DNA of 64,000 nt from Mytilus californianus (Eukaryota): assembly GCF_021869535.1 (NCBI RefSeq), contig NW_026262712.1, forward strand, positions 4,588,001-4,652,000, written 5' to 3'. Below the pieces are notes generated by a model. It made no database searches. It was not told the DNA's origin and saw only the letters and a program-made list of their open reading frames with translations. The position numbers were made by a program, and so were the translations under genes. Shown here piece by piece: positions 1 to 64,000 of the stretch. Each line of letters begins with the position of its first letter. The first letter of the stretch is position 1.

Positions 1-2
1 AG

Positions 3-119
3 CTTGGATGTCAAAATACCAGCCCAGAAAGAAACTACTGCTGGAGTTTATACGTCCAAGAATTAGGCAGCTATTTAGAAATATACATCGGGATCAGTGT
101 GACGTGTATTGTTTGTCAG
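3..119 (+). CDS. Gene A exon: repeat 1, end of large extracellular loop and TM4
   Basis: AG at 1-2; LGCQNTSPERNYCWSLYVQELGSYLEIYIGISVTCIVCQ|gtattt; same 117-nt length as, and homologous to, gene B 44504-44620. Confidence 0.85.
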
Positions 120-3100
120 GTATTTATCAATACAATGTACAGCTTTTAAAAATGCAATTTTTAAGTGACCATTTAAAATGATTTACGTAGCGATAAAATC
201 TTAAGCAATGATAAAAGTATTTTACAAGTTCAATTCTAACGGAGCACGTTTACTCTTCCAGCCCACCTTAGATCACACTCAGTGATAGTGGGGCTCGTGT
301 TTCTAATTTGTTTTGTTTTCTATGCAGTGTTTTTTTTTCAAATTGTTTGTTGTTTAGTGGTTTTCATTTTTTTGACATGGCGTTGTCAGTTTAAAGTTTT
401 TAATATTCCCTTGGTATCCTCTACCTCTTTTGTTAGTTGTATTGTATTGCCTATTTGGTGAAGTTCGTGTTGTTTAGTTTTTAGTTTTCCATGTTGTGTT
501 TTATATACTGTCATTTGTCTTTGATCGTTTTTCTTTTCTTGTCATAGCAATTAATAGATTACCTAGGTATGGCAAAACCTTTCGGAATTTTGGGTCCTCA
601 ATGCTCCTCACTTTCGCCATTTTATTTTGCCTTTTTAACACTTTTAATTCGAGCGTCACTGATGAGTCTTGTAAACGAAACGCACGTTTTGCGTACAACA
701 TTTTATTACCGGTATCTTTGAAGTGTTTATTATCAGTTCGCTTTCGACTTAAGAGTTTAATATCACTTTGGTATCCATTGCATTCTTAATAACAATTATA
801 AAAAACCAAAAGACAAAAACATATAATAACTTATTAATTACATAAACCAGACGGACAAATATAGGAAAGAACAAAATAAACACAGGAGAGTAATATCAAA
901 TAATGAAAAACAACACGCTATAAGTTCCATGCATTCAAAGCGCTTTTCTAGATTTACATTCAAGGTAGTCTTTCTTTTAATCCAAACTTTTTGTCCGATT
1001 CTATAAAGTTAACTGTTTATAGAAGTCTAAGATAAAGTTACATTTAAGTTATCGTTGTGTTCATATAAGTTGTAAGATATTTCAATTTGAGATTAAATGA
1101 CATGTCCTTAGTGAGATTGAATAATGTGATATCAACGATGTGGTGAAATAACTTAATCAGATAAGATGTTTTTAGTTATTGTAATATTACTATTATAGAT
1201 ATGTTCAATAGTTGCAGCCGAATACATATTCCGTAAACTAGAATTTAAAGAAAAGAAACCAAGCATTTCAGAGAATAAGTATTACCTATTGTTGAGTTTA
1301 AAACATGGTATATTACGAAGTTTGATGATCTTCATAAAGGATAATTGGAGCAGGTAAAATATAGCATTGTTTCAATCGGGCAATGCATTTGTCAGTTAAT
1401 TATAGTAATCTAGTTAGTGTAGAATAACAGGATATTTTATTAGATATAACATTTTATAAGTAACTATCGGTGTCATATCTTATTTGTAAAAAAATATTAA
1501 CATTTTCATACTTTTTTAGCAAAAGACGACAAAACGTATAATGCTAATCAAAAACCTTTCAAAACTCTGAGGTTTTATTCGACAAGTTGGACAAAATTGA
1601 GATTAAGAATAAAGGCTGTTAACGTTAATGAAAATTTAACTTAGTATTTGATAACACCATTGAAGAAACATTAATTGTCGAAATGCGCATTTGGTGCAGT
1701 AACATTAGTACCGTTATATTATTAAACTATTTTTCGTTCCAGGTCAAAAGTTGTATTTGCATCGGTCATACTTAAAATAAGCTCACTTGTAAGTAATGGT
1801 ATATATGAACTAGCTGTCATCAAACAATGAAATCAACACGTTATAAATTTTTTGCGTCTGAAGCGCTTATTTAGATTGACCTTCATCGGGAACGCTCAAA
1901 GCCGAATATTGAAAGCCAAGGATGAATAAGAACCGAAACAGTTAAAGAGCGATATAGCCAAAAAGGGCATAAACAAAAATCGATTTAAGGCCAACTTTGC
2001 TTTAAGGAGTTAAAGCCCCTACTTTCTATAAACCGACAATTTTAGAAAGGTTTGTTATAAATGATGTCAAAATCGAAATACTGATTTTTTAGCTGATGAT
2101 ACACTCGGGATCTGAAAGTCCACCAACAGAGGTACAGACCCAGTGCTGTAAAAAAAGAAAAAAACACATGATAAATGTCATGCGCCTGAGGTCCTTTTCT
2201 GGATTTACCTTTACCAGGAATGCTCCAATAACTTTGCGACTTTCCCATAATATTCATCATTCGTAGTAGAAATGTAAATGACATCACAATTTTGCTTACT
2301 TGATTACGTATTTTTTCATCACGTTTATATCTTGCTGGCGTTATTATAGAATTGTAAGTCTTTCACAATGTGATGTGGCATCAAATTGCTTCAATGTTAA
2401 TTATAAATTTCGCCTCGGTCTTTAAATAAATCTATAAGAAGTATCTACTGATACGCACAAATCTGAAACTTAATACACCTTAGTATGCCATTTAATGCTG
2501 CAACAGATACAAAAAGAAAAAGGAAATAGAAAAGAAAAGCAAATTCCACTTTAGTTCTACGCTCAATAATATAATACAAAAATAAAAAAGATAATGTATA
2601 CTTGCCAATGAAATAACTCTCCACCAGAGACAACATGGCCATACAGCCTCTACCAATGAGCAAAAACAATATTGCATATCTAACTATAATTCCCCGAAAT
2701 GACAAATGTAAAACAGTTTAAAATAAAAAAAAAAAAAAGAGAACGGCCAGATTTATGTACAAAACAATGAACGAAAAATAAATATGATACAAAGCAACAA
2801 ACGAAAACCACTGAATTACAGGCTCATGACTTGGGACAGGCACATACAGAATTTGGCGAGGATACATTAGTTTGCTGGCGATAAACCTTGTCCCCAACAT
2901 TGAACCTAAACTTAGTTCATATATTTTAGGTAGCAGGTCTTGGGCTTCTTGGACTAGGATTAACTCTAATAGGAGACGTTTTTATTAGTGATGGCTCTCT
3001 TAGACATATATTTTATAAGATGCAGTTTTACCATTACTATTTCTATGATATACTAGTGGGTCTAGCTGCAGCATCGGTTGTCATTGGAATATGTACTTTG

Positions 3101-6100
3101 TTGTTGGCAGTTCTTGGCTTAGTTGGATCCTGGAGAAAATCGCAACGCTTTCTTATTACGGTACGTAGATAACAAACAAAAAGATATTTGATAATGATTG
3201 ACAAATCGTACGATTGATGGCTTCAAATTTCTAACTGTAAAAAATGTCACACAACTCCATATAAAACCTACAAAAATTTGTACGTTTTGGAATACTTATA
3301 TAGAATATACCTCTCCGGTAAAATACCACCGGATAATGTTGACACCATTTTAAACCTCGTTTTAACAATTGTAATGCATAAAAATTCTGTCTTTTTCGCT
3401 TTTGTTGGTTGGTGTTTCAACAGAAGAAAAATCCAATTCTCTTGCAATATGCATTCAAACAAAAAATTCTAATAAAAATACAGATAGATATATATTGGAG
3501 ACCCAGGTGCATTAATTTATTTCCCTGTACAACTCTAATACATGCACGATATTTCTGAGGTCTCAAATTTGTTTTCAAAGGCATGTTTATATTATTATGT
3601 TTTTCCCTGCTTTGTACTCAATTTATGTGCACTTGGCAGCAAATTAGGAATGACAGATTTTCAAAGTTAAGGTCTACCCCAAAAAAAAAAAAGAAACATA
3701 GAACATAGTTCTTCAGTTATTTTTTTCCTGTCTGTTGTGTTTTATATCCCGAAAATGATTTCTGTTTGTCATTAAAAATACCTTTTTATTCAAAATTCAA
3801 GCTCTTAAAGAATCGATTTTATTTTTACAACTATCAGATTCTCAGCACAATACTAAAGGTCTGGCGCGAACAACTTTATATTCAAATTAACATAATTTGA
3901 AAATATGTGATGTAGGACATAATACTCACTCGATGACTTTCATTTGTTGTAATAGTAATTAATTAGTTTAATTGTAAATTATCTGAAGATGTAAACAAAA
4001 TTAACGATCTGCATAGTGTGTGTTTCATTCTTGTTTAGTCTGAAATATACCGTGAGATGTTAAGTTAGACATTTTAATTTTTGTCTTTGCGAAATAAGTC
4101 ATCATTCCTTTGAATTACATCACTTTAACCATATTTTCTCACTTCATTGAACATGTTGAAACCTTTCATTCTAGAGCTCTGTTCTGTCTTTTGCTTTGCA
4201 TATACCAAGAATTATTGCAGTTGTATTATGGATAGTTTTTATTGAAGAGGTAAGCAATAGTATTTCTATCTTTTTATTGTTTAGTAAAAAGTAGATTTAC
4301 GGAAAGCCATACTTGACCCTATGATTGAGTATATTACAACTAAAAAACAACAATACAAATTTCACATTGAATTTGTACTATTAGTGCAAAATATCTTCTT
4401 TTGTCTATGTTTATATGTTCCGTAATTCATGTACGATTTTAGCATGCTTTATATTAAGACCCAATTTTTGGAGTCTATGATTTCAATATAAACATTGACA
4501 CATTATGGCATATTTCGAAATGTAGGTTGCGGCAATACGTCCTGAACATAAAATTCAAATCTATCTTAGGTCAATTTTGCCTGAATGAGTGTTTAACTGG
4601 CATTAAAATATATTAGTGACCTAAATGATATGAACAGATTGCTCGAATAATAATTTTATTTTGCTTTCTAACATTTACCCTTCTGAGCTTGATGTTTTTT
4701 ATCTTGAACAATGTGCTTCACATTTTAGTTCAAATAAGGATCCTACTGCTTTTGACTTATAATATCAGTATTATTATACCATGTACTTGTGATTTAGAAT
4801 ATTTGAATATGACATACAACCTTTTGTCGTGTATATTTGCTCCATTTGATGGTTTTACTAGGATTTATGGATACAGCAAACTAATAAAAAAATCAGCTAT
4901 TCGTTTTGTCAAGAAAGTGTAGGATTTGTAACAACCATTGTTGCCCTATCAAAATAGTAACAGCGATATCTGTCATCCTTATAATAAAGTTTTATTGATA
5001 AATGAAAACATCACGTTATAAATTTCAATGCGTAAAAACGGCATTTCAAGTCTAACAATTTTGGTTAACAAATATTTCAACCATACCAAAATGGTGGAAC
5101 AAACAGTAAACCTTTCGGTATATATTCTATTTAATATAGAAATATTCTGCAAAAATTTGTCCTTAAAACGTAACATAACTTCCTTTGCAGATCAACGATG
5201 GTATGAAATTTCAGTTATGGTTACAACAATTAGGATATTTTTATGGAGGCAACGGAAATGAAATCACGGGAAAGTGGAATGACATGATTATGACTGTAAG
5301 ACATATTACACATAAACATGGTTATTATGAACCTTTTTTTTTTAGATATTCTTGTGTACTGACATTTAAAATTTGTGAGATCAATGATAATGTACGTGAG
5401 ACTAGATACGTGTTGCTTTTTTTTTTATCTATCAAGAAACATGCGTATACATTTTGTACTTCAGATGGAACATAAATATAAAGGAAAGATTATCAGAATA
5501 AGTTGCAAATTGTATGGCAGATGATCTCTACGATTTAGGCTAATGCAAAGACAAATTGAAAGACAAGATTATTTCTTATTTGTCATATGACGGATAAAAC
5601 CGAAAAAAAAGATAACATCATCGAAATTTTGGTAATTTTCAAAGGCGTTTGAAGATGTTTCAATACATGAAGACTAAAATTAAACTACGAACGTACCAAT
5701 TATCAATAAAACATCAATTGAATACATATCAATTGCTAAGATAAAATGCAGTGACATATACTGTATATTAAGTAATAGTAAGGGTTGTGGCTAATCCTGT
5801 TCAAATGCAAACATATATGAAATCAATAACAATGGACGTCACAGAATAAGGCATGACTACATGATATTATGTTCTATGAATATGTTTTCAGCTGCAGTGT
5901 TGTGGTGTCAATTATTACTCCGAAACACATACGACCCAGGGAATACAGTTCTGTTGTAAAAATGCTCATCCCAGAATACTAGACAAAGAAGATCCAAACA
6001 CAAATTCATATAGTGAAATTTTCAATTATTTTGGTGGCTGTGGTGGGTACAAAACAGATGTAAGCCTGTTAAACACTTGATAATAAATCAGTTGCTTAAA

Positions 6101-9100
6101 ATCTGTTTACTATAACCTTATTGCTACACATTTAACAGAAAGGTCGCGGTCAAGTGTAACCACATTGGTTATGAGTAAGCTTGTCAAAAACAGGACGTAA
6201 TTGTACAGTCATAGATTTTAATACATCAGCATGAATAAACATAAATTTGAGATAGCTAACGTTATGTGTCGTTTGACCAAAAATGATAAAACAAAAATCC
6301 GGAATAAAATATTGCATACGCTTCTGTATCCACACGCACAAAACATGTTAATTCAAAAACCCATCTATTTTATCAACCCAAAATGTAAAAAAAATTCAAT
6401 ATTGGAATACATAACCGGCCTTAATAATTATCTACTCTTACAAAAATGACTTGCAAAGACAAACAACAAAGTCGATTGACACATACATCGTAGTTAAAAA
6501 TGTACAGTTATAATATATCTTTCTGTGAGAAGAAAAGAATGTATAAACAATCTTAACCATTGCATGTCTATCTGTATATCGTAGAAGTAAAAAACCTGAT
6601 AACTAATAAATATACAATTAACCTGATCAAGAAAACGAATAGTTATATAATTCTCTAGCTACTACAGGAAGCTATAGCTTTCAGTTTGAAATGTTTTCTC
6701 AAAAATGAAAAAAATAAAACTGCTGCTACCACTCTAGTAACAGAATATTTAAAAATATGTTTAAACGTTAAAAAAAAATTCCTCAAGAAATTTAAGTTTA
6801 ATTTGTACATTTTATAAAAAACAGTTGTATTCAAAATAAAGCAATAGATAAAATTAGTTGGTATAAATACTGTTATGGTACAAGTACGTTTTGAACATAT
6901 ATAAGTCTTTACTTTAAGACATGTGCAGAAGTAATATTGGAAAAGACTGAGATGTTTGTTGGATGGTTTCTTACGATCTTGTTGCTGCAAATTGTTTTAG
7001 AGGTATATAAATATAATGTAATATATTTTTTGTTTGTTTTTGGGGTGTCAAACTATGTAAGTTGATATATTCGAAGCATATGTAAAAGTAAAAAAAATAT
7101 ATCAAATAAACAGAAAAAAACAACATACAAACCATAAGTAAATAAAGAAAAAAATAAAAATTGATATTGAAAAAAATACATCAAGGATATATCATTAGCA
7201 ACTTTATATATATATTTACCCACAACTTATTTGTAATGTTTCTGATGATTCATTTCTATTATGAAGTATTAAAAAAAATATGTGATTACTTAATCGGCGC
7301 ACCTGGTTATATATTTCGAGGGGTACTTTTAAATTTTCAATTGATGCATCTCAGTGAATCATTCTACAAAGTTGCATATATATTGTTTGCCTTAGATCAT
7401 CGGTGGCCTGTTTGTGAACAAGGAATATTCAGATATACTGTCGACGGAAAAACCAGACAGCTCAACAGGAGATGAAATGAATACAAAGTCTGTAATATTT
7501 AGAAAAATTTTCAGAGGAATGAAATCTTTCTTTTTAAGTAACTGGAAAAGGTAATTGAACAAATAAGTAAATGCTATTTTATTTTTTTTTTAGGTATATG
7601 GTTAATTATAGTTGTACATGACGAATAACGCGTATTATTTATATATTTAACTCTGTAAAACAGAAGCATAGATATAATTTCGTACCATTATTATTTTGTT
7701 ATTACTAAAAAGAAAGTGTGAGCAAGTATCAACATAATCTATTTAGATATTTGATGTATACTCAGTTTTTAATACATGTCATCTGCTAATTTTTTGTTAA
7801 TATAAATTAGCGATGAATTCAACAAAGATGCAGAAGCTCATTTACACAGGCGCTCTTATGCTTTTAATGCCAATTTTACCTATCTTGTCTGTTTGTTTTG
7901 TTCACATATTGTTGTTAATATAATGGCATTTTATGCGACTGTCATGCAAGTGAGAGGTTTAGATACCTTTGAAACAAGGTTCAATCCACCCTTTTCTACT
8001 AAAGAAAATGCCTGTTCCAAGTCAGGAAGATGACAGTTGTTGTCCATTCGTTTAATGTGTTTGAGATTTTGATTTTGCCATTTGATTAGACACTTTCTGA
8101 TTTAAATTTTCCACGGAGTTTTGGTATTTTTTTTATTTTACATTTTTTGTAGTTTATGTCTTAGTGATTCAGATATGTACCCTCTAGTAAAAATGACCTA
8201 ACAAAATTGACCACCTTCCCCAAGAGCAGATAAACAAATAATAAAAAATAAACATAAAATATCAATCAATACAATGACTGTATTTTTTTCTGAACCAGAA
8301 GCACATTTTGACAATTATATTTCATTAGTGTTGCTCGATGCAAAAGTATTTAAAAATCCAAATATACGAGCTTAGAAACAAAAAATAGACAAACAATATA
8401 GCCATAGCCAGACAATGAATAAGAGCTTTGCATGAGTGAGATATTCCTTAATGTTGAGCAATTGTCAATAGTCCACAATCGGAGTTATATATAACACTCT
8501 AGTATAAAGTCATCCATATCTATTTAATGAAAATCATGTATAATGATTTTAATCTACGACAAATCATGTTTTTAATATAAAACTTTACTTACATTATAGG
8601 TCTAAATTAACCTTAGTACGCTTCACATCTCTCGGAACTATATTTGTAAGTATATTTTTTATCTTATCAAGCTGTATATGTTAATTATGGAATCATTGGT
8701 GTTTCTTGTTTTTTCAATTTTTCAGTATTCTTAGAATTTTTAGGAAGGGATATTGACTTATACAATATATAAGGTATATCTCATTTTAGACAATAACCAA
8801 CCGTACAACAGAATGATCATCTACGAATGCTTAATCACATTACGAGATAATAACGTCTTTAATTAGATAATTTCGTAAGATACTAATTCTACCCCTTCAA
8901 AAGAGTAGACAACTTTAGATAAATTAACTAAACCCTTACGGTTCGTTTTCTGACGTTAAATGTAGCAGAATAAACATTAGATTGACAAAGTTAAAAATAA
9001 CAAATACTATACATCAGATTGCGTTTTGCATCGGGTTGTGCCGAAGATATTTGAGTTCAATCCTTTAATCAATATTTGCCTTGCATGACCACGTATAATC

Positions 9101-12100
9101 CAAGGAAATGAGCCACAAAATGTTTACAAATTGAAAATTACTGAGTAAAGAATAAATGAAATTAGACAAATGCAAACATTTCTCCAACTGTTCATGATAT
9201 GTGTGTGAGCTAAACGCTGTTAAACGAGATTGTCTAAAAAAGAACTAAGTAACGTTGCATGTAATTTTACAAAGTCTTTATTGTTGTTTGTCAAATAACT
9301 ACTATGAATATTTGTTTCAATCTTACAGATGTGTAGCCTTGTGGTGCTTTGTCTAGCCATCAATATAAGATACGACAAAGTTTTTGGAAACTCGGATATA
9401 CAAGACATATTCTCAAGAATCAATGTTACCGACCATACCTTCACAAGGGCCGTCAACATATTTTCCATTGTGACTGTCACCTTTTCGTCTGTATCTATAT
9501 CAGTTGTTATATTTTCCATCTTTGTTATGGCTTTACCAAAATGGAAATCAGTTCTGAATATTGTGGTGAGACTTTTAATATTTGAATGCTGTGAAATAAT
9601 GTTTGACCGTTATTTTGTTTCAGGATCATAATTCATTGAGGTTTAAAGCATTGGCGTATCTTGTATAGGATAACTTTACAGAAAATGTACTTTATCTATT
9701 ATGCAAATGAATGTTCTGTTCATGATAAACGCTTATTTGAAATATCGATAAAACGCTAAACACTGATAGTTATCCCTAGGTCAATGATAACAAATTTCAA
9801 GTAGAGTTACGGGTTTAAATCATGATCTGATGAAGTGTTCTCGTATTTACTTGATATCTATAAAATTGGAGATTTTGTTCACGATATCAAAAAAAAAAAG
9901 AATATGTAATTACTTGCTAGAAGTTGTATGCGTTTTTTTCCAATTGTGTGTTTGCTTGCACTCCTTATGTACTTTGAATAACCAAAAATTAAAAAAAAAG
10001 ACAATTAATAAACTGTTGAAAACTATAGTTGGTATAATTTAATGGGACAATATATATAGCTGAAAACAAAGTCCATGAAAATCTAAAGTAATTATGGTAA
10101 TAGCACAAATATATCTAGAATATAGAAATGTATAAAATTAATTCATTTATGAAGCCAAAACCTCAACAATATAATAACAAAACCCACATTCAAATCAAGT
10201 TAAGCATACCATTTTTAATTTATAGACTGCAGGGTTATTGAGTGCTGTGGTAGTTGCCAACATTGTACAAATAGGATTATGGGGAAAGTTCTTGGCAGGA
10301 GTAAGTTGACCAATAAGATGATGTATGTATTGATAATGTCTTTGAAAGAGGCGTACGTGTTACATAGTTTTATTATGTGTTGGTAACGTTAGTGAAACAA
10401 AATTAATGATCTTTGCTTATATGTTAACTTAACTAATTACAGTCAAAGCTTTTAGAAAAAAAAAAATCATAATTCTATAGCATTACAATTATAGAAAAAG
10501 ACATCAATTGTATTACATATCAACACAATAGTGCTAGCAAGTGATAATCTCGGGCACGGAACAGTAAACAACAGTAGCATCAAAATAAATTAAATATACT
10601 AGGCTTATAACTTTGTACAACAGACGTCCGCTCTGTCTACTGTAGAGTCTTCAATTGCACACGAATCAAACAATATGAAGTTGAAATATAAACAAACTAA
10701 AGTGAACAGTAATCACCATAATATTTAAATATGTAACGAAAAAAATGTTTTCTAGCCATATAAGTGTATACAATTCCCATTTGGAGTCTTCTATTTTATA
10801 GATAACATTTCTGAAGTCCAAATATAAAATTCAAATGTAATCATGATTACGACTTTGAGGTTTGCAAATGAAATCGACACTTGGAGAGCATACTTTTGTT
10901 TTTGTTTGTTTTCTATGTCCTTTTGTTATTAATTTTAATTCGACATCTTTATTTATGTATTACAAGGAGAGACGGAATAAACTAAAAGCATATCTGAACT
11001 CACGAGTTATAGTCAAAACGACAAACAACCAAACAATACAGTCTACAACATTTAAAAAATACAGCAATACAAACTAAAGACTGAGCAACACAAACAACAC
11101 AAGAAAATCTGGAGATGATATGTACTATAATGATATATAATAAAAGATTATGGAGAAAATCGTCAAAACAATTTTGCTGTCATCATCACTGAATATTTGA
11201 ATTTGGTTAAAGGTTTCATCAGAGCTAGAAAATGAACTAAGGGCACAATTTGTTAGTCAAGATGGCGGCTATCAGTACTCTCAGAATTCAGCAACATATG
11301 ACACGTCATTATCACTCTCTTGGAACACGCTTTTTGTACAGGTATGACTTAGGAAGATGATTTAAAAATCTTAAGATGTAAAGAAAATATTTGTTTTTAG
11401 TCAATAAACCAATAGTTTAATAATGAATAAACAAGAGTGACAAAGACATCTGGCGTATTTTAGTCATTCAATTTGTAAGAACTACTTTTCTTTATTCAAT
11501 GAAATTTGCTGTACAAAATATTAAACATAACTATAGAATTTACAATTATATGTATCTACATGGCATAGATAGTTTTTCTGTTTCGAAAAAAATATATACT
11601 TTTATGGGGGTATATAAAAACCGTACCAAATTTTTAAACATGGCAGCAAAAAACCAAAGAAAAATAAAAGTGAAGTTCGTTATCGCTTTATATAAAAAGT
11701 ATGTCTCTGTCCTTAATCTGTCTAAATAACTTCATTAAAACTCATTAGAAACTATGATCTTACAATGTACTGTAAACCAACTTTTTTTCGCGGATACTTC
11801 AATTTGCATGTAGCACTGTCTAACCCACTATACGCCGATTACACATCACGATTTTCAAATTCACTTTATGTAATGCAATTAGACAAAACAATGTTAGATA
11901 AGGAAAGATCCTAGTTTAAATTTTTATAATGATTTATATTCGCGTGATTTTACCACTCGCGAAAATCGTTAAAATTAATTGCTCGCAAGTTGGTTTAAAG
12001 TATTGGAAAGGACTGCAAAATATTTGGAAAAGTACGCAATTTAAAATATTGTGAGTGATTTTAAGAAACAGTGCAATCATGGATATTATTTTTCAACCTT

Positions 12101-14669
12101 GCACTTATAGGCAGAATGCTGTGGAGTAGGATCCTTGATAGAATCATCGTTTACCTCCACCAAGTGGTACTCGTCTGGGGATAGATCTGGTAATCGAATC
12201 CCAGTACAGTGTTGTTTATCTCAGTCCGATGTATTCCCGTACTCTACTAGGACAGATAGCCATTGTACATCTTCTATGCTAGATGGATACTTTTACTCAC
12301 AGGTTAGTACTGTTTTCTTTCATTTTTGTGGGAAACAATTTTCGTGAATTGAGGGAAAAATGCGTATTCGTGGATAATTGATTTATTGCTAATTACAAGC
12401 CTATAGAACATTTGTAATTCAATGAATGTTTTAATTCATGGTTCATCTTTACGCATAAACTCCAAGAAAATTAGTATCTCCCGAATGATAATAAATATAA
12501 TTGAAATTTTCTAATAATTGATGTGAACGGTGTCTTGTTTTGTTTACAAAATAATAGCTTTATTCAGGACAATTTCAAACAAATGAAGCAGAACGACACA
12601 ACGAAAAGTAAAAGAACCGTACGAAACTTTACAATTACTATAATGTTAATTATAATGATAATATTCAATTGGAATTCTTATTTTAATTAAACAATTATTT
12701 ACTAAAAGTGATACATAATTTTAAAATCGGCTATAAGTGTGAGGTTCTCAATGAATGACACCGTATGCAAATATGTGTTCAAAAATATTTTGACAATAAT
12801 AGAGTTTAAATTTTAAGCGAAAAGATACATATCATTTTGAAAACAAATAGTAATTCAATCGGAATGAAAACACAATTTACGTGAGATCTCCCCTAAATTT
12901 TGGTGGGGTTCGTTTTGCTTAGTCTTTAGTTTTCTGTGTTGTGTTTTGTGTACTTTTGTGTGTGTGTTGGCATTTATTCTTTTTTAGCCATGACGTTGTC
13001 ACATTGTAGTCGACTTGAATTTTAATTTCCCTCTGGTGTCTTTCGCCTCTCTTTTAATGTCTTTCTTTCATTTAACAAGTTGCTAAATAGAATCAGTGTC
13101 CGCTACATCAAGTAATATGAAAAAATAAAATAATAACAATATATCTTTCAGTCTTGTGATGATGCAGTAGAAAAAAGAATAAAGACATACAGCATAATCT
13201 TCTTTGTTTTCATGGCGATCACCATTTTAACAGAGGTATGTATGGTACTATCAAAAATATTTAAGTCAGATGATGTGATCAAAAGTTCTCTAAATTATTT
13301 CGTAGTTTGATATGGACTTACCATGATATATCAAGTAATTATTCCAATTAACAACACATTTTTGATGCGCTAACGATATCTATATTCAATATAATAAATA
13401 ATTTTGTATGAAACTGGTATTTAGCTAAAAGCTACAGTATATATCAGATTCTACATTAGCACCAACTCAAACAGTTTGAATGGCATGCTAATTAAAAAAA
13501 ATGACTTACATATCCCCGTCTTTAACCAACAATACGGTATTATCCACGTTTAATGGTCTCACATTTTACGGCTGTTATCTGTTCTTTGACCGGGTTGTTG
13601 TCTCTTTGACATGTTCCCCATTTCCATTCTCAATTTTATCATTATGAGCAGGTAACACTTCGGGTAGATAACGAATAGTGCTTCGAGTTTTTTTAATTGT
13701 TCGATGAAACAAATTGGTTTCATTAGTTGTTCAATTGGCATTCAAACATACAGCGTCACAATTATAAAACTAAAATTAAATCAGATTTACATGACAATGT
13801 TAACTATTTTTCGCAATGCAACTGCTGAACTCGTCTTAGCCCTGATCAATACTGTGCCGAAACAAGAGGCAAACACAATAAAGTATGTGAGGAATACACA
13901 TAACAAATGACGTGAAGAATACATATCACATGTATATAAATACATCAATTGCGTTTTTGTGATGTTTGGTTACTGTCATGTTTAATCCACACCTCATTTT
14001 ATTAATGTTTCGCAATTGTATTAAGCCATCTAAATTTCAAGTTTGGAGAATGAAATTGTTATCAATACAGGAATGAACAATGTTATAACAGTTTCTGTAA
14101 ATGTAAGAAATGTGTCATTTGGTACTTATTATAGTGACTATGACTTCACGGGGTAATTTGAAATGAAACTTTAACTCAGAAAATCAAATTTCTAATCATT
14201 TTTTCAGATATGTTGCATTATGATGACTGTATTCAATGTTATAAGATTGAAGAAATTACCCCTGGTTTTTAAAGCTGGTGACGACACAAAAGAAATCATT
14301 AGAGAAAAGGAGAAAAGTATGCTGGAACAATCAATTGGGGATGAAGCAAATAAATCCAGAAACAAAAAAATACAAAAGGATAAGCCAGAAAAAATATCAC
14401 AACTCAAGAAGTCGAAGTCGAGAGGAGCATTTGATTTACAAAAGAAAGAAAGTACAACTATTCAGGAAAATCATGAAGACAAAATTGAATTACAACCTGT
14501 AAAACCGATTGGAATTGAAAACAAAAATAATGCCGCTATCGAAAATAAGCAATTAGACACAGTCTCTGGGACAAAAGTAAATAATGTTGCGGAAGATGAA
14601 ACAGTGGCTGAAAAAGATACCACAGTTAGGGACACCAAGATCGATGATGCAACGGACACAACCAACTAG
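3..14669 (+). CDS. Gene A: triple-tetraspanin (concatenated) membrane protein, 5'-incomplete, 16 visible coding exons
   Basis: Exons 3-119, 1199-1353, 1743-1788, 2930-3160, 4175-4249, 5191-5295, 5892-6059, 6919-7002, 7396-7550, 8600-8645, 9329-9565, 10226-10300, 11213-11341, 12111-12302, 13152-13235, 14208-14669. All have AG/GT ends and compatible phases, total 2361 nt, with no internal stop. Two complete CCG-type tetraspanin modules plus the TM4 end of a third. Confidence 0.88.
237..440 (+). repeat. Abundant interspersed repeat matching the 54770-55075 UTR; other copies at about 10900-11120(-), 12880-13060, 29160-29360, 29695-29910(-), 30860-30980, 35898-36116(-), 40040-40280
   Basis: Shared motifs ggggttcgtgttgct, tttagttttctatg, ggcgttgtcagttt, ggtatctttcg. 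Confidence 0.75.
545..720 (+). mobile_element. Retrozyme/Penelope-associated fragment with decayed type I hammerhead (family 1)
   Basis: gcgtca CTGATGA gtct-tgt-aaac GAAA cgcacg tt ttgcgt at 651-695; stem II and cleavage triplet mutated. Confidence 0.65.
1199..1353 (+). CDS. Gene A exon: linker between repeats 1 and 2
   Basis: tatag|ICSIVAAEYIFRKLEFKEKKPSISENKYYLLLSLKHGILRSLMIFIKDNWS(R)|gtaaaa; 155 nt, phase 0 to 2. Confidence 0.85.
1654..1697 (+). ncRNA. Decayed minimal type I hammerhead motif (family 3)
   Basis: acacca TTGAAGA aaca-ttaat-tgtc GAAA tgcgca tt tggtgc; palindromic stem III; core C-to-T change. Confidence 0.5.
1743..1788 (+). CDS. Gene A exon: repeat 2, start of TM1
   Basis: ttccag|(R)SKVVFASVILKISSL|gtaagt; 46 nt. 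Confidence 0.85.
1830..2230 (-). mobile_element. Retrozyme-like monomer (about 330 bp) bounded by two decayed hammerheads (family 2)
   Basis: Two direct copies of aacac.t.ataa..t..tgcg.c.ga.g.cctt.t.t.gatt.acctt...c.ggaa.gctc at 1836-1897 and 2163-2225; a third copy lies at 911-968. Confidence 0.6.
2930..3160 (+). CDS. Gene A exon: repeat 2, TM1-small loop-TM2
   Basis: ttttag|VAGLGLLGLGLTLIGD...IGICTLLLAVLGLVGSWRKSQRFLIT|gtacgt; 231 nt. Confidence 0.9.
4175..4249 (+). CDS. Gene A exon: repeat 2, TM3
   Basis: ctag|SSVLSFALHIPRIIAVVLWIVFIEE|gtaagc; 75 nt. Confidence 0.85.
5191..5295 (+). CDS. Gene A exon: repeat 2, large loop part 1
   Basis: ttgcag|INDGMKFQLWLQQLGYFYGGNGNEITGKWNDMIMT|gtaaga. 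Confidence 0.88.
5892..6059 (+). CDS. Gene A exon: repeat 2, CCG exon
   Basis: tttcag|LQCCGVNYYSETHTTQGIQFCCKNAH...YFGGCGGYKTD|gtaagc. Confidence 0.92.
6919..7002 (+). CDS. Gene A exon: repeat 2, TM4
   Basis: tttaag|TCAEVILEKTEMFVGWFLTILLLQIVLE|gtatat; 84 nt. Confidence 0.9.
7396..7550 (+). CDS. Gene A exon: linker between repeats 2 and 3
   Basis: ccttag|IIGGLFVNKEYSDILSTEKPDSSTGDEMNTKSVIFRKIFRGMKSFFLSNWK(R)|gtaatt; 155 nt with no stop, phase 0 to 2. Confidence 0.88.
8600..8645 (+). CDS. Gene A exon: repeat 3, start of TM1
   Basis: tatag|(R)SKLTLVRFTSLGTIF|gtaagt; 46 nt. Confidence 0.85.
9329..9565 (+). CDS. Gene A exon: repeat 3, TM1-small loop-TM2
   Basis: ttacag|MCSLVVLCLAINIRYDKVFGNSDIQ...ALPKWKSVLNIV|gtgaga; 237 nt. 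Confidence 0.9.
10226..10300 (+). CDS. Gene A exon: repeat 3, TM3
   Basis: tatag|TAGLLSAVVVANIVQIGLWGKFLAG|gtaagt; 75 nt. Confidence 0.88.
11213..11341 (+). CDS. Gene A exon: repeat 3, large loop part 1
   Basis: taaag|VSSELENELRAQFVSQDGGYQYSQNSATYDTSLSLSWNTLFVQ|gtatga. Confidence 0.88.
12111..12302 (+). CDS. Gene A exon: repeat 3, CCG exon
   Basis: ttatag|AECCGVGSLIESSFTSTKWYSSGDRSGNRIPVQCCLSQSDVFPYSTRTDSHCTSSMLDGYFYSQ|gttagt. Confidence 0.92.
13152..13235 (+). CDS. Gene A exon: repeat 3, TM4
   Basis: tttcag|SCDDAVEKRIKTYSIIFFVFMAITILTE|gtatgt; 84 nt. Confidence 0.9.
14208..14669 (+). CDS. Gene A terminal exon: end of TM4 plus about 140-aa charged cytoplasmic tail
   Basis: tttcag|ICCIMMTVFNVIRLKKLPL...DDATDTTN*; matches ORF 14220-14669. 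Confidence 0.9.
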   Translation: MCCIMMTVFNVIRLKKLPLVFKAGDDTKEIIREKEKSMLEQSIGDEANKSRNKKIQKDKPEKISQLKKSKSRGAFDLQKKESTTIQENHEDKIELQPVKPIGIENKNNAAIENKQLDTVSGTKVNNVAEDETVAEKDTTVRDTKIDDATDTTN

Positions 14670-16855
14670 CAAAATCTAGACAAATAATAATATGAATAGT
14701 TATTACAAGATTGCTAGTTTTACTTTTGACAATGTGCATAATAGAACATAAATCAGTAGAATTTATAAATGTTTTAATTCTGTAGAAGTAACAATGAAGT
14801 ACTTTGCTGTATATTTTTTTCTCGCTTATAAACTAACCAATCGACGCTTGTGTTATGCAGTTGTTGACAAAACGCTCAAAAGTGTGTGAAGAAAGCGGGA
14901 AAAAACAGAATAGTAATTTTTCTCATAATAAAGACAACAACATCAACAATGTTGATTTCGGTAACCATACTAATAAAATATTATTCGAAGCTTGAGTTAT
15001 ACATTTTCAATCATTTTCTGAAAAACTATTTTATTTGTTTTGTTTGTCTTGTTATCATTATTTTATTAATATCAATTTAAAAAAAGCTGTTCAATTTTTT
15101 TTATTTTGCTGCATATTAAAAAAAAAATGGAAAAACATTAACATACAATCTATGAATCTCGTTCCATACACCAATTTGCAAAAGACAGAGGGAAAGGATA
15201 TGATTGTGCGAAAATAACAGTACTTTTACATGCATTCGCGGTCATTTTGAAGTATTTGGATTACAAGTTTTAACCAAAACACGGTATGCTTGCATTTAAT
15301 CACTTTTAGTCTTATTTGTTGATGCATATCTTCCGATTGTTCATATATTTTTTTCCCTGAAGTCTGCAGACTGGTTGCTTCTTATTGTTAAAATAATTTT
15401 AAACTTTAATTGGCTGGGAACAACTACGATCTTGATATTGTGTGTACACATATTCTGTTGGTGAACAGTTTACCGACATCCACATTTGTTTTAATGAATT
15501 GAATCGCTGGAATGCTAGTTTAATGACGTATACACAACATCCCTTCCTGTTATTGTTGATTTTCACATTTTTACTTTAATATAGCGAAACACCAGATGCA
15601 CAGCAATTATTTAGATTTCACAAACCTGTTTGCCTTATATAACTTGAATAAATGAACATTATACTTTTTGTGGACTCGAATTATTCCTACGGTAATATAT
15701 TCCTGGGTTACAAATTCCTAAGTCAGTAGTTGCTAAATATAATGAAAATATATATATATATATATGTTACAATCATGTAGCATGGGAATATATGACTGTA
15801 TTGCTTTAACATGTTTTCAATTTTACACCAAAATATAAGAAAATAGATGTGTAAAAAGAAGATGTGGTATTATTGCCAATGAGACAACTTTCGACAAGAG
15901 ACCAAATGACACAGAAATTAACAACTATAGATCACTGTACGGTCTACGTGTGGTATATTTGATTTTGAAAAAGGTGATTATACTTCTACATTCAATGTTC
16001 ACTGATCTTATATCATTTACTAAAGTTATGATATAAATTGGTAAGTTTTTATAATTGACAAATTTTCCGTTAATTACTTTTAGAATTAAAATAAAATTCG
16101 CAGGCCATGTTGATCTTATATCTTTTTAGTTATTCTGCATTTCCTGTTTGTGCTATAGTCAATCATATACGTCATATATGTATTAAGCCCTGGCATTGCT
16201 GTTTTTATTTTGAGCGTTCTAACTGATGGTTAATGCCCCGAAAAAAGAAGCGCTTCGAATGTACAGAATTTATATTTTTTTTACATTAATTAAAAAATTA
16301 TTATGACACTTAATCTGCGTTTCGCTCGAGCCAACATTACCTAAAATGGTTTTGGTTGTTTTATTTGAGACCAATATGATTATTTAGCACTTCAAGTATT
16401 TATACATCCTTTTGCTTTCAAATTTGGTTTTGAGCGATTTTGACTGATGTTATATTAGTGACCATCGACAAATAAGCATTGACAATGAGTCTTCGTAAGC
16501 TTGATATTCTTTTATACAATACATAGATATTTTAAGGTATAATTTAGAAAGTGCATAATCAATATACAAATACAGCTTTTGTATGAGGTCGATACGAGGT
16601 TATATCGACCTGAAAGAATTGTTTTGACTGATGACTTTAAAGGCTACACTTGTTATATAATTATTGTCATAAAGCCAGAAGTAGAGCAGCAATTCACTTG
16701 ATTGGTTCAGACAATGGTGTCAGAAATTATAAAAATAATCGTGCGATATCACTTTATATCTTCTGTTTTCAGTCTACCATTGAAAATATAGTTGAACATG
16801 TAAGCAAATAGAATTGGTTAGAATATACACAATGTAACATCAATAGCTATGTCAT

Positions 16856-17392
16856 TTATCGATCGTCAACATTGAGACTTGTCATTGTGTCATCCTTCAT
16901 TTGTGTTTTCTTCTTTCTTTTCTTTTTCTTTTTTCTTAACTTCATTTTCGAATGTAATGGAATTGTGTTTCCCTCCAAAGATATGCCTTTGCTCCCTACT
17001 TCATTATCTTGCCCTTTATCCAAATTTACATTCTCTGTCACGTTGTTACCATCATATATCTTCTGATTTGTAGGCATCACATTTTCTTGGTTAAAATATG
17101 TGGAATCGGCCAATGAAACCATAGGTTGTAAAGCCATGGTTTGTGAAAAATTCTTTTCTGTGCTGAGATTTTCAATGTTTGAACACTCTTGTTTGTTAAC
17201 TGAGCTTTCTTTTTCAGTATTTGATTTTTGAACTGTATCTCTATTTTTCCTTTTTGGAGGTTTCTTTTCAGTTTTTGGTGACGTCTTACAGCTAGTCTGT
17301 GTTGTTTCCTTACTACTAACCAACAGTTGTTCTGTAGTTGAAACTCGTCGTGAGGGACATAAACTTAGTGCATTTTTCATAATGAAACAAAT
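16856..17392 (-). pseudogene. Gene B terminal exon: cytoplasmic tail with polybasic run
   Basis: atttag|ICFIMKNALSLCPSRR...KLRKKKKKRKKKTQMKDDTMTSLNVDDR*; matches ORF 16856-17380. Confidence 0.85.
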
Positions 17393-18185
17393 CTAAATAA
17401 AAAACAAAAACACAGTTGTATGTAAAAAGACAAAATTGAAAAACATATATACAAATTCATAAACTGTTTATTTTATTAGCAATTTTTTGTCCGTTTTTTT
17501 TAAATGCCCTTTAACCTCGCTCTTGATTTTGCGTACTTTCTTTTATATGATTACACAACGGATGAGTCTTCTGTGGAAGAAATGATATCCAAGCGTACTT
17601 TTCCCTAGGCCTGGACAATTTAAAATCATTCATTCTAAATCAAATTCACGTCTTTTATAGTCTTTTCCTGCTTTACACGAGAAAGTAATATTAAAGAATT
17701 CATACCTCCCATTAGCAATGATCTATATAAGCATCTCACCCTAGTATTTTTAACCAAAGGAAAATAGTCATGTTCACTTGACGTATTCAAAATTGAATTA
17801 GATGAATATATTATGTTAAGTAAATCATTAAAAAAACATAATTTTGAATGGAGCAACATATCAAAAAGTAAAAAAAATGTGTTTAATCTCAATTGTTTTA
17901 TATAACTGCACATGACTGCAAGTGAACAAATTTCACCATTCTAATTATGCTTAATTTCGTATTAAAAAAATGCATTTCATACTAAAAAAGTATAGTTGTA
18001 AATGAAAAATATGGAACCGTATAAATCCTGTTAATAGAAATAAAATATTCGCAACGGATGCTTATAACTGGTAAACAAGCAAATACAAGCAAATACATTG
18101 ATATCCAATTAACCAAATTTCATTGTTTTTGTATTTTGGCTCATAACATGTTTTAAAAAAATGAGAACAACACGTTATAAAGTTC

Positions 18186-18228
18186 ATGCGTCCGAAGCGC
18201 TTTTCTGGATTTACCTTCAGGAACGCTC
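18186..18228 (-). ncRNA. Hammerhead motif family 2 with a 3-nt core deletion
   Basis: Reverse complement gcgttc CTGA(---)agg taaat cca GAAA agcgct TC ggacgc; stem I intact, catalytic core broken. Confidence 0.6.
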
Positions 18229-18329
18229 AATGTCAAATATTTGAAACCAAGGATAGTGAATATCGATTACGACAACTATTTCCATAGTTTTAAATTGTCG
18301 AATAACTTACGTTTATTAGTTAGGTAAAA

Positions 18330-20500
18330 AAGTAGAGAATAGATCAGGGGAATGTGTTCAAGAGACAACAACCAGACCAAAGAAAAGAAAACAGCCCACA
18401 ACCACCAATGGTTCTTCAATGCAGCTAGAAAATCACGCATCCGGAAGAGGGCTTTAGCTAGTCCCTTAACAGTAATGTATACTTGTTCAGCGAAATGGCC
18501 GCTACAGTAAACTCCGAAACATACAAATTAACCAAATTAACAACAACAAAAAAACACTCAAGAATTACAAAAGATAGAGGGTCTTGACATGTGATAGGCA
18601 TAAGAATGTTGTGAGATTAAACATATTTTGTTTGATATGAATCCTCTGCTATACCTTTGGCCAATGTAGAATAAACTAACATACAGAAAAACGTACAGTA
18701 AAACTCAGTCTAAAAGAAGTTCGAGTCCGATGTTAGAATAGGTAACAGAAAAAACTAAGCATAAGTTAAATACCGAACTCCAAAGTATATTAAAAGCGGA
18801 AAGTCCCTTATCCTATGGCAACATCGAAGCTCAGACAAATCAAATGAATGGAAAACCAACTGTCATATTCCTCACTTGGAGCAGGCATTTTCGTGTGTAG
18901 AAAATGGTGGATTAAATCTGGTTTTAAAGCTAGCTAAACCTCTTGCTTGTATGACTGTCGCATAAAATTCCATTATATTGACAACATTGTGTGAATAAAA
19001 TAACAGACATAAAGGGTAAACATTGGGAAACAGCAGTCATAATTGTGTTACAATCTTAGTCACTATAAAAACCAACAACAATGTCAACAAAGAAAAATAA
19101 AATGGCTTATAGACATTTATAGACAATGCACATAAGCAAACATTAAAGACAAGAATACAAAACATGACCTTAGTCAATAACACAAAGAAGGGTTGTATAA
19201 ATACCGAGCCGAACGAAAAGGATATTATCAAAAATGGACTAAACTGTAAAGGTTAATAATATATAAAGACAACGAAAAAGAACGTAATTATGATGATAAA
19301 CACATAGAATTACTTCAAGACCATCATGTTTTATTTGTAAAGTTGATACGGTATACTTATCTACAAAGTCCTGGTATCTTCTTATAAACTTTTTAGGACA
19401 AAGGACGAGACGTTCTTTTACATAACCCTGGTTCATCAACTTTATGCTCAGACACTGGTGACGTTTTACAGTCTGAGTAGCAGCTACACGCTCTTGAATG
19501 CCAAATGAGTAGAGAAATGTTTATCCCATATGCAGGTGAAGTTTGTATATAACTGCTAAGATTGGGGATTGATAACTTAAAAATTCAAATCGTTTGTCAT
19601 AGATTTTGGTACTGAGACAATCGCTTATGTCACATTCGAGGTATTAGTCTAACAATGACGCAGAGGAAGCCGTGTTTGTTGTTTCTTTAATTTCTAGTTC
19701 TGGAAGACAAAATAATGGAGGCCAATCCGCAAAATCTGGATTGTTAATGGAAACAACATCATCAATATATCTGAATGTGAAATTAAATGATTTGGCTTCT
19801 TTCAATTTTTGTTTTTGACAAGTGTCTGAAGGAACTCCGAACTATATGAAAAACAAAAAGATATCGACAAGGAGACGTGCACAGTTCGTTCCCATGGGAA
19901 TGCCAACAATTTGTTGAAATGTCTACCTCAAAATTCAACAAATATATTGTTAATCAGAAACTCCAGCATACCGATCACTTGTTTGTCGGTTTAGCATGTT
20001 TTACATTTTGTTCCCATTTTTAGCAAATGTCTACCTCAAAATTCAACAAATATATTGTTAATCAGAAACTCCAGCATACCGATCACTTGTTTGTCGGTTT
20101 AGCATGTTTTACATTTTGTTCCCTTTTTTAGCAAAATAACAATGATAACTTTTAATTAACCAAAAACTACCAGCAGTTACTGACACGCTAGCTGAAGACT
20201 TCCATTAGACAGATTGGAGGATTATGTCCTCAGCATACCAAAATCAACCACAATCCCGCCCGTTCGAGGTTTAGTATCATGTAATCATAAATTATACGAG
20301 AAGAACATAACCCGTGTCATTCTGGTGCAAAAAAGGCCATCTTTGATGACTTGACAGCAGTATCGTAATTATATATCTTGTGTATAAATATTAGTTAAAG
20401 GTTTGGTGAGCTTTTGAGGTCAATGACTTTTTCTTGTGCATGGTATATAATATAATTATAATATATGGGATGTGAAATACCTGAATGTATAAGTTTTCTG
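18330..20500 (-). mobile_element. Composite decayed Penelope-like retroelement (RT C-terminal half plus 3' UTR repeats)
   Basis: Frameshifted GIPMGTNC, FNFTFRYIDDV, PELEIKETT, TKIYDKR and KLMNQGYVKERL motifs at 19240-19990. Confidence 0.78.
19917..20133. repeat. Near-perfect 108-bp tandem duplication inside the RT fragment
   Basis: aaatgtctacctcaaaattc...tttttagc occurs at 19917 and 20025. Confidence 0.9.
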
Positions 20501-20698
20501 GACGTTGATTTATATTTATATTTGCAAATGATGTCCTTGTACTTTGGCACTGGCATTAACATACGGATATTGTTTTGATTAAATTTAGCTTTTATAAACT
20601 TTTGTAAATCAATGTAAATTAAAAAATAATATATATACTTCGAAAGTATTTTTTATATATTAGTTTGTGATACTATTTGAAACTAACAATCAATGTAC

Positions 20699-20782
20699 CT
20701 CTGCTACTATAATGATCGAGCTGAATACCATGAAAGGTATACTGTATTCTTGCAATTGGTTTTTGATAGCAGTATCACATCC
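20699..20782 (-). pseudogene. Gene B exon: repeat 3, TM4
   Basis: ctacag|GCDTAIKNQLQEYSIPFMVFSSIIIVAE|gtacat; 84 nt. Confidence 0.9.
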
Positions 20783-21443
20783 CTGTAGCAAACAAGAAAT
20801 GAATGAATATAGATTAATATGAAATACATAATTAGATATAATGTATAAGTAGAAATATTCTTTTATAAGATATTTACGACAATTTGTTTTTAATAATGAG
20901 AAATACTTTCTGGTTTCATTGAGGAAGCAAATAGATTAGTACATGATTTATAAATCGCACGCTATATTTTTAATCACATTCAGATCCAATACATTTCATG
21001 TTAAATGTATTTATTTGTGTATATTTAAAAGACCGCCGTTCAATTTGGATTTTTGATATGTAAGCTCCAAAATTAACATCCCTCCTGTTAAATGGAATCA
21101 TACTTCTGGGACACCGACTCTGCTATTTTTGACATTATTGCCCCTTATTACATCAGTAATGTTAACGTTGAGAAATAAATCCTTAAATTATCTGCTAGCA
21201 GTTCTAAGTCAGGTTTCAATTTTACTCTATATTCACAACCTTGTTTTTAAATGCAAACACACATATTTTATAGTTATTTACTCATGTTACTTTTGTTTGA
21301 TTTATGAATTAGGAATAAATAGCAACATCAAATATTCTATCTAAAGCAGAGTCCTACTGTAAATCTATTTTCATACAGTAAACATGGTAAATTGAATTTA
21401 TCTTTAAACATTGAATTTGAAAAAAAAAACAAAACCCACGTAC

Positions 21444-21640
21444 CTGTGTATAGTATGAACCATGTTAAAGTGAGTTGGTACAATTTTTATCTTCTCTACT
21501 GGTATAAGGATACAGTACCGTACGGATTTACAACATTGTACTGGTATCTGTTGGTTAGCTGTTGAACCTCGGCGACTTGAATACCAGATTGATTCATTTA
21601 ACGACACTATATTGAAAGCTCCTATTCCACAGCATTTTGC
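21444..21640 (-). pseudogene. Gene B exon: repeat 3, CCG exon with frameshift and stop
   Basis: AKCCGIGAFNIVSLNESIWYSSRRGSTANQQIPVQCCKS/-1/..YPYTSREDKNCTNSL*HGSYYTQ|gtacgt; 197 nt where 198 is expected. Confidence 0.85.
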
Positions 21641-21732
21641 CTGACGTGTGAGAATGTATTAATTTATAAACACTGGAAGAACAATTTTCAATATATCTAG
21701 TGGACTAGTGGTAATAGTGCATGAGTTACTTG

Positions 21733-21852
21733 TGTAGTAGAAATGATTGATAAGCTGTCCTGTCTAATAGAAATGATTGACAAGGTGGTAGTTCAGTGGA
21801 AATGATGACTAAGGTATCCTGTGTACAGTAGAAAGATGGATAGGGTGTCCTG
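21733..21852. repeat. Degenerate about 30-bp minisatellite, 4 copies
   Basis: gtagaaatgattgataag.tgtcctgt-like units. Confidence 0.65.
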
Positions 21853-22724
21853 TTTTGTTGTATTATAACTCAAAATATGTATCGGCAGTAATTTGGAATG
21901 ATACTTGTATTTTTAAACCCTTTCTGCAATAATGATTCATTGATATATTCTTCATTTTTCAATATGTAAATAGGTTATTGTTGCAAACGGTTAGAAAATT
22001 AATCCATTATTTTATTCAGACGTCCTAGATATATATCGACATTTTAATAATACGTCAATTCTGATTGGATTACAAGCTACCTCATGTTCTTAAGTAACCG
22101 GTGTTCAATGACAACAAATTCAATCAAGAATTTCTTGGATTTGAATACTATCTTATCACTGATTCTTCTAAAAAGATGTTTTAAAGAATTTCTAAGGAAA
22201 ATAATTTAAGCATGAAGAATTCACAATTTGACAAGAAACTGGGAGGCTATTCACATGAACGTCCTCCCGGAAATGTCATAATATATAAAAAGGTTACGCA
22301 CAAAGAACTTCCTTTAAAAAAATGTCACTTTCAACAGAAACTATCTCAACTCATTGTATATTGCCAGTCAACCTGGATTTGATGAGGACATTACTTTTTA
22401 ATGTAAGCCTTTGTACCAACAACTGAGCTTATTGCTTGCTATTATGTACACTTTCAATGCATCGTTTCATCTTAAAACAGCACTAGATATAATAGTTGTA
22501 AAAGAATGTAGGCATCGTTATACGTACATTTTTGTATAGGTCGCACAGCTAAGGAACATTTGATATCGCTTTATATTTCTCGAGCTGTTTCAGTTCAAGA
22601 CATTATCTATACATGGTGGAATGAGATGAAACAGAATTTGCATTTCTACAGCAACATGAGAGAAAAGTAATCAATATAGCAGCAAACAAATCTCACCTGT
22701 TTAACACGTATATAAACATAATGC

Positions 22725-22842
22725 CCTTGGATGAAGATGTAAGGGTAGATTAACATACGAGTGAAAAAAAATATCACCTGACACGAATTCGAGGTGATAT
22801 TTTTTCCCCAAGTGTTAATCACCCTAACACCTTCATCCAAGG
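22725..22842. repeat. 118-bp near-perfect palindrome (fold-back MITE remnant)
   Basis: ccttggatgaag...aaaaaaatatcacct-loop-aggtgatattttttt...cttcatccaagg. Confidence 0.8.
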
Positions 22843-23995
22843 ACAGAATGTTTTTTTATTACACTGAATGCCGTATGATTCAAGTGTGCACTATGTTTAC
22901 TTATTAGACAGAAAATTGAAAAAGAAAATAAAGTCATAAATTAAAATAAAATGTAGTTTACAAATAACAAGAACAAAACATCAAATAGTAACAAATTTAA
23001 CAATCTTCATCCTGATGGTTTGTTGTTTTCTGGTGACGGAAATGATGTAGAAATAAGAATCAGTAAACCTTTGCCAAAGCGGGTGTTAATTGTTCCGGAT
23101 CAGCAAACTTCGGGCTCAGCGGGTGATAATTTTAGGCATTAACACCAGTTGCTAACATTATCACATGTTGCTATGGGTGGACGGGGCTTATGAAAGTTAG
23201 TAAAATTTAACAAAAGCCGCGTGCCCAATAAAATGAATGGATAATATAAAAAAATGCATAAAGTATAATTAAACATTTTACATCTAAATTTCTTTTCGAA
23301 ACATAAATACTGCAAATTCAATCATGCATCAAAATGAAGCTTATTTAGTTATCATCATTTGTTTGGCATAAAAACAAAAAAACTGCTTATAACAAGTATG
23401 AAATGAAAGATGACATATTTAAGTAAAAGGTCATTCAATAAAACAGACAACACCAGGTTGTCGGTGTTTAAATTTCGTAAATCAATTATGAATATATCCT
23501 TTTAAGGAAACCTTGGCCTAATTTGGCACTTCCTTTTGACATTTCTGGTTTTTCAGTTTCAGAGCTTTTCGATTTGTTAAATGATTTTTGTTCTTTACTT
23601 GTTTTGATTTTATCTCCACTTGAGTTTTTCGTAGATAAAATTTGCGTCTAATGTACGTTATTACAAGGGTTTGTATCTTTAATGAATTCTTATTCAAATA
23701 AAAGAAACAACAGCTGATGAACTTGCGTGAACTCCAAGTAGAACAAGAAATAATTCGTTGACAGATTAAAGCTTTCCTCCAATGCGTCTTACAGTCGTCA
23801 TCCGAATTGTATGTTTTCATCGGATTTTTTTTTATTGAAGTGTTTTATAGTAATCTTTGTCAGTCCATTTTAGTGTGTTACTTGAAAAGGGTTGTGTAAC
23901 CTCCTAAATAGTTTTTTTTCGAGAGACCACGATACAAATTTGAAATTAGGACAAAAAAGATGCAGAGTTACTGTACACTAATTTAATTTCTAGGA

Positions 23996-24262
23996 TTTGA
24001 TTTGATTTGATTTTTGGTGTTTTAACGCCACTTTTAAGCACCGCTTTTGGGCTATTTCCTGGCGGCCAGTTTTTATTGGTGGAGGAAGCCGGAGTGCCCG
24101 GAGAAAACCACCGACCTTCGATAGGAAAACTGACAATCCTAGTCAATTAAGATTAGAGTCGAGTGCACTCGCACGAGCGGGGTTCGAACTCACAACCTCA
24201 GTGTTGACTGGCTAGTGATTACAGTAGTAATTACTTAGACCACTCGGCCACCGAGGCCCCCC
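23996..24262 (-). mobile_element. Full-length tRNA-derived SINE with V-domain-like core and 13-bp target-site duplication
   Basis: 5' GGGGCCTCGGTGGCCGAGTGG (A box), GAGTTCGAACC (B box), GGTTTTCTCCGGGCACTCCGGCTTCCTCCACC core, (AAATC)n tail; TSD TTAATTTCTAGGA at 23983-23995 and 24263-24275. Confidence 0.9.
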
Positions 24263-24537
24263 TTAATTTCTAGGAAGATTGATGTTTGTTTTCAGCCCTT
24301 TCAGTCAAGTTTGCGGCAATTTATATTCGCTATTTCCTTTGTTCTTTCATATAAATATTTGCAACTATTTATATTCTTTATATTTCTACACTCCATAATG
24401 TCGCTTGCCAATAAAAGATTGGTTACAGTACTTCATTTTGTTTCATTGAAATAAACTTTTAATTATAACATGACGAATCAAAAGACGAATAAGCGCGATA
24501 CATGTATATCAATAAAAAGTGTAATGTTTTTAATTAC

Positions 24538-24935
24538 CTTTATGAAAAGTGTGTTCCATTTAAGGTGGTACCCAACACCTTGACTAATATTAATTTGGCT
24601 CGTTTAATTTTCATGAAATTTTGAAAAAATGTTTACTTTGACCCTTTGACAAAAATATAAAAATTTCAAAAAATTTGAACCAACCACTTTATCAGAAAGA
24701 TTTCATTGGTTATTTAGCAGTTTGACAAACACTAATTTTGATCATTGAGAAGCTTAATATTTCCTTAACAATACAACGTAATTAAAACGTTTAGCTGATT
24801 TTTACAGAGTTATCTCCCTGTAGTGTTAGGTACCACCTTAACAGAATATAATTCATAAGATGGTCCTGATGCATCAGAATACTCATAATCATCGTGTATG
24901 ATATGTAGAAGTTTTTCTTCTAGTGCTTGATTTAT
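24538..24935 (-). pseudogene. Gene B exon: repeat 3, large loop part 1, split by a MITE
   Basis: ttacag|INQALEEKLLHIIHDDYEYSDASGPSYELYSV[insertion]KWNTLFIK|gtaatt; removing 278 nt (element plus one TTAA) restores a 120-nt in-frame exon. Confidence 0.88.
24564..24837. mobile_element. 274-bp MITE with TTAA target duplication (Kolobok-like)
   Basis: TIR GGTGGTACC(C/T)AACAC, 15 bp with 1 mismatch; TTAA at 24560-24563 and 24838-24841. Confidence 0.88.
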
Positions 24936-26224
24936 CTGTAAAGCGGAATCAAATACTTAGTAAACAAGAACTGTAGATCAATTCGTTGTATAGCAAGAAC
25001 ACAATCAGTTGTATCAGTTTCAATTAAAAAAACAGAAAAAAGATGTGTCGTATCTGAAGGTATATCCAGAAAATCGATTTAGACGTATTCAATTTTTAAT
25101 GAGTTGTTCTCATTTTGTTGGATATTTGCAAATTACACGACAAGTAAAAAAAAAACAAAACAAATAAATGACAAAAAATATTCAATTGTCAACAAAATGT
25201 CCATCGCATATCAGGCTCTCAATCTCATCGATTCGTCATAAAATGTTACAGAGACTACATGTATGAAAGATATCCCATGTAAACTTAGATGCGACCCGTG
25301 TGAACTTATTGATCCTTTGAATAAGTGTTTTTCTCAGATATTATCAATTCTTCACTGTAATAAGATCTTTAATATTGTTTTATCAGTACAAACATTGCTT
25401 TTCTTATCAAAACATTTAGCCAAATAGTATTGCTATACAGCTATTAACATTTATTGACCTACATTCTCTTGCTACTTATGTTGTGGCATACGTTGTGTCG
25501 ATCGGAGAAGTCAAGCCTTTTTCGACTTATTTGTATAGTTAAAACTTTGTTCTTATTTTGAGCTGTTACACAAGAATAATAGTTAAGGGTAGAGTAAACT
25601 TATACGTAATTTGAATCAATGATGACAATTGATCTCATCCACATCTCCATTTTTTAATTATGCATTTTTCAGTATAATTCTTCCAGCCCGTCCTCCTCTG
25701 TTTTATAGTGCTTTAGCAATTTTTAAAATGTGTTATGTTTTGTGAATCATTGTTTTTATTTTAGTCGTTCTTCCATTTTACAATCCTACCGCATAATGTT
25801 ATTATGGTTTTAATTCATCAACATCTTCTCCTCTTTTTAAACTGGATTTTCAGTGTTAACCCATCGTCCTTATCTTGATAAGTGTAATGTAAGTAAGCTT
25901 ACCTTTTGTATTTGTAAATGTTTATACCCGCAAGAGTGCAACGGTATATTGTGTTAACCTCAATGTATGAACATTAATAAAAATGATATTGATAATGACA
26001 CTTTCTACATGATTTTTTATATTCTGCATTATCATTAAAATGATAGCAATATACCTGTTGCATGTATTGAATATATCTATTTTACAAAACATACCCTGAA
26101 TAAACGACAATCTGAGTAGAAAGAGGAGAAAGATAACAAATGGACAATAAAGTATTAAGGTACTGACATCAATGAAGTTCCATACAACGATAAATCCTAT
26201 GTCATTCAAAGAAACGTAACTCAC

Positions 26225-26299
26225 GTCAGCTGTAACATATGCCACTATGCCTAACTGGATAATGCTTGCAATGACGAGAATACACCACAAACATAAACT
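26225..26299 (-). pseudogene. Gene B exon: repeat 3, TM3
   Basis: ttatag|SLCLWCILVIASIIQLGIVAYVTAD|gtgagt; 75 nt. Confidence 0.88.
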
Positions 26300-26720
26300 C
26301 TATAACATAAATGTATAAACATTATTCATAACAGTGCAATGAAATGTTTTTTTTTGTAAGAGGAAATATAAAATATTTAATAAGTGTTCTAGTGACTTCC
26401 AAATTTCCGTGCGACACAGATGAGTTTTGATTTCTCTTAGCACTTACTTTTCATTTTTATAACATGTATCAATGTAATTAATGGATAATAAGATATGTAT
26501 GTTTTCAATCACTTTTTGTATTTGATAGCATTGTTTTTGTATTCAATGGGCGCAGTTTTTTTTATGAAATCATGAATCGAACATGATAAGGTTTGTTTAT
26601 GAAAAAATCGATACATACCTGATTAAGTTAATTCTATTTTAATTTTTTGATAAACCTTTTAATTAATGGTTGCACTCCGTCTTATTTGGTTTTCGTTTAT
26701 TTCGGCCAACGGTTTTATTC

Positions 26721-28188
26721 GGCCATGTTCACACCAAACGCTGCGTACTATAAATTTGTTTACTATTAGTTGCATGTAATGAACACTGGTTTCACATTAC
26801 ATTTTTTTCTCATCTGTACATCGTTTTTAATTACCTGTACATAGAAAATTGTTCACACCAGTAAACAACATGTACACGTAATTTACCTGTACATTACATA
26901 GAATTTGATTTTAGAAAAACTGTAAACGTTTGTATCAGTTTGGCGTAGACACATTAATTTTTTTTTATTTGTAAATTTTTTTTGGGGGGTGAGGGGGAGG
27001 GGGGGGGGTGGGGGGGGGGGGTGAAGATGAATTGTTTAAATTATTATTTTTAAGAAAAAATATATTTGTTCCAGTAGGGAAGCGAGGAAAATTGTTTTTT
27101 ATTCCTTGAAAGAAGGAGCGGGGAAGGGAGGGAGGGGATGGGGGGTTTATCAACATCGATTTTAAAAATGTTCCTGTATGATATTGAAAAAAAGATTATT
27201 TTTTTTTATCAAAGTAATAAAAAAAATGGTTTATCCCACGAAGATAAATGGTCGGTATCTTAAGTAAATTGTTCTATTGTTTTGGAAAACTTTGAGAGTT
27301 CTAAAGATGTCACTATTTACGCAGGTTAAAACTGCGTTACTATGGGAGACAAAGAATTTTGAAAACTATTGATTAATTGCTAAATGTCCAGTGGCAAATA
27401 TTTCATGCATGTTAAAGACGAGAACAAATTCACAATGAATACATTCATGTAAAAGAGGTCGTCCGAGATGAAGACCGGGGAAATTTGAACTGCCATTGGA
27501 AAATTAGTTTATATTGGATAGGGACAGAAATTTTTTGTTTTAACATCCCGCACAGCCAAACGGACGCTTAACTTTGTAAAGGGTTTTACGGCCGATCGGA
27601 AGAAGATCTTAGTGACCATAGTTCTATTCCCCACTGAGTCACACATAAGGTGATTTGGAAATGAAAAGTCTTGACTGGTACTAACTGTTAAAATAAACCT
27701 TGTCCAAGACATGATGGAAATGAATATTTTGTCCTACAAAATGCAGGACTTTGTAAGAAATAGTTGTGTAAAAAAAGTGAAAAATAATGTTCGCGCTAAA
27801 TACATACGCCGTACTATCAACTAATGTAAAAATGAATATAATATCAGCATAAAAGAACCTCCCACTGAAAATCAAATGGTCTACTAAGGCTATTATTTTT
27901 TTATTTTTTGTCATATACATAGGTAAATAACTTATTTCATAATATTATTTTAAACTTTTTAATTCAATACATTCTTAAATATTCACAATAAAATCCACAT
28001 TCTTAATATCTAGTTTTGTGAAAACTTAACCCACACTAGGCCTACATTGACTATCGACTGCATGTAGTTAAAACCTGTTTTAAACTACATGTAAACATTG
28101 ATTTTTATCAACGGGAACGTAATACAGTTTAGTTTAAGTGTAGACAGCCCTTACACCACATCGCGTTTAGCTCAATGTGAACACGGCC
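26721..28188. mobile_element. Probable PIF/Harbinger-like non-autonomous element carrying nested insertions
   Basis: Inverted ends GGCC(A/G)TGTTCACA; right flank TTA, left flank degenerate; contains a G-rich tract and a SINE tail (27375-27505). Confidence 0.45.
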
Positions 28189-28372
28189 TTAGTTGAAATG
28201 CTTTAGTTTTTTATTTATTTCGGTGTTTTCTATATTAAGAACTTTATGTTTTGGGGTTTGGCTATTGGTGAATGGAGCACGGTGACCTTTGGTTTATTTC
28301 AAATTCAAGTGGTTTCTGTTGGAAAATTGACTCATCTCCTTATTTCGTATACTAATTCATTTCAATACTTAC

Positions 28373-28612
28373 TGAAATCGTTAAAGGGTATCTCCATTTT
28401 CCACATGCCATGAATACAATAATAGAATGTATGCTGGATAATATGCTTATCGTAGAGAACGTCACAACGATAATAGAAAAATGGTCAATTGCTGATTTGA
28501 AGGAAATGTTTCCAAAATATATTTCAGAAAATAGTTTTTGTATTTCTCCATTTCCGAATACTGAATCATAGCGAATATTGATAGCAAATCCAAGCAATCC
28601 AAAATTGAATAT
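28373..28612 (-). pseudogene. Gene B exon: repeat 3, TM1-small loop-TM2
   Basis: ttacag|IFNFGLLGFAINIRYDSVFGNGEIQ...ACGKWRYPLTIS|gtaagt; 240 nt. Confidence 0.9.
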
Positions 28613-30039
28613 CTGTAAATATACATTCTTGGCATTTGTTAGCGTGAGGCAAATATTATTTTTTTGAGGCTATCTTCTAAAAAAAAATAAGAAAACTTGT
28701 TTTTCATGTTCGTTTTTGTCCTTTCCAGAACAGATTAATTTGATATTCTATTTTTCTTTTAATTGTCGGATACCTGATTTCAGGATATCCTTCCGATACA
28801 GATGTATGCTAAAATTCCCCTCCCTGTAACTATGGTAATCATTTAAGAGCAATGACTCCTATAAACAGACAACTGACAAATTCACATACTTCATAGCCAA
28901 ACTGTTTACAGGTCTTGACTTGCTGATCAATTTTGCCTTTCAAAATTTTTTTTCTATTTTTTGTTCATAGTTTTTAAGATGGTGTAAATCGTCATAATAC
29001 ACAAATGTTACAAGTACTCTTATAAAAAGTCAATTAACGATTTCCACAGTTTGACTTATTTGTAGATCTTGTCTTACTGTCCATTTTTATGTATCTATAG
29101 TCTTCCCGATAATATAGGCAAAAACTTAAAACAAATGATAAAAATTGCATTTAAGGGCAACGACTTCTGCTTACCCTTCCGGAGCACGTGAGATATCCAC
29201 CAGTTTTTTATGGGGTTCGTGTTGCTCAGTCTTTAATTTTCTATGTTGTGTTGTTATTACTATTGTTTGTCTGTTGGTCTTTTTCTTTTTTAGCCTTGGC
29301 GTTGTCAGTTTATTTTCGACTTATGTGTTCGAATGTCCCTCTGGTATCTTTCGCCTCTCTTCTACAGGACGTCGTCTCAAAGATTAATGTTAATAGACAG
29401 AAGATATATGTCATCAGTATGAACATGTTTGCCCCTTGTCATATTTTCTGTGCAGTGGTTTTCAAGGTAATAAACAAAACTTGCATTTTACTCCATTGTT
29501 CTATTTCAGCCATATCGGCCATGTTGTCGGGATATTGGACACCTTTTGGTAAAGAAGATACCCAAAATGATGATTGTTTATTAAATTTTGCCTAGTCGTG
29601 TCAGGGGAGATGATCTGTGTAAAAGATAATGAACTAGGGACGACAACGGATGGCAAGAGCTGTTATTGACTTTTTCTGCTCAGTGAGCAAACATGAGACA
29701 AAAATACCAAAAAGTAAAACAACAAAAATACCCAACTCCAAGGTAAATTCAAGGGAACATTAAAAACTCATAAGTAAAAAAAACCTGACTACGCAATGGC
29801 AAAATACGAAAAAACGAAATGAAAAACAAGCCCACCACACTTGATAGAATTAAAGACTGAGCAGCACGAACCCAACAAAAAACCAGGGTTGTTTTTGGGA
29901 ACGGTAAGAAGTTACTGCTCTAATTGTGGCTCGTGAAATCATCTATTCAATCGAAATTAAAATATATGATACTGCAGAAAGAGTTATGTCTCTTTCCTTA
30001 CATGAATAACATCGTAAATATTTAAATCGTCCTTTGTTA

Positions 30040-30640
30040 AAAATTACTCTGCTTCAAACAAAACATTCTCCGAAACTGACATTATCAAGTTGCTGAAGAT
30101 CTTGATAGACAACATATTTATTTGAGATATGGCGGACGTGTTTTTCAATTAAGAATTTGCATTCCCTCATTAACCAACTGTGCTCTTTCCTTTGGCGACT
30201 TGTCTCTTTATTGATATGAGGTTGATTTTATACAGGGGCTTCAGAAAAAAATTAAAAGAAGCTAGCATTATCTGTTAACTACACGTTCTGCTATAAAGAT
30301 GATGCTATCTCACTTAAAAAATTTGTAACAAAGTTGAACTCATCTATCCAATCAAAATTGAAATAAAGGATACAACAGCTACAATTAAGTCAGTCTCATT
30401 CTTGATTTATATTTTTAGGTCGATTGAGAACAAAATTTTACAACAAAGAGATGATTTTGATTTTTTCATTTCTATATGGCAACATTCCAGTAGCGCCTGT
30501 GTATGGAGTATATGTCTTCCAATTAATACGATATACCAGGGCTTCCATTTTCTATCAGTCCATATCATGATGTTTTTTGAAAGAGATTTACTGCTTATAA
30601 GGAAAATTTAAACAAAGAGTTCCAAGTGGTGAACTGTTGT
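30040..30640 (+). mobile_element. Decayed Penelope-like RT fragment
   Basis: FSETDIIKLL..LIDNIF, IYPIKIEIKDTT, LQQRDDFDF, NIPVAPVYGVYVFQLIRYTRA across frameshifts. Confidence 0.75.
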
Positions 30641-31201
30641 TGTTGATGTTTTGTAGTCTTTTTTTTTGGCAATGGCAGTTTGTTTTCGACTTATGAATTT
30701 AAATATCATTTTGGTATCTTTCGAATTTAAGCCTTCCATTTATGCACTCTCCATTTATGTGAAGTTCAAATTGTCGTCGTTACAATCCCGTGTCTTTATT
30801 CGACAATTGTATCATTGATTTCTCACTTGTTATGAACAAAAAGGTGTGTGCAGAATGTTTAGCAAAATACGGTTACCATCCAAACGAACATAAATTCTCC
30901 CCGGTGTTTGGTTGCTTGTCTGCTCAGTCTTTAATCATCTATGCAGTGTTTTTGAAGACTGCAGTTTTTGTCTTTTCGTGCAAGAGAGACAGGTGAAATG
31001 ATACAAGATGCTTATAACCGAAAAAGAAAATGCAAAATGCAAAACCAGAAAATTACGAGTGAAATTATTCTTCCTCTCTGATTCGTTTTGAATGCTTTAT
31101 CCAAAGTGCCAAAGTTGTCATGGAAAGCATGTTCATTTAAGAATGTTGAGTTGTATTTGGACATAGATAAACTCACCATAGTTACAATGATTAAAATTTT
31201 C

Positions 31202-31240
31202 TACGACAGACGCGCGTTTGGTCTCCAAAAGACTCATCAA
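31202..31240 (-). ncRNA. Decayed hammerhead motif family 1
   Basis: Reverse complement TTGATGA gtct tttgg agac CAAA cgcgc GTC tgtcgt; two core substitutions. Confidence 0.6.
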
Positions 31241-31588
31241 ACAAAGGATGTAATCTACGTGGTAGTTGTTTTGTTGTCAAAATGACAGATTTTATTGTTT
31301 TTTTTTGTTTTTTTTTTACTTTAAAATATCTAATTGTGTTGTATATGTGATTTTCAAATTTGTATATTTCCTTTCAATAAAAAGATTTGAAACTGTTTTA
31401 ATGTAAACATTATATGCAATAATCGAAATGCAATAACTAGACCAGAAGGCTAGAAGATAATAGCATTTATTGATTGATTGTTGTTTGCTTAACGTCCAGT
31501 TGCAAATATTGCATGCATTTTCAGGACGAAAGATAATTGCAATATAAAATCTTATCATAGTCTTTGCCATATTACAAACTTATCTTAC

Positions 31589-31625
31589 CAGTATACCTGC
31601 GATAGATGTAAAGGTGACTTTTGAT
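31589..31625 (-). pseudogene. Gene B exon: repeat 3, start of TM1
   Basis: ttttag|(R)SKVTFTSIAGIL|gtaaga; 37 nt, 3 aa shorter than the gene A exon. Confidence 0.78.
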
Positions 31626-31849
31626 CTAAAAAAAAAAAAAAAAAGATAACATGGACAAAAATATATAAAAAAAATAAATTTTATAGAAATGTGGAGATTT
31701 ACATTATACGAATTGTCTAATATATGAAGGCATTGCTCAGTTTATTTCATTAATTATGATACAAAACCGACACAAGTAATTGTTTCCCCTGCTATGGATT
31801 CATTAGCCATGCCGCCATTACACAGTCAAATCCAAAAGTGAACTATAGT

Positions 31850-32300
31850 TCAGTGTATGTTTACTTGTTACTGTTGATATGTCTTTTGATTGAGTTAAGC
31901 CATTTCAAATGATATTTTATAGTGTGTCTTTCTATATTGTGATGTTACACTATTGTTTTATGTTAGGATGAAGGTTGGCGCCTGTTAAAACGTTTTGACC
32001 CGCTGCATTTGTTTGCCACTGTCCTAAGTCAGGAACCTGTTGTTCAGTAGTTGTTGTCTGTTGATGTGGTTCATAAATGTTCCTCGTTTCTCGTTTTTTA
32101 TATAGATTAGACCGTTGGTTTTCCTGTTTGAATGGTTTTACACTAGTCATTTTTGGGGCCCTTTATAGCTTGCTAATCGTTGTGAGCCAAGGCTCCGTGT
32201 TGAAGGCCGGTCTTTGATCTATAAAGGTTTACTTTTACTAATCGAGACTTGGATGGAGAGTTGTCTCATTGGCACTCATACCACATCTTCTTACATCTAT
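31850..32300 (+). repeat. Interspersed repeat; fragments in opposite orientation at 2585-2880 and 15860-15945; further related copies at 35240-35570 and 62060-62140
   Basis: Ends in ggagagttgtctcattggcactcataccacatcttctt; matching reverse-complement motifs elsewhere. Confidence 0.7.
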
Positions 32301-33918
32301 ATAGGAATGTAAATTGTCTGAGATTAAAAAAAAAAGTATCAACTATATAATCTTAGCGTATACTAATTTATCAACTGAGTTCACCAGATTCTATTCAAAA
32401 TTTGATCAATAAACGTGTTTTCTTCGTATCAACATTTATTCCAGATGATATACTTTAAAGGTTGTGACCAATGCATACTACATTGATAATTTAAAGTGAT
32501 ACTTGTTTACCGATGTTCAAATTTCGTATATCGATTTGGAGAGACAAATCCAGGAAAAAGTAAAATAACAAAAAAAAAAAAAAACGATCTCCAATGAAAA
32601 TTTAAAACAGAAAGTTCCTTCTCAAACGGCAAAACTAAAAACTCAAACAAACCGAACGAATGAAAAACATCTGTCATATTAATGACTTGGTACAGGCATT
32701 TCCTTATGTAGAAAATGGTGGATTAAACCTGGTTTAAAAGCTAGCTAAACTTCTAACTTGTATGAAAGTCGCATATAATTCCACTATATTGACAACAATG
32801 TTTGAACAAAACAAACAAACATAATAGGTAAACATGTCAAAAATAGGGGTACAACAGTTAACATTGTGTAATAATCTTGATCACTTCAAAAACAAACAAA
32901 TATGTCAACAAAGAAACATAAACAAATCAAGGAAACACACACACAAAAAAAGGGGGGGAGGGGGCGGGTGGGTGCCCAAGAACCGAGACCGGGCACATCG
33001 GGGTATTCGTCTCTGCTACTAGTATTAATGCACTACCCGCCATGCGAATCTACACTCATTAAAAAATCCACAGTCGTAAAAATGATGCAATCGGTACAAT
33101 TAAAATCTAAGACCACGTTAACACGTTGCAGATTAGTTGCGACACTGCCACATCGTATCGGTCGGAAACAAAATAATGACCGTTATATCCTATGTAAAGT
33201 GTCAGTTCTGGATGTTATTCCTCATAATTCTTGCTGAGTAATATTTGCGTAAGGAGCACATTCCTGTAAACTCAGTCTGTATGAACATGCACGCGCGAAA
33301 CGAATTAACCAAGATATATAAACGCCAAACGAAGAAGCACAGAATGAGTTACTACTGAGAAATGGGAAGTAAATATTGTCTTTTCTGTAATAGATTCTAG
33401 TCTGAAGTCGTTCATTTGTGTTAATATCGAGGAAAAGATTTAATTATGAAGCAGATCTCCTACTTGTTGTAGCATTCTCAGTACCAAAATCAGCGGGAAA
33501 TAGTTACTTTGAGCATTCATCGAAATGTGGGTTATTGAGTTACATAGCATAATCAATATATCTGAAATGAAAAATAAAAAAAAAAAAAAAAAAAAAAAAA
33601 ACGCAATATGCCTTTGTTGTCTATGTGAAGGTTCTGTACAAATTCGTCTTCATTAGTACATAACAGTTAGCAAGTAGTTATGCCTAAAAAGTACCCATTG
33701 GAATACCAAATGTCTGCTAAAATAACAATTAACCAAACTCAACAGTGCCGCTGTGGATAAAAGTCTGGCATTTTGATGACATTATCTTTGTAGTATTTGT
33801 TGTTGGAGTATGGTTCTTCACAAAGTAAGATTTGTCATGACCAAAATAATCAAAGAATTTGTAGCTACGTTTCCCGTTTTTGTAAAAAAGTAAAAAACAT
33901 CAATCTGTAATGTTTTAC

Positions 33919-34046
33919 CTTCTCCAGGCAGTGATAAAAAATGACTTAAGGACGTTTACTATTTTCCTGAAAAGAATCGTCTTTTTTGATTTCTCGATCG
34001 ATAAAAGGACAGAATATTCTTGATTTGCCAGTACAACTGATCCAGC
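33919..34046 (-). pseudogene. Gene B exon: linker between repeats 2 and 3
   Basis: ttttag|AGSVVLANQEYSVLLSIEKSKKTILFRKIVNVLKSFFITAWR(R)|gtaaaa; phase 0 to 2. Confidence 0.9.
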
Positions 34047-34915
34047 CTAAAATAAGATAATATTACTACTTAAGATAACACCATTAATAATGATGCTAAT
34101 AATAATACTAAATACTCAAAAAGGAATCAATATATATCGTAATTGTTACTAAATGCTAACACTTTTATTTGGATTTATAACGAGAAAAAGTGATTTTGAA
34201 TTAAAAAAATAGATTTCAAACCAGTTTTTCTGCAAATCTATTATGGCTAGGAAATCTTCGTCAAAAAGTTTTTATTTGATTCATAAATTCATAAAAAACA
34301 AGTTGATGCTGAATTAAAGCGCCTGGTAGTCTAGAGATATTTGTTTACTCGGTTATAATGACAACATATTATTTTGTTTTGTCGGTCTAGTACTACTGCT
34401 CAAAATTACTTAAACATTGTACAAGGTTTTATCATTCTGCCCAGTTTATAACTTTGCAAACTGCAGTTATCGGTATCAGTATCAGTTCGCTTTGAGCCTG
34501 TTCCATTCATTCATCCAAATTCGTGTTGACAGTAAAAAAATACCATAGTTTTACCAAATGTCAATATGTTGATAACAAATAACGTTGTCTATAGTAAGCT
34601 TTGATTTATTTTTAATTCTTTTGGGTTATCTATCATATGGTTCCCAAATTGCAACTTGTTATAAATGTAGCTTCTGTTTCACATAGTTTATTATTTAATA
34701 ATCTAATTTATGTATATTCGTGTCTACAATCGAATATTAAAGGTAGAGCTTAACTTAAACACAATATTTAACACTTAAATATTTTTTTGTGGTTTTGTCG
34801 GGTAGGATATATTTGAAATGGTTATGTAAAATGACAAAGCGGATAACGACCTTATAGTCTATGCATATTATGTTTTATGAATAACAATAAGTAGTCATTT
34901 CAGATTAGAAAATAC

Positions 34916-34999
34916 CTCAATACATATTTGTAGCAACAACATTGTCAGGAACCAACCTATAAACATCCTAGTTTTAAATAAGATCGATTCGCTGCAGGT
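34916..34999 (-). pseudogene. Gene B exon: repeat 2, TM4
   Basis: tttcag|TCSESILFKTRMFIGWFLTMLLLQICIE|gtattt; 20/28 identical to the gene A counterpart. Confidence 0.9.
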
Positions 35000-36615
35000 C
35001 TGAAAAAAGATATTATGCAGTAAATTATTACCATATAAACGACTTTATCAGTAAATACAATAATGCAGAAAAAGGTACACTGAATATCAAATGCTTGTTG
35101 TAATAATGATACAGATTCAACCGGTTTTGAGACAACAGCTGAAACCATGATTGTTTTTAATTCATAGCTTATTTTTTTTTCATTTGGCTTTTCTTCTTAT
35201 AGTTTAAATAATAACTCCTTGTGGATGAACAATTTATCTATTAGTTAAATTTGGCTTTGAACTGGCTTTCAGTAACTTGTCTTTTTGCTATTTATTTGTG
35301 CTTCGTACCAATCGGATGAGTCAAGTCCCTACAACTGATTTGTAGTTTTCTTAGTGTTTGCTGTTTCATCTATGTCCCAAGTTAGGGACTTTCATAAATG
35401 AGGCCATTGGTGTTCTCGTTTGTATCGTTTTATATTTGCCATGTATGACCTTTATAGCTTACTAAACTGTATGAGATTTGATTGTTGTAGAATTGGTTAC
35501 CTTTATTTGCTTACATTTGGTCTGTGATTGAAAGCTGTTTCACTGGCAATCATATCACATTTTCTTATTCTTTCATTAAACAGAATAACCGAGGTGGCAT
35601 TAATCTACGTGCTAAGGGGATTTGAAACGATAGTATCGTAATGATTTCAATGAATGTAAACGCAAATTTCACAAAAAGTATGAACTCAATTCTTTCTGAA
35701 TGTTGTCTGATTCATTGACAGATATGAGCTTAATTGTCAAAAAGAAATGCAGCTTTGTATTTTGTTTACATATTTCAAGGAAAAGGGTAGTACATTTAGG
35801 TCGTTACCTAAGACTTGTGAGTAAATGCTATCAACCTGACATCAATCGATATGTATGTCACGTGTCAAAGTCGTGTATTTTTCTAAAAAAAAAAGTGTAA
35901 AAGATACCAGGGACATTCAAACTTAAAAGACGAAAACGAACAGAAAACATAATGGCAAAAAAACAAAAACTGACCAAATTACAAACAACAGTATACAAAA
36001 CAGAAGATAGAAAACTAATGATCGAGCAACATGAACATGATAAATCCCACCAAAAACCCATGGTGCTCTCAGCTGTTCCGGAAGGGTAGACAGATCCTGC
36101 TACACATGCAACATCTGAGTTATAACAAATAACATTTTTTTTAGAACGATCTCCACAAAAAACCTAAGTGTTACAGAACGATCAGCATTGATGTTTCCTT
36201 AGTGATAACAGTCGTATTCAAGCTTAATACTTTAAATGAATATATACGGGTGAAAAGATTTCCTTGAACAATATGGTGACATTGAAATATATATGTGTAA
36301 CTACGCTTCTGTGTATTTATCAAATGAAATAATCAATTTCCATACATTGCAACACTTCATAATAGGTTTTTAAAGCACATTTCTGAGAAATCATAGTATA
36401 AGATAATTGATTCACAAATATTATACAAGAATACATGGGTCTATAAATGATTCAGAAAGTCTTAGTTTGAAATGTCAGATTTCAGTAAAATGCGTCGAAA
36501 GCAGAAAAAAACCAATATTGTTAACTTTAATGATTATGTTCCAATATAAAAAAACCGTAAGCATGTTTGAAAATAATCATCAGAGTAGACAAATAAATCT
36601 CAAAAAAATACTTGC

Positions 36616-36777
36616 TGATGTTTTGTATTCTCCACAACCACCAAAATATTTCAATACTAGTAACGAATATTGTCTGTCAATGTCCATTCTACTCTCATGG
36701 GCATTTTCACAACAGAACATACTCCCGTATGTAAAATTAGTAGTGTCTAAATTGCTGTAAACTCCACAACATTGTAA
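36616..36777 (-). pseudogene. Gene B exon: repeat 2, CCG exon (GC donor)
   Basis: tttcag|LQCCGVYSNLDTTNFTYGSMFCCENAHESRMDIDRQYSLLVLKYFGGCGEYKTS|gcaagt. Confidence 0.9.
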
Positions 36778-37611
36778 CTGAAAATATTAATATTAACGAC
36801 AAATCCAGAATGTTTGGTAAACAAAATGCATTTAACTGAACAAATAAGTTAAAACCTGTTTTGTGTATAGGGTTTGTTAATCAATTTTACTATGGTCAGA
36901 GCTTTACCTTTCTTAATATATGGTAGGTAATGAAATACTACTGTAGAAACATTAATTTTCGTGGGGTTAAAACTTCGTGGTTTTGTCTCTATATAAAATT
37001 TCATGGGGATTTAATTTCGTGGTTTCCATTAAATGGAAGTGATATTACATGTAGGTTAAATTTTCGTGGGGGTTTTAATCATAACTAGATTAAATAGACA
37101 AACAATCTTTTGAACAAAGTAAGGCAAAGGGCAATCAAATCCAATAACGCGAACATTACAGACAACATTAGATAATAAAAGACGAACAGACACATAGCAA
37201 TAAACCGGCAACTGTGATACAGCTACACGAACCTCCCAAAACCAAGTAGTGATGGTATTAGGTGTTCCGAAAAAAAAAAGGTTGTTCATTGACGAGTGGT
37301 ACTGTTAAATGTTACTACATCTATAATAATTATTGATAAAAAAGACGCTTTCATTTATTCTCAGAAACAGTTTAATGTGTAACCTCAAATTCTGTGCTGT
37401 AAATGATATCGTTTAACGAAAATTATAATTTAATCAAACACGTTTCTTAAAAAACACTTGCAGTAATACTTATTCAAATGATTTTTCTATTTAAACATTG
37501 ATTTGAATATCAACCATTAAGTAATGTATGAACATAAACTATAGGTATAATTATTTCTAGTCGAGATGCAGAGAAATGTGCTTGCATCAGTAAATTCAAA
37601 TAATGACTTAC

Positions 37612-37716
37612 GGTAATTAACATGTGATTCCAGGACGTTGTGAGGTAATTGGACCTATCGTGAAAATAATAGCCATCCTGAAGTAATTTCATCTGAAAAT
37701 TCATATCTTTGTTTAT
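37612..37716 (-). pseudogene. Gene B exon: repeat 2, large loop part 1
   Basis: ttacag|INKDMNFQMKLLQDGYYFHDRSNYLTTSWNHMLIT|gtaagt; 105 nt. Confidence 0.9.
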
Positions 37717-38303
37717 CTGTAAAAATTTAAATGAACTGTTTAGCCTGCGTACTATTTTTAAAAATACCGGTGTCTGTAAAAGTACAGATATATACGGATC
37801 AACATGTGAGTGAAAATAGCCAAAACAGTATACATGATATAGACGTGGAGAAGTCAATGTGCGCCTAATGGGTGAGTCAGTCCTTTCTATACAAGCTAAA
37901 TGTTCATGTTACGATTATTTATGCCCTTTGTAATATACATCATCATGTGTTTTGTTACAATACATCTCTGGCTTTTGAATGTTTGGAAGTGAGCATTCCT
38001 GATAAAAAGTAAATCGAAAATAGTGCTTTAGACGCATGAAATTAATAAGTGCTATTTCATTTTCTATTCTTTTTTGATATATTAATACTTAAAAACAATG
38101 TTGTTTCTAACTCTTTTATTTCTGACAGAAACTTGATTGATTTGATTTTGTCGACATATTGGTTGTAAATTTGCTGAAGATACGATTGGAATCTAGTGGT
38201 TCTTTTAATGATCAATACAATTTGTTTTAGGATTTCTTTTATTTCACTTGATTGTGGTTCATTTAATGTATGAATTATAAATCATTATTATACCTAAACA
38301 AAC

Positions 38304-38378
38304 CTTTGCCATGAATACAATCCACAAGAGAATAACGAGTAATCGTGGAAGAGTCAAAACTAGAGACGTCATTGTACT
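38304..38378 (-). pseudogene. Gene B exon: repeat 2, TM3
   Basis: ttttag|STMTSLVLTLPRLLVILLWIVFMAK|gtttgt; 75 nt. Confidence 0.88.
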
Positions 38379-38828
38379 CTAAAAGGAATCCAATAAAGAC
38401 AGAACTAGTTTATATCTTTGTTTGTCAAGTTTTCGATTATTCATGAATTCACTTTAATTGATAACATCAACGGTACCAATTGTACTGAAACAGTTTATGT
38501 CTCTGCAGTGTTGCCCTGACCCAAATAATTTGACATCCAAAACAAAATGAACGTTGAAAAAAATAAGAAATGCATACTGAAAATAAGAAAAAAGATAACT
38601 TAAAAACTGACAAGAGTACAAGCTTTTATAAAATTGCTTATTAACAAAATCAAAAATACTTCTTTAACCTAACGTTTCATACATCACAAAATGTTCGGAC
38701 TTATAATTTACATTGTTTATAATTAAGTCTTTAAAACATGTTAAAGAATGACATGGAGAGAGTTGGAAAACAAATAACTTGTTATACAAAGTATTAGGTG
38801 CGTCTATTTTAAATCGTACAACACATAC

Positions 38829-38884
38829 TGTCGTAATAAACGTGGACGATTTCCTCCATGATCCAATTAAGCCAACAACTGCAT
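38829..38884 (-). pseudogene. Gene B remnant 3' end of the repeat-2 TM1-TM2 exon
   Basis: AVVGLIGSWRKSSTFITT|gtatgt (gene A: AVLGLVGSWRKSQRFLIT), fused directly to an RT fragment; the 5' part of the exon was not found. Confidence 0.82.
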
Positions 38885-39495
38885 TATGCAGGTGAAATTA
38901 ATATATTGCTACTAAGGTGGGGGAAATTGATAGTTTCAAAATTAAAATCGTCTCGTTTGTCATCGATTCTGGTACTGAGATAACCGCAGATGTTTAATGC
39001 GAGGTATAAGTCTAACAATGAGGCGGAGGAAGCCGTGTCTGTTGTTTCTTTAATTTCTAGTTCTGGAGGATATTTTAATGGAACCCAATCAGAAAAGTTT
39101 GGATTGTTTATGGAAAGAACATCATCAATATATCTGGATGTGAAATTAAATGATATGGCTTTTTTTTATCTTCTTGTTTTTGACAAGTGTCTGAAGAAAC
39201 TCCGACTCATATGAAAATAAGTGGAGTTCGGCAAGTTGAGGCGCACAGTTCGTTCATCCAGAAACTCCAGCATACTGATTACTTGTTCCTTTATGTAGCA
39301 TGTTTTACTTTTTGTTCACTATTTACAAAATATGCCATATGGTATCATGGGTATCCCAAAGTAATAAATTTATAGCGTATGCTACCATTTGTATATTGAA
39401 AAGCATTTTGGATAATTTCTTTTGGACGATTGTTTAATTTCACATGGGGAATGGTGGTATACAGAGTTGAAAAATCAAACGTTTTGATAGAATTA
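38885..39495 (-). mobile_element. Penelope-like RT fragment inserted into a gene B exon
   Basis: FDFSTLYTTIPH, FNFTSRYIDDVLSINNPNF, PELEIKETTDTASSASLLDLYL, DKRDDFNFETINFPHLSSNI..SPA. Confidence 0.85.
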
Positions 39496-40056
39496 GGTTA
39501 AATTGCTCTCCACGATTTGAAGTATTTATCCGTGGATTTCCAATTTTATGGTTTGAGTGTTCCTGATGTAAGTAAATCAAGAAAAGCGCTTTAGATCCGC
39601 CAAATTCATCAAGTACCATTTTATCTGTTACATTTTTATGATTTGTGTAAGTGATTGAAGTCGATGAAGTGTTTATCGACCATTTCTGTTCAAAGTGCAG
39701 TACAAAGATCAAAAATAAACAGAACAACAACAGGATAATATGCAATCAAATCTACAAATATATAACAAAACGTTCCTTTTACTCAGCGTGTAGTGTAAAC
39801 AGTTATATACTTACTTATTAACTTATGCCAAGTCAAATACAATTTTTAATATAGATAACCTTTTTTCAGGTAACACAATAAAATGTATCTCGAGACGCAA
39901 AAGAGAAGCAACCACAAATCCAGGCTATACATTTCTCAGAATCTTGTTTTTCTCCATTACGCCAATTGAACTTATGTAATATAGGATAATTCTGCTCTCA
40001 ATCGGGTTCTATTTAAAAATAACAATTATTTTTGGGAATAAGTTCAGGGATCACCC

Positions 40057-40150
40057 TTTAGTTTTTGGCGGAGTTCGTGTTGCTCAGTCTTTAGTTTTTG
40101 GCGGGGTTCGTGTTGCTCAGTCTTTAGTTTTTGGCGGGGTTCGTGTTGCT
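40057..40150. repeat. 33-bp tandem triplication inside an interspersed repeat
   Basis: tttagtttttggcggggttcgtgttgctcagtc repeated about 2.8 times. Confidence 0.9.
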
Positions 40151-40485
40151 TTTTCTATGTTGTGTTTTGTGTAATGTTGTTTGGCTGTTTGTCTGTTGGT
40201 CGTTTTCTTTTTTTTAGCAATGGCTTTGTCAGTTTATTGTCGGCTTATGAGTTTGAATGACATTTTGGTATCTTTCGCCCCTTTTTAAAGCTCTGCCAAA
40301 CACCAGAAAGTCTTTCTGCTAATGTTATTGTTTTAACAGTACCTGAGTCAGGATCATCATAATTGCATATCGATATTTATATTCAATTCACGATACATCA
40401 GGCTTTTTACAATAACAAAAGTATATTCCGGAAACGTTCAACCATCTTCATATTGTGACGATTTTCGAGCAAATGATGTTTCATG

Positions 40486-40488
<3 letters not shown>

Positions 40489-40521
<33 letters not shown>
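40489..40521. repeat. (TA)n microsatellite
   Basis: Direct reading. Confidence 0.9.
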
Positions 40522-40522
<1 letters not shown>

Positions 40523-40679
40523 GCATACAAAATGTAGAAAACAACACCAATATTTATAAAAATTCAAAGTTGACGAAGGTTAAGCATTTACTACTCAAAC
40601 TGTACTGATATGCATTTTAAAAGAATGGTTATGTGCAATATGATCTGGTACATGTCCACTATTTCACAGGTGACAAAAA

Positions 40680-41040
40680 TCAAGTGATTACAACAGAGAC
40701 TGCGTAGATATACATCACTAATGACTAGCACTGTAAGATTAGAACTGGAATAATTCTCAAACATTAAAGATGACGAAGGTTAATTGATAAGAACAGAGGC
40801 TGCGTGTTTATGCCAAATGAATAGCACTGTTCGATTTTTGAACTGGTATATATCAAAGATTTCAAAGTCAACGAATGTTGAATAGTTAGAACAGAATTAT
40901 ACATCCCAAATGGATAGCATTGCAATTTGAACTGGTACAAATATAGGTTCCAGAGTTGACGAAGTACAACAGGTAATGCATAGTTATATATCCCAAATGA
41001 ATAGCACTGCGCGATTAGAACGACACCTATATAAGATATT
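40680..41040. repeat. Degenerate about 95-bp tandem repeat, about 4 copies
   Basis: Recurring ccaaatgaatagcactg..gatt.gaactggt...gttgacgaa. Confidence 0.6.
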
Positions 41041-41459
41041 AGTGTTTCAGCATATTCAGCCCAGCCCGATATACACTGAGTGCATCCAACTTATTCAACA
41101 AATGCTTTGTACTGTGTCGAAAAATAATATTTTATGCATAGATATGATGGGGATTTAGTTAAGTGGATTTTTTTTGTGTGTGTTTTTTTTTGATAGATTT
41201 AATGGTTTTGTTATTCACAAACACATCGGAAATAGACTTGACAAATTATGTTCTACTTATAAAGGTCGGTTTAAACATCATGACATCGGAGACACGTCCG
41301 AGTTAAAGTTATTAATGACTGTTCAGCACTATACAACTTTGAAAGAACTGAGCAGTCATGCATAAAGAAGGTACAGCGATACAATCATTTATCGTTAAAC
41401 ATCGCATTATAAGACAGTACAAGCCAGTTACTAGTTTGTATTACTAAAAACCAAAATTG

Positions 41460-42480
41460 CGAGTTCAAAATCGCTAATGATGAAATTGACAACGGAAATT
41501 GGGAATGTTTCAAAGAGACAACAACCCGACCAAAGAAGCAGAAAACAGCCTTAGGCCACCAATGGGTCTTCAACACAGCGAGAAGATCACGCACCTGGAG
41601 GCGGGCTTTAGCTGGCCCCTAAACAAAAAAGGAATACTAGTTCAGCGAAAATGGACCAAAATTTAAAAAAATCAAAACATACAAGACTAACAAAGACCAA
41701 GGCTCCTGACTTGGGATATGCGCAAAAATGCGGTAGGGTTAAACATGTTTTGTGAGATCTCAACCCTCCCCCTATACCTCTATCCAATGTAGAATAAACA
41801 ATATAGAAAACGCACAGTAAAACGCAGTTCAAAAGAAATCCAAGACCGATGTCGGAAATGGTAACATAAAAAAATAAGCAAAATGACATTGATACATAAA
41901 TTAAAAAAGGACTACTAGCAGTTACTGACATGACAGCTCCTGGCCTTAATTATACTGTTTGAAAGATTATGTCTTCATCATATGAAAATCAAGCACAATC
42001 CCTTCCGTTAGGGTTTAGGATCATTCCATCATAACATATACGAAAAAACATAACCTGTGTCATGCCAAGAACTGGTTTTAGAATAAATGTGTTTATTTTC
42101 CCATGCAAAGATCCTGTAAGTGAATCAATATTAATTCCAGAAAACGCCATCTTTAATGACCTGACAACAGTATCGTAACTATAACCCTTCTGAATAAGTC
42201 TGTTTAAAGGTTTGGTTAGATTTTGAGGTGAATGACGACATTGTTGTGCTTTATATAGAATATTACCATAAAAGCATGGATGTGAAATACCTGAACGTAT
42301 AAGATGTCCTTCTGCCGATGATAAAATTTAATAAATGTTTTGACAAGTATGTGAAATCGAAAACCCTGGTGTTATAATTTTCAGTAATATAGAGATTTCT
42401 TTCGTTAAAATCAAATACGTTGTTGCATACACGAGCGAATCGAACAAGTTGAGATATATAAATACCATGATACATGCTTA
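41460..42480 (-). mobile_element. 3' end of a second Penelope-like family (RT thumb plus UTR)
   Basis: ORF YHGIYISQLVRFARVCNNVFDFNERNL; UTR homologous to 18330-18770 and 20200-20500. Confidence 0.75.
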
Positions 42481-42636
42481 TAACTCTTGCTGATAAGGTT
42501 AATGACCTATAAACCTATTTTGTATTTGCTATTTCACAATCGTTATGTATATTGTTAAATATTTATCTTGCAAATGAAAAGCATAAATTTGATTATTGCC
42601 AAATTTAATGATAATGAAACAAATTCATATACTTAC

Positions 42637-42682
42637 AATGGAAATTATTTTCAGTGTTGCTGAAACGAAGATAATCTTGGAC
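42637..42682 (-). pseudogene. Gene B exon: repeat 2, start of TM1
   Basis: tgtag|(R)SKIIFVSATLKIISI|gtaagt; 46 nt. Confidence 0.88.
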
Positions 42683-42894
42683 CTACAATTAATATACATT
42701 CTTGTTGAACAGTACAAACTAGGCCTATACATTTTATTTTCTTACAATTCATGGCACCAACTTGTATGGGATAAAAGTTGTCATTTTGTTTTATTTCTAA
42801 AGGCACATTTTTACATTATTTTCAAATTATGTTGGTTTTATTTAGTAGTAAACTGCTGTGAATATCTAATTTTTCAGTGCATTTCATATATATG

Positions 42895-43150
42895 ACGTTA
42901 TATCAGCTCAGTAGTGAGTACTTCGGGCCATGATGATTTATAACAAACCTTTCCAAAAGTGTCGCAATTATAAATTTGAAAATTTGAAAGAAACAAAGGT
43001 TTCAATATCCTCAGCTAGAGTTGACCTTAGATGTTTTTGGCTATTTTTCTCTTTTGTTCTTTTTTGTCATTTAGCTCATCGATTGTTTTGGTTCTTAGAC
43101 ATCATTGGTTTTCAAATGTTTGGCTCTGAGCATTCCTGATGATGGTGAAT
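42895..43150 (+). mobile_element. Retrozyme-like fragment ending in a truncated hammerhead core
   Basis: Reverse-complement homolog of 1830-2230; ends in gagcattcCTGATGAtggt. Confidence 0.55.
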
Positions 43151-43533
43151 TTATGAATTAACGGTTTGTTTTATTCGATCATTTATTTTATGAGAAAAAT
43201 GTTTTACCTGTGTTCGTCATTTGTTCTCACTCTCGATATTTATGAGCGCAGAACTTTATGTTTAACATCAATTGTTATGCAATGTAATTGAAGACTTGAC
43301 AGATTTGAAAGTCAAATTACAAAAAAATAACTGAACAGCGATGTAATCTTATCAGCTCATAATGTGTTGCTGCAACAATTTCGCATGTGTTTTGGGTTAC
43401 ATGCGGATTGCATTTTTTGCATGTTAATGTAATTCCACGACTATATAATTGACGTTTGTTTCAGTCTTAAAAAAAAACAAACTCATTTACTTATCTGTAA
43501 TGATACACAAGACGTGCTTAAATAAACCCTCAC

Positions 43534-43685
43534 CTTTTCCAGCTTTTCTTTACAAAGACAATAAAATTTTGAAATATTCCATATTGTAACGACAACAAGA
43601 GATACTTATTTTTCGCAATTGTTGGCTCATTTACTTTAAATTCTAGTTTTCTGTATGTATACTCTACTGCAATTGTGCTCACAAC
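43534..43685 (-). pseudogene. Gene B exon: linker between repeats 1 and 2
   Basis: ttatag|VVSTIAVEYTYRKLEFKVNEPTIAKNKYLLLSLQYGIFQNFIVFVKKSWK(R)|gtgagg; phase 0 to 2. Confidence 0.9.
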
Positions 43686-44503
43686 CTATAAAATGAAACA
43701 AGTATACACGTGTATGACACTGTTAGATGAGGAAACAAGATAGGAGCAACATGAAAGAAATATTCTGATACTTCGGAGTATTTAATTTTTATGTTAAGAA
43801 TATAAATAAAGACAATAGGTAAACCACTGAAATAAATTCTATTATAACCTGTTCTAGAAGTCACAATTAAATATGTTTGGATTTTGTAATAAGTTAAATG
43901 TTCCAAACACAATATGTGATCGTGTTTTAAATAAATAGTTATATTAAAACATAAGTTTACATTTAAAAACGTTCATCACTGATATTTCGAATCTAGCAAA
44001 CCATTTAGATATATCTAAAGTTGTAAGCAAACTAGCCACAAGTTTTAAAACACAAGGAATATACATACATGGTTCATTCAAATTGTATATATATATATAT
44101 ATAAACGACTAAAAAGTGTACAAAACAACACCAATATTTAAAAAAGGAAACATTAAATGTAATTATGTATTATTTTTTTGGATAACAGATATCCTTCATC
44201 AGTATGATTATGATGTAAAAGTATAACATATACCAAGTTTCAAACTTAATTACAGCTAATCGGGAAAAGTGAACGGTAACTCGTTTTCTCGTAATTTATT
44301 TTTCAAGCAGTAGTCTAGTGTTATTACTGGCATGCAATTAGACTAAACGTATAAACATTGGTCTCTCTGCCGTTTTAGTTATTATTTCCCAAATTACTAA
44401 TCCCGAGGTTAATAAAACTCTCCCAAGAATAAAACGTCATTGGATGATATAAGAGTCATATTACTGTAACAGTATAACATATTAACAACAAAATATTACA
44501 CAC

Positions 44504-44620
44504 CTGACAAACAATGCATGTCACTATCAAACCTAAGTAAGCTTCTACATATGTACTAACTCGTTCTGCATAAGCATCTCTGCAGTCATATATACCATTA
44601 CGATTTCCATGGCATCCAAG
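44504..44620 (-). pseudogene. Gene B exon: repeat 1, end of loop and TM4
   Basis: aaag|LGCHGNRNGIYDCRDAYAERVSTYVEAYLGLIVTCIVCQ|gtgtgt; 117 nt. Confidence 0.88.
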
Positions 44621-45237
44621 CTTTTAATGAGTTTAAAAGCAGATTTTAACAAAGCGTACAATAAAACATATTATTAAAAGGTGCGAACTAAATCTAAAAA
44701 TAAAACCAAAATTTCCCCAGTTTTGCAACGTCATGTTTTTATGTATCCATTGGTGTTCGACATTATGCATTTGTAGCATCGTTTTTTTTTATTTGGTCTC
44801 CCATTGGTTTTTTCACAACTTTATAGTGAGCACAAACTAATTTACCATAGGACATGGGCTATTGATATTTGTTATGACAGTGTGTGGAATATCATCATGG
44901 TTTGAATATTTATCACCACTTTGACATTAGGAACACAATTATTGAAGTTTTATGACTTTTTCTTGTCCTCAACATAGATGCATAGGTTTTAATGTTTAGA
45001 ACAAATGTGCAAGGTCTTCTTGATAATGTATAGTGTAACATATAACATTACCTCTGACCTGCCGTTCAGCAACTGTAAATATGTCGGGATGTCATGGTTA
45101 GAAAAACAAAGAACGCATAGATAAACGTTTGATTCTGTCTTAATCGAGCGAAATTGATATGAAATCGGCGTTTATGTAACAACGTTTGTTTTTCTACATT
45201 TTATCCAGCGATTGACCTTTGGCGGCCAAGTTTTCTA

Positions 45238-46197
45238 CAGAGGAAAATTTCACTCACATCAATTTAAATTCATGTGAATCTCACGTGAAATTCACGTGAA
45301 TTTCACCTCAAGCGAGCTTATACGTAAAACTCGCATGAAATCAGTTCATGTGAGTTTCACGTGAATCTCATGTGAAACTCACGTGATTTTCGCGTGAATT
45401 TTTAAAATAAAGTAATTCAACTAACATTTAAATTTTCAAAGGAGTAGGGGCATTAAGGCCCGGTTTTGGCCCAAGAAAACAAAATGTTTGACAACTATTT
45501 CAAATTGGCACATAATTTTTAGAAATGCATAGAGTTGAGAAATATAAATGAAAAACAAAAATTTGTATCTGATGACGTCACGATTACGTCAATATATGTA
45601 GCGTTTTCATAAAAACGCTGAAATATAAAGCATTTTTGTAGTTTTCCATCATTAGTTCCATTGTGGAAACATCGTGCGCAGCCAAGAAACAACAAAATTA
45701 TTTATGAGGAGCTTTATCATATCTATTGACATAATCTCACCAAATATAAAGTTGTTTCTAGGGTGCGCACATACTTTGCCAATCTAAAATATACTTAAAG
45801 TTTGATGAAAATCAAGGAAAATAAAGATTTTTTCCAAAATATACAAATTTCGTCATGGTTTGTTGCAATGGTTACTTGTTAAATGTGAAGTTTATTTTTA
45901 TTTTCTGAATACCTTGTATGTTAGTCTAGTTAGGACAAATTTAAGAATATGTATGATAACTTTTAAATTTGCAGTAATATTTGGACCAAATAAGGGCATT
46001 ATTTCCCCTACTCCAAAATTTAATTAAAACCATGAGAAATACCATTTTCTTTTTGTAAAGTTCACGTGAAATTCATGTGAATTTCAATTCACGTGAAATC
46101 ACATGAACATTTTCACATGAGTTTTAATGTATAAGCTCGTTTCAGGTGAATCTCATGTGAATTTCATGTGAATTTTCGTGAGCAAATTTTGCCTGTG
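45238..46197. mobile_element. TA-flanked fold-back MITE built of CACGTGAA-like repeats, with a second element nested inside
   Basis: TA|CAGAGGAAAATTT..CTCAC and GTGAG.AAATTTTGCCTGTG|TA; arms about 165 bp. Confidence 0.75.
45441..46014. mobile_element. Inner MITE with GGAGTAGGGG terminal inverted repeats
   Basis: ggagtagggg at 45441 and cccctactcc ending at 46014; TSD degenerate. Confidence 0.65.
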
Positions 46198-48044
46198 TAA
46201 ATTAAGGAACCATTGTATAGCTAGCTTGTCAACACTGAGGTTGTGAGTTAGAATCCCGCACCTGGCAGGTGCGCTCCACTCCAATCATAACTGATAAGGA
46301 TTGTCGGTCAGTGGTTCTCTCCGAGCACTCCGGATTTCTCCCCCAATGAAAATGATCGCTGATCATATTTAAATGTGTATTTTGATTCCAGCAATTCAGT
46401 TTCCATAGCATTAAAGGTCTGAGTTTTTTTATTTTCAATTTTTATTCATATGTTGCAAATGATAAATAAATAAAGTATCGAATTATAATTTTTTTGAAAG
46501 ACATTTTTGGATATTTATATACGACAAAAGTTTGTAAAAATTCAATTATTTTTCATATATGGTTAATAATATTCTTTACGGCATTTTTAACTAGTCAATG
46601 CTCGAAGAATTGAAATAAAACAGACGATATATAATATATCTGAAAAATTTGTTTTCAGGCAATACCCTCATTTCAAAACATTTGCCGTAGAACATTGTTA
46701 ATTTGATTTCAAAATATTTTGGTCGACTGTTATATAAAAGTTTCTTGTCAAATTAATGATACGTGTTTTTACCTGCCGACCACAACAATTGATTTTTTTT
46801 CATACAAATTATGCCGTTGAAATTATTCCACACAGGTATTTAAAGCATATCAAATGATGCAGATGTAGTCGAACTATATTTTAAGACTGATCTTAAACTA
46901 GTTCAAATTCTAACTAGAAACTACGGGTTCAAATTGATTAATAATATCAAAACACTTCTATTTAGAACGTATTTTAATCCGATTACCGGGAATTTCGCCA
47001 TGATTTCTACATTTCGTTTCCACATGATTTATTGCACATCAAAAATACTGTGTAAAAAAAAAAAACCATCATACGGAATAAAAGCATTACAAGGCCAAAC
47101 TTAAATTTATTAGACTTAAATAACTCCCAATTTGTGTAAAACTCTCCATCCTGAAGTACCAAAAAGAACTTTTGAGACTCGTAATTAACAACTGTACACT
47201 ATTTTTGCGAACACTGTTTGCAATAAAGTTCTGATTTACAGTAACAGCTCGATTAAAAATGTTATCAAATTAATGCCAGTGCATGAGATAGAAAGATTTT
47301 TAAACAAATTAATTACTGCCGACAGAAATTTAAGTCACTCTGCTCCTTAAATGCTCGCATTTATGTAAAACATAATTTGGGTACTTAGACTTTGCCGTTC
47401 AGCAACTGTAAATAGATAATGAACGAAATGGAAAAAAACAAAAGAATTACACATTAAAACATTTATTTCTGCAGTGATCGAGCATAACTACATAATCGCG
47501 TTTGTTTGTCTACATCTTATCCAGCGTAAGTATGCAATGTTTTTTTTGGGAATTAAACATTACAGTCAATTAAAATTTTGTATCTTACAATAAACATTTT
47601 GTTACTTTTAGAATAAGTAAACTTTTTATCAAAAACATATCTCTTACATGCATATTATCGCTTAATTTTTTAACAGAAAATACATTATGGCCTTCATTGA
47701 TTATGCGATTGATGAATCAATGTATCCAGGGGATGACAAACTTAGGCATTTATTACAGGGAGTAAACGAGCGTTTAATGTTGATCAGAATTCGAAAACGC
47801 ACCGTTTTCACTTTTAGGCGAAGGTAAACGTGAACGTCAATGCCCGTTTTTTGTTATTACTACAAATTTTGGGTTTACGCAGAGCAGATGTGGCTTTTAC
47901 ACGAAGTACACGCCAGTTTCCAGTTAACGCCGTGGATATTTAATCCGGCGTCTACATGTTATGCTTGGTCTGCACCCAATTGTACTGCCACCTTAGTTTT
48001 TCTTTTTGGTCTTATACATTCTTTGCTTTCATATGTTTCGGTTT

Positions 48045-48087
48045 GAGCGTTCCTGATGAAGGTAAATCAAGAAAAGCGCTTCAGTTG
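48045..48087 (+). ncRNA. Best-preserved hammerhead core in the window (family 2)
   Basis: gagcgttc CTGATGA aggtaaatcaa GAAA agcgct TC agttgc; core boxes intact but the stem I 3' strand is replaced; weaker copies at 37991-38037 and 39555-39600. Confidence 0.6.
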
Positions 48088-48668
48088 CCCGCAATTAATT
48101 AAGTGTTGTCTTTAATCAACAAGTATATCATATTTCAAAAACAATACACCTTCAAATTTTGAAATAAAACGAGGTTTACGGATGAGTAAATAGGAAACTT
48201 GGCAAGGATTACAACTTCAATTTATAATACTTTCGAATAAATGATTGTATTACACATGTTAAAACTTCGATTACTCATGTATGAAGATACAAATCAGATG
48301 TAGTAAGATAGCCAATGGGACATCTATCTTCCAAAGAAATAAGGACATGGATGTAAACAAGAAAAAGTTAACGTAGTGCCTCAAATAGGGACCAACATCC
48401 ATATCATATAGTAATTTCGAAAAAATCTTAAAATATTCGCTGTTACTGAAAAAAAAGATTATAGAGAATATGGTTTTCGACGTCTTAACTATCAAACAAA
48501 ACACTCTAAATGTGCATTAAATTTCTAAATATCTCTGATAAGTGTGAAACGTAGTATATAATCAAACACGTGTAAGATTTTAAAGGATAGCTTAGATTTC
48601 GTAACGCATTTTAAGGATAATGTTTAGAAAATGTAAAAAAAAAAAAAAAAAAAAAAACTCACACTCAC

Positions 48669-48742
48669 CTTTCTTTTAAAATTTGGAAACGTATATTGGT
48701 AGTAATTATCTGAGATATATCTACTGTCATTGTTGTACGCGT
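48669..48742 (-). pseudogene. Candidate gene B repeat-1 large-loop exon
   Basis: acacag|..AYNNDSRYISDNYYQYTFPNFKRK|gtgagt; good splice sites, but its phase could not be joined to neighbouring exons. Confidence 0.35.
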
Positions 48743-49506
48743 CTGTGTAAGTTATCAGCATATCACGATTATTTCTCTGTTAAAATAAGTAACAATATTC
48801 AATTACCATTAATAGGAACAGAATAAACTTTACTATAAACCGGAAGTAAAGTTGGTAGTTTTTAAAGAGATGCAATCGATTTCATAGCTTGACACGTGCC
48901 TTATCTTGGTTCACAATTTTAGAAACTAAAAAATAAAACGTACAAAAGATGCTAGAGTTTCAAGATAAAAGGATGCAAACACTACAAGCAAAACACAAAC
49001 AAATCATCTTTTATTAATAAATTTTACAAGGTGGCGGATAAAAATATGTCGACGAAAAACTTAAAAAAAAAAACAAAAAAAAAAACAAGTTGTGCGGGTA
49101 AACGTTTGTTAGCAACGATAATAGTATATACACGCTTAAAAAACCCATTGATAAGTATCTACTAAAAAGACTTTGTAGTCAAGATATTTTTCTATTTCGT
49201 ATCGGATAGTTACATTAGTTTATGTAGTTCTGTGTTCTTGATCTCTGAAGAGCTGTTAAATCTTGCCTGATGAAATAATTTCCATTTTTTAAATGTGATA
49301 ATAAAAAGGACACATATTGTCCTTAGAAATCAATAAGCTATCAACTTTACTTTTGTAACATTTTATCCAAATTGGATATTATTACTAATATGAATAAAAG
49401 GAGAGGTAAAACAGAATGAAGATTGATTTAAATCTGGTATTAAATGCGTCCTCCTTATCGAAAAACTAAGTAAATGAAATAAGGTAAGTGATTGGTTACA
49501 ACTCAC

Positions 49507-49581
49507 CTTGTTGTAAATAATTGAGAGGATCACTATGTTAATACTATATATGACAATCATCACAGAATTCATTAAAACAGT
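49507..49581 (-). pseudogene. Gene B exon: repeat 1, TM3
   Basis: ttttag|TVLMNSVMIVIYSINIVILSIIYNK|gtgagt; 75 nt. Confidence 0.82.
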
Positions 49582-50043
49582 CTAAAAAATAGAAATTGAA
49601 GCATCAATGATAAAATAAACTGTATCAGTAATGCGCATTTCGACAACTAACGTGAGTGATGCTCGAAGTCTTTGATAAAAGAAGAAAACAGTTATTATTT
49701 TTTTTATTTCTTATAAATTCAAACTTGCAACCGTTTACTCTAGATTGATGTCATTATTTGAAATTAATTCATTTTATCCTGTAGAGAGTATTTTTTTTTT
49801 AATAACAAATAAACGACCAAATCTAAGTTATATTTGTACAGTATACAAGTATCATCTATTGACTTCACGCTACTATAAAGAACGAGTAGAAGTAAAACAT
49901 ATGTTTTTTGACATTAAATTACTGTGATTTATTTGCAGTCTGCGTCTAAGCAATGTTGATTTGTTTCTTTAACAAGGTAAGTTTAGTGCATTAATAAAGC
50001 AGGTAACTCTACTGAAATTATCTTTATCATAATAAAAACTTAC

Positions 50044-50274
50044 AATGGACAGCAATATCTTACTGTGTCCAAAAATTCCCAACATTCCACATACTCCTGT
50101 TATAAGCTCCAACAAAAACACACCGATAAAAGAGAAAACTACTGACTTAATAGTAGTACCAAGTGGCATCCCAGCTGCATATTCCATATCTGCAATCTTA
50201 ATTACATCCCCATCCAAAATATCATCTCCATATTTAATGTAGATTGACATCATTATAAACCCGAAACTAAAACC
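50044..50274 (-). pseudogene. Gene B exon: repeat 1, TM1-small loop-TM2
   Basis: ttatag|GFSFGFIMMSIYIKYGDD...ELITGVCGMLGIFGHSKILLSI|gtaagt; 231 nt. Confidence 0.88.
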
Positions 50275-51651
50275 CTATAAGAAAGATTTTAATAATCACG
50301 TGGGATCAAATGATTTAAGTGTACTGTCAGTTCCGCGGTTGACATTCAATGGTCATGTTACACCAAGTTTTACGAGATAACAGTGCGTTAACCCACAATG
50401 TATATTGAAAATGACGTTAACTAAAAAAAGGAAATAATCGTTTTCGCCAGGTGGTGTATGTTTACTAGTTGACCCTTACACTGTTTACACTCCGTTTGAA
50501 TATATCAAAAATAACTATTGTTTTTTTCGTTTTTACTTTTAATTACTTTTCTTTTGTGTTTTCAAAATTGGTTTATGCGTTTTGAATGGCGGTAAACTGA
50601 TATTCTTTATGAGACAAGAAAAATGAGGAGGTTGGTCATATTGCCAATAAAAACAAAACACTTTTGAGGATAATGAGGAGACGATGGAGATACGAATAAG
50701 TGAAAATACAAGTGATTGCAGGGCCTTTAGAAGAAAAAATTCTTTATGTTACTTTATGTCAAAAGATAACTGAATTACAAAATCTGAAACAATTGAAAAC
50801 AGTAACAAATTCAATTTTTTTTATAAAAAAAAAGGAAAGGAATTTAAAAGTGTAATCACTAAACTTTATTGCCTAAATCGAGTTACATGCGTTGCATGTT
50901 TAACTGTCATAAAACGTCATATATTAAGTTAATCATTCACTCGATTGATTTAGCTGGTCCTCAAATATTTTTTTTGTGTTCTATAATTGCCACAAACTGG
51001 CTAACTTTGCGTGACAATAAATATTTTAGTGAAACTGATTTTGAAATCGTCAGGGGACAGTGTTCATTACAATCGAAAGCTAATCTTATTAGATTATTAG
51101 ATTATTGGTGAAGACAAACTTTTTGATTTAGAATACATTTTAGAACATTTATTGTTATATTTCAAATGGATAATCTCAAATATATAGCGTAAATTAAATG
51201 TTGTTGCCAACATACATTTTGTAAATAATGCATTGCTAGTTTGTATGAATAGGGTAACAGGGAGGAGGCTGTCATATCTATAGATAGTGTTATACATTGA
51301 TCAGAGAAAGACACACATAATACATCATTTCAAATGACCAGATATATAATTCATATTTAAGTAGAAAACAGGATTGTTTTTCCATAGAATGCCAAATAAT
51401 TAAACTTTTCATCTGCGTAAGGGCTTATCTACACTCTTTTAAATGGAGAGCCACATGGAAAAAAAGGGTTTACGTTTTTCATGTTGATCTGTACTTGAGT
51501 TTGCACAATTAGAAGGTTTAGAAAGAATATTACAGCAAAAATGTATGCCTCGAACGGTTTAAACGTTGTTCGTGGAAAGATTCAATTTGTTTATTTGTCT
51601 CTAATTTGACTAAAACAATCTCACAAGCAAAAGTTTTACTAATTAACTTAC

Positions 51652-51723
51652 CCTGGTAATAACTAAAGCTGTCAATATGATATTAGCTGAAATAGTGAAC
51701 CGACCTCTTTTCACTTTAGCCAT
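51652..51723 (-). pseudogene. Gene B first coding exon
   Basis: MAKVKRGRFTISANIILTALVITR|gtaagt; 16/24 identical to gene C exon 1. Confidence 0.85.
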
Positions 51724-53559
51724 TTTCAGGTTCAGAATGTGTATATATCGAATTGATTTTCTCAAGAAAATCACAACTAATAAATGTAATCGTGCATTTT
51801 TTCGCTACCTAGTGAAAGCTAACATTTTTCATTATTACATGTTTTACATGTAGATTAAATTATTGATTTAAGTTTGAAACCTACGCATTTTTATGAACTT
51901 ATGTACACGTAGGTACTGTAGTAGATATAAATTGTCAATACAAATGGATATTACCTTTCTGTTTATCCAGTACATAACAGTTGAGCAGACGTAGTTATAT
52001 ATTTAAAGGACATATAACAAAAAGATCAAGATAAAACCCATTATAGACACATCAATTTATCTCTGGTAATACTATTTTGTATTTAAACGAGTTGGTAAAT
52101 TTAGTCAATTAGACGATTTGATTAGGCTTGCAAAGGGCTAGCAGTCTGAATTGTTATCCAACTACTTTGGCATTCTGGCCCAAACTCCTCTCCGCTTCTG
52201 TAAGGATAGGCTTAGAAAAATCCACGTAAACACTTTTAAGCTCTCAATAGGTCTCTATTACTGGGCATGACCATGCTATATATATAAGTTTTTATATCTA
52301 TTGGATTGTTAATTAACTACTGTTTCACGATTTCAATAAGTAAGGTTTTGATAAATATCGTAGTTTTGTTACTGAAAACTGCATTTTGCAGCAGTTTTTA
52401 GATTATTTTTCTACCAAGTTCGTAGCAATATTTTCTGTCAAGTATCAAGAAAAATTTAATTCAACAATAGCTAAGCAGAATACAACGATGTGCATTCGCT
52501 TTCTCGATGTAAGAAAGATTTATACCATCCAATGGACGAATCAGCAAAACAGATATGTGAGCTGCAGCGAAATAATAAAAAAAAAAAAAAAAAAAAATCC
52601 GCTTAGTTAAGGAATTGAATGAACCAAAGGTTTTTAAATAAAAGAATAAATGTTAAATTTATTTTTGAAACATGCCGTTAAAACATTCTATGGTCAAATT
52701 TCCATAAATATGGCTTTTATTTTAGCGTAATGTAGATTATATAACTTACATCACTGATACACTAAAATGTTATTTATTACTTCTAATCCCAATAGCATGT
52801 CTATTTTTAAACATGCAAATGTAAGAAAAAGATAGAATTGATTAACAAAGACAATAATTCATTTTAGATATTTACAATTCCAATTTTATCAACTTTTTTT
52901 TTAGTTGTTGTGGTTAACACGACTTTCACCTATTTCCGTTTATGAAAAGACAATAACAATTCGTTTCATTTGTATTAACTTTGAATATAAACATGATGAA
53001 TACACTTTAATGTCCTACTTTTTACAAAACAACTGTTATTTGAAGCATTTATAATTTCATTTACGAAAAATATATAATTTAGATAGGACTCATCAATTTG
53101 TCACACAATACATTTAAATCCAAAATTGTGGTCAGAAACATCTATTTTTATTTACTCCTTAAAGAGTTCCGTTCTATTACTATGCAAGCCCATGGCGATT
53201 ATCATTTCGCATTGAAATAATCGTTTATTTTCGATCGCTTTTAGTGGTTATTTCTGTCTTTTCTCTATTATTTCATATGCTTTGTTGTTAATTCCATTGT
53301 TGTTTGTTATTTTGAACAACCAGAGAGGTTTTTTATATTGTTTTCTATCATTGTTTACCTTGTGTAACTAATTCCTGATCTGTTGTGAAAAATATCCGGA
53401 AAATGTCACAGTTATTTAGACCTTTAAATTCTTACTAGCGCCAAGAGTGGGAAATCTTCTTGAGATTGGCATGAATGGGTGAGTTATCAAAATAAAAGCA
53501 CGGACAAATTATATATTTTCACCAACAAGGGTAAAGTACGTTTTATTGAAAGAACTGAA

Positions 53560-54520
53560 GTACGAAAAGATGAGATATATCTAAAGATTGTAGAAGAGTT
53601 GTCTTTAATCAGTCATATCCTTTCGGCTTGATTGAGGCAAACTACCATAAATCGTGATTTTAATCATACACCAGTAAACAAAGCTTACTCGTTATAAATA
53701 AGAATTGATGAAAACGCAAGAGAAAACAGATAGCATTTGCATAATATCACCTGCTGCTAGCACATTAAGAATAACAATATGATTTGACTGGCATTCTTGT
53801 ATATTTTGTAGAAACAAAAATTAAAAAAAAAAGACGCAAGACTGCACACAGTTGAATCAGAAGACAAAAAGAAAATATATTTGAAGCAGCCAGAAATAAT
53901 TCGAATCATGAAATTGAGTAAACGGTTGTACATGAAAATCTTAATGAAAATGCCCTTTATGACAGTATAACTAAATTTCAACAAAAAACATAAAAAAAAG
54001 TGAAAACAGAATCATCTGACAATGATACTGTATTTGTGAAATTATTATCAGAAATAAATTAGGAACTGGTGGTCAAGCATAAGTCTTTCATGATGTCGAC
54101 TCTAATTAAAAAATTTACACAACGTATGGTTGAAAATAGTTAGGTTGTCGAATTATTACGTGCATTCAGTTATCATACAACCACGACATGGCCAAGGTAA
54201 ACCAAACATCGTAACAAGGAGCTCCATATTTATCGGTGATGGCTTAAAGCTGCAGTTCAACACAAATCTTAGCTCAAGATACCACAGTTCGATTAAGAAG
54301 TTGGAGATTCCAAAAAGAAAATAAGTGAAGAACAGATTTTACAAACCGCTGCTAATATTTTAAGGCGTGATATATATACAAAGCTTTGATTAAAACATCG
54401 ATTAGTACATGATGTCTTGTGAATGTTCCCATCCGTTGTCAATTAAACCAATCAATGCCAACCAACCTGGCAAACAGTATTTGTTGGTTAATGGATGAAA
54501 ACTCTTTTCATATCCCTTTT
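53560..54520 (+). mobile_element. Heavily decayed DNA-transposase-like ORF remnant (Academ-like by recall)
   Basis: Fragments VIIQPRHGQGKPNIVTRSSIFIGDG, EEQILQTAANILRRDI and SMPTNLANSICWLMDE broken by stops; family assignment from memory only. Confidence 0.4.
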
Positions 54521-54562
54521 TAACCATACGATTGTAAAAAATGTTAAAATGCATGTCTCTTA

Positions 54563-55075
54563 CGGTAAATTCCCGGGCTTGTATTTCCTATCATGATCTC
54601 CTTGATAGAGGATTGCTGCTCACAAGGAAGCTATTAAACCAAGAGTTCCAATTGGTGAAGTTGAAATCATCCCTTCGTAAATTTTACGGACGCCTTCACG
54701 AGTTGGTTGACCGTTATGGAATAACCGTTTCACAGATGATATCGGATATGTTCCTTATGTCGTAACTACAATACCCTTCCCTTTTCACAAATGTGACCTA
54801 CCGAATTAGACTACTTACCGGATTTGTAATAACATAAGCAACACGACGGGTGCCACATGTGGAGCAGGATCTGCTTACCCTTCCGGAGCACCTGAGATCA
54901 CCCCCAGTTTTTGGTGGGGTTCGTGTTGCTTAGTCTCTATTTTTCTATGTTGTGTCATCTGTACTATTATTTGTCTGTTTGTCTTTTAATTTTTGGCAAT
55001 GGCGTTGTCAGTTTGTTTTCGATCTATGAGTTTGACTGTCCCTCTGGTATCTTTCGTCCCTCTTTTACGGAAGGC
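54563..55075 (+). mobile_element. Young 5'-truncated Penelope-like 3' end (RT thumb plus UTR)
   Basis: SRACISYHDLLDRGLLLTRKLLNQEFQLVKLKSSLRKFYGRLHELVDRYGITVSQMISDMFLMS* followed by the ttccggagcacctgagatcacc..ggggttcgtgttgct..ggtatctttcg UTR. Confidence 0.85.
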
Positions 55076-57024
55076 AAAGTATCAATTAGTACGATGTAAT
55101 TAATCCATTTCAACTTGGTCTTGCTTTACAATTTCATCACGAATTTAGCTAAAAACAATGAGTTGATACATGTACATAACATGAACATGGGTTTTGCAGT
55201 GCATATGTTGATGTAAGGCGATACCTTACTAGTTTATACAGTCATGAAATTGAAAAGATTTAACACGGCGTGTACTTTCCAAACTGTATAGTTCCGTTGT
55301 CTGCTGATGGTCATAAATGTAGACATTCATACAGAAAGAAAATGACTAAACTTAAGTGCCGTTCAGTAAATGTGCATATAAACCAAGACGAAGCCACAAT
55401 GGGTAAGACTTGCAAGGCAGATTTATAACATATACTGGAATTCGATGTATAAGTCTGACAAATCCTTACAATATTATAAAAATATCTCAAATCTATAAGA
55501 GATGGCATGGCATTGTTGCAATCTGTCAGTGAAAAAAAAGTATAAAACCTTTGGTGAATTTTGGCATTGGATTTTGTCCGCAATGAGGTTGCTTACGTTC
55601 AATATGCTGCAGTGGTTGCTTACATTTTTTGATAGATATGATATCGAAAATCCCATTTAAAGCGCTGAACGGAACAACAATCAAATCAAATGTGTTTCAT
55701 ATAATCTTTCATCTTCCCAGATTGGAAAAAAAAACCGAATGAAAATGATAAGCCACAGTGGTAAAGTTTTAATTCCTGAAATCAACCAGAAATAAACATT
55801 TAAGATACTATTTGGAAATATAGAATTGTCGATTTTTGACCCAATTATACAAAATTAAAGCATCTTTAATCTGAAAGTTTATTAATATCCCTTTTTTTTG
55901 TATACATAAGTGAATTAGCTGTGTGTTCGATGGGTACATTATTTTTTTTTTTTGTTTCTACTTGTGGTCTATATGTGGTAATTTTTTATATAAATAGCGT
56001 AGTAGCGTTTTTTTCTCCGGTTGAGGTTTACAGCTAAGCAAAGATTTGAGAGTAGTCGCAGTTACTGACAGCTAGTTCAAAGCAAAAAACAACTAACGAA
56101 AAATCTTATCATTTTTTTTTAACAGGTGATGTTTCCCCTGAATGACAGGAAATCAGAATGTTTTACACCTTGTTCTACTTGTCTCAACGTGACAATGTAT
56201 TTTTCATCAAATTCATTTCCACACATTCGGCTGATAGAATAAGAAGGAAACAATACCAGATAAAGAGAAAGCCTTAGCAGTTAATTGGAATATCCGATCT
56301 TAGAAAATTGGTAGTTTTCTTTTGCATTGAGATTGTGAACACAACTGAAAAGCAATGCATGCAATTTTTTTTCATTCGGACATTATTTGTATTATGCAGT
56401 ATACACACCATAAAAAATAATAAAGGACAGATACAAGATGCTGAATTGTATCATTTTAAAACAAATGTAAATACAGAATATTATTTTCAATGGGTTCCAA
56501 ATTAACAAGAAACGCATCTGATTAAAAAGAAGAAATACAAATATTACGCCAACTCAGAGAGTAACATGAGAAAATCGCATGAAATTTTACAGAGCGAGAT
56601 GGATGCGTCGTCATTTTAAGAATTTTTGGTTTTCTCTGCAGAAATGATTGGCGACACTTAATTTGAATGATCTTATTTGTGTTTGAAAGATAAAATATAT
56701 ACCCTGGAGAGATTGCATGGCGGATAAATCATAGCATGGGACGGCTTGTCGACATTCATGCTATTCCATCAGTTGTTTTCATCTCAAGTTATATTTGTAC
56801 TTGATTACTTGAAAGATTAAACTACACCTGTGATTTCATATACTTGCACCAAACATATTGCTATCAAAATTTTCAACCACAAGAGGATATTAGAGAAAGT
56901 TTACCCCCAGTACGGTCAAATCCAAACCGTCCGGTTGCCATTGTCCTCATACACATAAAGTCCAGCTGATATGTGACATCTGGAGACTTTGGCATTGTCA
57001 ACAAACAACAACTTAGCGAGTTGT

Positions 57025-57240
57025 ATCACTAGCTTGTCAACAATGAGGTTCGAATCCCGCACGTGGCAAGTGCGCTAGATTCCAATCTGAATTGACTAGG
57101 ATTGTCAGTTTTCCTACCGAAGGTCGGTGGTTCTATCCGGGCACTGAGGCTTCCTGCAACAATATAAACAGACCGCCACAAATTGCACAATAGTGCTGAA
57201 AGTGGCGTTAAACATCAATCAATCAATCAATCAATCAATC
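57025..57240 (+). mobile_element. 5'-truncated copy of the same SINE family; another at 46215-46390
   Basis: ggttcgaatccc B box, ggtggttctatccgggcac core, (CAAT)n tail. Confidence 0.8.
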
Positions 57241-58199
57241 ATTATTACATTTGTGATCATCATTTACATATTAACACTATACCATGGTATAAGGAACGTT
57301 ATATTTACACTACAAAAAATGGATTATGGTTGAAACACATTTAAAGTTATCAATTTAAAGGATATATATGAAACACATCAATTACACAGTAACCTAACGC
57401 CATAAATGACAAAACATAACCCTTAATTAAAATCAACAGTAACTTAAAAACATGTTCCAGCGTTTGTTTGTCATATGTTGTTGCATCTTTCTGCTATTAG
57501 CCATTTCTGTCTCTTGAATATATTTCAATAATGTAGTGCCGCATTAATCAATGTTTTCGGATTGTACTTTATGTCTATCTTCGATATCATTAACATAAGC
57601 GGTGTTGTCCTGAAGTGACGAATCTCAATTTTTATATATCTAAATGTACTATTTGTGAGTTTGGGTTTTCCGTAATTTCATTTATTTCAGTATTGTCTCC
57701 CTCCAATCTACCTCGACTACGTATAGTTTTCTCTTCTTTGGTTTAACTGACTGGATGGAATATGGTTGTAGCTATGATACCAATCGAGACATTAGAAATC
57801 CAAAATAGAATATATAAAATATAATAAGACCTGTATTAAATGTAGGCAACGGTATATAGCCGACGTTCAGATCTATAAAAAATATTTAGAAGATACAAAT
57901 TTAGGTAACAAACAAACAATTAAACTAATTATAAATTCATAACTGTGTTTCTGTTGTTTCGTTGTTTTCCTCTTATAGTTGATGTGTTTTCCTCGGTTTT
58001 AGTTTGTAACCCGGATTTGTTTTCGCTTAATCGATTTATGACTATTGAACAGCGGTATACTACTGTTGCCCCTAATTAAAACAATTAAGTTAGTTTACTT
58101 ACATTATAAATCATTTTTGTTAATGTTCTCGTCAGTTGTCATTATATTAAACATGTTTTACCTTAACTTTATAAAAACGCAGACAAACACATATGGATT

Positions 58200-59330
58200 A
58201 ATAAAAAGTAAAATAACAAAAATACCGAACTCCAACGGAAATTCAAAACGGAAAGTCCTTAATAAAATGGCAAAATCAAAAACTCAAACACATCAAACGA
58301 ATTGAAAACAACTGTCATATTCCTGACTTGGTACAGGCATTTCCTTATGTAGAAAATGGTGCATTAAACCTGGTTTTATAGCTAGCTGAACCTCTCATTT
58401 GTATGACAGCCGCATTAAATTCCATTATATTGACAACAATGCGTGAACAAAACAAATAGACATAATAGGTAAAAATTTCAAAAATAGGGGTATAGCGGTC
58501 AACACTTTGTTATAATCTTAATCACTATAAAAACAAACAAATATGTCAACTTCCGGGACCTACGACATTCTTATATGCAATTTAAGGTATAGTTTGACAT
58601 GAAATGACTGTCACTTTATTTTGAACTTCAGATAAAAAAGCTATGGATGATTTAAGTTGCAGAAATAAGTATATATAGCAATGGTGGTATTATTCCAATA
58701 AATATCTTTAGAAAATTCTTATGCCATTCTTTCTGCAGGTAAATAACGCGTAAAAAAATATTCTGATGGGTAAACTCAACAAGTGATGCAAATCAAATGT
58801 GAATTTCTGAAGAAGATCGATTCAGAAATATTCAATCAGAATCATTATCATGATTATAACTTAGAAATGATATTTTAACCTTCCCTGTTAACTGTTAAAA
58901 ATTAAATTTCAAAATTCCGAACTCAAAGAACAATTCAACACGGATAGTCTCTTTTCAAATGACAGAATCAAAAGCACAAACAGATCAAACGAATGGAAAA
59001 CACCTGTCATGTTCCTGACTTGGTACAGGCATTTCCTTATGTAGAAAATGGTGGATTAAAACTGGCTTTATAGCTAGCCAAACCTCTCACTTATATGACA
59101 GTCATATAGCATTCCAATATATTGACAACAATGTGTGAACAAAACAAACATAATTGGTAAACATGTCAAAAATTGGGGTACAGCAGTCAACATTGTGTTA
59201 TAATTCTAATCACTATAAAAACAAATAACTATTTAAACAAAGAAAAACGAAATGGCATATAGACATTCTATAGACAAAGTACATAAGCAAGAATGAAAGA
59301 CAAGAATACAAAAATGACCATAGCACAATG
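58200..59330 (+). repeat. Two copies of an abundant interspersed repeat; others at 7860-8140(-), 18770-19230, 32560-32960
   Basis: Shared ctgtcatattcctgacttggtacaggcatttccttatgtagaaaatggtggattaaacctgg core. Confidence 0.8.
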
Positions 59331-59941
59331 GCGGGAGGTATAAATACCTAGCCACGCCTAAAATATATGAAGGACTCTGAACCGTGATGGTACTCCGAAC
59401 CGCCATGGTCACGTTGAAGTGCGTTTTTGATCACGCTGAGGTACGATAATCTACACAAACTATATTTGCAAAACTGTTCATGTCGATGTAGAAGTCAATT
59501 TGTATGTTAGGAGCAGTTTTCCAGGTTTTTAAGTTGATAATAGGCTTATAAACTTAAATACTACGAGAAACGGGGAGTATTGGTGGATAGGGGAAAGTTA
59601 ACCTTTTGTAGCAATTTTTTTTCGAAATTTACACAACGCTTTCTTTTTACGTACGCTGGCGCGTGACATTCAGTAAATACATACGGGTCCGCAAACAGAC
59701 TCTCCGTACTATTATATTACGGTAAATGAGAAACTCACGAGAGGAACAAAGTAAAGATAAAATGTTAATGCAGAATTATGTCCTCATGTAGAAAATCAAA
59801 GAAGACGATCTCTCATTTAATATGCAACTGTAATTAAGGACAGACTTATACAATATTTACTAACTAATAAAGAATCTACACGTACTTCTCATAATAAATG
59901 CACATCCGTAGATTTTAAACTAGCCATCATGTGGCAAATAG

Positions 59942-60018
59942 ACCATCGCACTTCAGCGAACGAACCATCGCACTTCGGCGTAGACCAAGGCACTTCAGCG
60001 TCCCCATCGCACCTCCGA
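59942..60018. repeat. Four short spaced GC-rich repeats
   Basis: accatcgcacttcagcg units at 59942, 59964, 59984 and 60003. Confidence 0.75.
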
Positions 60019-60039
60019 GTCCTACATATATATCAACAT

Positions 60040-60290
60040 TAAACTTAACAGTAAAGGTTAAAATAAACAAAGACAAATAAAAAGAACACTATAAGACGTG
60101 ATTTAAATGATAAACAACGTTAGTACCTAGAATCTATACTTCAAGCTTTTAAGAAAAGACCATCATGTATTATTTGTGAAATTGATACGAAACAATTATC
60201 AACAAGGTTTTGATATCTTCTGATGAAAGGATAAGTCTTTCTTTGACATAACCCTTGGTGTACGTCGCTTACGAATCTCAATTGATATCA
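60040..60290 (-). mobile_element. Penelope-like 3' fragment
   Basis: Homologous to 19230-19440 (gaccatcatgt..ttatttgt.aa.ttgatacg, ttgacataaccc). Confidence 0.6.
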
Positions 60291-61772
60291 TAAGTTCATG
60301 CACGTTGAAATATCCGATTGTGTTCTATTCCATATTGGGTCTTTTGAGTGTTGAATTGCATGACGGTTAATGAATGAATACCAGATCTCAGTCCTTTTGG
60401 AGTTCATGTGATTCTCTCAGATGTTATTCACCTTGATTTCTAATTTCTTGTTGGTTTTATGAGATTTGAAAATGGGTAAACTATCATGCAAATGCATCGT
60501 GTTTTAGTGTCCAATTGTTCGTATTAACAAAAAAAGAAAAGGGATAAAATATTAATAAGTTTTAATCATTGAAGTCAATTTTACTAAATACTAGCTGATC
60601 TTGACAAATACTGTGCTTTTCATTAAGATAACCATAAGTCGAGTATTCAATTCCTTAAAAATTACAAGATATTTCTTAAGTTTGAAATACACATGGTTTG
60701 TATAGAACATCGGGTCTTTTTTGAAGAATCATGAGAGGAATCATGACCCGGGTTTACATTCAAGTTGATGTTTTAATGTACATGACCAAGAAGGCTGTAA
60801 GATGTACTATTAAACGTATAATAGTTTTTATTTGGTTTCCTTTTTACTTGAATTTCTACCCCACATTTCCTTGTATTCTTGCTAAAATATACGAAAAAGA
60901 TAATAGAAGAAACTAACTAAAGCGTTAATTATTGCAATCCGATATCATTGGTAAATAAAACACAATTAGGTGTATAGAAAAAGTAAATTTCTTCTGCTTC
61001 AAGGAGAAAAACAAATTAAATTATATCTTTTTTATATAATAGAAAAAAAAATACGCATAAGGTACTTGCTTCAAGAATATCTAATTTTGTCAGGTACAAT
61101 TTAATTTTGTTTTGCTACTGTATAACTTGAAAATATCACTTTATAAGTGTTGCGCTTCTTTTTGGACTCACATTTAACAGGAACATACAAAACCCAAAAT
61201 TGGAATTGACAGATATGAGACGTCTACGTCTTTTCTGGATAAGTTCATGTCTATGGTTTGGTAAAATGATAACAGGAGTTGATTGATGTGTGGCCAATCA
61301 AAGTGTCATTTTATCAACCTCGGTCACGGGAAAGATTGATTGATTGATTGGTGATTGCTTTACGCCGCATCAGCACAAAAAGGCTCTATCGCGGCGATCA
61401 CGGGGAAAAAAGATTAAGCTATTACTGATCTGTTGCATCTAGTGATATACGTACGTATTATCTGCAGTACTTAATATTTAAATGTATAATTCAACTGGAT
61501 CGCCAAAATGAAGTGTATGTTGAGCAATATTTTCACGTCATTAAGATTCGTGGTAATCGATTATTTTAAGTTTGTTTTGTTTCCTGTGTACGCTATGTTT
61601 AAATGTACAATAAATTAAGATGGCTATTACACAACACATTATTCTACAAATGATCTTTTTAAATGTATCGTTTACTATAGTTTTATTGTTTAGAACATTT
61701 AATACGAAAATGTATTCAGGTATTTAAATTGACAACCATTCAGCTGTTACCATCAACAAATACCTTATAAAA

Positions 61773-61844
61773 ATGGCGAAAATAAATAGAAGTCGTATAA
61801 CGGTTTCAGCTAATATTATTCTGACAGTCTCCCTTATCACAAGG
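61773..61844 (+). CDS. Gene C: first coding exon of a third paralog
   Basis: aaaATG MAKINRSRITVSANIILTVSLITR|gtaagt; same 72-nt length as, and 16/24 identity with, gene B exon 1; no convincing exon 2 inside the window. Confidence 0.8.
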
Positions 61845-62696
61845 GTAAGTTATAAATTCTGCATACTGTTATCCTTTGAATACTGTATTAATTTTTTGAT
61901 TTCATTGCAAAAAAAAAACATTTTAGGGAGATAAAGAAAAACAGAAATTATAATAATGTTGCATTTATTGACAGAATTATTATTATAAACCTGAAAGAGA
62001 TTTTTAAATCATTGCAGACAAACTAATACATATTTGACAAATGTAGGTGTAATAGCCAGTGCGCTAACCCATTGCTGTTTATAGCCACGTCATTTGGTCT
62101 CTGGTAGATAGATGTCATACGCAATTATACGACATCTTCTGATCTTTAAAAGGATAGTCTATTTCCTCGCGCTTGACATGTATGCTCTATTTTTTATAGG
62201 ATGAATTTTATCTTGAGATAACTCCTTTTATTTGTACATCTTAATTTTGTCGCTTTATCATTGAAATTGTGTGCCCTGTTATCACATTTATCTAAAGTGA
62301 TGTGCATCGTGGTTGTCTAATTTTGTATCGTTTATGTTGTGAACAGTGAATCTTTAAGCTACATTTAACCGTATTTTTATTTCAGATATAATGTATAATT
62401 TGTTGATATTATAATGCAGCAGTATTCTATATTGAATTCTGTAAATGTAAACCGATCCATGCATTGTTTGAAAAATATTTTACGACAACTACGCTACAAC
62501 CCAGTTAACACAAAAACATTTTGTTTATGTTTTAAAAACATTTTGAAAAATGTTGTAAAAATATCGTAAAAAAATATCGTCCTGGCCCCCCCTCATGAAG
62601 CTACATAAATGGTAAATCTAATTCCACCTATTCCACTCCAACGTTGTTTAGTTTGGTGCCTGTGGCCCCCTTTTCAAAATCCTGGATCGTCATCTT

Positions 62697-62822
62697 AAAA
62701 ACAACTGCTGTGATACTAATCGATTTTTACCCCACATTTCCTTTTGCAATTGTTTGTTGTTGAAAAACAACTGCTGTCATACAGATTTTAACCCCATATC
62801 TCCTTTTACAATTGTCTGTTAT
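62697..62822. repeat. About 65-bp tandem duplication
   Basis: aaaacaactgctgt.atac...gatttt.acccca.at.tcctttt.caattgt occurs twice. Confidence 0.7.
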
Positions 62823-63457
62823 GACAGTGAAATCTACATATAATTTGTCGGATTGATATCTAATTGACATAACCCATCTATTTCCTGTTTTAGATATCAT
62901 TTTTATTCACAAATCTGATTTTTATTTAATAGTCCATTTTTTATTTTAAAGTATTGCCTTAAACACGTTACAACTTGTCATGTTTTCACTGACAGAAAGG
63001 TATTCTTTTTTCAGATTTTAAATATCTTTGTGCATTTTATTTGGTCTTCGCATTGAACAAAACATTTTGTAGAAATATTACTTGATCTCTCGTTTGATCA
63101 TTTGTAGCATCTATATGATATAAAATAAAACTGTACAGTACCATTTTCCCAACTGAGAGCAGGGTCTGTAACCTTTTCTTGGACTTACAAAAAAAAAAAA
63201 AGTCTCCTAATGGTTATTGTATATTTTAACGCAAATGTATGTAATATAGATTGAGGATATTAAAGAATAAATACCTTCACAAAATTTGCTCCTCCAGGAT
63301 GGTTTGAATCATTTCTAAGCTCATTAACTTCTGCATATCTTCAATCTATCCCTAATTTTGGCACTTCTAATTGATCCTACAAAAGTTAAAAAAATAAATA
63401 AAATACAGGTAAGAAAAACTCACATTGTATTAGTCAGCTTCAAAGGCCACAACATTC

Positions 63458-64000
63458 AACTAGAGGCTCTCAAGAGCCTGTGTCGCTCACCTGATTCTAC
63501 TTTGGTTTTGAAAATCATGTTAAAATAGATTAAAATCATAACAGATACCCTAATAAAGAGTGAGGCCAAATTTGGTTTAATATTGGCACAGTAATTTAAT
63601 AAAAAATCCTGGTGGCCATCTTGAACAGTAAATCATCAACAAAGTAGCAACACTTCATCAGCACCTCATAAGAAACAGTTATGCCATGTTTGGTTTCATT
63701 TCATTCAGTGCACCTCTAGAAGAAGCATTTGCATGTATTTCAAATAGGGTCTTATGTTAAAGGAAGTCCCCCCGCTGGTGGCCATCATGGATAAAGGATC
63801 AGCTTCAAAGTAACAACACTTAGTCAGCACCTCATAAGGAACATTCATGCCATGTTTGGTTTCAATCCATTCAGTGGTTCTCTAAAAGAAGACATTTGTA
63901 TGTATTGTCCATAGGGTCCTTTGTTAAACACTGTCCCCAGTTGGTGGCCATCTTGGATTATGGATCGGCTTCAAAGTAACAACACTTGGTCAGCACCTCA
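63458..64000 (+). mobile_element. Helentron-associated (HINE-like) element with internal 166-bp tandem array, cut by the window end
   Basis: Start aactagaGGCTCTcaAGAGCC hairpin; ggtggccatc recurs at 63611, 63777 and 63943 (period 166). Confidence 0.7.

Follow-up and report, generated by a model that had tools for sequence, protein, structure and literature searches.

Judged from its sequence, gene A of Mytilus californianus is quite probably a genuine single gene encoding three tetraspanin-derived modules of four transmembrane (TM) helices in series, and a member of a tandem family restricted to Mytilus in which the tripartite layout would be ancestral. The window, by which is meant the whole 64,000-nucleotide stretch analysed here, contains 16 of its exons on the forward strand (positions 3-14669), all with canonical AG/GT borders and in a single stop-free frame; joined, they give 2361 nt and 786 amino acids with no internal stops and nine hydrophobic TM peaks. 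Four intact module-1 exons, beginning MAKINRSR, lie upstream of the window (L003:1928-8150), so that the complete open reading frame comprises 20 exons and 953 amino acids with 12 TM segments. A preliminary description had proposed one gene for a three-module, 12-TM protein of about 1000 amino acids, and both the exon lengths and phases that it gave, all found here with canonical AG...GT borders, and the 12 TM peaks and 953 residues obtained with the upstream exons agree with that proposal. Stop codons make up 6.5% of the codons in the window, and an open stretch of 51 codons would thus be expected by chance in about 3% of cases per exon.

The gene A locus and the joints between modules

The exons of gene A within the window, with the two linker exons abbreviated as L1 and L2, are as follows.

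3-119, + strand: module 1, last part of the loop and first half of TM4 (117-nt exon)
1199-1353, + strand: linker exon 1 (L1), second half of TM4 and a basic cytoplasmic segment predicted to contain a helix, ending ..NWS(R) (155 nt, phase-2 end)
1743-1788, + strand: 46-nt exon (G+SKVVFASVILKISSL), N-terminal cytoplasmic stub and start of TM1 of module 2 (no ATG; phase 1 in, 0 out)
2930-3160, + strand: module 2, TM1, small loop and TM2 (231 nt)
4175-4249, + strand: module 2, TM3 (75 nt)
5191-5295, + strand: module 2, large loop, constant part (105 nt)
5892-6059, + strand: module 2, large loop, exon with the CCG motif (168 nt)
6919-7002, + strand: module 2, end of the loop and first half of TM4 (84 nt)
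7396-7550, + strand: linker exon 2 (L2), ending ..NWK(R) (155 nt, phase-2 end)
8600-8645, + strand: 46-nt exon (G+SKLTLVRFTSLGTIF), entry to module 3
9329-9565, + strand: module 3, TM1, small loop and TM2 (237 nt)
10226-10300, + strand: module 3, TM3 (75 nt)
11213-11341, + strand: module 3, large loop, constant part (129 nt)
12111-12302, + strand: module 3, large loop, exon with the CCG motif (192 nt)
13152-13235, + strand: module 3, end of the loop and first half of TM4 (84 nt)
14208-14669, + strand: final exon, encoding the second half of TM12 and a K/E-rich tail of 148 aa with predicted disorder, then the stop codon

Both linker exons end two bases into a codon (..NWS-R and ..NWK-R) and the following exon reads G+SK..., and the splicing of phase-2 linkers ending in W-x-R to a 46-nt exon starting with SK, as reported earlier, is seen at both joints. 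These joints carry the only phase-2 introns of gene A, the introns inside the modules being in phase 0. The linker exon resembles what was once the last exon of the unit before it, and the 46-nt exon a leftover of the first exon of the unit after it.

It might be objected that three separate neighbouring tetraspanin genes have been misread as one, their exon phases being compatible by chance. Tetraspanin introns are mostly in phase 0, with the consequence that neighbouring genes easily join in frame (PMC2650405). RefSeq annotates the locus as a two-module protein (LOC127706054; P0016, 705 aa), which matches residues 82-786 of the 786-aa gene A model at 100% identity and starts at a Met inside linker 1, and a search with the joint-1 peptide (P0012:180-330) among 5.8 billion proteins brought up only genomic fragments of single exons from Logan and two short RefSeq models, and nothing spliced. 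However, neither module 2 nor module 3 has an ATG-bearing first exon, both being entered by 46-nt exons in phase 1 behind strong acceptors, and spliced modules 1 and 2 contain no stop. The intron between L1 and its 46-nt exon, at only 389 nt, is too short to accommodate a terminator, a promoter and a first exon, and no conserved hidden exon occurs in the joint introns. The introns flanking the linkers retain only patches of 65-80% identity; mechanical candidates for hidden first exons exist inside the joint introns, none of them within a conserved block, and they were rejected.

Conservation in Mytilus and the decay of paralogue B

The layout of 20 exons could be mapped to the base on gene A, on P0012 (942 aa, from M. 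galloprovincialis) and on the M. californianus paralogue P0006 (995 aa). Across these genes the exon lengths (in nt) are 72/231/75/111-123/117-120 for module 1, 155/46/231/75/105/168-171/84 for linker 1, the 46-nt exon and module 2, and 134-155/46/237/75/126-129/192-198/84/tail for linker 2, the second 46-nt exon and module 3. The 46-nt exons are constant in length and linker 2 is always 2 mod 3, i.e. its indels preserve phase. When gene A was compared with its M. galloprovincialis orthologue by the method of Nei and Gojobori, dN/dS was 0.03 for linker 1 plus its 46-nt exon (18 synonymous and 3 non-synonymous changes) and 0.18 for linker 2 plus its 46-nt exon, set against 0.14-0.21 for the modules and 0.36 for the tail. 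By this measure the linkers are coding and constrained by purifying selection, more tightly than the modules in the case of linker 1. Exon by exon the values for the same pair ranged from 0.08 to 0.44, and positive selection was not seen in the gene A loops (omega 0.08-0.44). In a tree of the modules, in which branches are very long, module 1 forms a clade with support of 100/100 and module 3 one with 98/100, and because modules group by position the fusion would be older than the spread of the family. The exon-for-exon layout in other Mytilus genes and the purifying selection on the linkers uphold the original contention that this is unlikely to be an accidental fusion of neighbours, and the notion of three misread genes is highly improbable.

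The second copy in the window, lying in the opposite orientation, has fared differently.

20696-51723, - strand: paralogue B, inverted copy with the three-module layout (start Met 51723; L1 43685-43534; L2 34046-33919)

Conservation of the linkers in this copy had been put forward in favour of the fusion, and this is correct insofar as both are open and end in phase 2 (L1 152 nt, L2 128 nt), but the gene is otherwise broken. The TM1-2 exon of module 2 has shrunk to 38882-38829 beside an interspersed repeat, the repeat that truncates the gene matching no Pfam family, the CCG exon of module 3 (21640-21444) has both a frameshift and an in-frame stop, and neither the 46-nt exon of module 3 nor the tail exon was found in paralogue B. 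To judge by these lesions paralogue B is a decayed pseudogene and for that reason offers weak support for the fusion, the real support coming from the orthologues. With a clear pseudogene and several truncated models in the cluster, it may be asked whether gene A is itself a decaying or non-functional copy whose open frame is a leftover. All 20 of its 20 exons are intact, however, and dN/dS against the M. galloprovincialis orthologue lies between 0.03 and 0.44 in every exon, which makes decay of gene A very hard to credit.

Annotations in RefSeq or elsewhere include three-module models for M. californianus, M. galloprovincialis, M. edulis and M. coruscus, and a two-module model for M. trossulus. 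An exhaustive phmmer search of 1.84 billion representatives with the TM1-2 exon of module 2 gave five matches, and in this search and in word-indexed searches with P0004 and module 2 the named matches were all from Mytilus, with no relatives found beyond the genus. One match is without a species assignment, namely P0005, a divergent Logan exon (run SRR26215656). On present sequence data the gene family appears confined to Mytilus, and its practical reach is so far limited. The architecture had not been known to be characterised, and a literature search for natural multi-tetraspanin proteins or for these accessions found nothing relevant, but three-tetraspanin proteins are already predicted in RefSeq and UniProt, where they stand as uncharacterised proteins.

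Tetraspanin character of the modules

Three matches to the Pfam tetraspanin family (PF00335, gathering threshold 32.1 bits) had been anticipated, and this holds for modules 2 and 3 but not for module 1. Module 2 scores 55.1 bits in P0012 (residues 255-500) and 64.1 bits in P0006 (residues 255-505), covering profile positions 6-219 of 225, and module 3 scores 41.3 and 39.7 bits with a full-length profile match, whereas the partial match of module 1 stays below threshold at 22.0 and 25.4 bits (E 1e-4 to 1e-5). When PDB sequences were searched with phmmer, module 2 matched CD53 (4e-5) and UPK1B (2e-4), module 3 matched UPK1B (6e-3) and module 1 gave no match. The large loops of modules 2 and 3 each have the CCG motif and six Cys (CCG plus four further Cys), while that of module 1 is 74 aa long with two Cys and no CCG motif. 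Module 1, with its sub-threshold Pfam score, two-Cys loop and lack of CCG, is tetraspanin-like only. An AlphaFold2 model of module 1 (pLDDT 59, pTM 0.52) had CD81 (E 0.019, TM 0.56), CD9 and CD53 as its top Foldseek matches in the PDB, none of them with E <= 0.001, and the full-length AlphaFold2 model (pLDDT 46, pTM 0.36) is too poor to show inter-module packing. The 100 nearest clusters in the ESM Atlas all fall under the tetraspanin Pfam family, the three displayed being single tetraspanins of 272-340 aa.

Hydropathy alone gives 12 peaks for the 953-aa product, arranged 4+4+4. Net charge is positive in the linkers (+6 and +5), as it is at the N-terminus and in the loops between TM2 and TM3, and negative in the large loops, a pattern that, with four TM helices per module, places the termini in the cytoplasm by the positive-inside rule, as expected of a tetraspanin. 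Single-module tetraspanins (PF00335), for which CD53 (6wvg), CD81 (7jic/5tcx), CD9 (6k4j) and UPK1B (8jj5) serve as comparison structures, share with the gene A modules the four TM helices, the small and large extracellular loops, the net positive charge of the cytoplasmic loops and the positions of six phase-0 introns. A typical tetraspanin gene has six phase-0 introns (PMC2650405); modules 2 and 3 have seven exons and six such introns each and module 1 has five of the six, the match having been judged by the structural element that each exon encodes and not by alignment to a figure. Gene A differs from single-module tetraspanins in carrying three modules in one chain via conserved cytoplasmic linkers of about 50 aa, in the GSWRKS or PKWKS motif at the end of TM2 in place of the usual Cys-rich motif, in the small loop of module 1 described above and in the 148-aa K/E-rich tail.

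Origin, product and output of gene A

The family could plausibly have originated from three diverged tetraspanin genes in tandem array, through their fixation as a single read-through (conjoined) gene. Each module would have retained the ancestral phase-0 tetraspanin introns, leaving phase-2 introns at the two joints alone, where the exon that once closed the upstream coding sequence, with the second half of TM4 and the C-tail, would reach its donor without a stop and be spliced to an ATG-less 46-nt remnant of the first exon of the downstream unit. As in conjoined genes formed from tandem neighbours, the donor used at the joint lies at the end of the final coding exon upstream, and the acceptor bypasses the start codon of the unit downstream. 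Unlike conjoined genes, in which the fused form is a minor transcript of two independent genes, the fusion would be fixed, selected and ancestral to the family in at least five species. Gene A would be a clean case of a tandem array converted into one gene through read-through splicing, in which the joints can still be recognised as the sole out-of-phase introns.

Tetraspanins are thought to act through loose non-covalent contacts with each other and with partners, and their side-by-side packing is poorly defined. Their oligomers, such as peripherin-2/ROM1 tetramers, uroplakin plaques and CD9/CD81 webs, are non-covalent or disulfide-linked. The predicted product of gene A would likewise set several tetraspanin folds side by side in one patch of membrane, but stoichiometry and order would be dictated by the polypeptide chain rather than by assembly. 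It would be a covalent hetero-trimer of tetraspanin folds, with both basic linkers of about 50 aa in the cytoplasm, displaying three different extracellular loops (one small and CCG-less, two with six Cys) in fixed order and at 1:1:1, and it might, as proposed earlier, function as a "hard-wired hetero-trimer". A concatenated tetraspanin under purifying selection would fix the stoichiometry, order and neighbourhood of three different folds, which amounts to evolution's own experiment, and would be a convenient object for structural study of tetraspanin-tetraspanin interfaces.

Compatible with a single three-module gene is the further idea that its output is mixed, the fused mRNA being accompanied by one- or two-module proteins that arise through an unspliced donor, intronic polyadenylation or an internal start. 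The donors of linkers 1 and 2 are CAG|GTAAAA and AAG|GTAATT, and reading through either unspliced gives R followed by a stop, as it does at both linkers of P0012 and at L1 of P0006. The RefSeq model P0037 (258 aa), which consists of module 1 and linker 1, runs past the unspliced linker donor to a stop directly behind it, as does P0001, despite the presence of module-2 exons downstream of both. P0016 starts within linker 1 and the RefSeq models P0026 and P0027 at a Met in the module-2 loop exon, and AATAAA sites occur in both joint introns of gene A. However, splice consensus alone predicts a stop after a phase-2 AG|GTAA donor, the linker 2 donor of P0006 (GTCT) is without a stop directly after it, AATAAA is frequent by chance at 30% GC and the short models may be mere incomplete annotations. 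Mixed output is on balance a tentative suggestion, with the odds somewhat against it; were it true, valency (one, two or three modules) would be regulated. A bolder scheme, and an unlikely one, is that Mytilus makes covalent tetraspanin hetero-trimers with programmable output, in which splicing at the linker donors would set the number of modules and splicing between neighbouring paralogues would swap them, generating combinatorial surface loops. RefSeq isoforms X2 and X3 of LOC127706052 use exons from gene A and from another copy.

Exon structure and database models of gene A

Stop-free segments were listed for the + strand from 1 to 15500 and compared with the rest of the window, which revealed tetraspanin-like exons both in gene A and in an inverted minus-strand copy, paralogue B. 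Enumeration of all segments bounded by AG...GT recovered exactly the exon structure given for gene A in the preliminary description. The 16 in-window exons joined to form 2361 nt in a single frame with no internal stops, encoding 786 aa with nine hydrophobic peaks. The two 155-nt linker exons, 1199-1353 (linker 1) and 7396-7550 (linker 2), break off after the second base of a codon (..NWS-R and ..NWK-R) and are followed by 46-nt exons at 1743-1788 and 8600-8645 respectively, both of which have a strong polypyrimidine acceptor, a perfect GTAAGT donor and no ATG, and read G+SK... Stops make up 6.5% of codons in the window and the probability of each 51-codon linker being open by chance is about 3%. 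Four intact module-1 exons (72, 231, 75 and 123 nt), starting MAKINRSR and all with AG/GT borders, were found within locus L003, which comprises the 8.7 kb upstream of the window; joined to the exons of the window they complete an unbroken ORF of 20 exons and 953 aa.

RefSeq and UniProt already contain the three-module architecture, for which a database search had been proposed, in Mytilus entries that are uncharacterised or automatically named predictions. An exhaustive phmmer search of 1.84 billion representative proteins with the module-2 TM1-2 exon yielded just five relatives, including two long multi-module gene models from Mytilus galloprovincialis. One of these two models, P0004, when used as query gave 27 proteins, all from Mytilus (M. 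californianus, M. galloprovincialis, M. edulis, M. coruscus and M. trossulus) and many of 900-1000 aa. For M. galloprovincialis (P0012, 942 aa) and M. edulis (P0033 and P0032), the annotated orthologues of gene A, with approximately 88% identity, include all three modules. The M. californianus entry itself, P0016 ('uncharacterized protein LOC127706054', 705 aa), is 100% identical by BLASTP to residues 82-786 of the model, which assigns the window to this species (record JAKFGE010000006.1, from about 4,588,001), and starts at the first Met within linker exon 1; this shortened start is probably explained by RefSeq having placed the first three L003 exons in isoform X2 (P0036) of the neighbouring LOC127706052. 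No description of the architecture emerged from full-text literature searches on natural multi-module tetraspanins, Mytilus tetraspanins and the accession numbers. The protein appears to represent a new, lineage-restricted domain architecture within the tetraspanin family, albeit one already predicted in databases.

Evidence bearing on a single three-module gene

As no spliced transcript was recovered, the case for the fusion being real rests on evolution, and several comparisons argue for it. When an exact spliced mapper was used to reproduce each database protein from its own genomic locus, an identical 20-exon layout was obtained for gene A, its M. galloprovincialis orthologue and a 50%-identical M. 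californianus paralogue, P0006. In all three, linker 1 is constant at 155 nt and the 46-nt exons show no length change, while linker 2 is 134, 152 or 155 nt, 2 mod 3 in every case. Between gene A and the M. galloprovincialis orthologue, linker 1 plus its 46-nt exon carries 18 synonymous and 3 non-synonymous differences (dN/dS 0.03) and linker 2 plus its 46-nt exon has a dN/dS of 0.18, compared to 0.14-0.21 for the modules and 0.36 for the tail; exon by exon, all values lie between 0.08 and 0.44. The introns adjoining the joints show only patchy identity of 65-80% and lack any conserved block that could be a hidden first exon. The intron separating linker 1 from its 46-nt exon is 389 nt long and so leaves little space for a terminator, promoter and first exon. 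Maximum-likelihood analysis of 41 module sequences placed module 1 in a single clade (100/100) and module 3 in a second (98/100), with very long branches between and small variation within each module type. Since the modules cluster by type, their order is older than both the duplication of the family and the splits of the sampled Mytilus species.

The conservation of both linkers in paralogue B had also been cited as support. Paralogue B, which is inverted and extends from a start Met at 51723 to about 20696, does retain the three-module order, and its linker exons (152 and 128 nt) are both open and in phase. However, only the last 18 codons of its module-2 TM1-2 exon are left, directly abutting an interspersed repeat (38885-42303) that truncates the exon, its module-3 CCG exon is disrupted by a frameshift and an in-frame stop and the donor of its module-2 CCG exon is out of phase. 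A module-3 46-nt exon and a tail exon were searched for in B and not found, and no high-identity database protein maps there. Judged on these lesions paralogue B is a pseudogene, so that the argument drawn from it is weak, but the orthologues carry that argument much more strongly.

Module identity, topology and origin of the joints

Three matches to Pfam Tetraspanin (PF00335, cut-off 32.1 bits) had been expected, and modules 2 (55-64 bits) and 3 (40-41 bits) exceed the cut-off, but module 1 gives a partial match of 22-25 bits; the linkers and tail have no Pfam match. Among PDB sequences module 2 matched CD53 (4e-5) and UPK1B (2e-4), module 3 matched UPK1B (6e-3) and module 1 had no match. Modelled by itself with AlphaFold2, module 1 gave a structure of modest quality (pLDDT 59) whose top PDB matches in Foldseek were CD81, CD9 and CD53, with weak E-values of 0.02-0.16; module 1 is therefore termed tetraspanin-like rather than a tested member. 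All 100 nearest clusters in the ESM Atlas were assigned to the tetraspanin Pfam family, and the three displayed are single tetraspanins of 272-340 aa. A hydropathy scan of the full protein gave 12 peaks, as anticipated for 12 TM segments. The N-terminus, the three TM2-TM3 loops and both linkers (+6 and +5) are net positive and the three large loops net negative, with 2, 6 and 6 cysteines in 74, 111 and 132 residues, a pattern that fits the usual tetraspanin topology three times over with cytoplasmic linkers. The full-length AlphaFold model (pLDDT 46, pTM 0.36) is too poor to speak to packing; at this low confidence it predicts one helix per linker, which a hydrophobic-moment scan suggests is amphipathic, and a disordered 148-aa K/E-rich tail.

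Six phase-0 introns are typical of tetraspanin genes (PMC2650405). In gene A, modules 2 and 3 are each divided into seven exons by six phase-0 introns, module 1 has five of these six, and the two joints are the gene's only introns out of phase. Each linker exon encodes the second half of TM4 and then a C-terminal cytoplasmic tail, just as the last exon of an ordinary tetraspanin does, and the 46-nt exons have the same content as the 3' portion of the 72-nt exon that opens module 1, namely a short cytoplasmic stub followed by the beginning of TM1. We infer that three diverged tetraspanin genes in tandem were welded into one, a donor at each upstream unit's former stop codon being spliced to an acceptor that lies beyond the ATG in the first exon of the following unit. 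Translation past the linker donor gives R and then an immediate stop for both linkers in gene A and P0012 and for linker 1 in P0006, which would be the still-visible trace of such a weld. The database models P0037 and P0001 both terminate at this R-stop despite having module-2 exons downstream. In the main rival, or complementary, reading, short products ending behind a linker donor may also be made. The product of the welded gene would be a covalent 1:1:1 hetero-trimer of tetraspanin folds displaying three different loops.

Neighbouring paralogues and repeats

Paralogue exon and short repeats in the window
61773-61844, + strand: first coding exon (MAKINRSRITVSANIILTVSLITR) of paralogue LOC127706052 (P0014), 100% match
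7875-8086: short repeat inside the linker-2 intron of gene A, with four more window copies, all on the opposite strand
~18860-19010, 32620-32830, 58265-58475 and 58955-59160, opposite strand: further copies of the 7875-8086 repeat
12868-12985, 29187-29291, 54879-54986 and 456-530: second short dispersed repeat, in introns and intergenic

The local cluster runs in the order P0006, P0026, gene A, inverted pseudogene B and LOC127706052, the last extending beyond the window end. Three RefSeq isoforms are of concern at LOC127706052 (P0036, P0035 and P0034): X2 uses the first three exons of gene A (L003:1928-7273), implying an intron of >60 kb that spans genes A and B, in X3 the final three exons come from another paralogue and X4 skips the 84-nt module-2 TM4 exon. 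These represent either real inter-paralogue splicing or mapping artefacts among similar tandem copies. Between P0006 and P0004, presumed orthologues, the module-3 e4 and CCG exons have a dS of about 1.8 or are saturated, compared to 0.05-0.44 for the other exons, a pattern suggestive of paralogues having exchanged segments on the scale of exons, or of a mosaic gene. Logan run SRR26215656 contains a divergent version of the module-2 TM1-2 exon (approximately 60% identity, GSLRHS for GSWRKS); its source could be a more distant mytilid, in which case it would help to date the gene family.

The repeat at 7875-8086 is probably a small mobile element, and the second dispersed repeat has a Cys/Phe-rich translation (..FWWGS.CLV.SFLCCV..). 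The interspersed repeat of approximately 2-3 kb, which has no match in Pfam, occurs in the same orientation at 38885-42303 and 18348-20493 with 71-81% identity and contains an ORF fragment with the motif LEIKETT.TASSASLLD.
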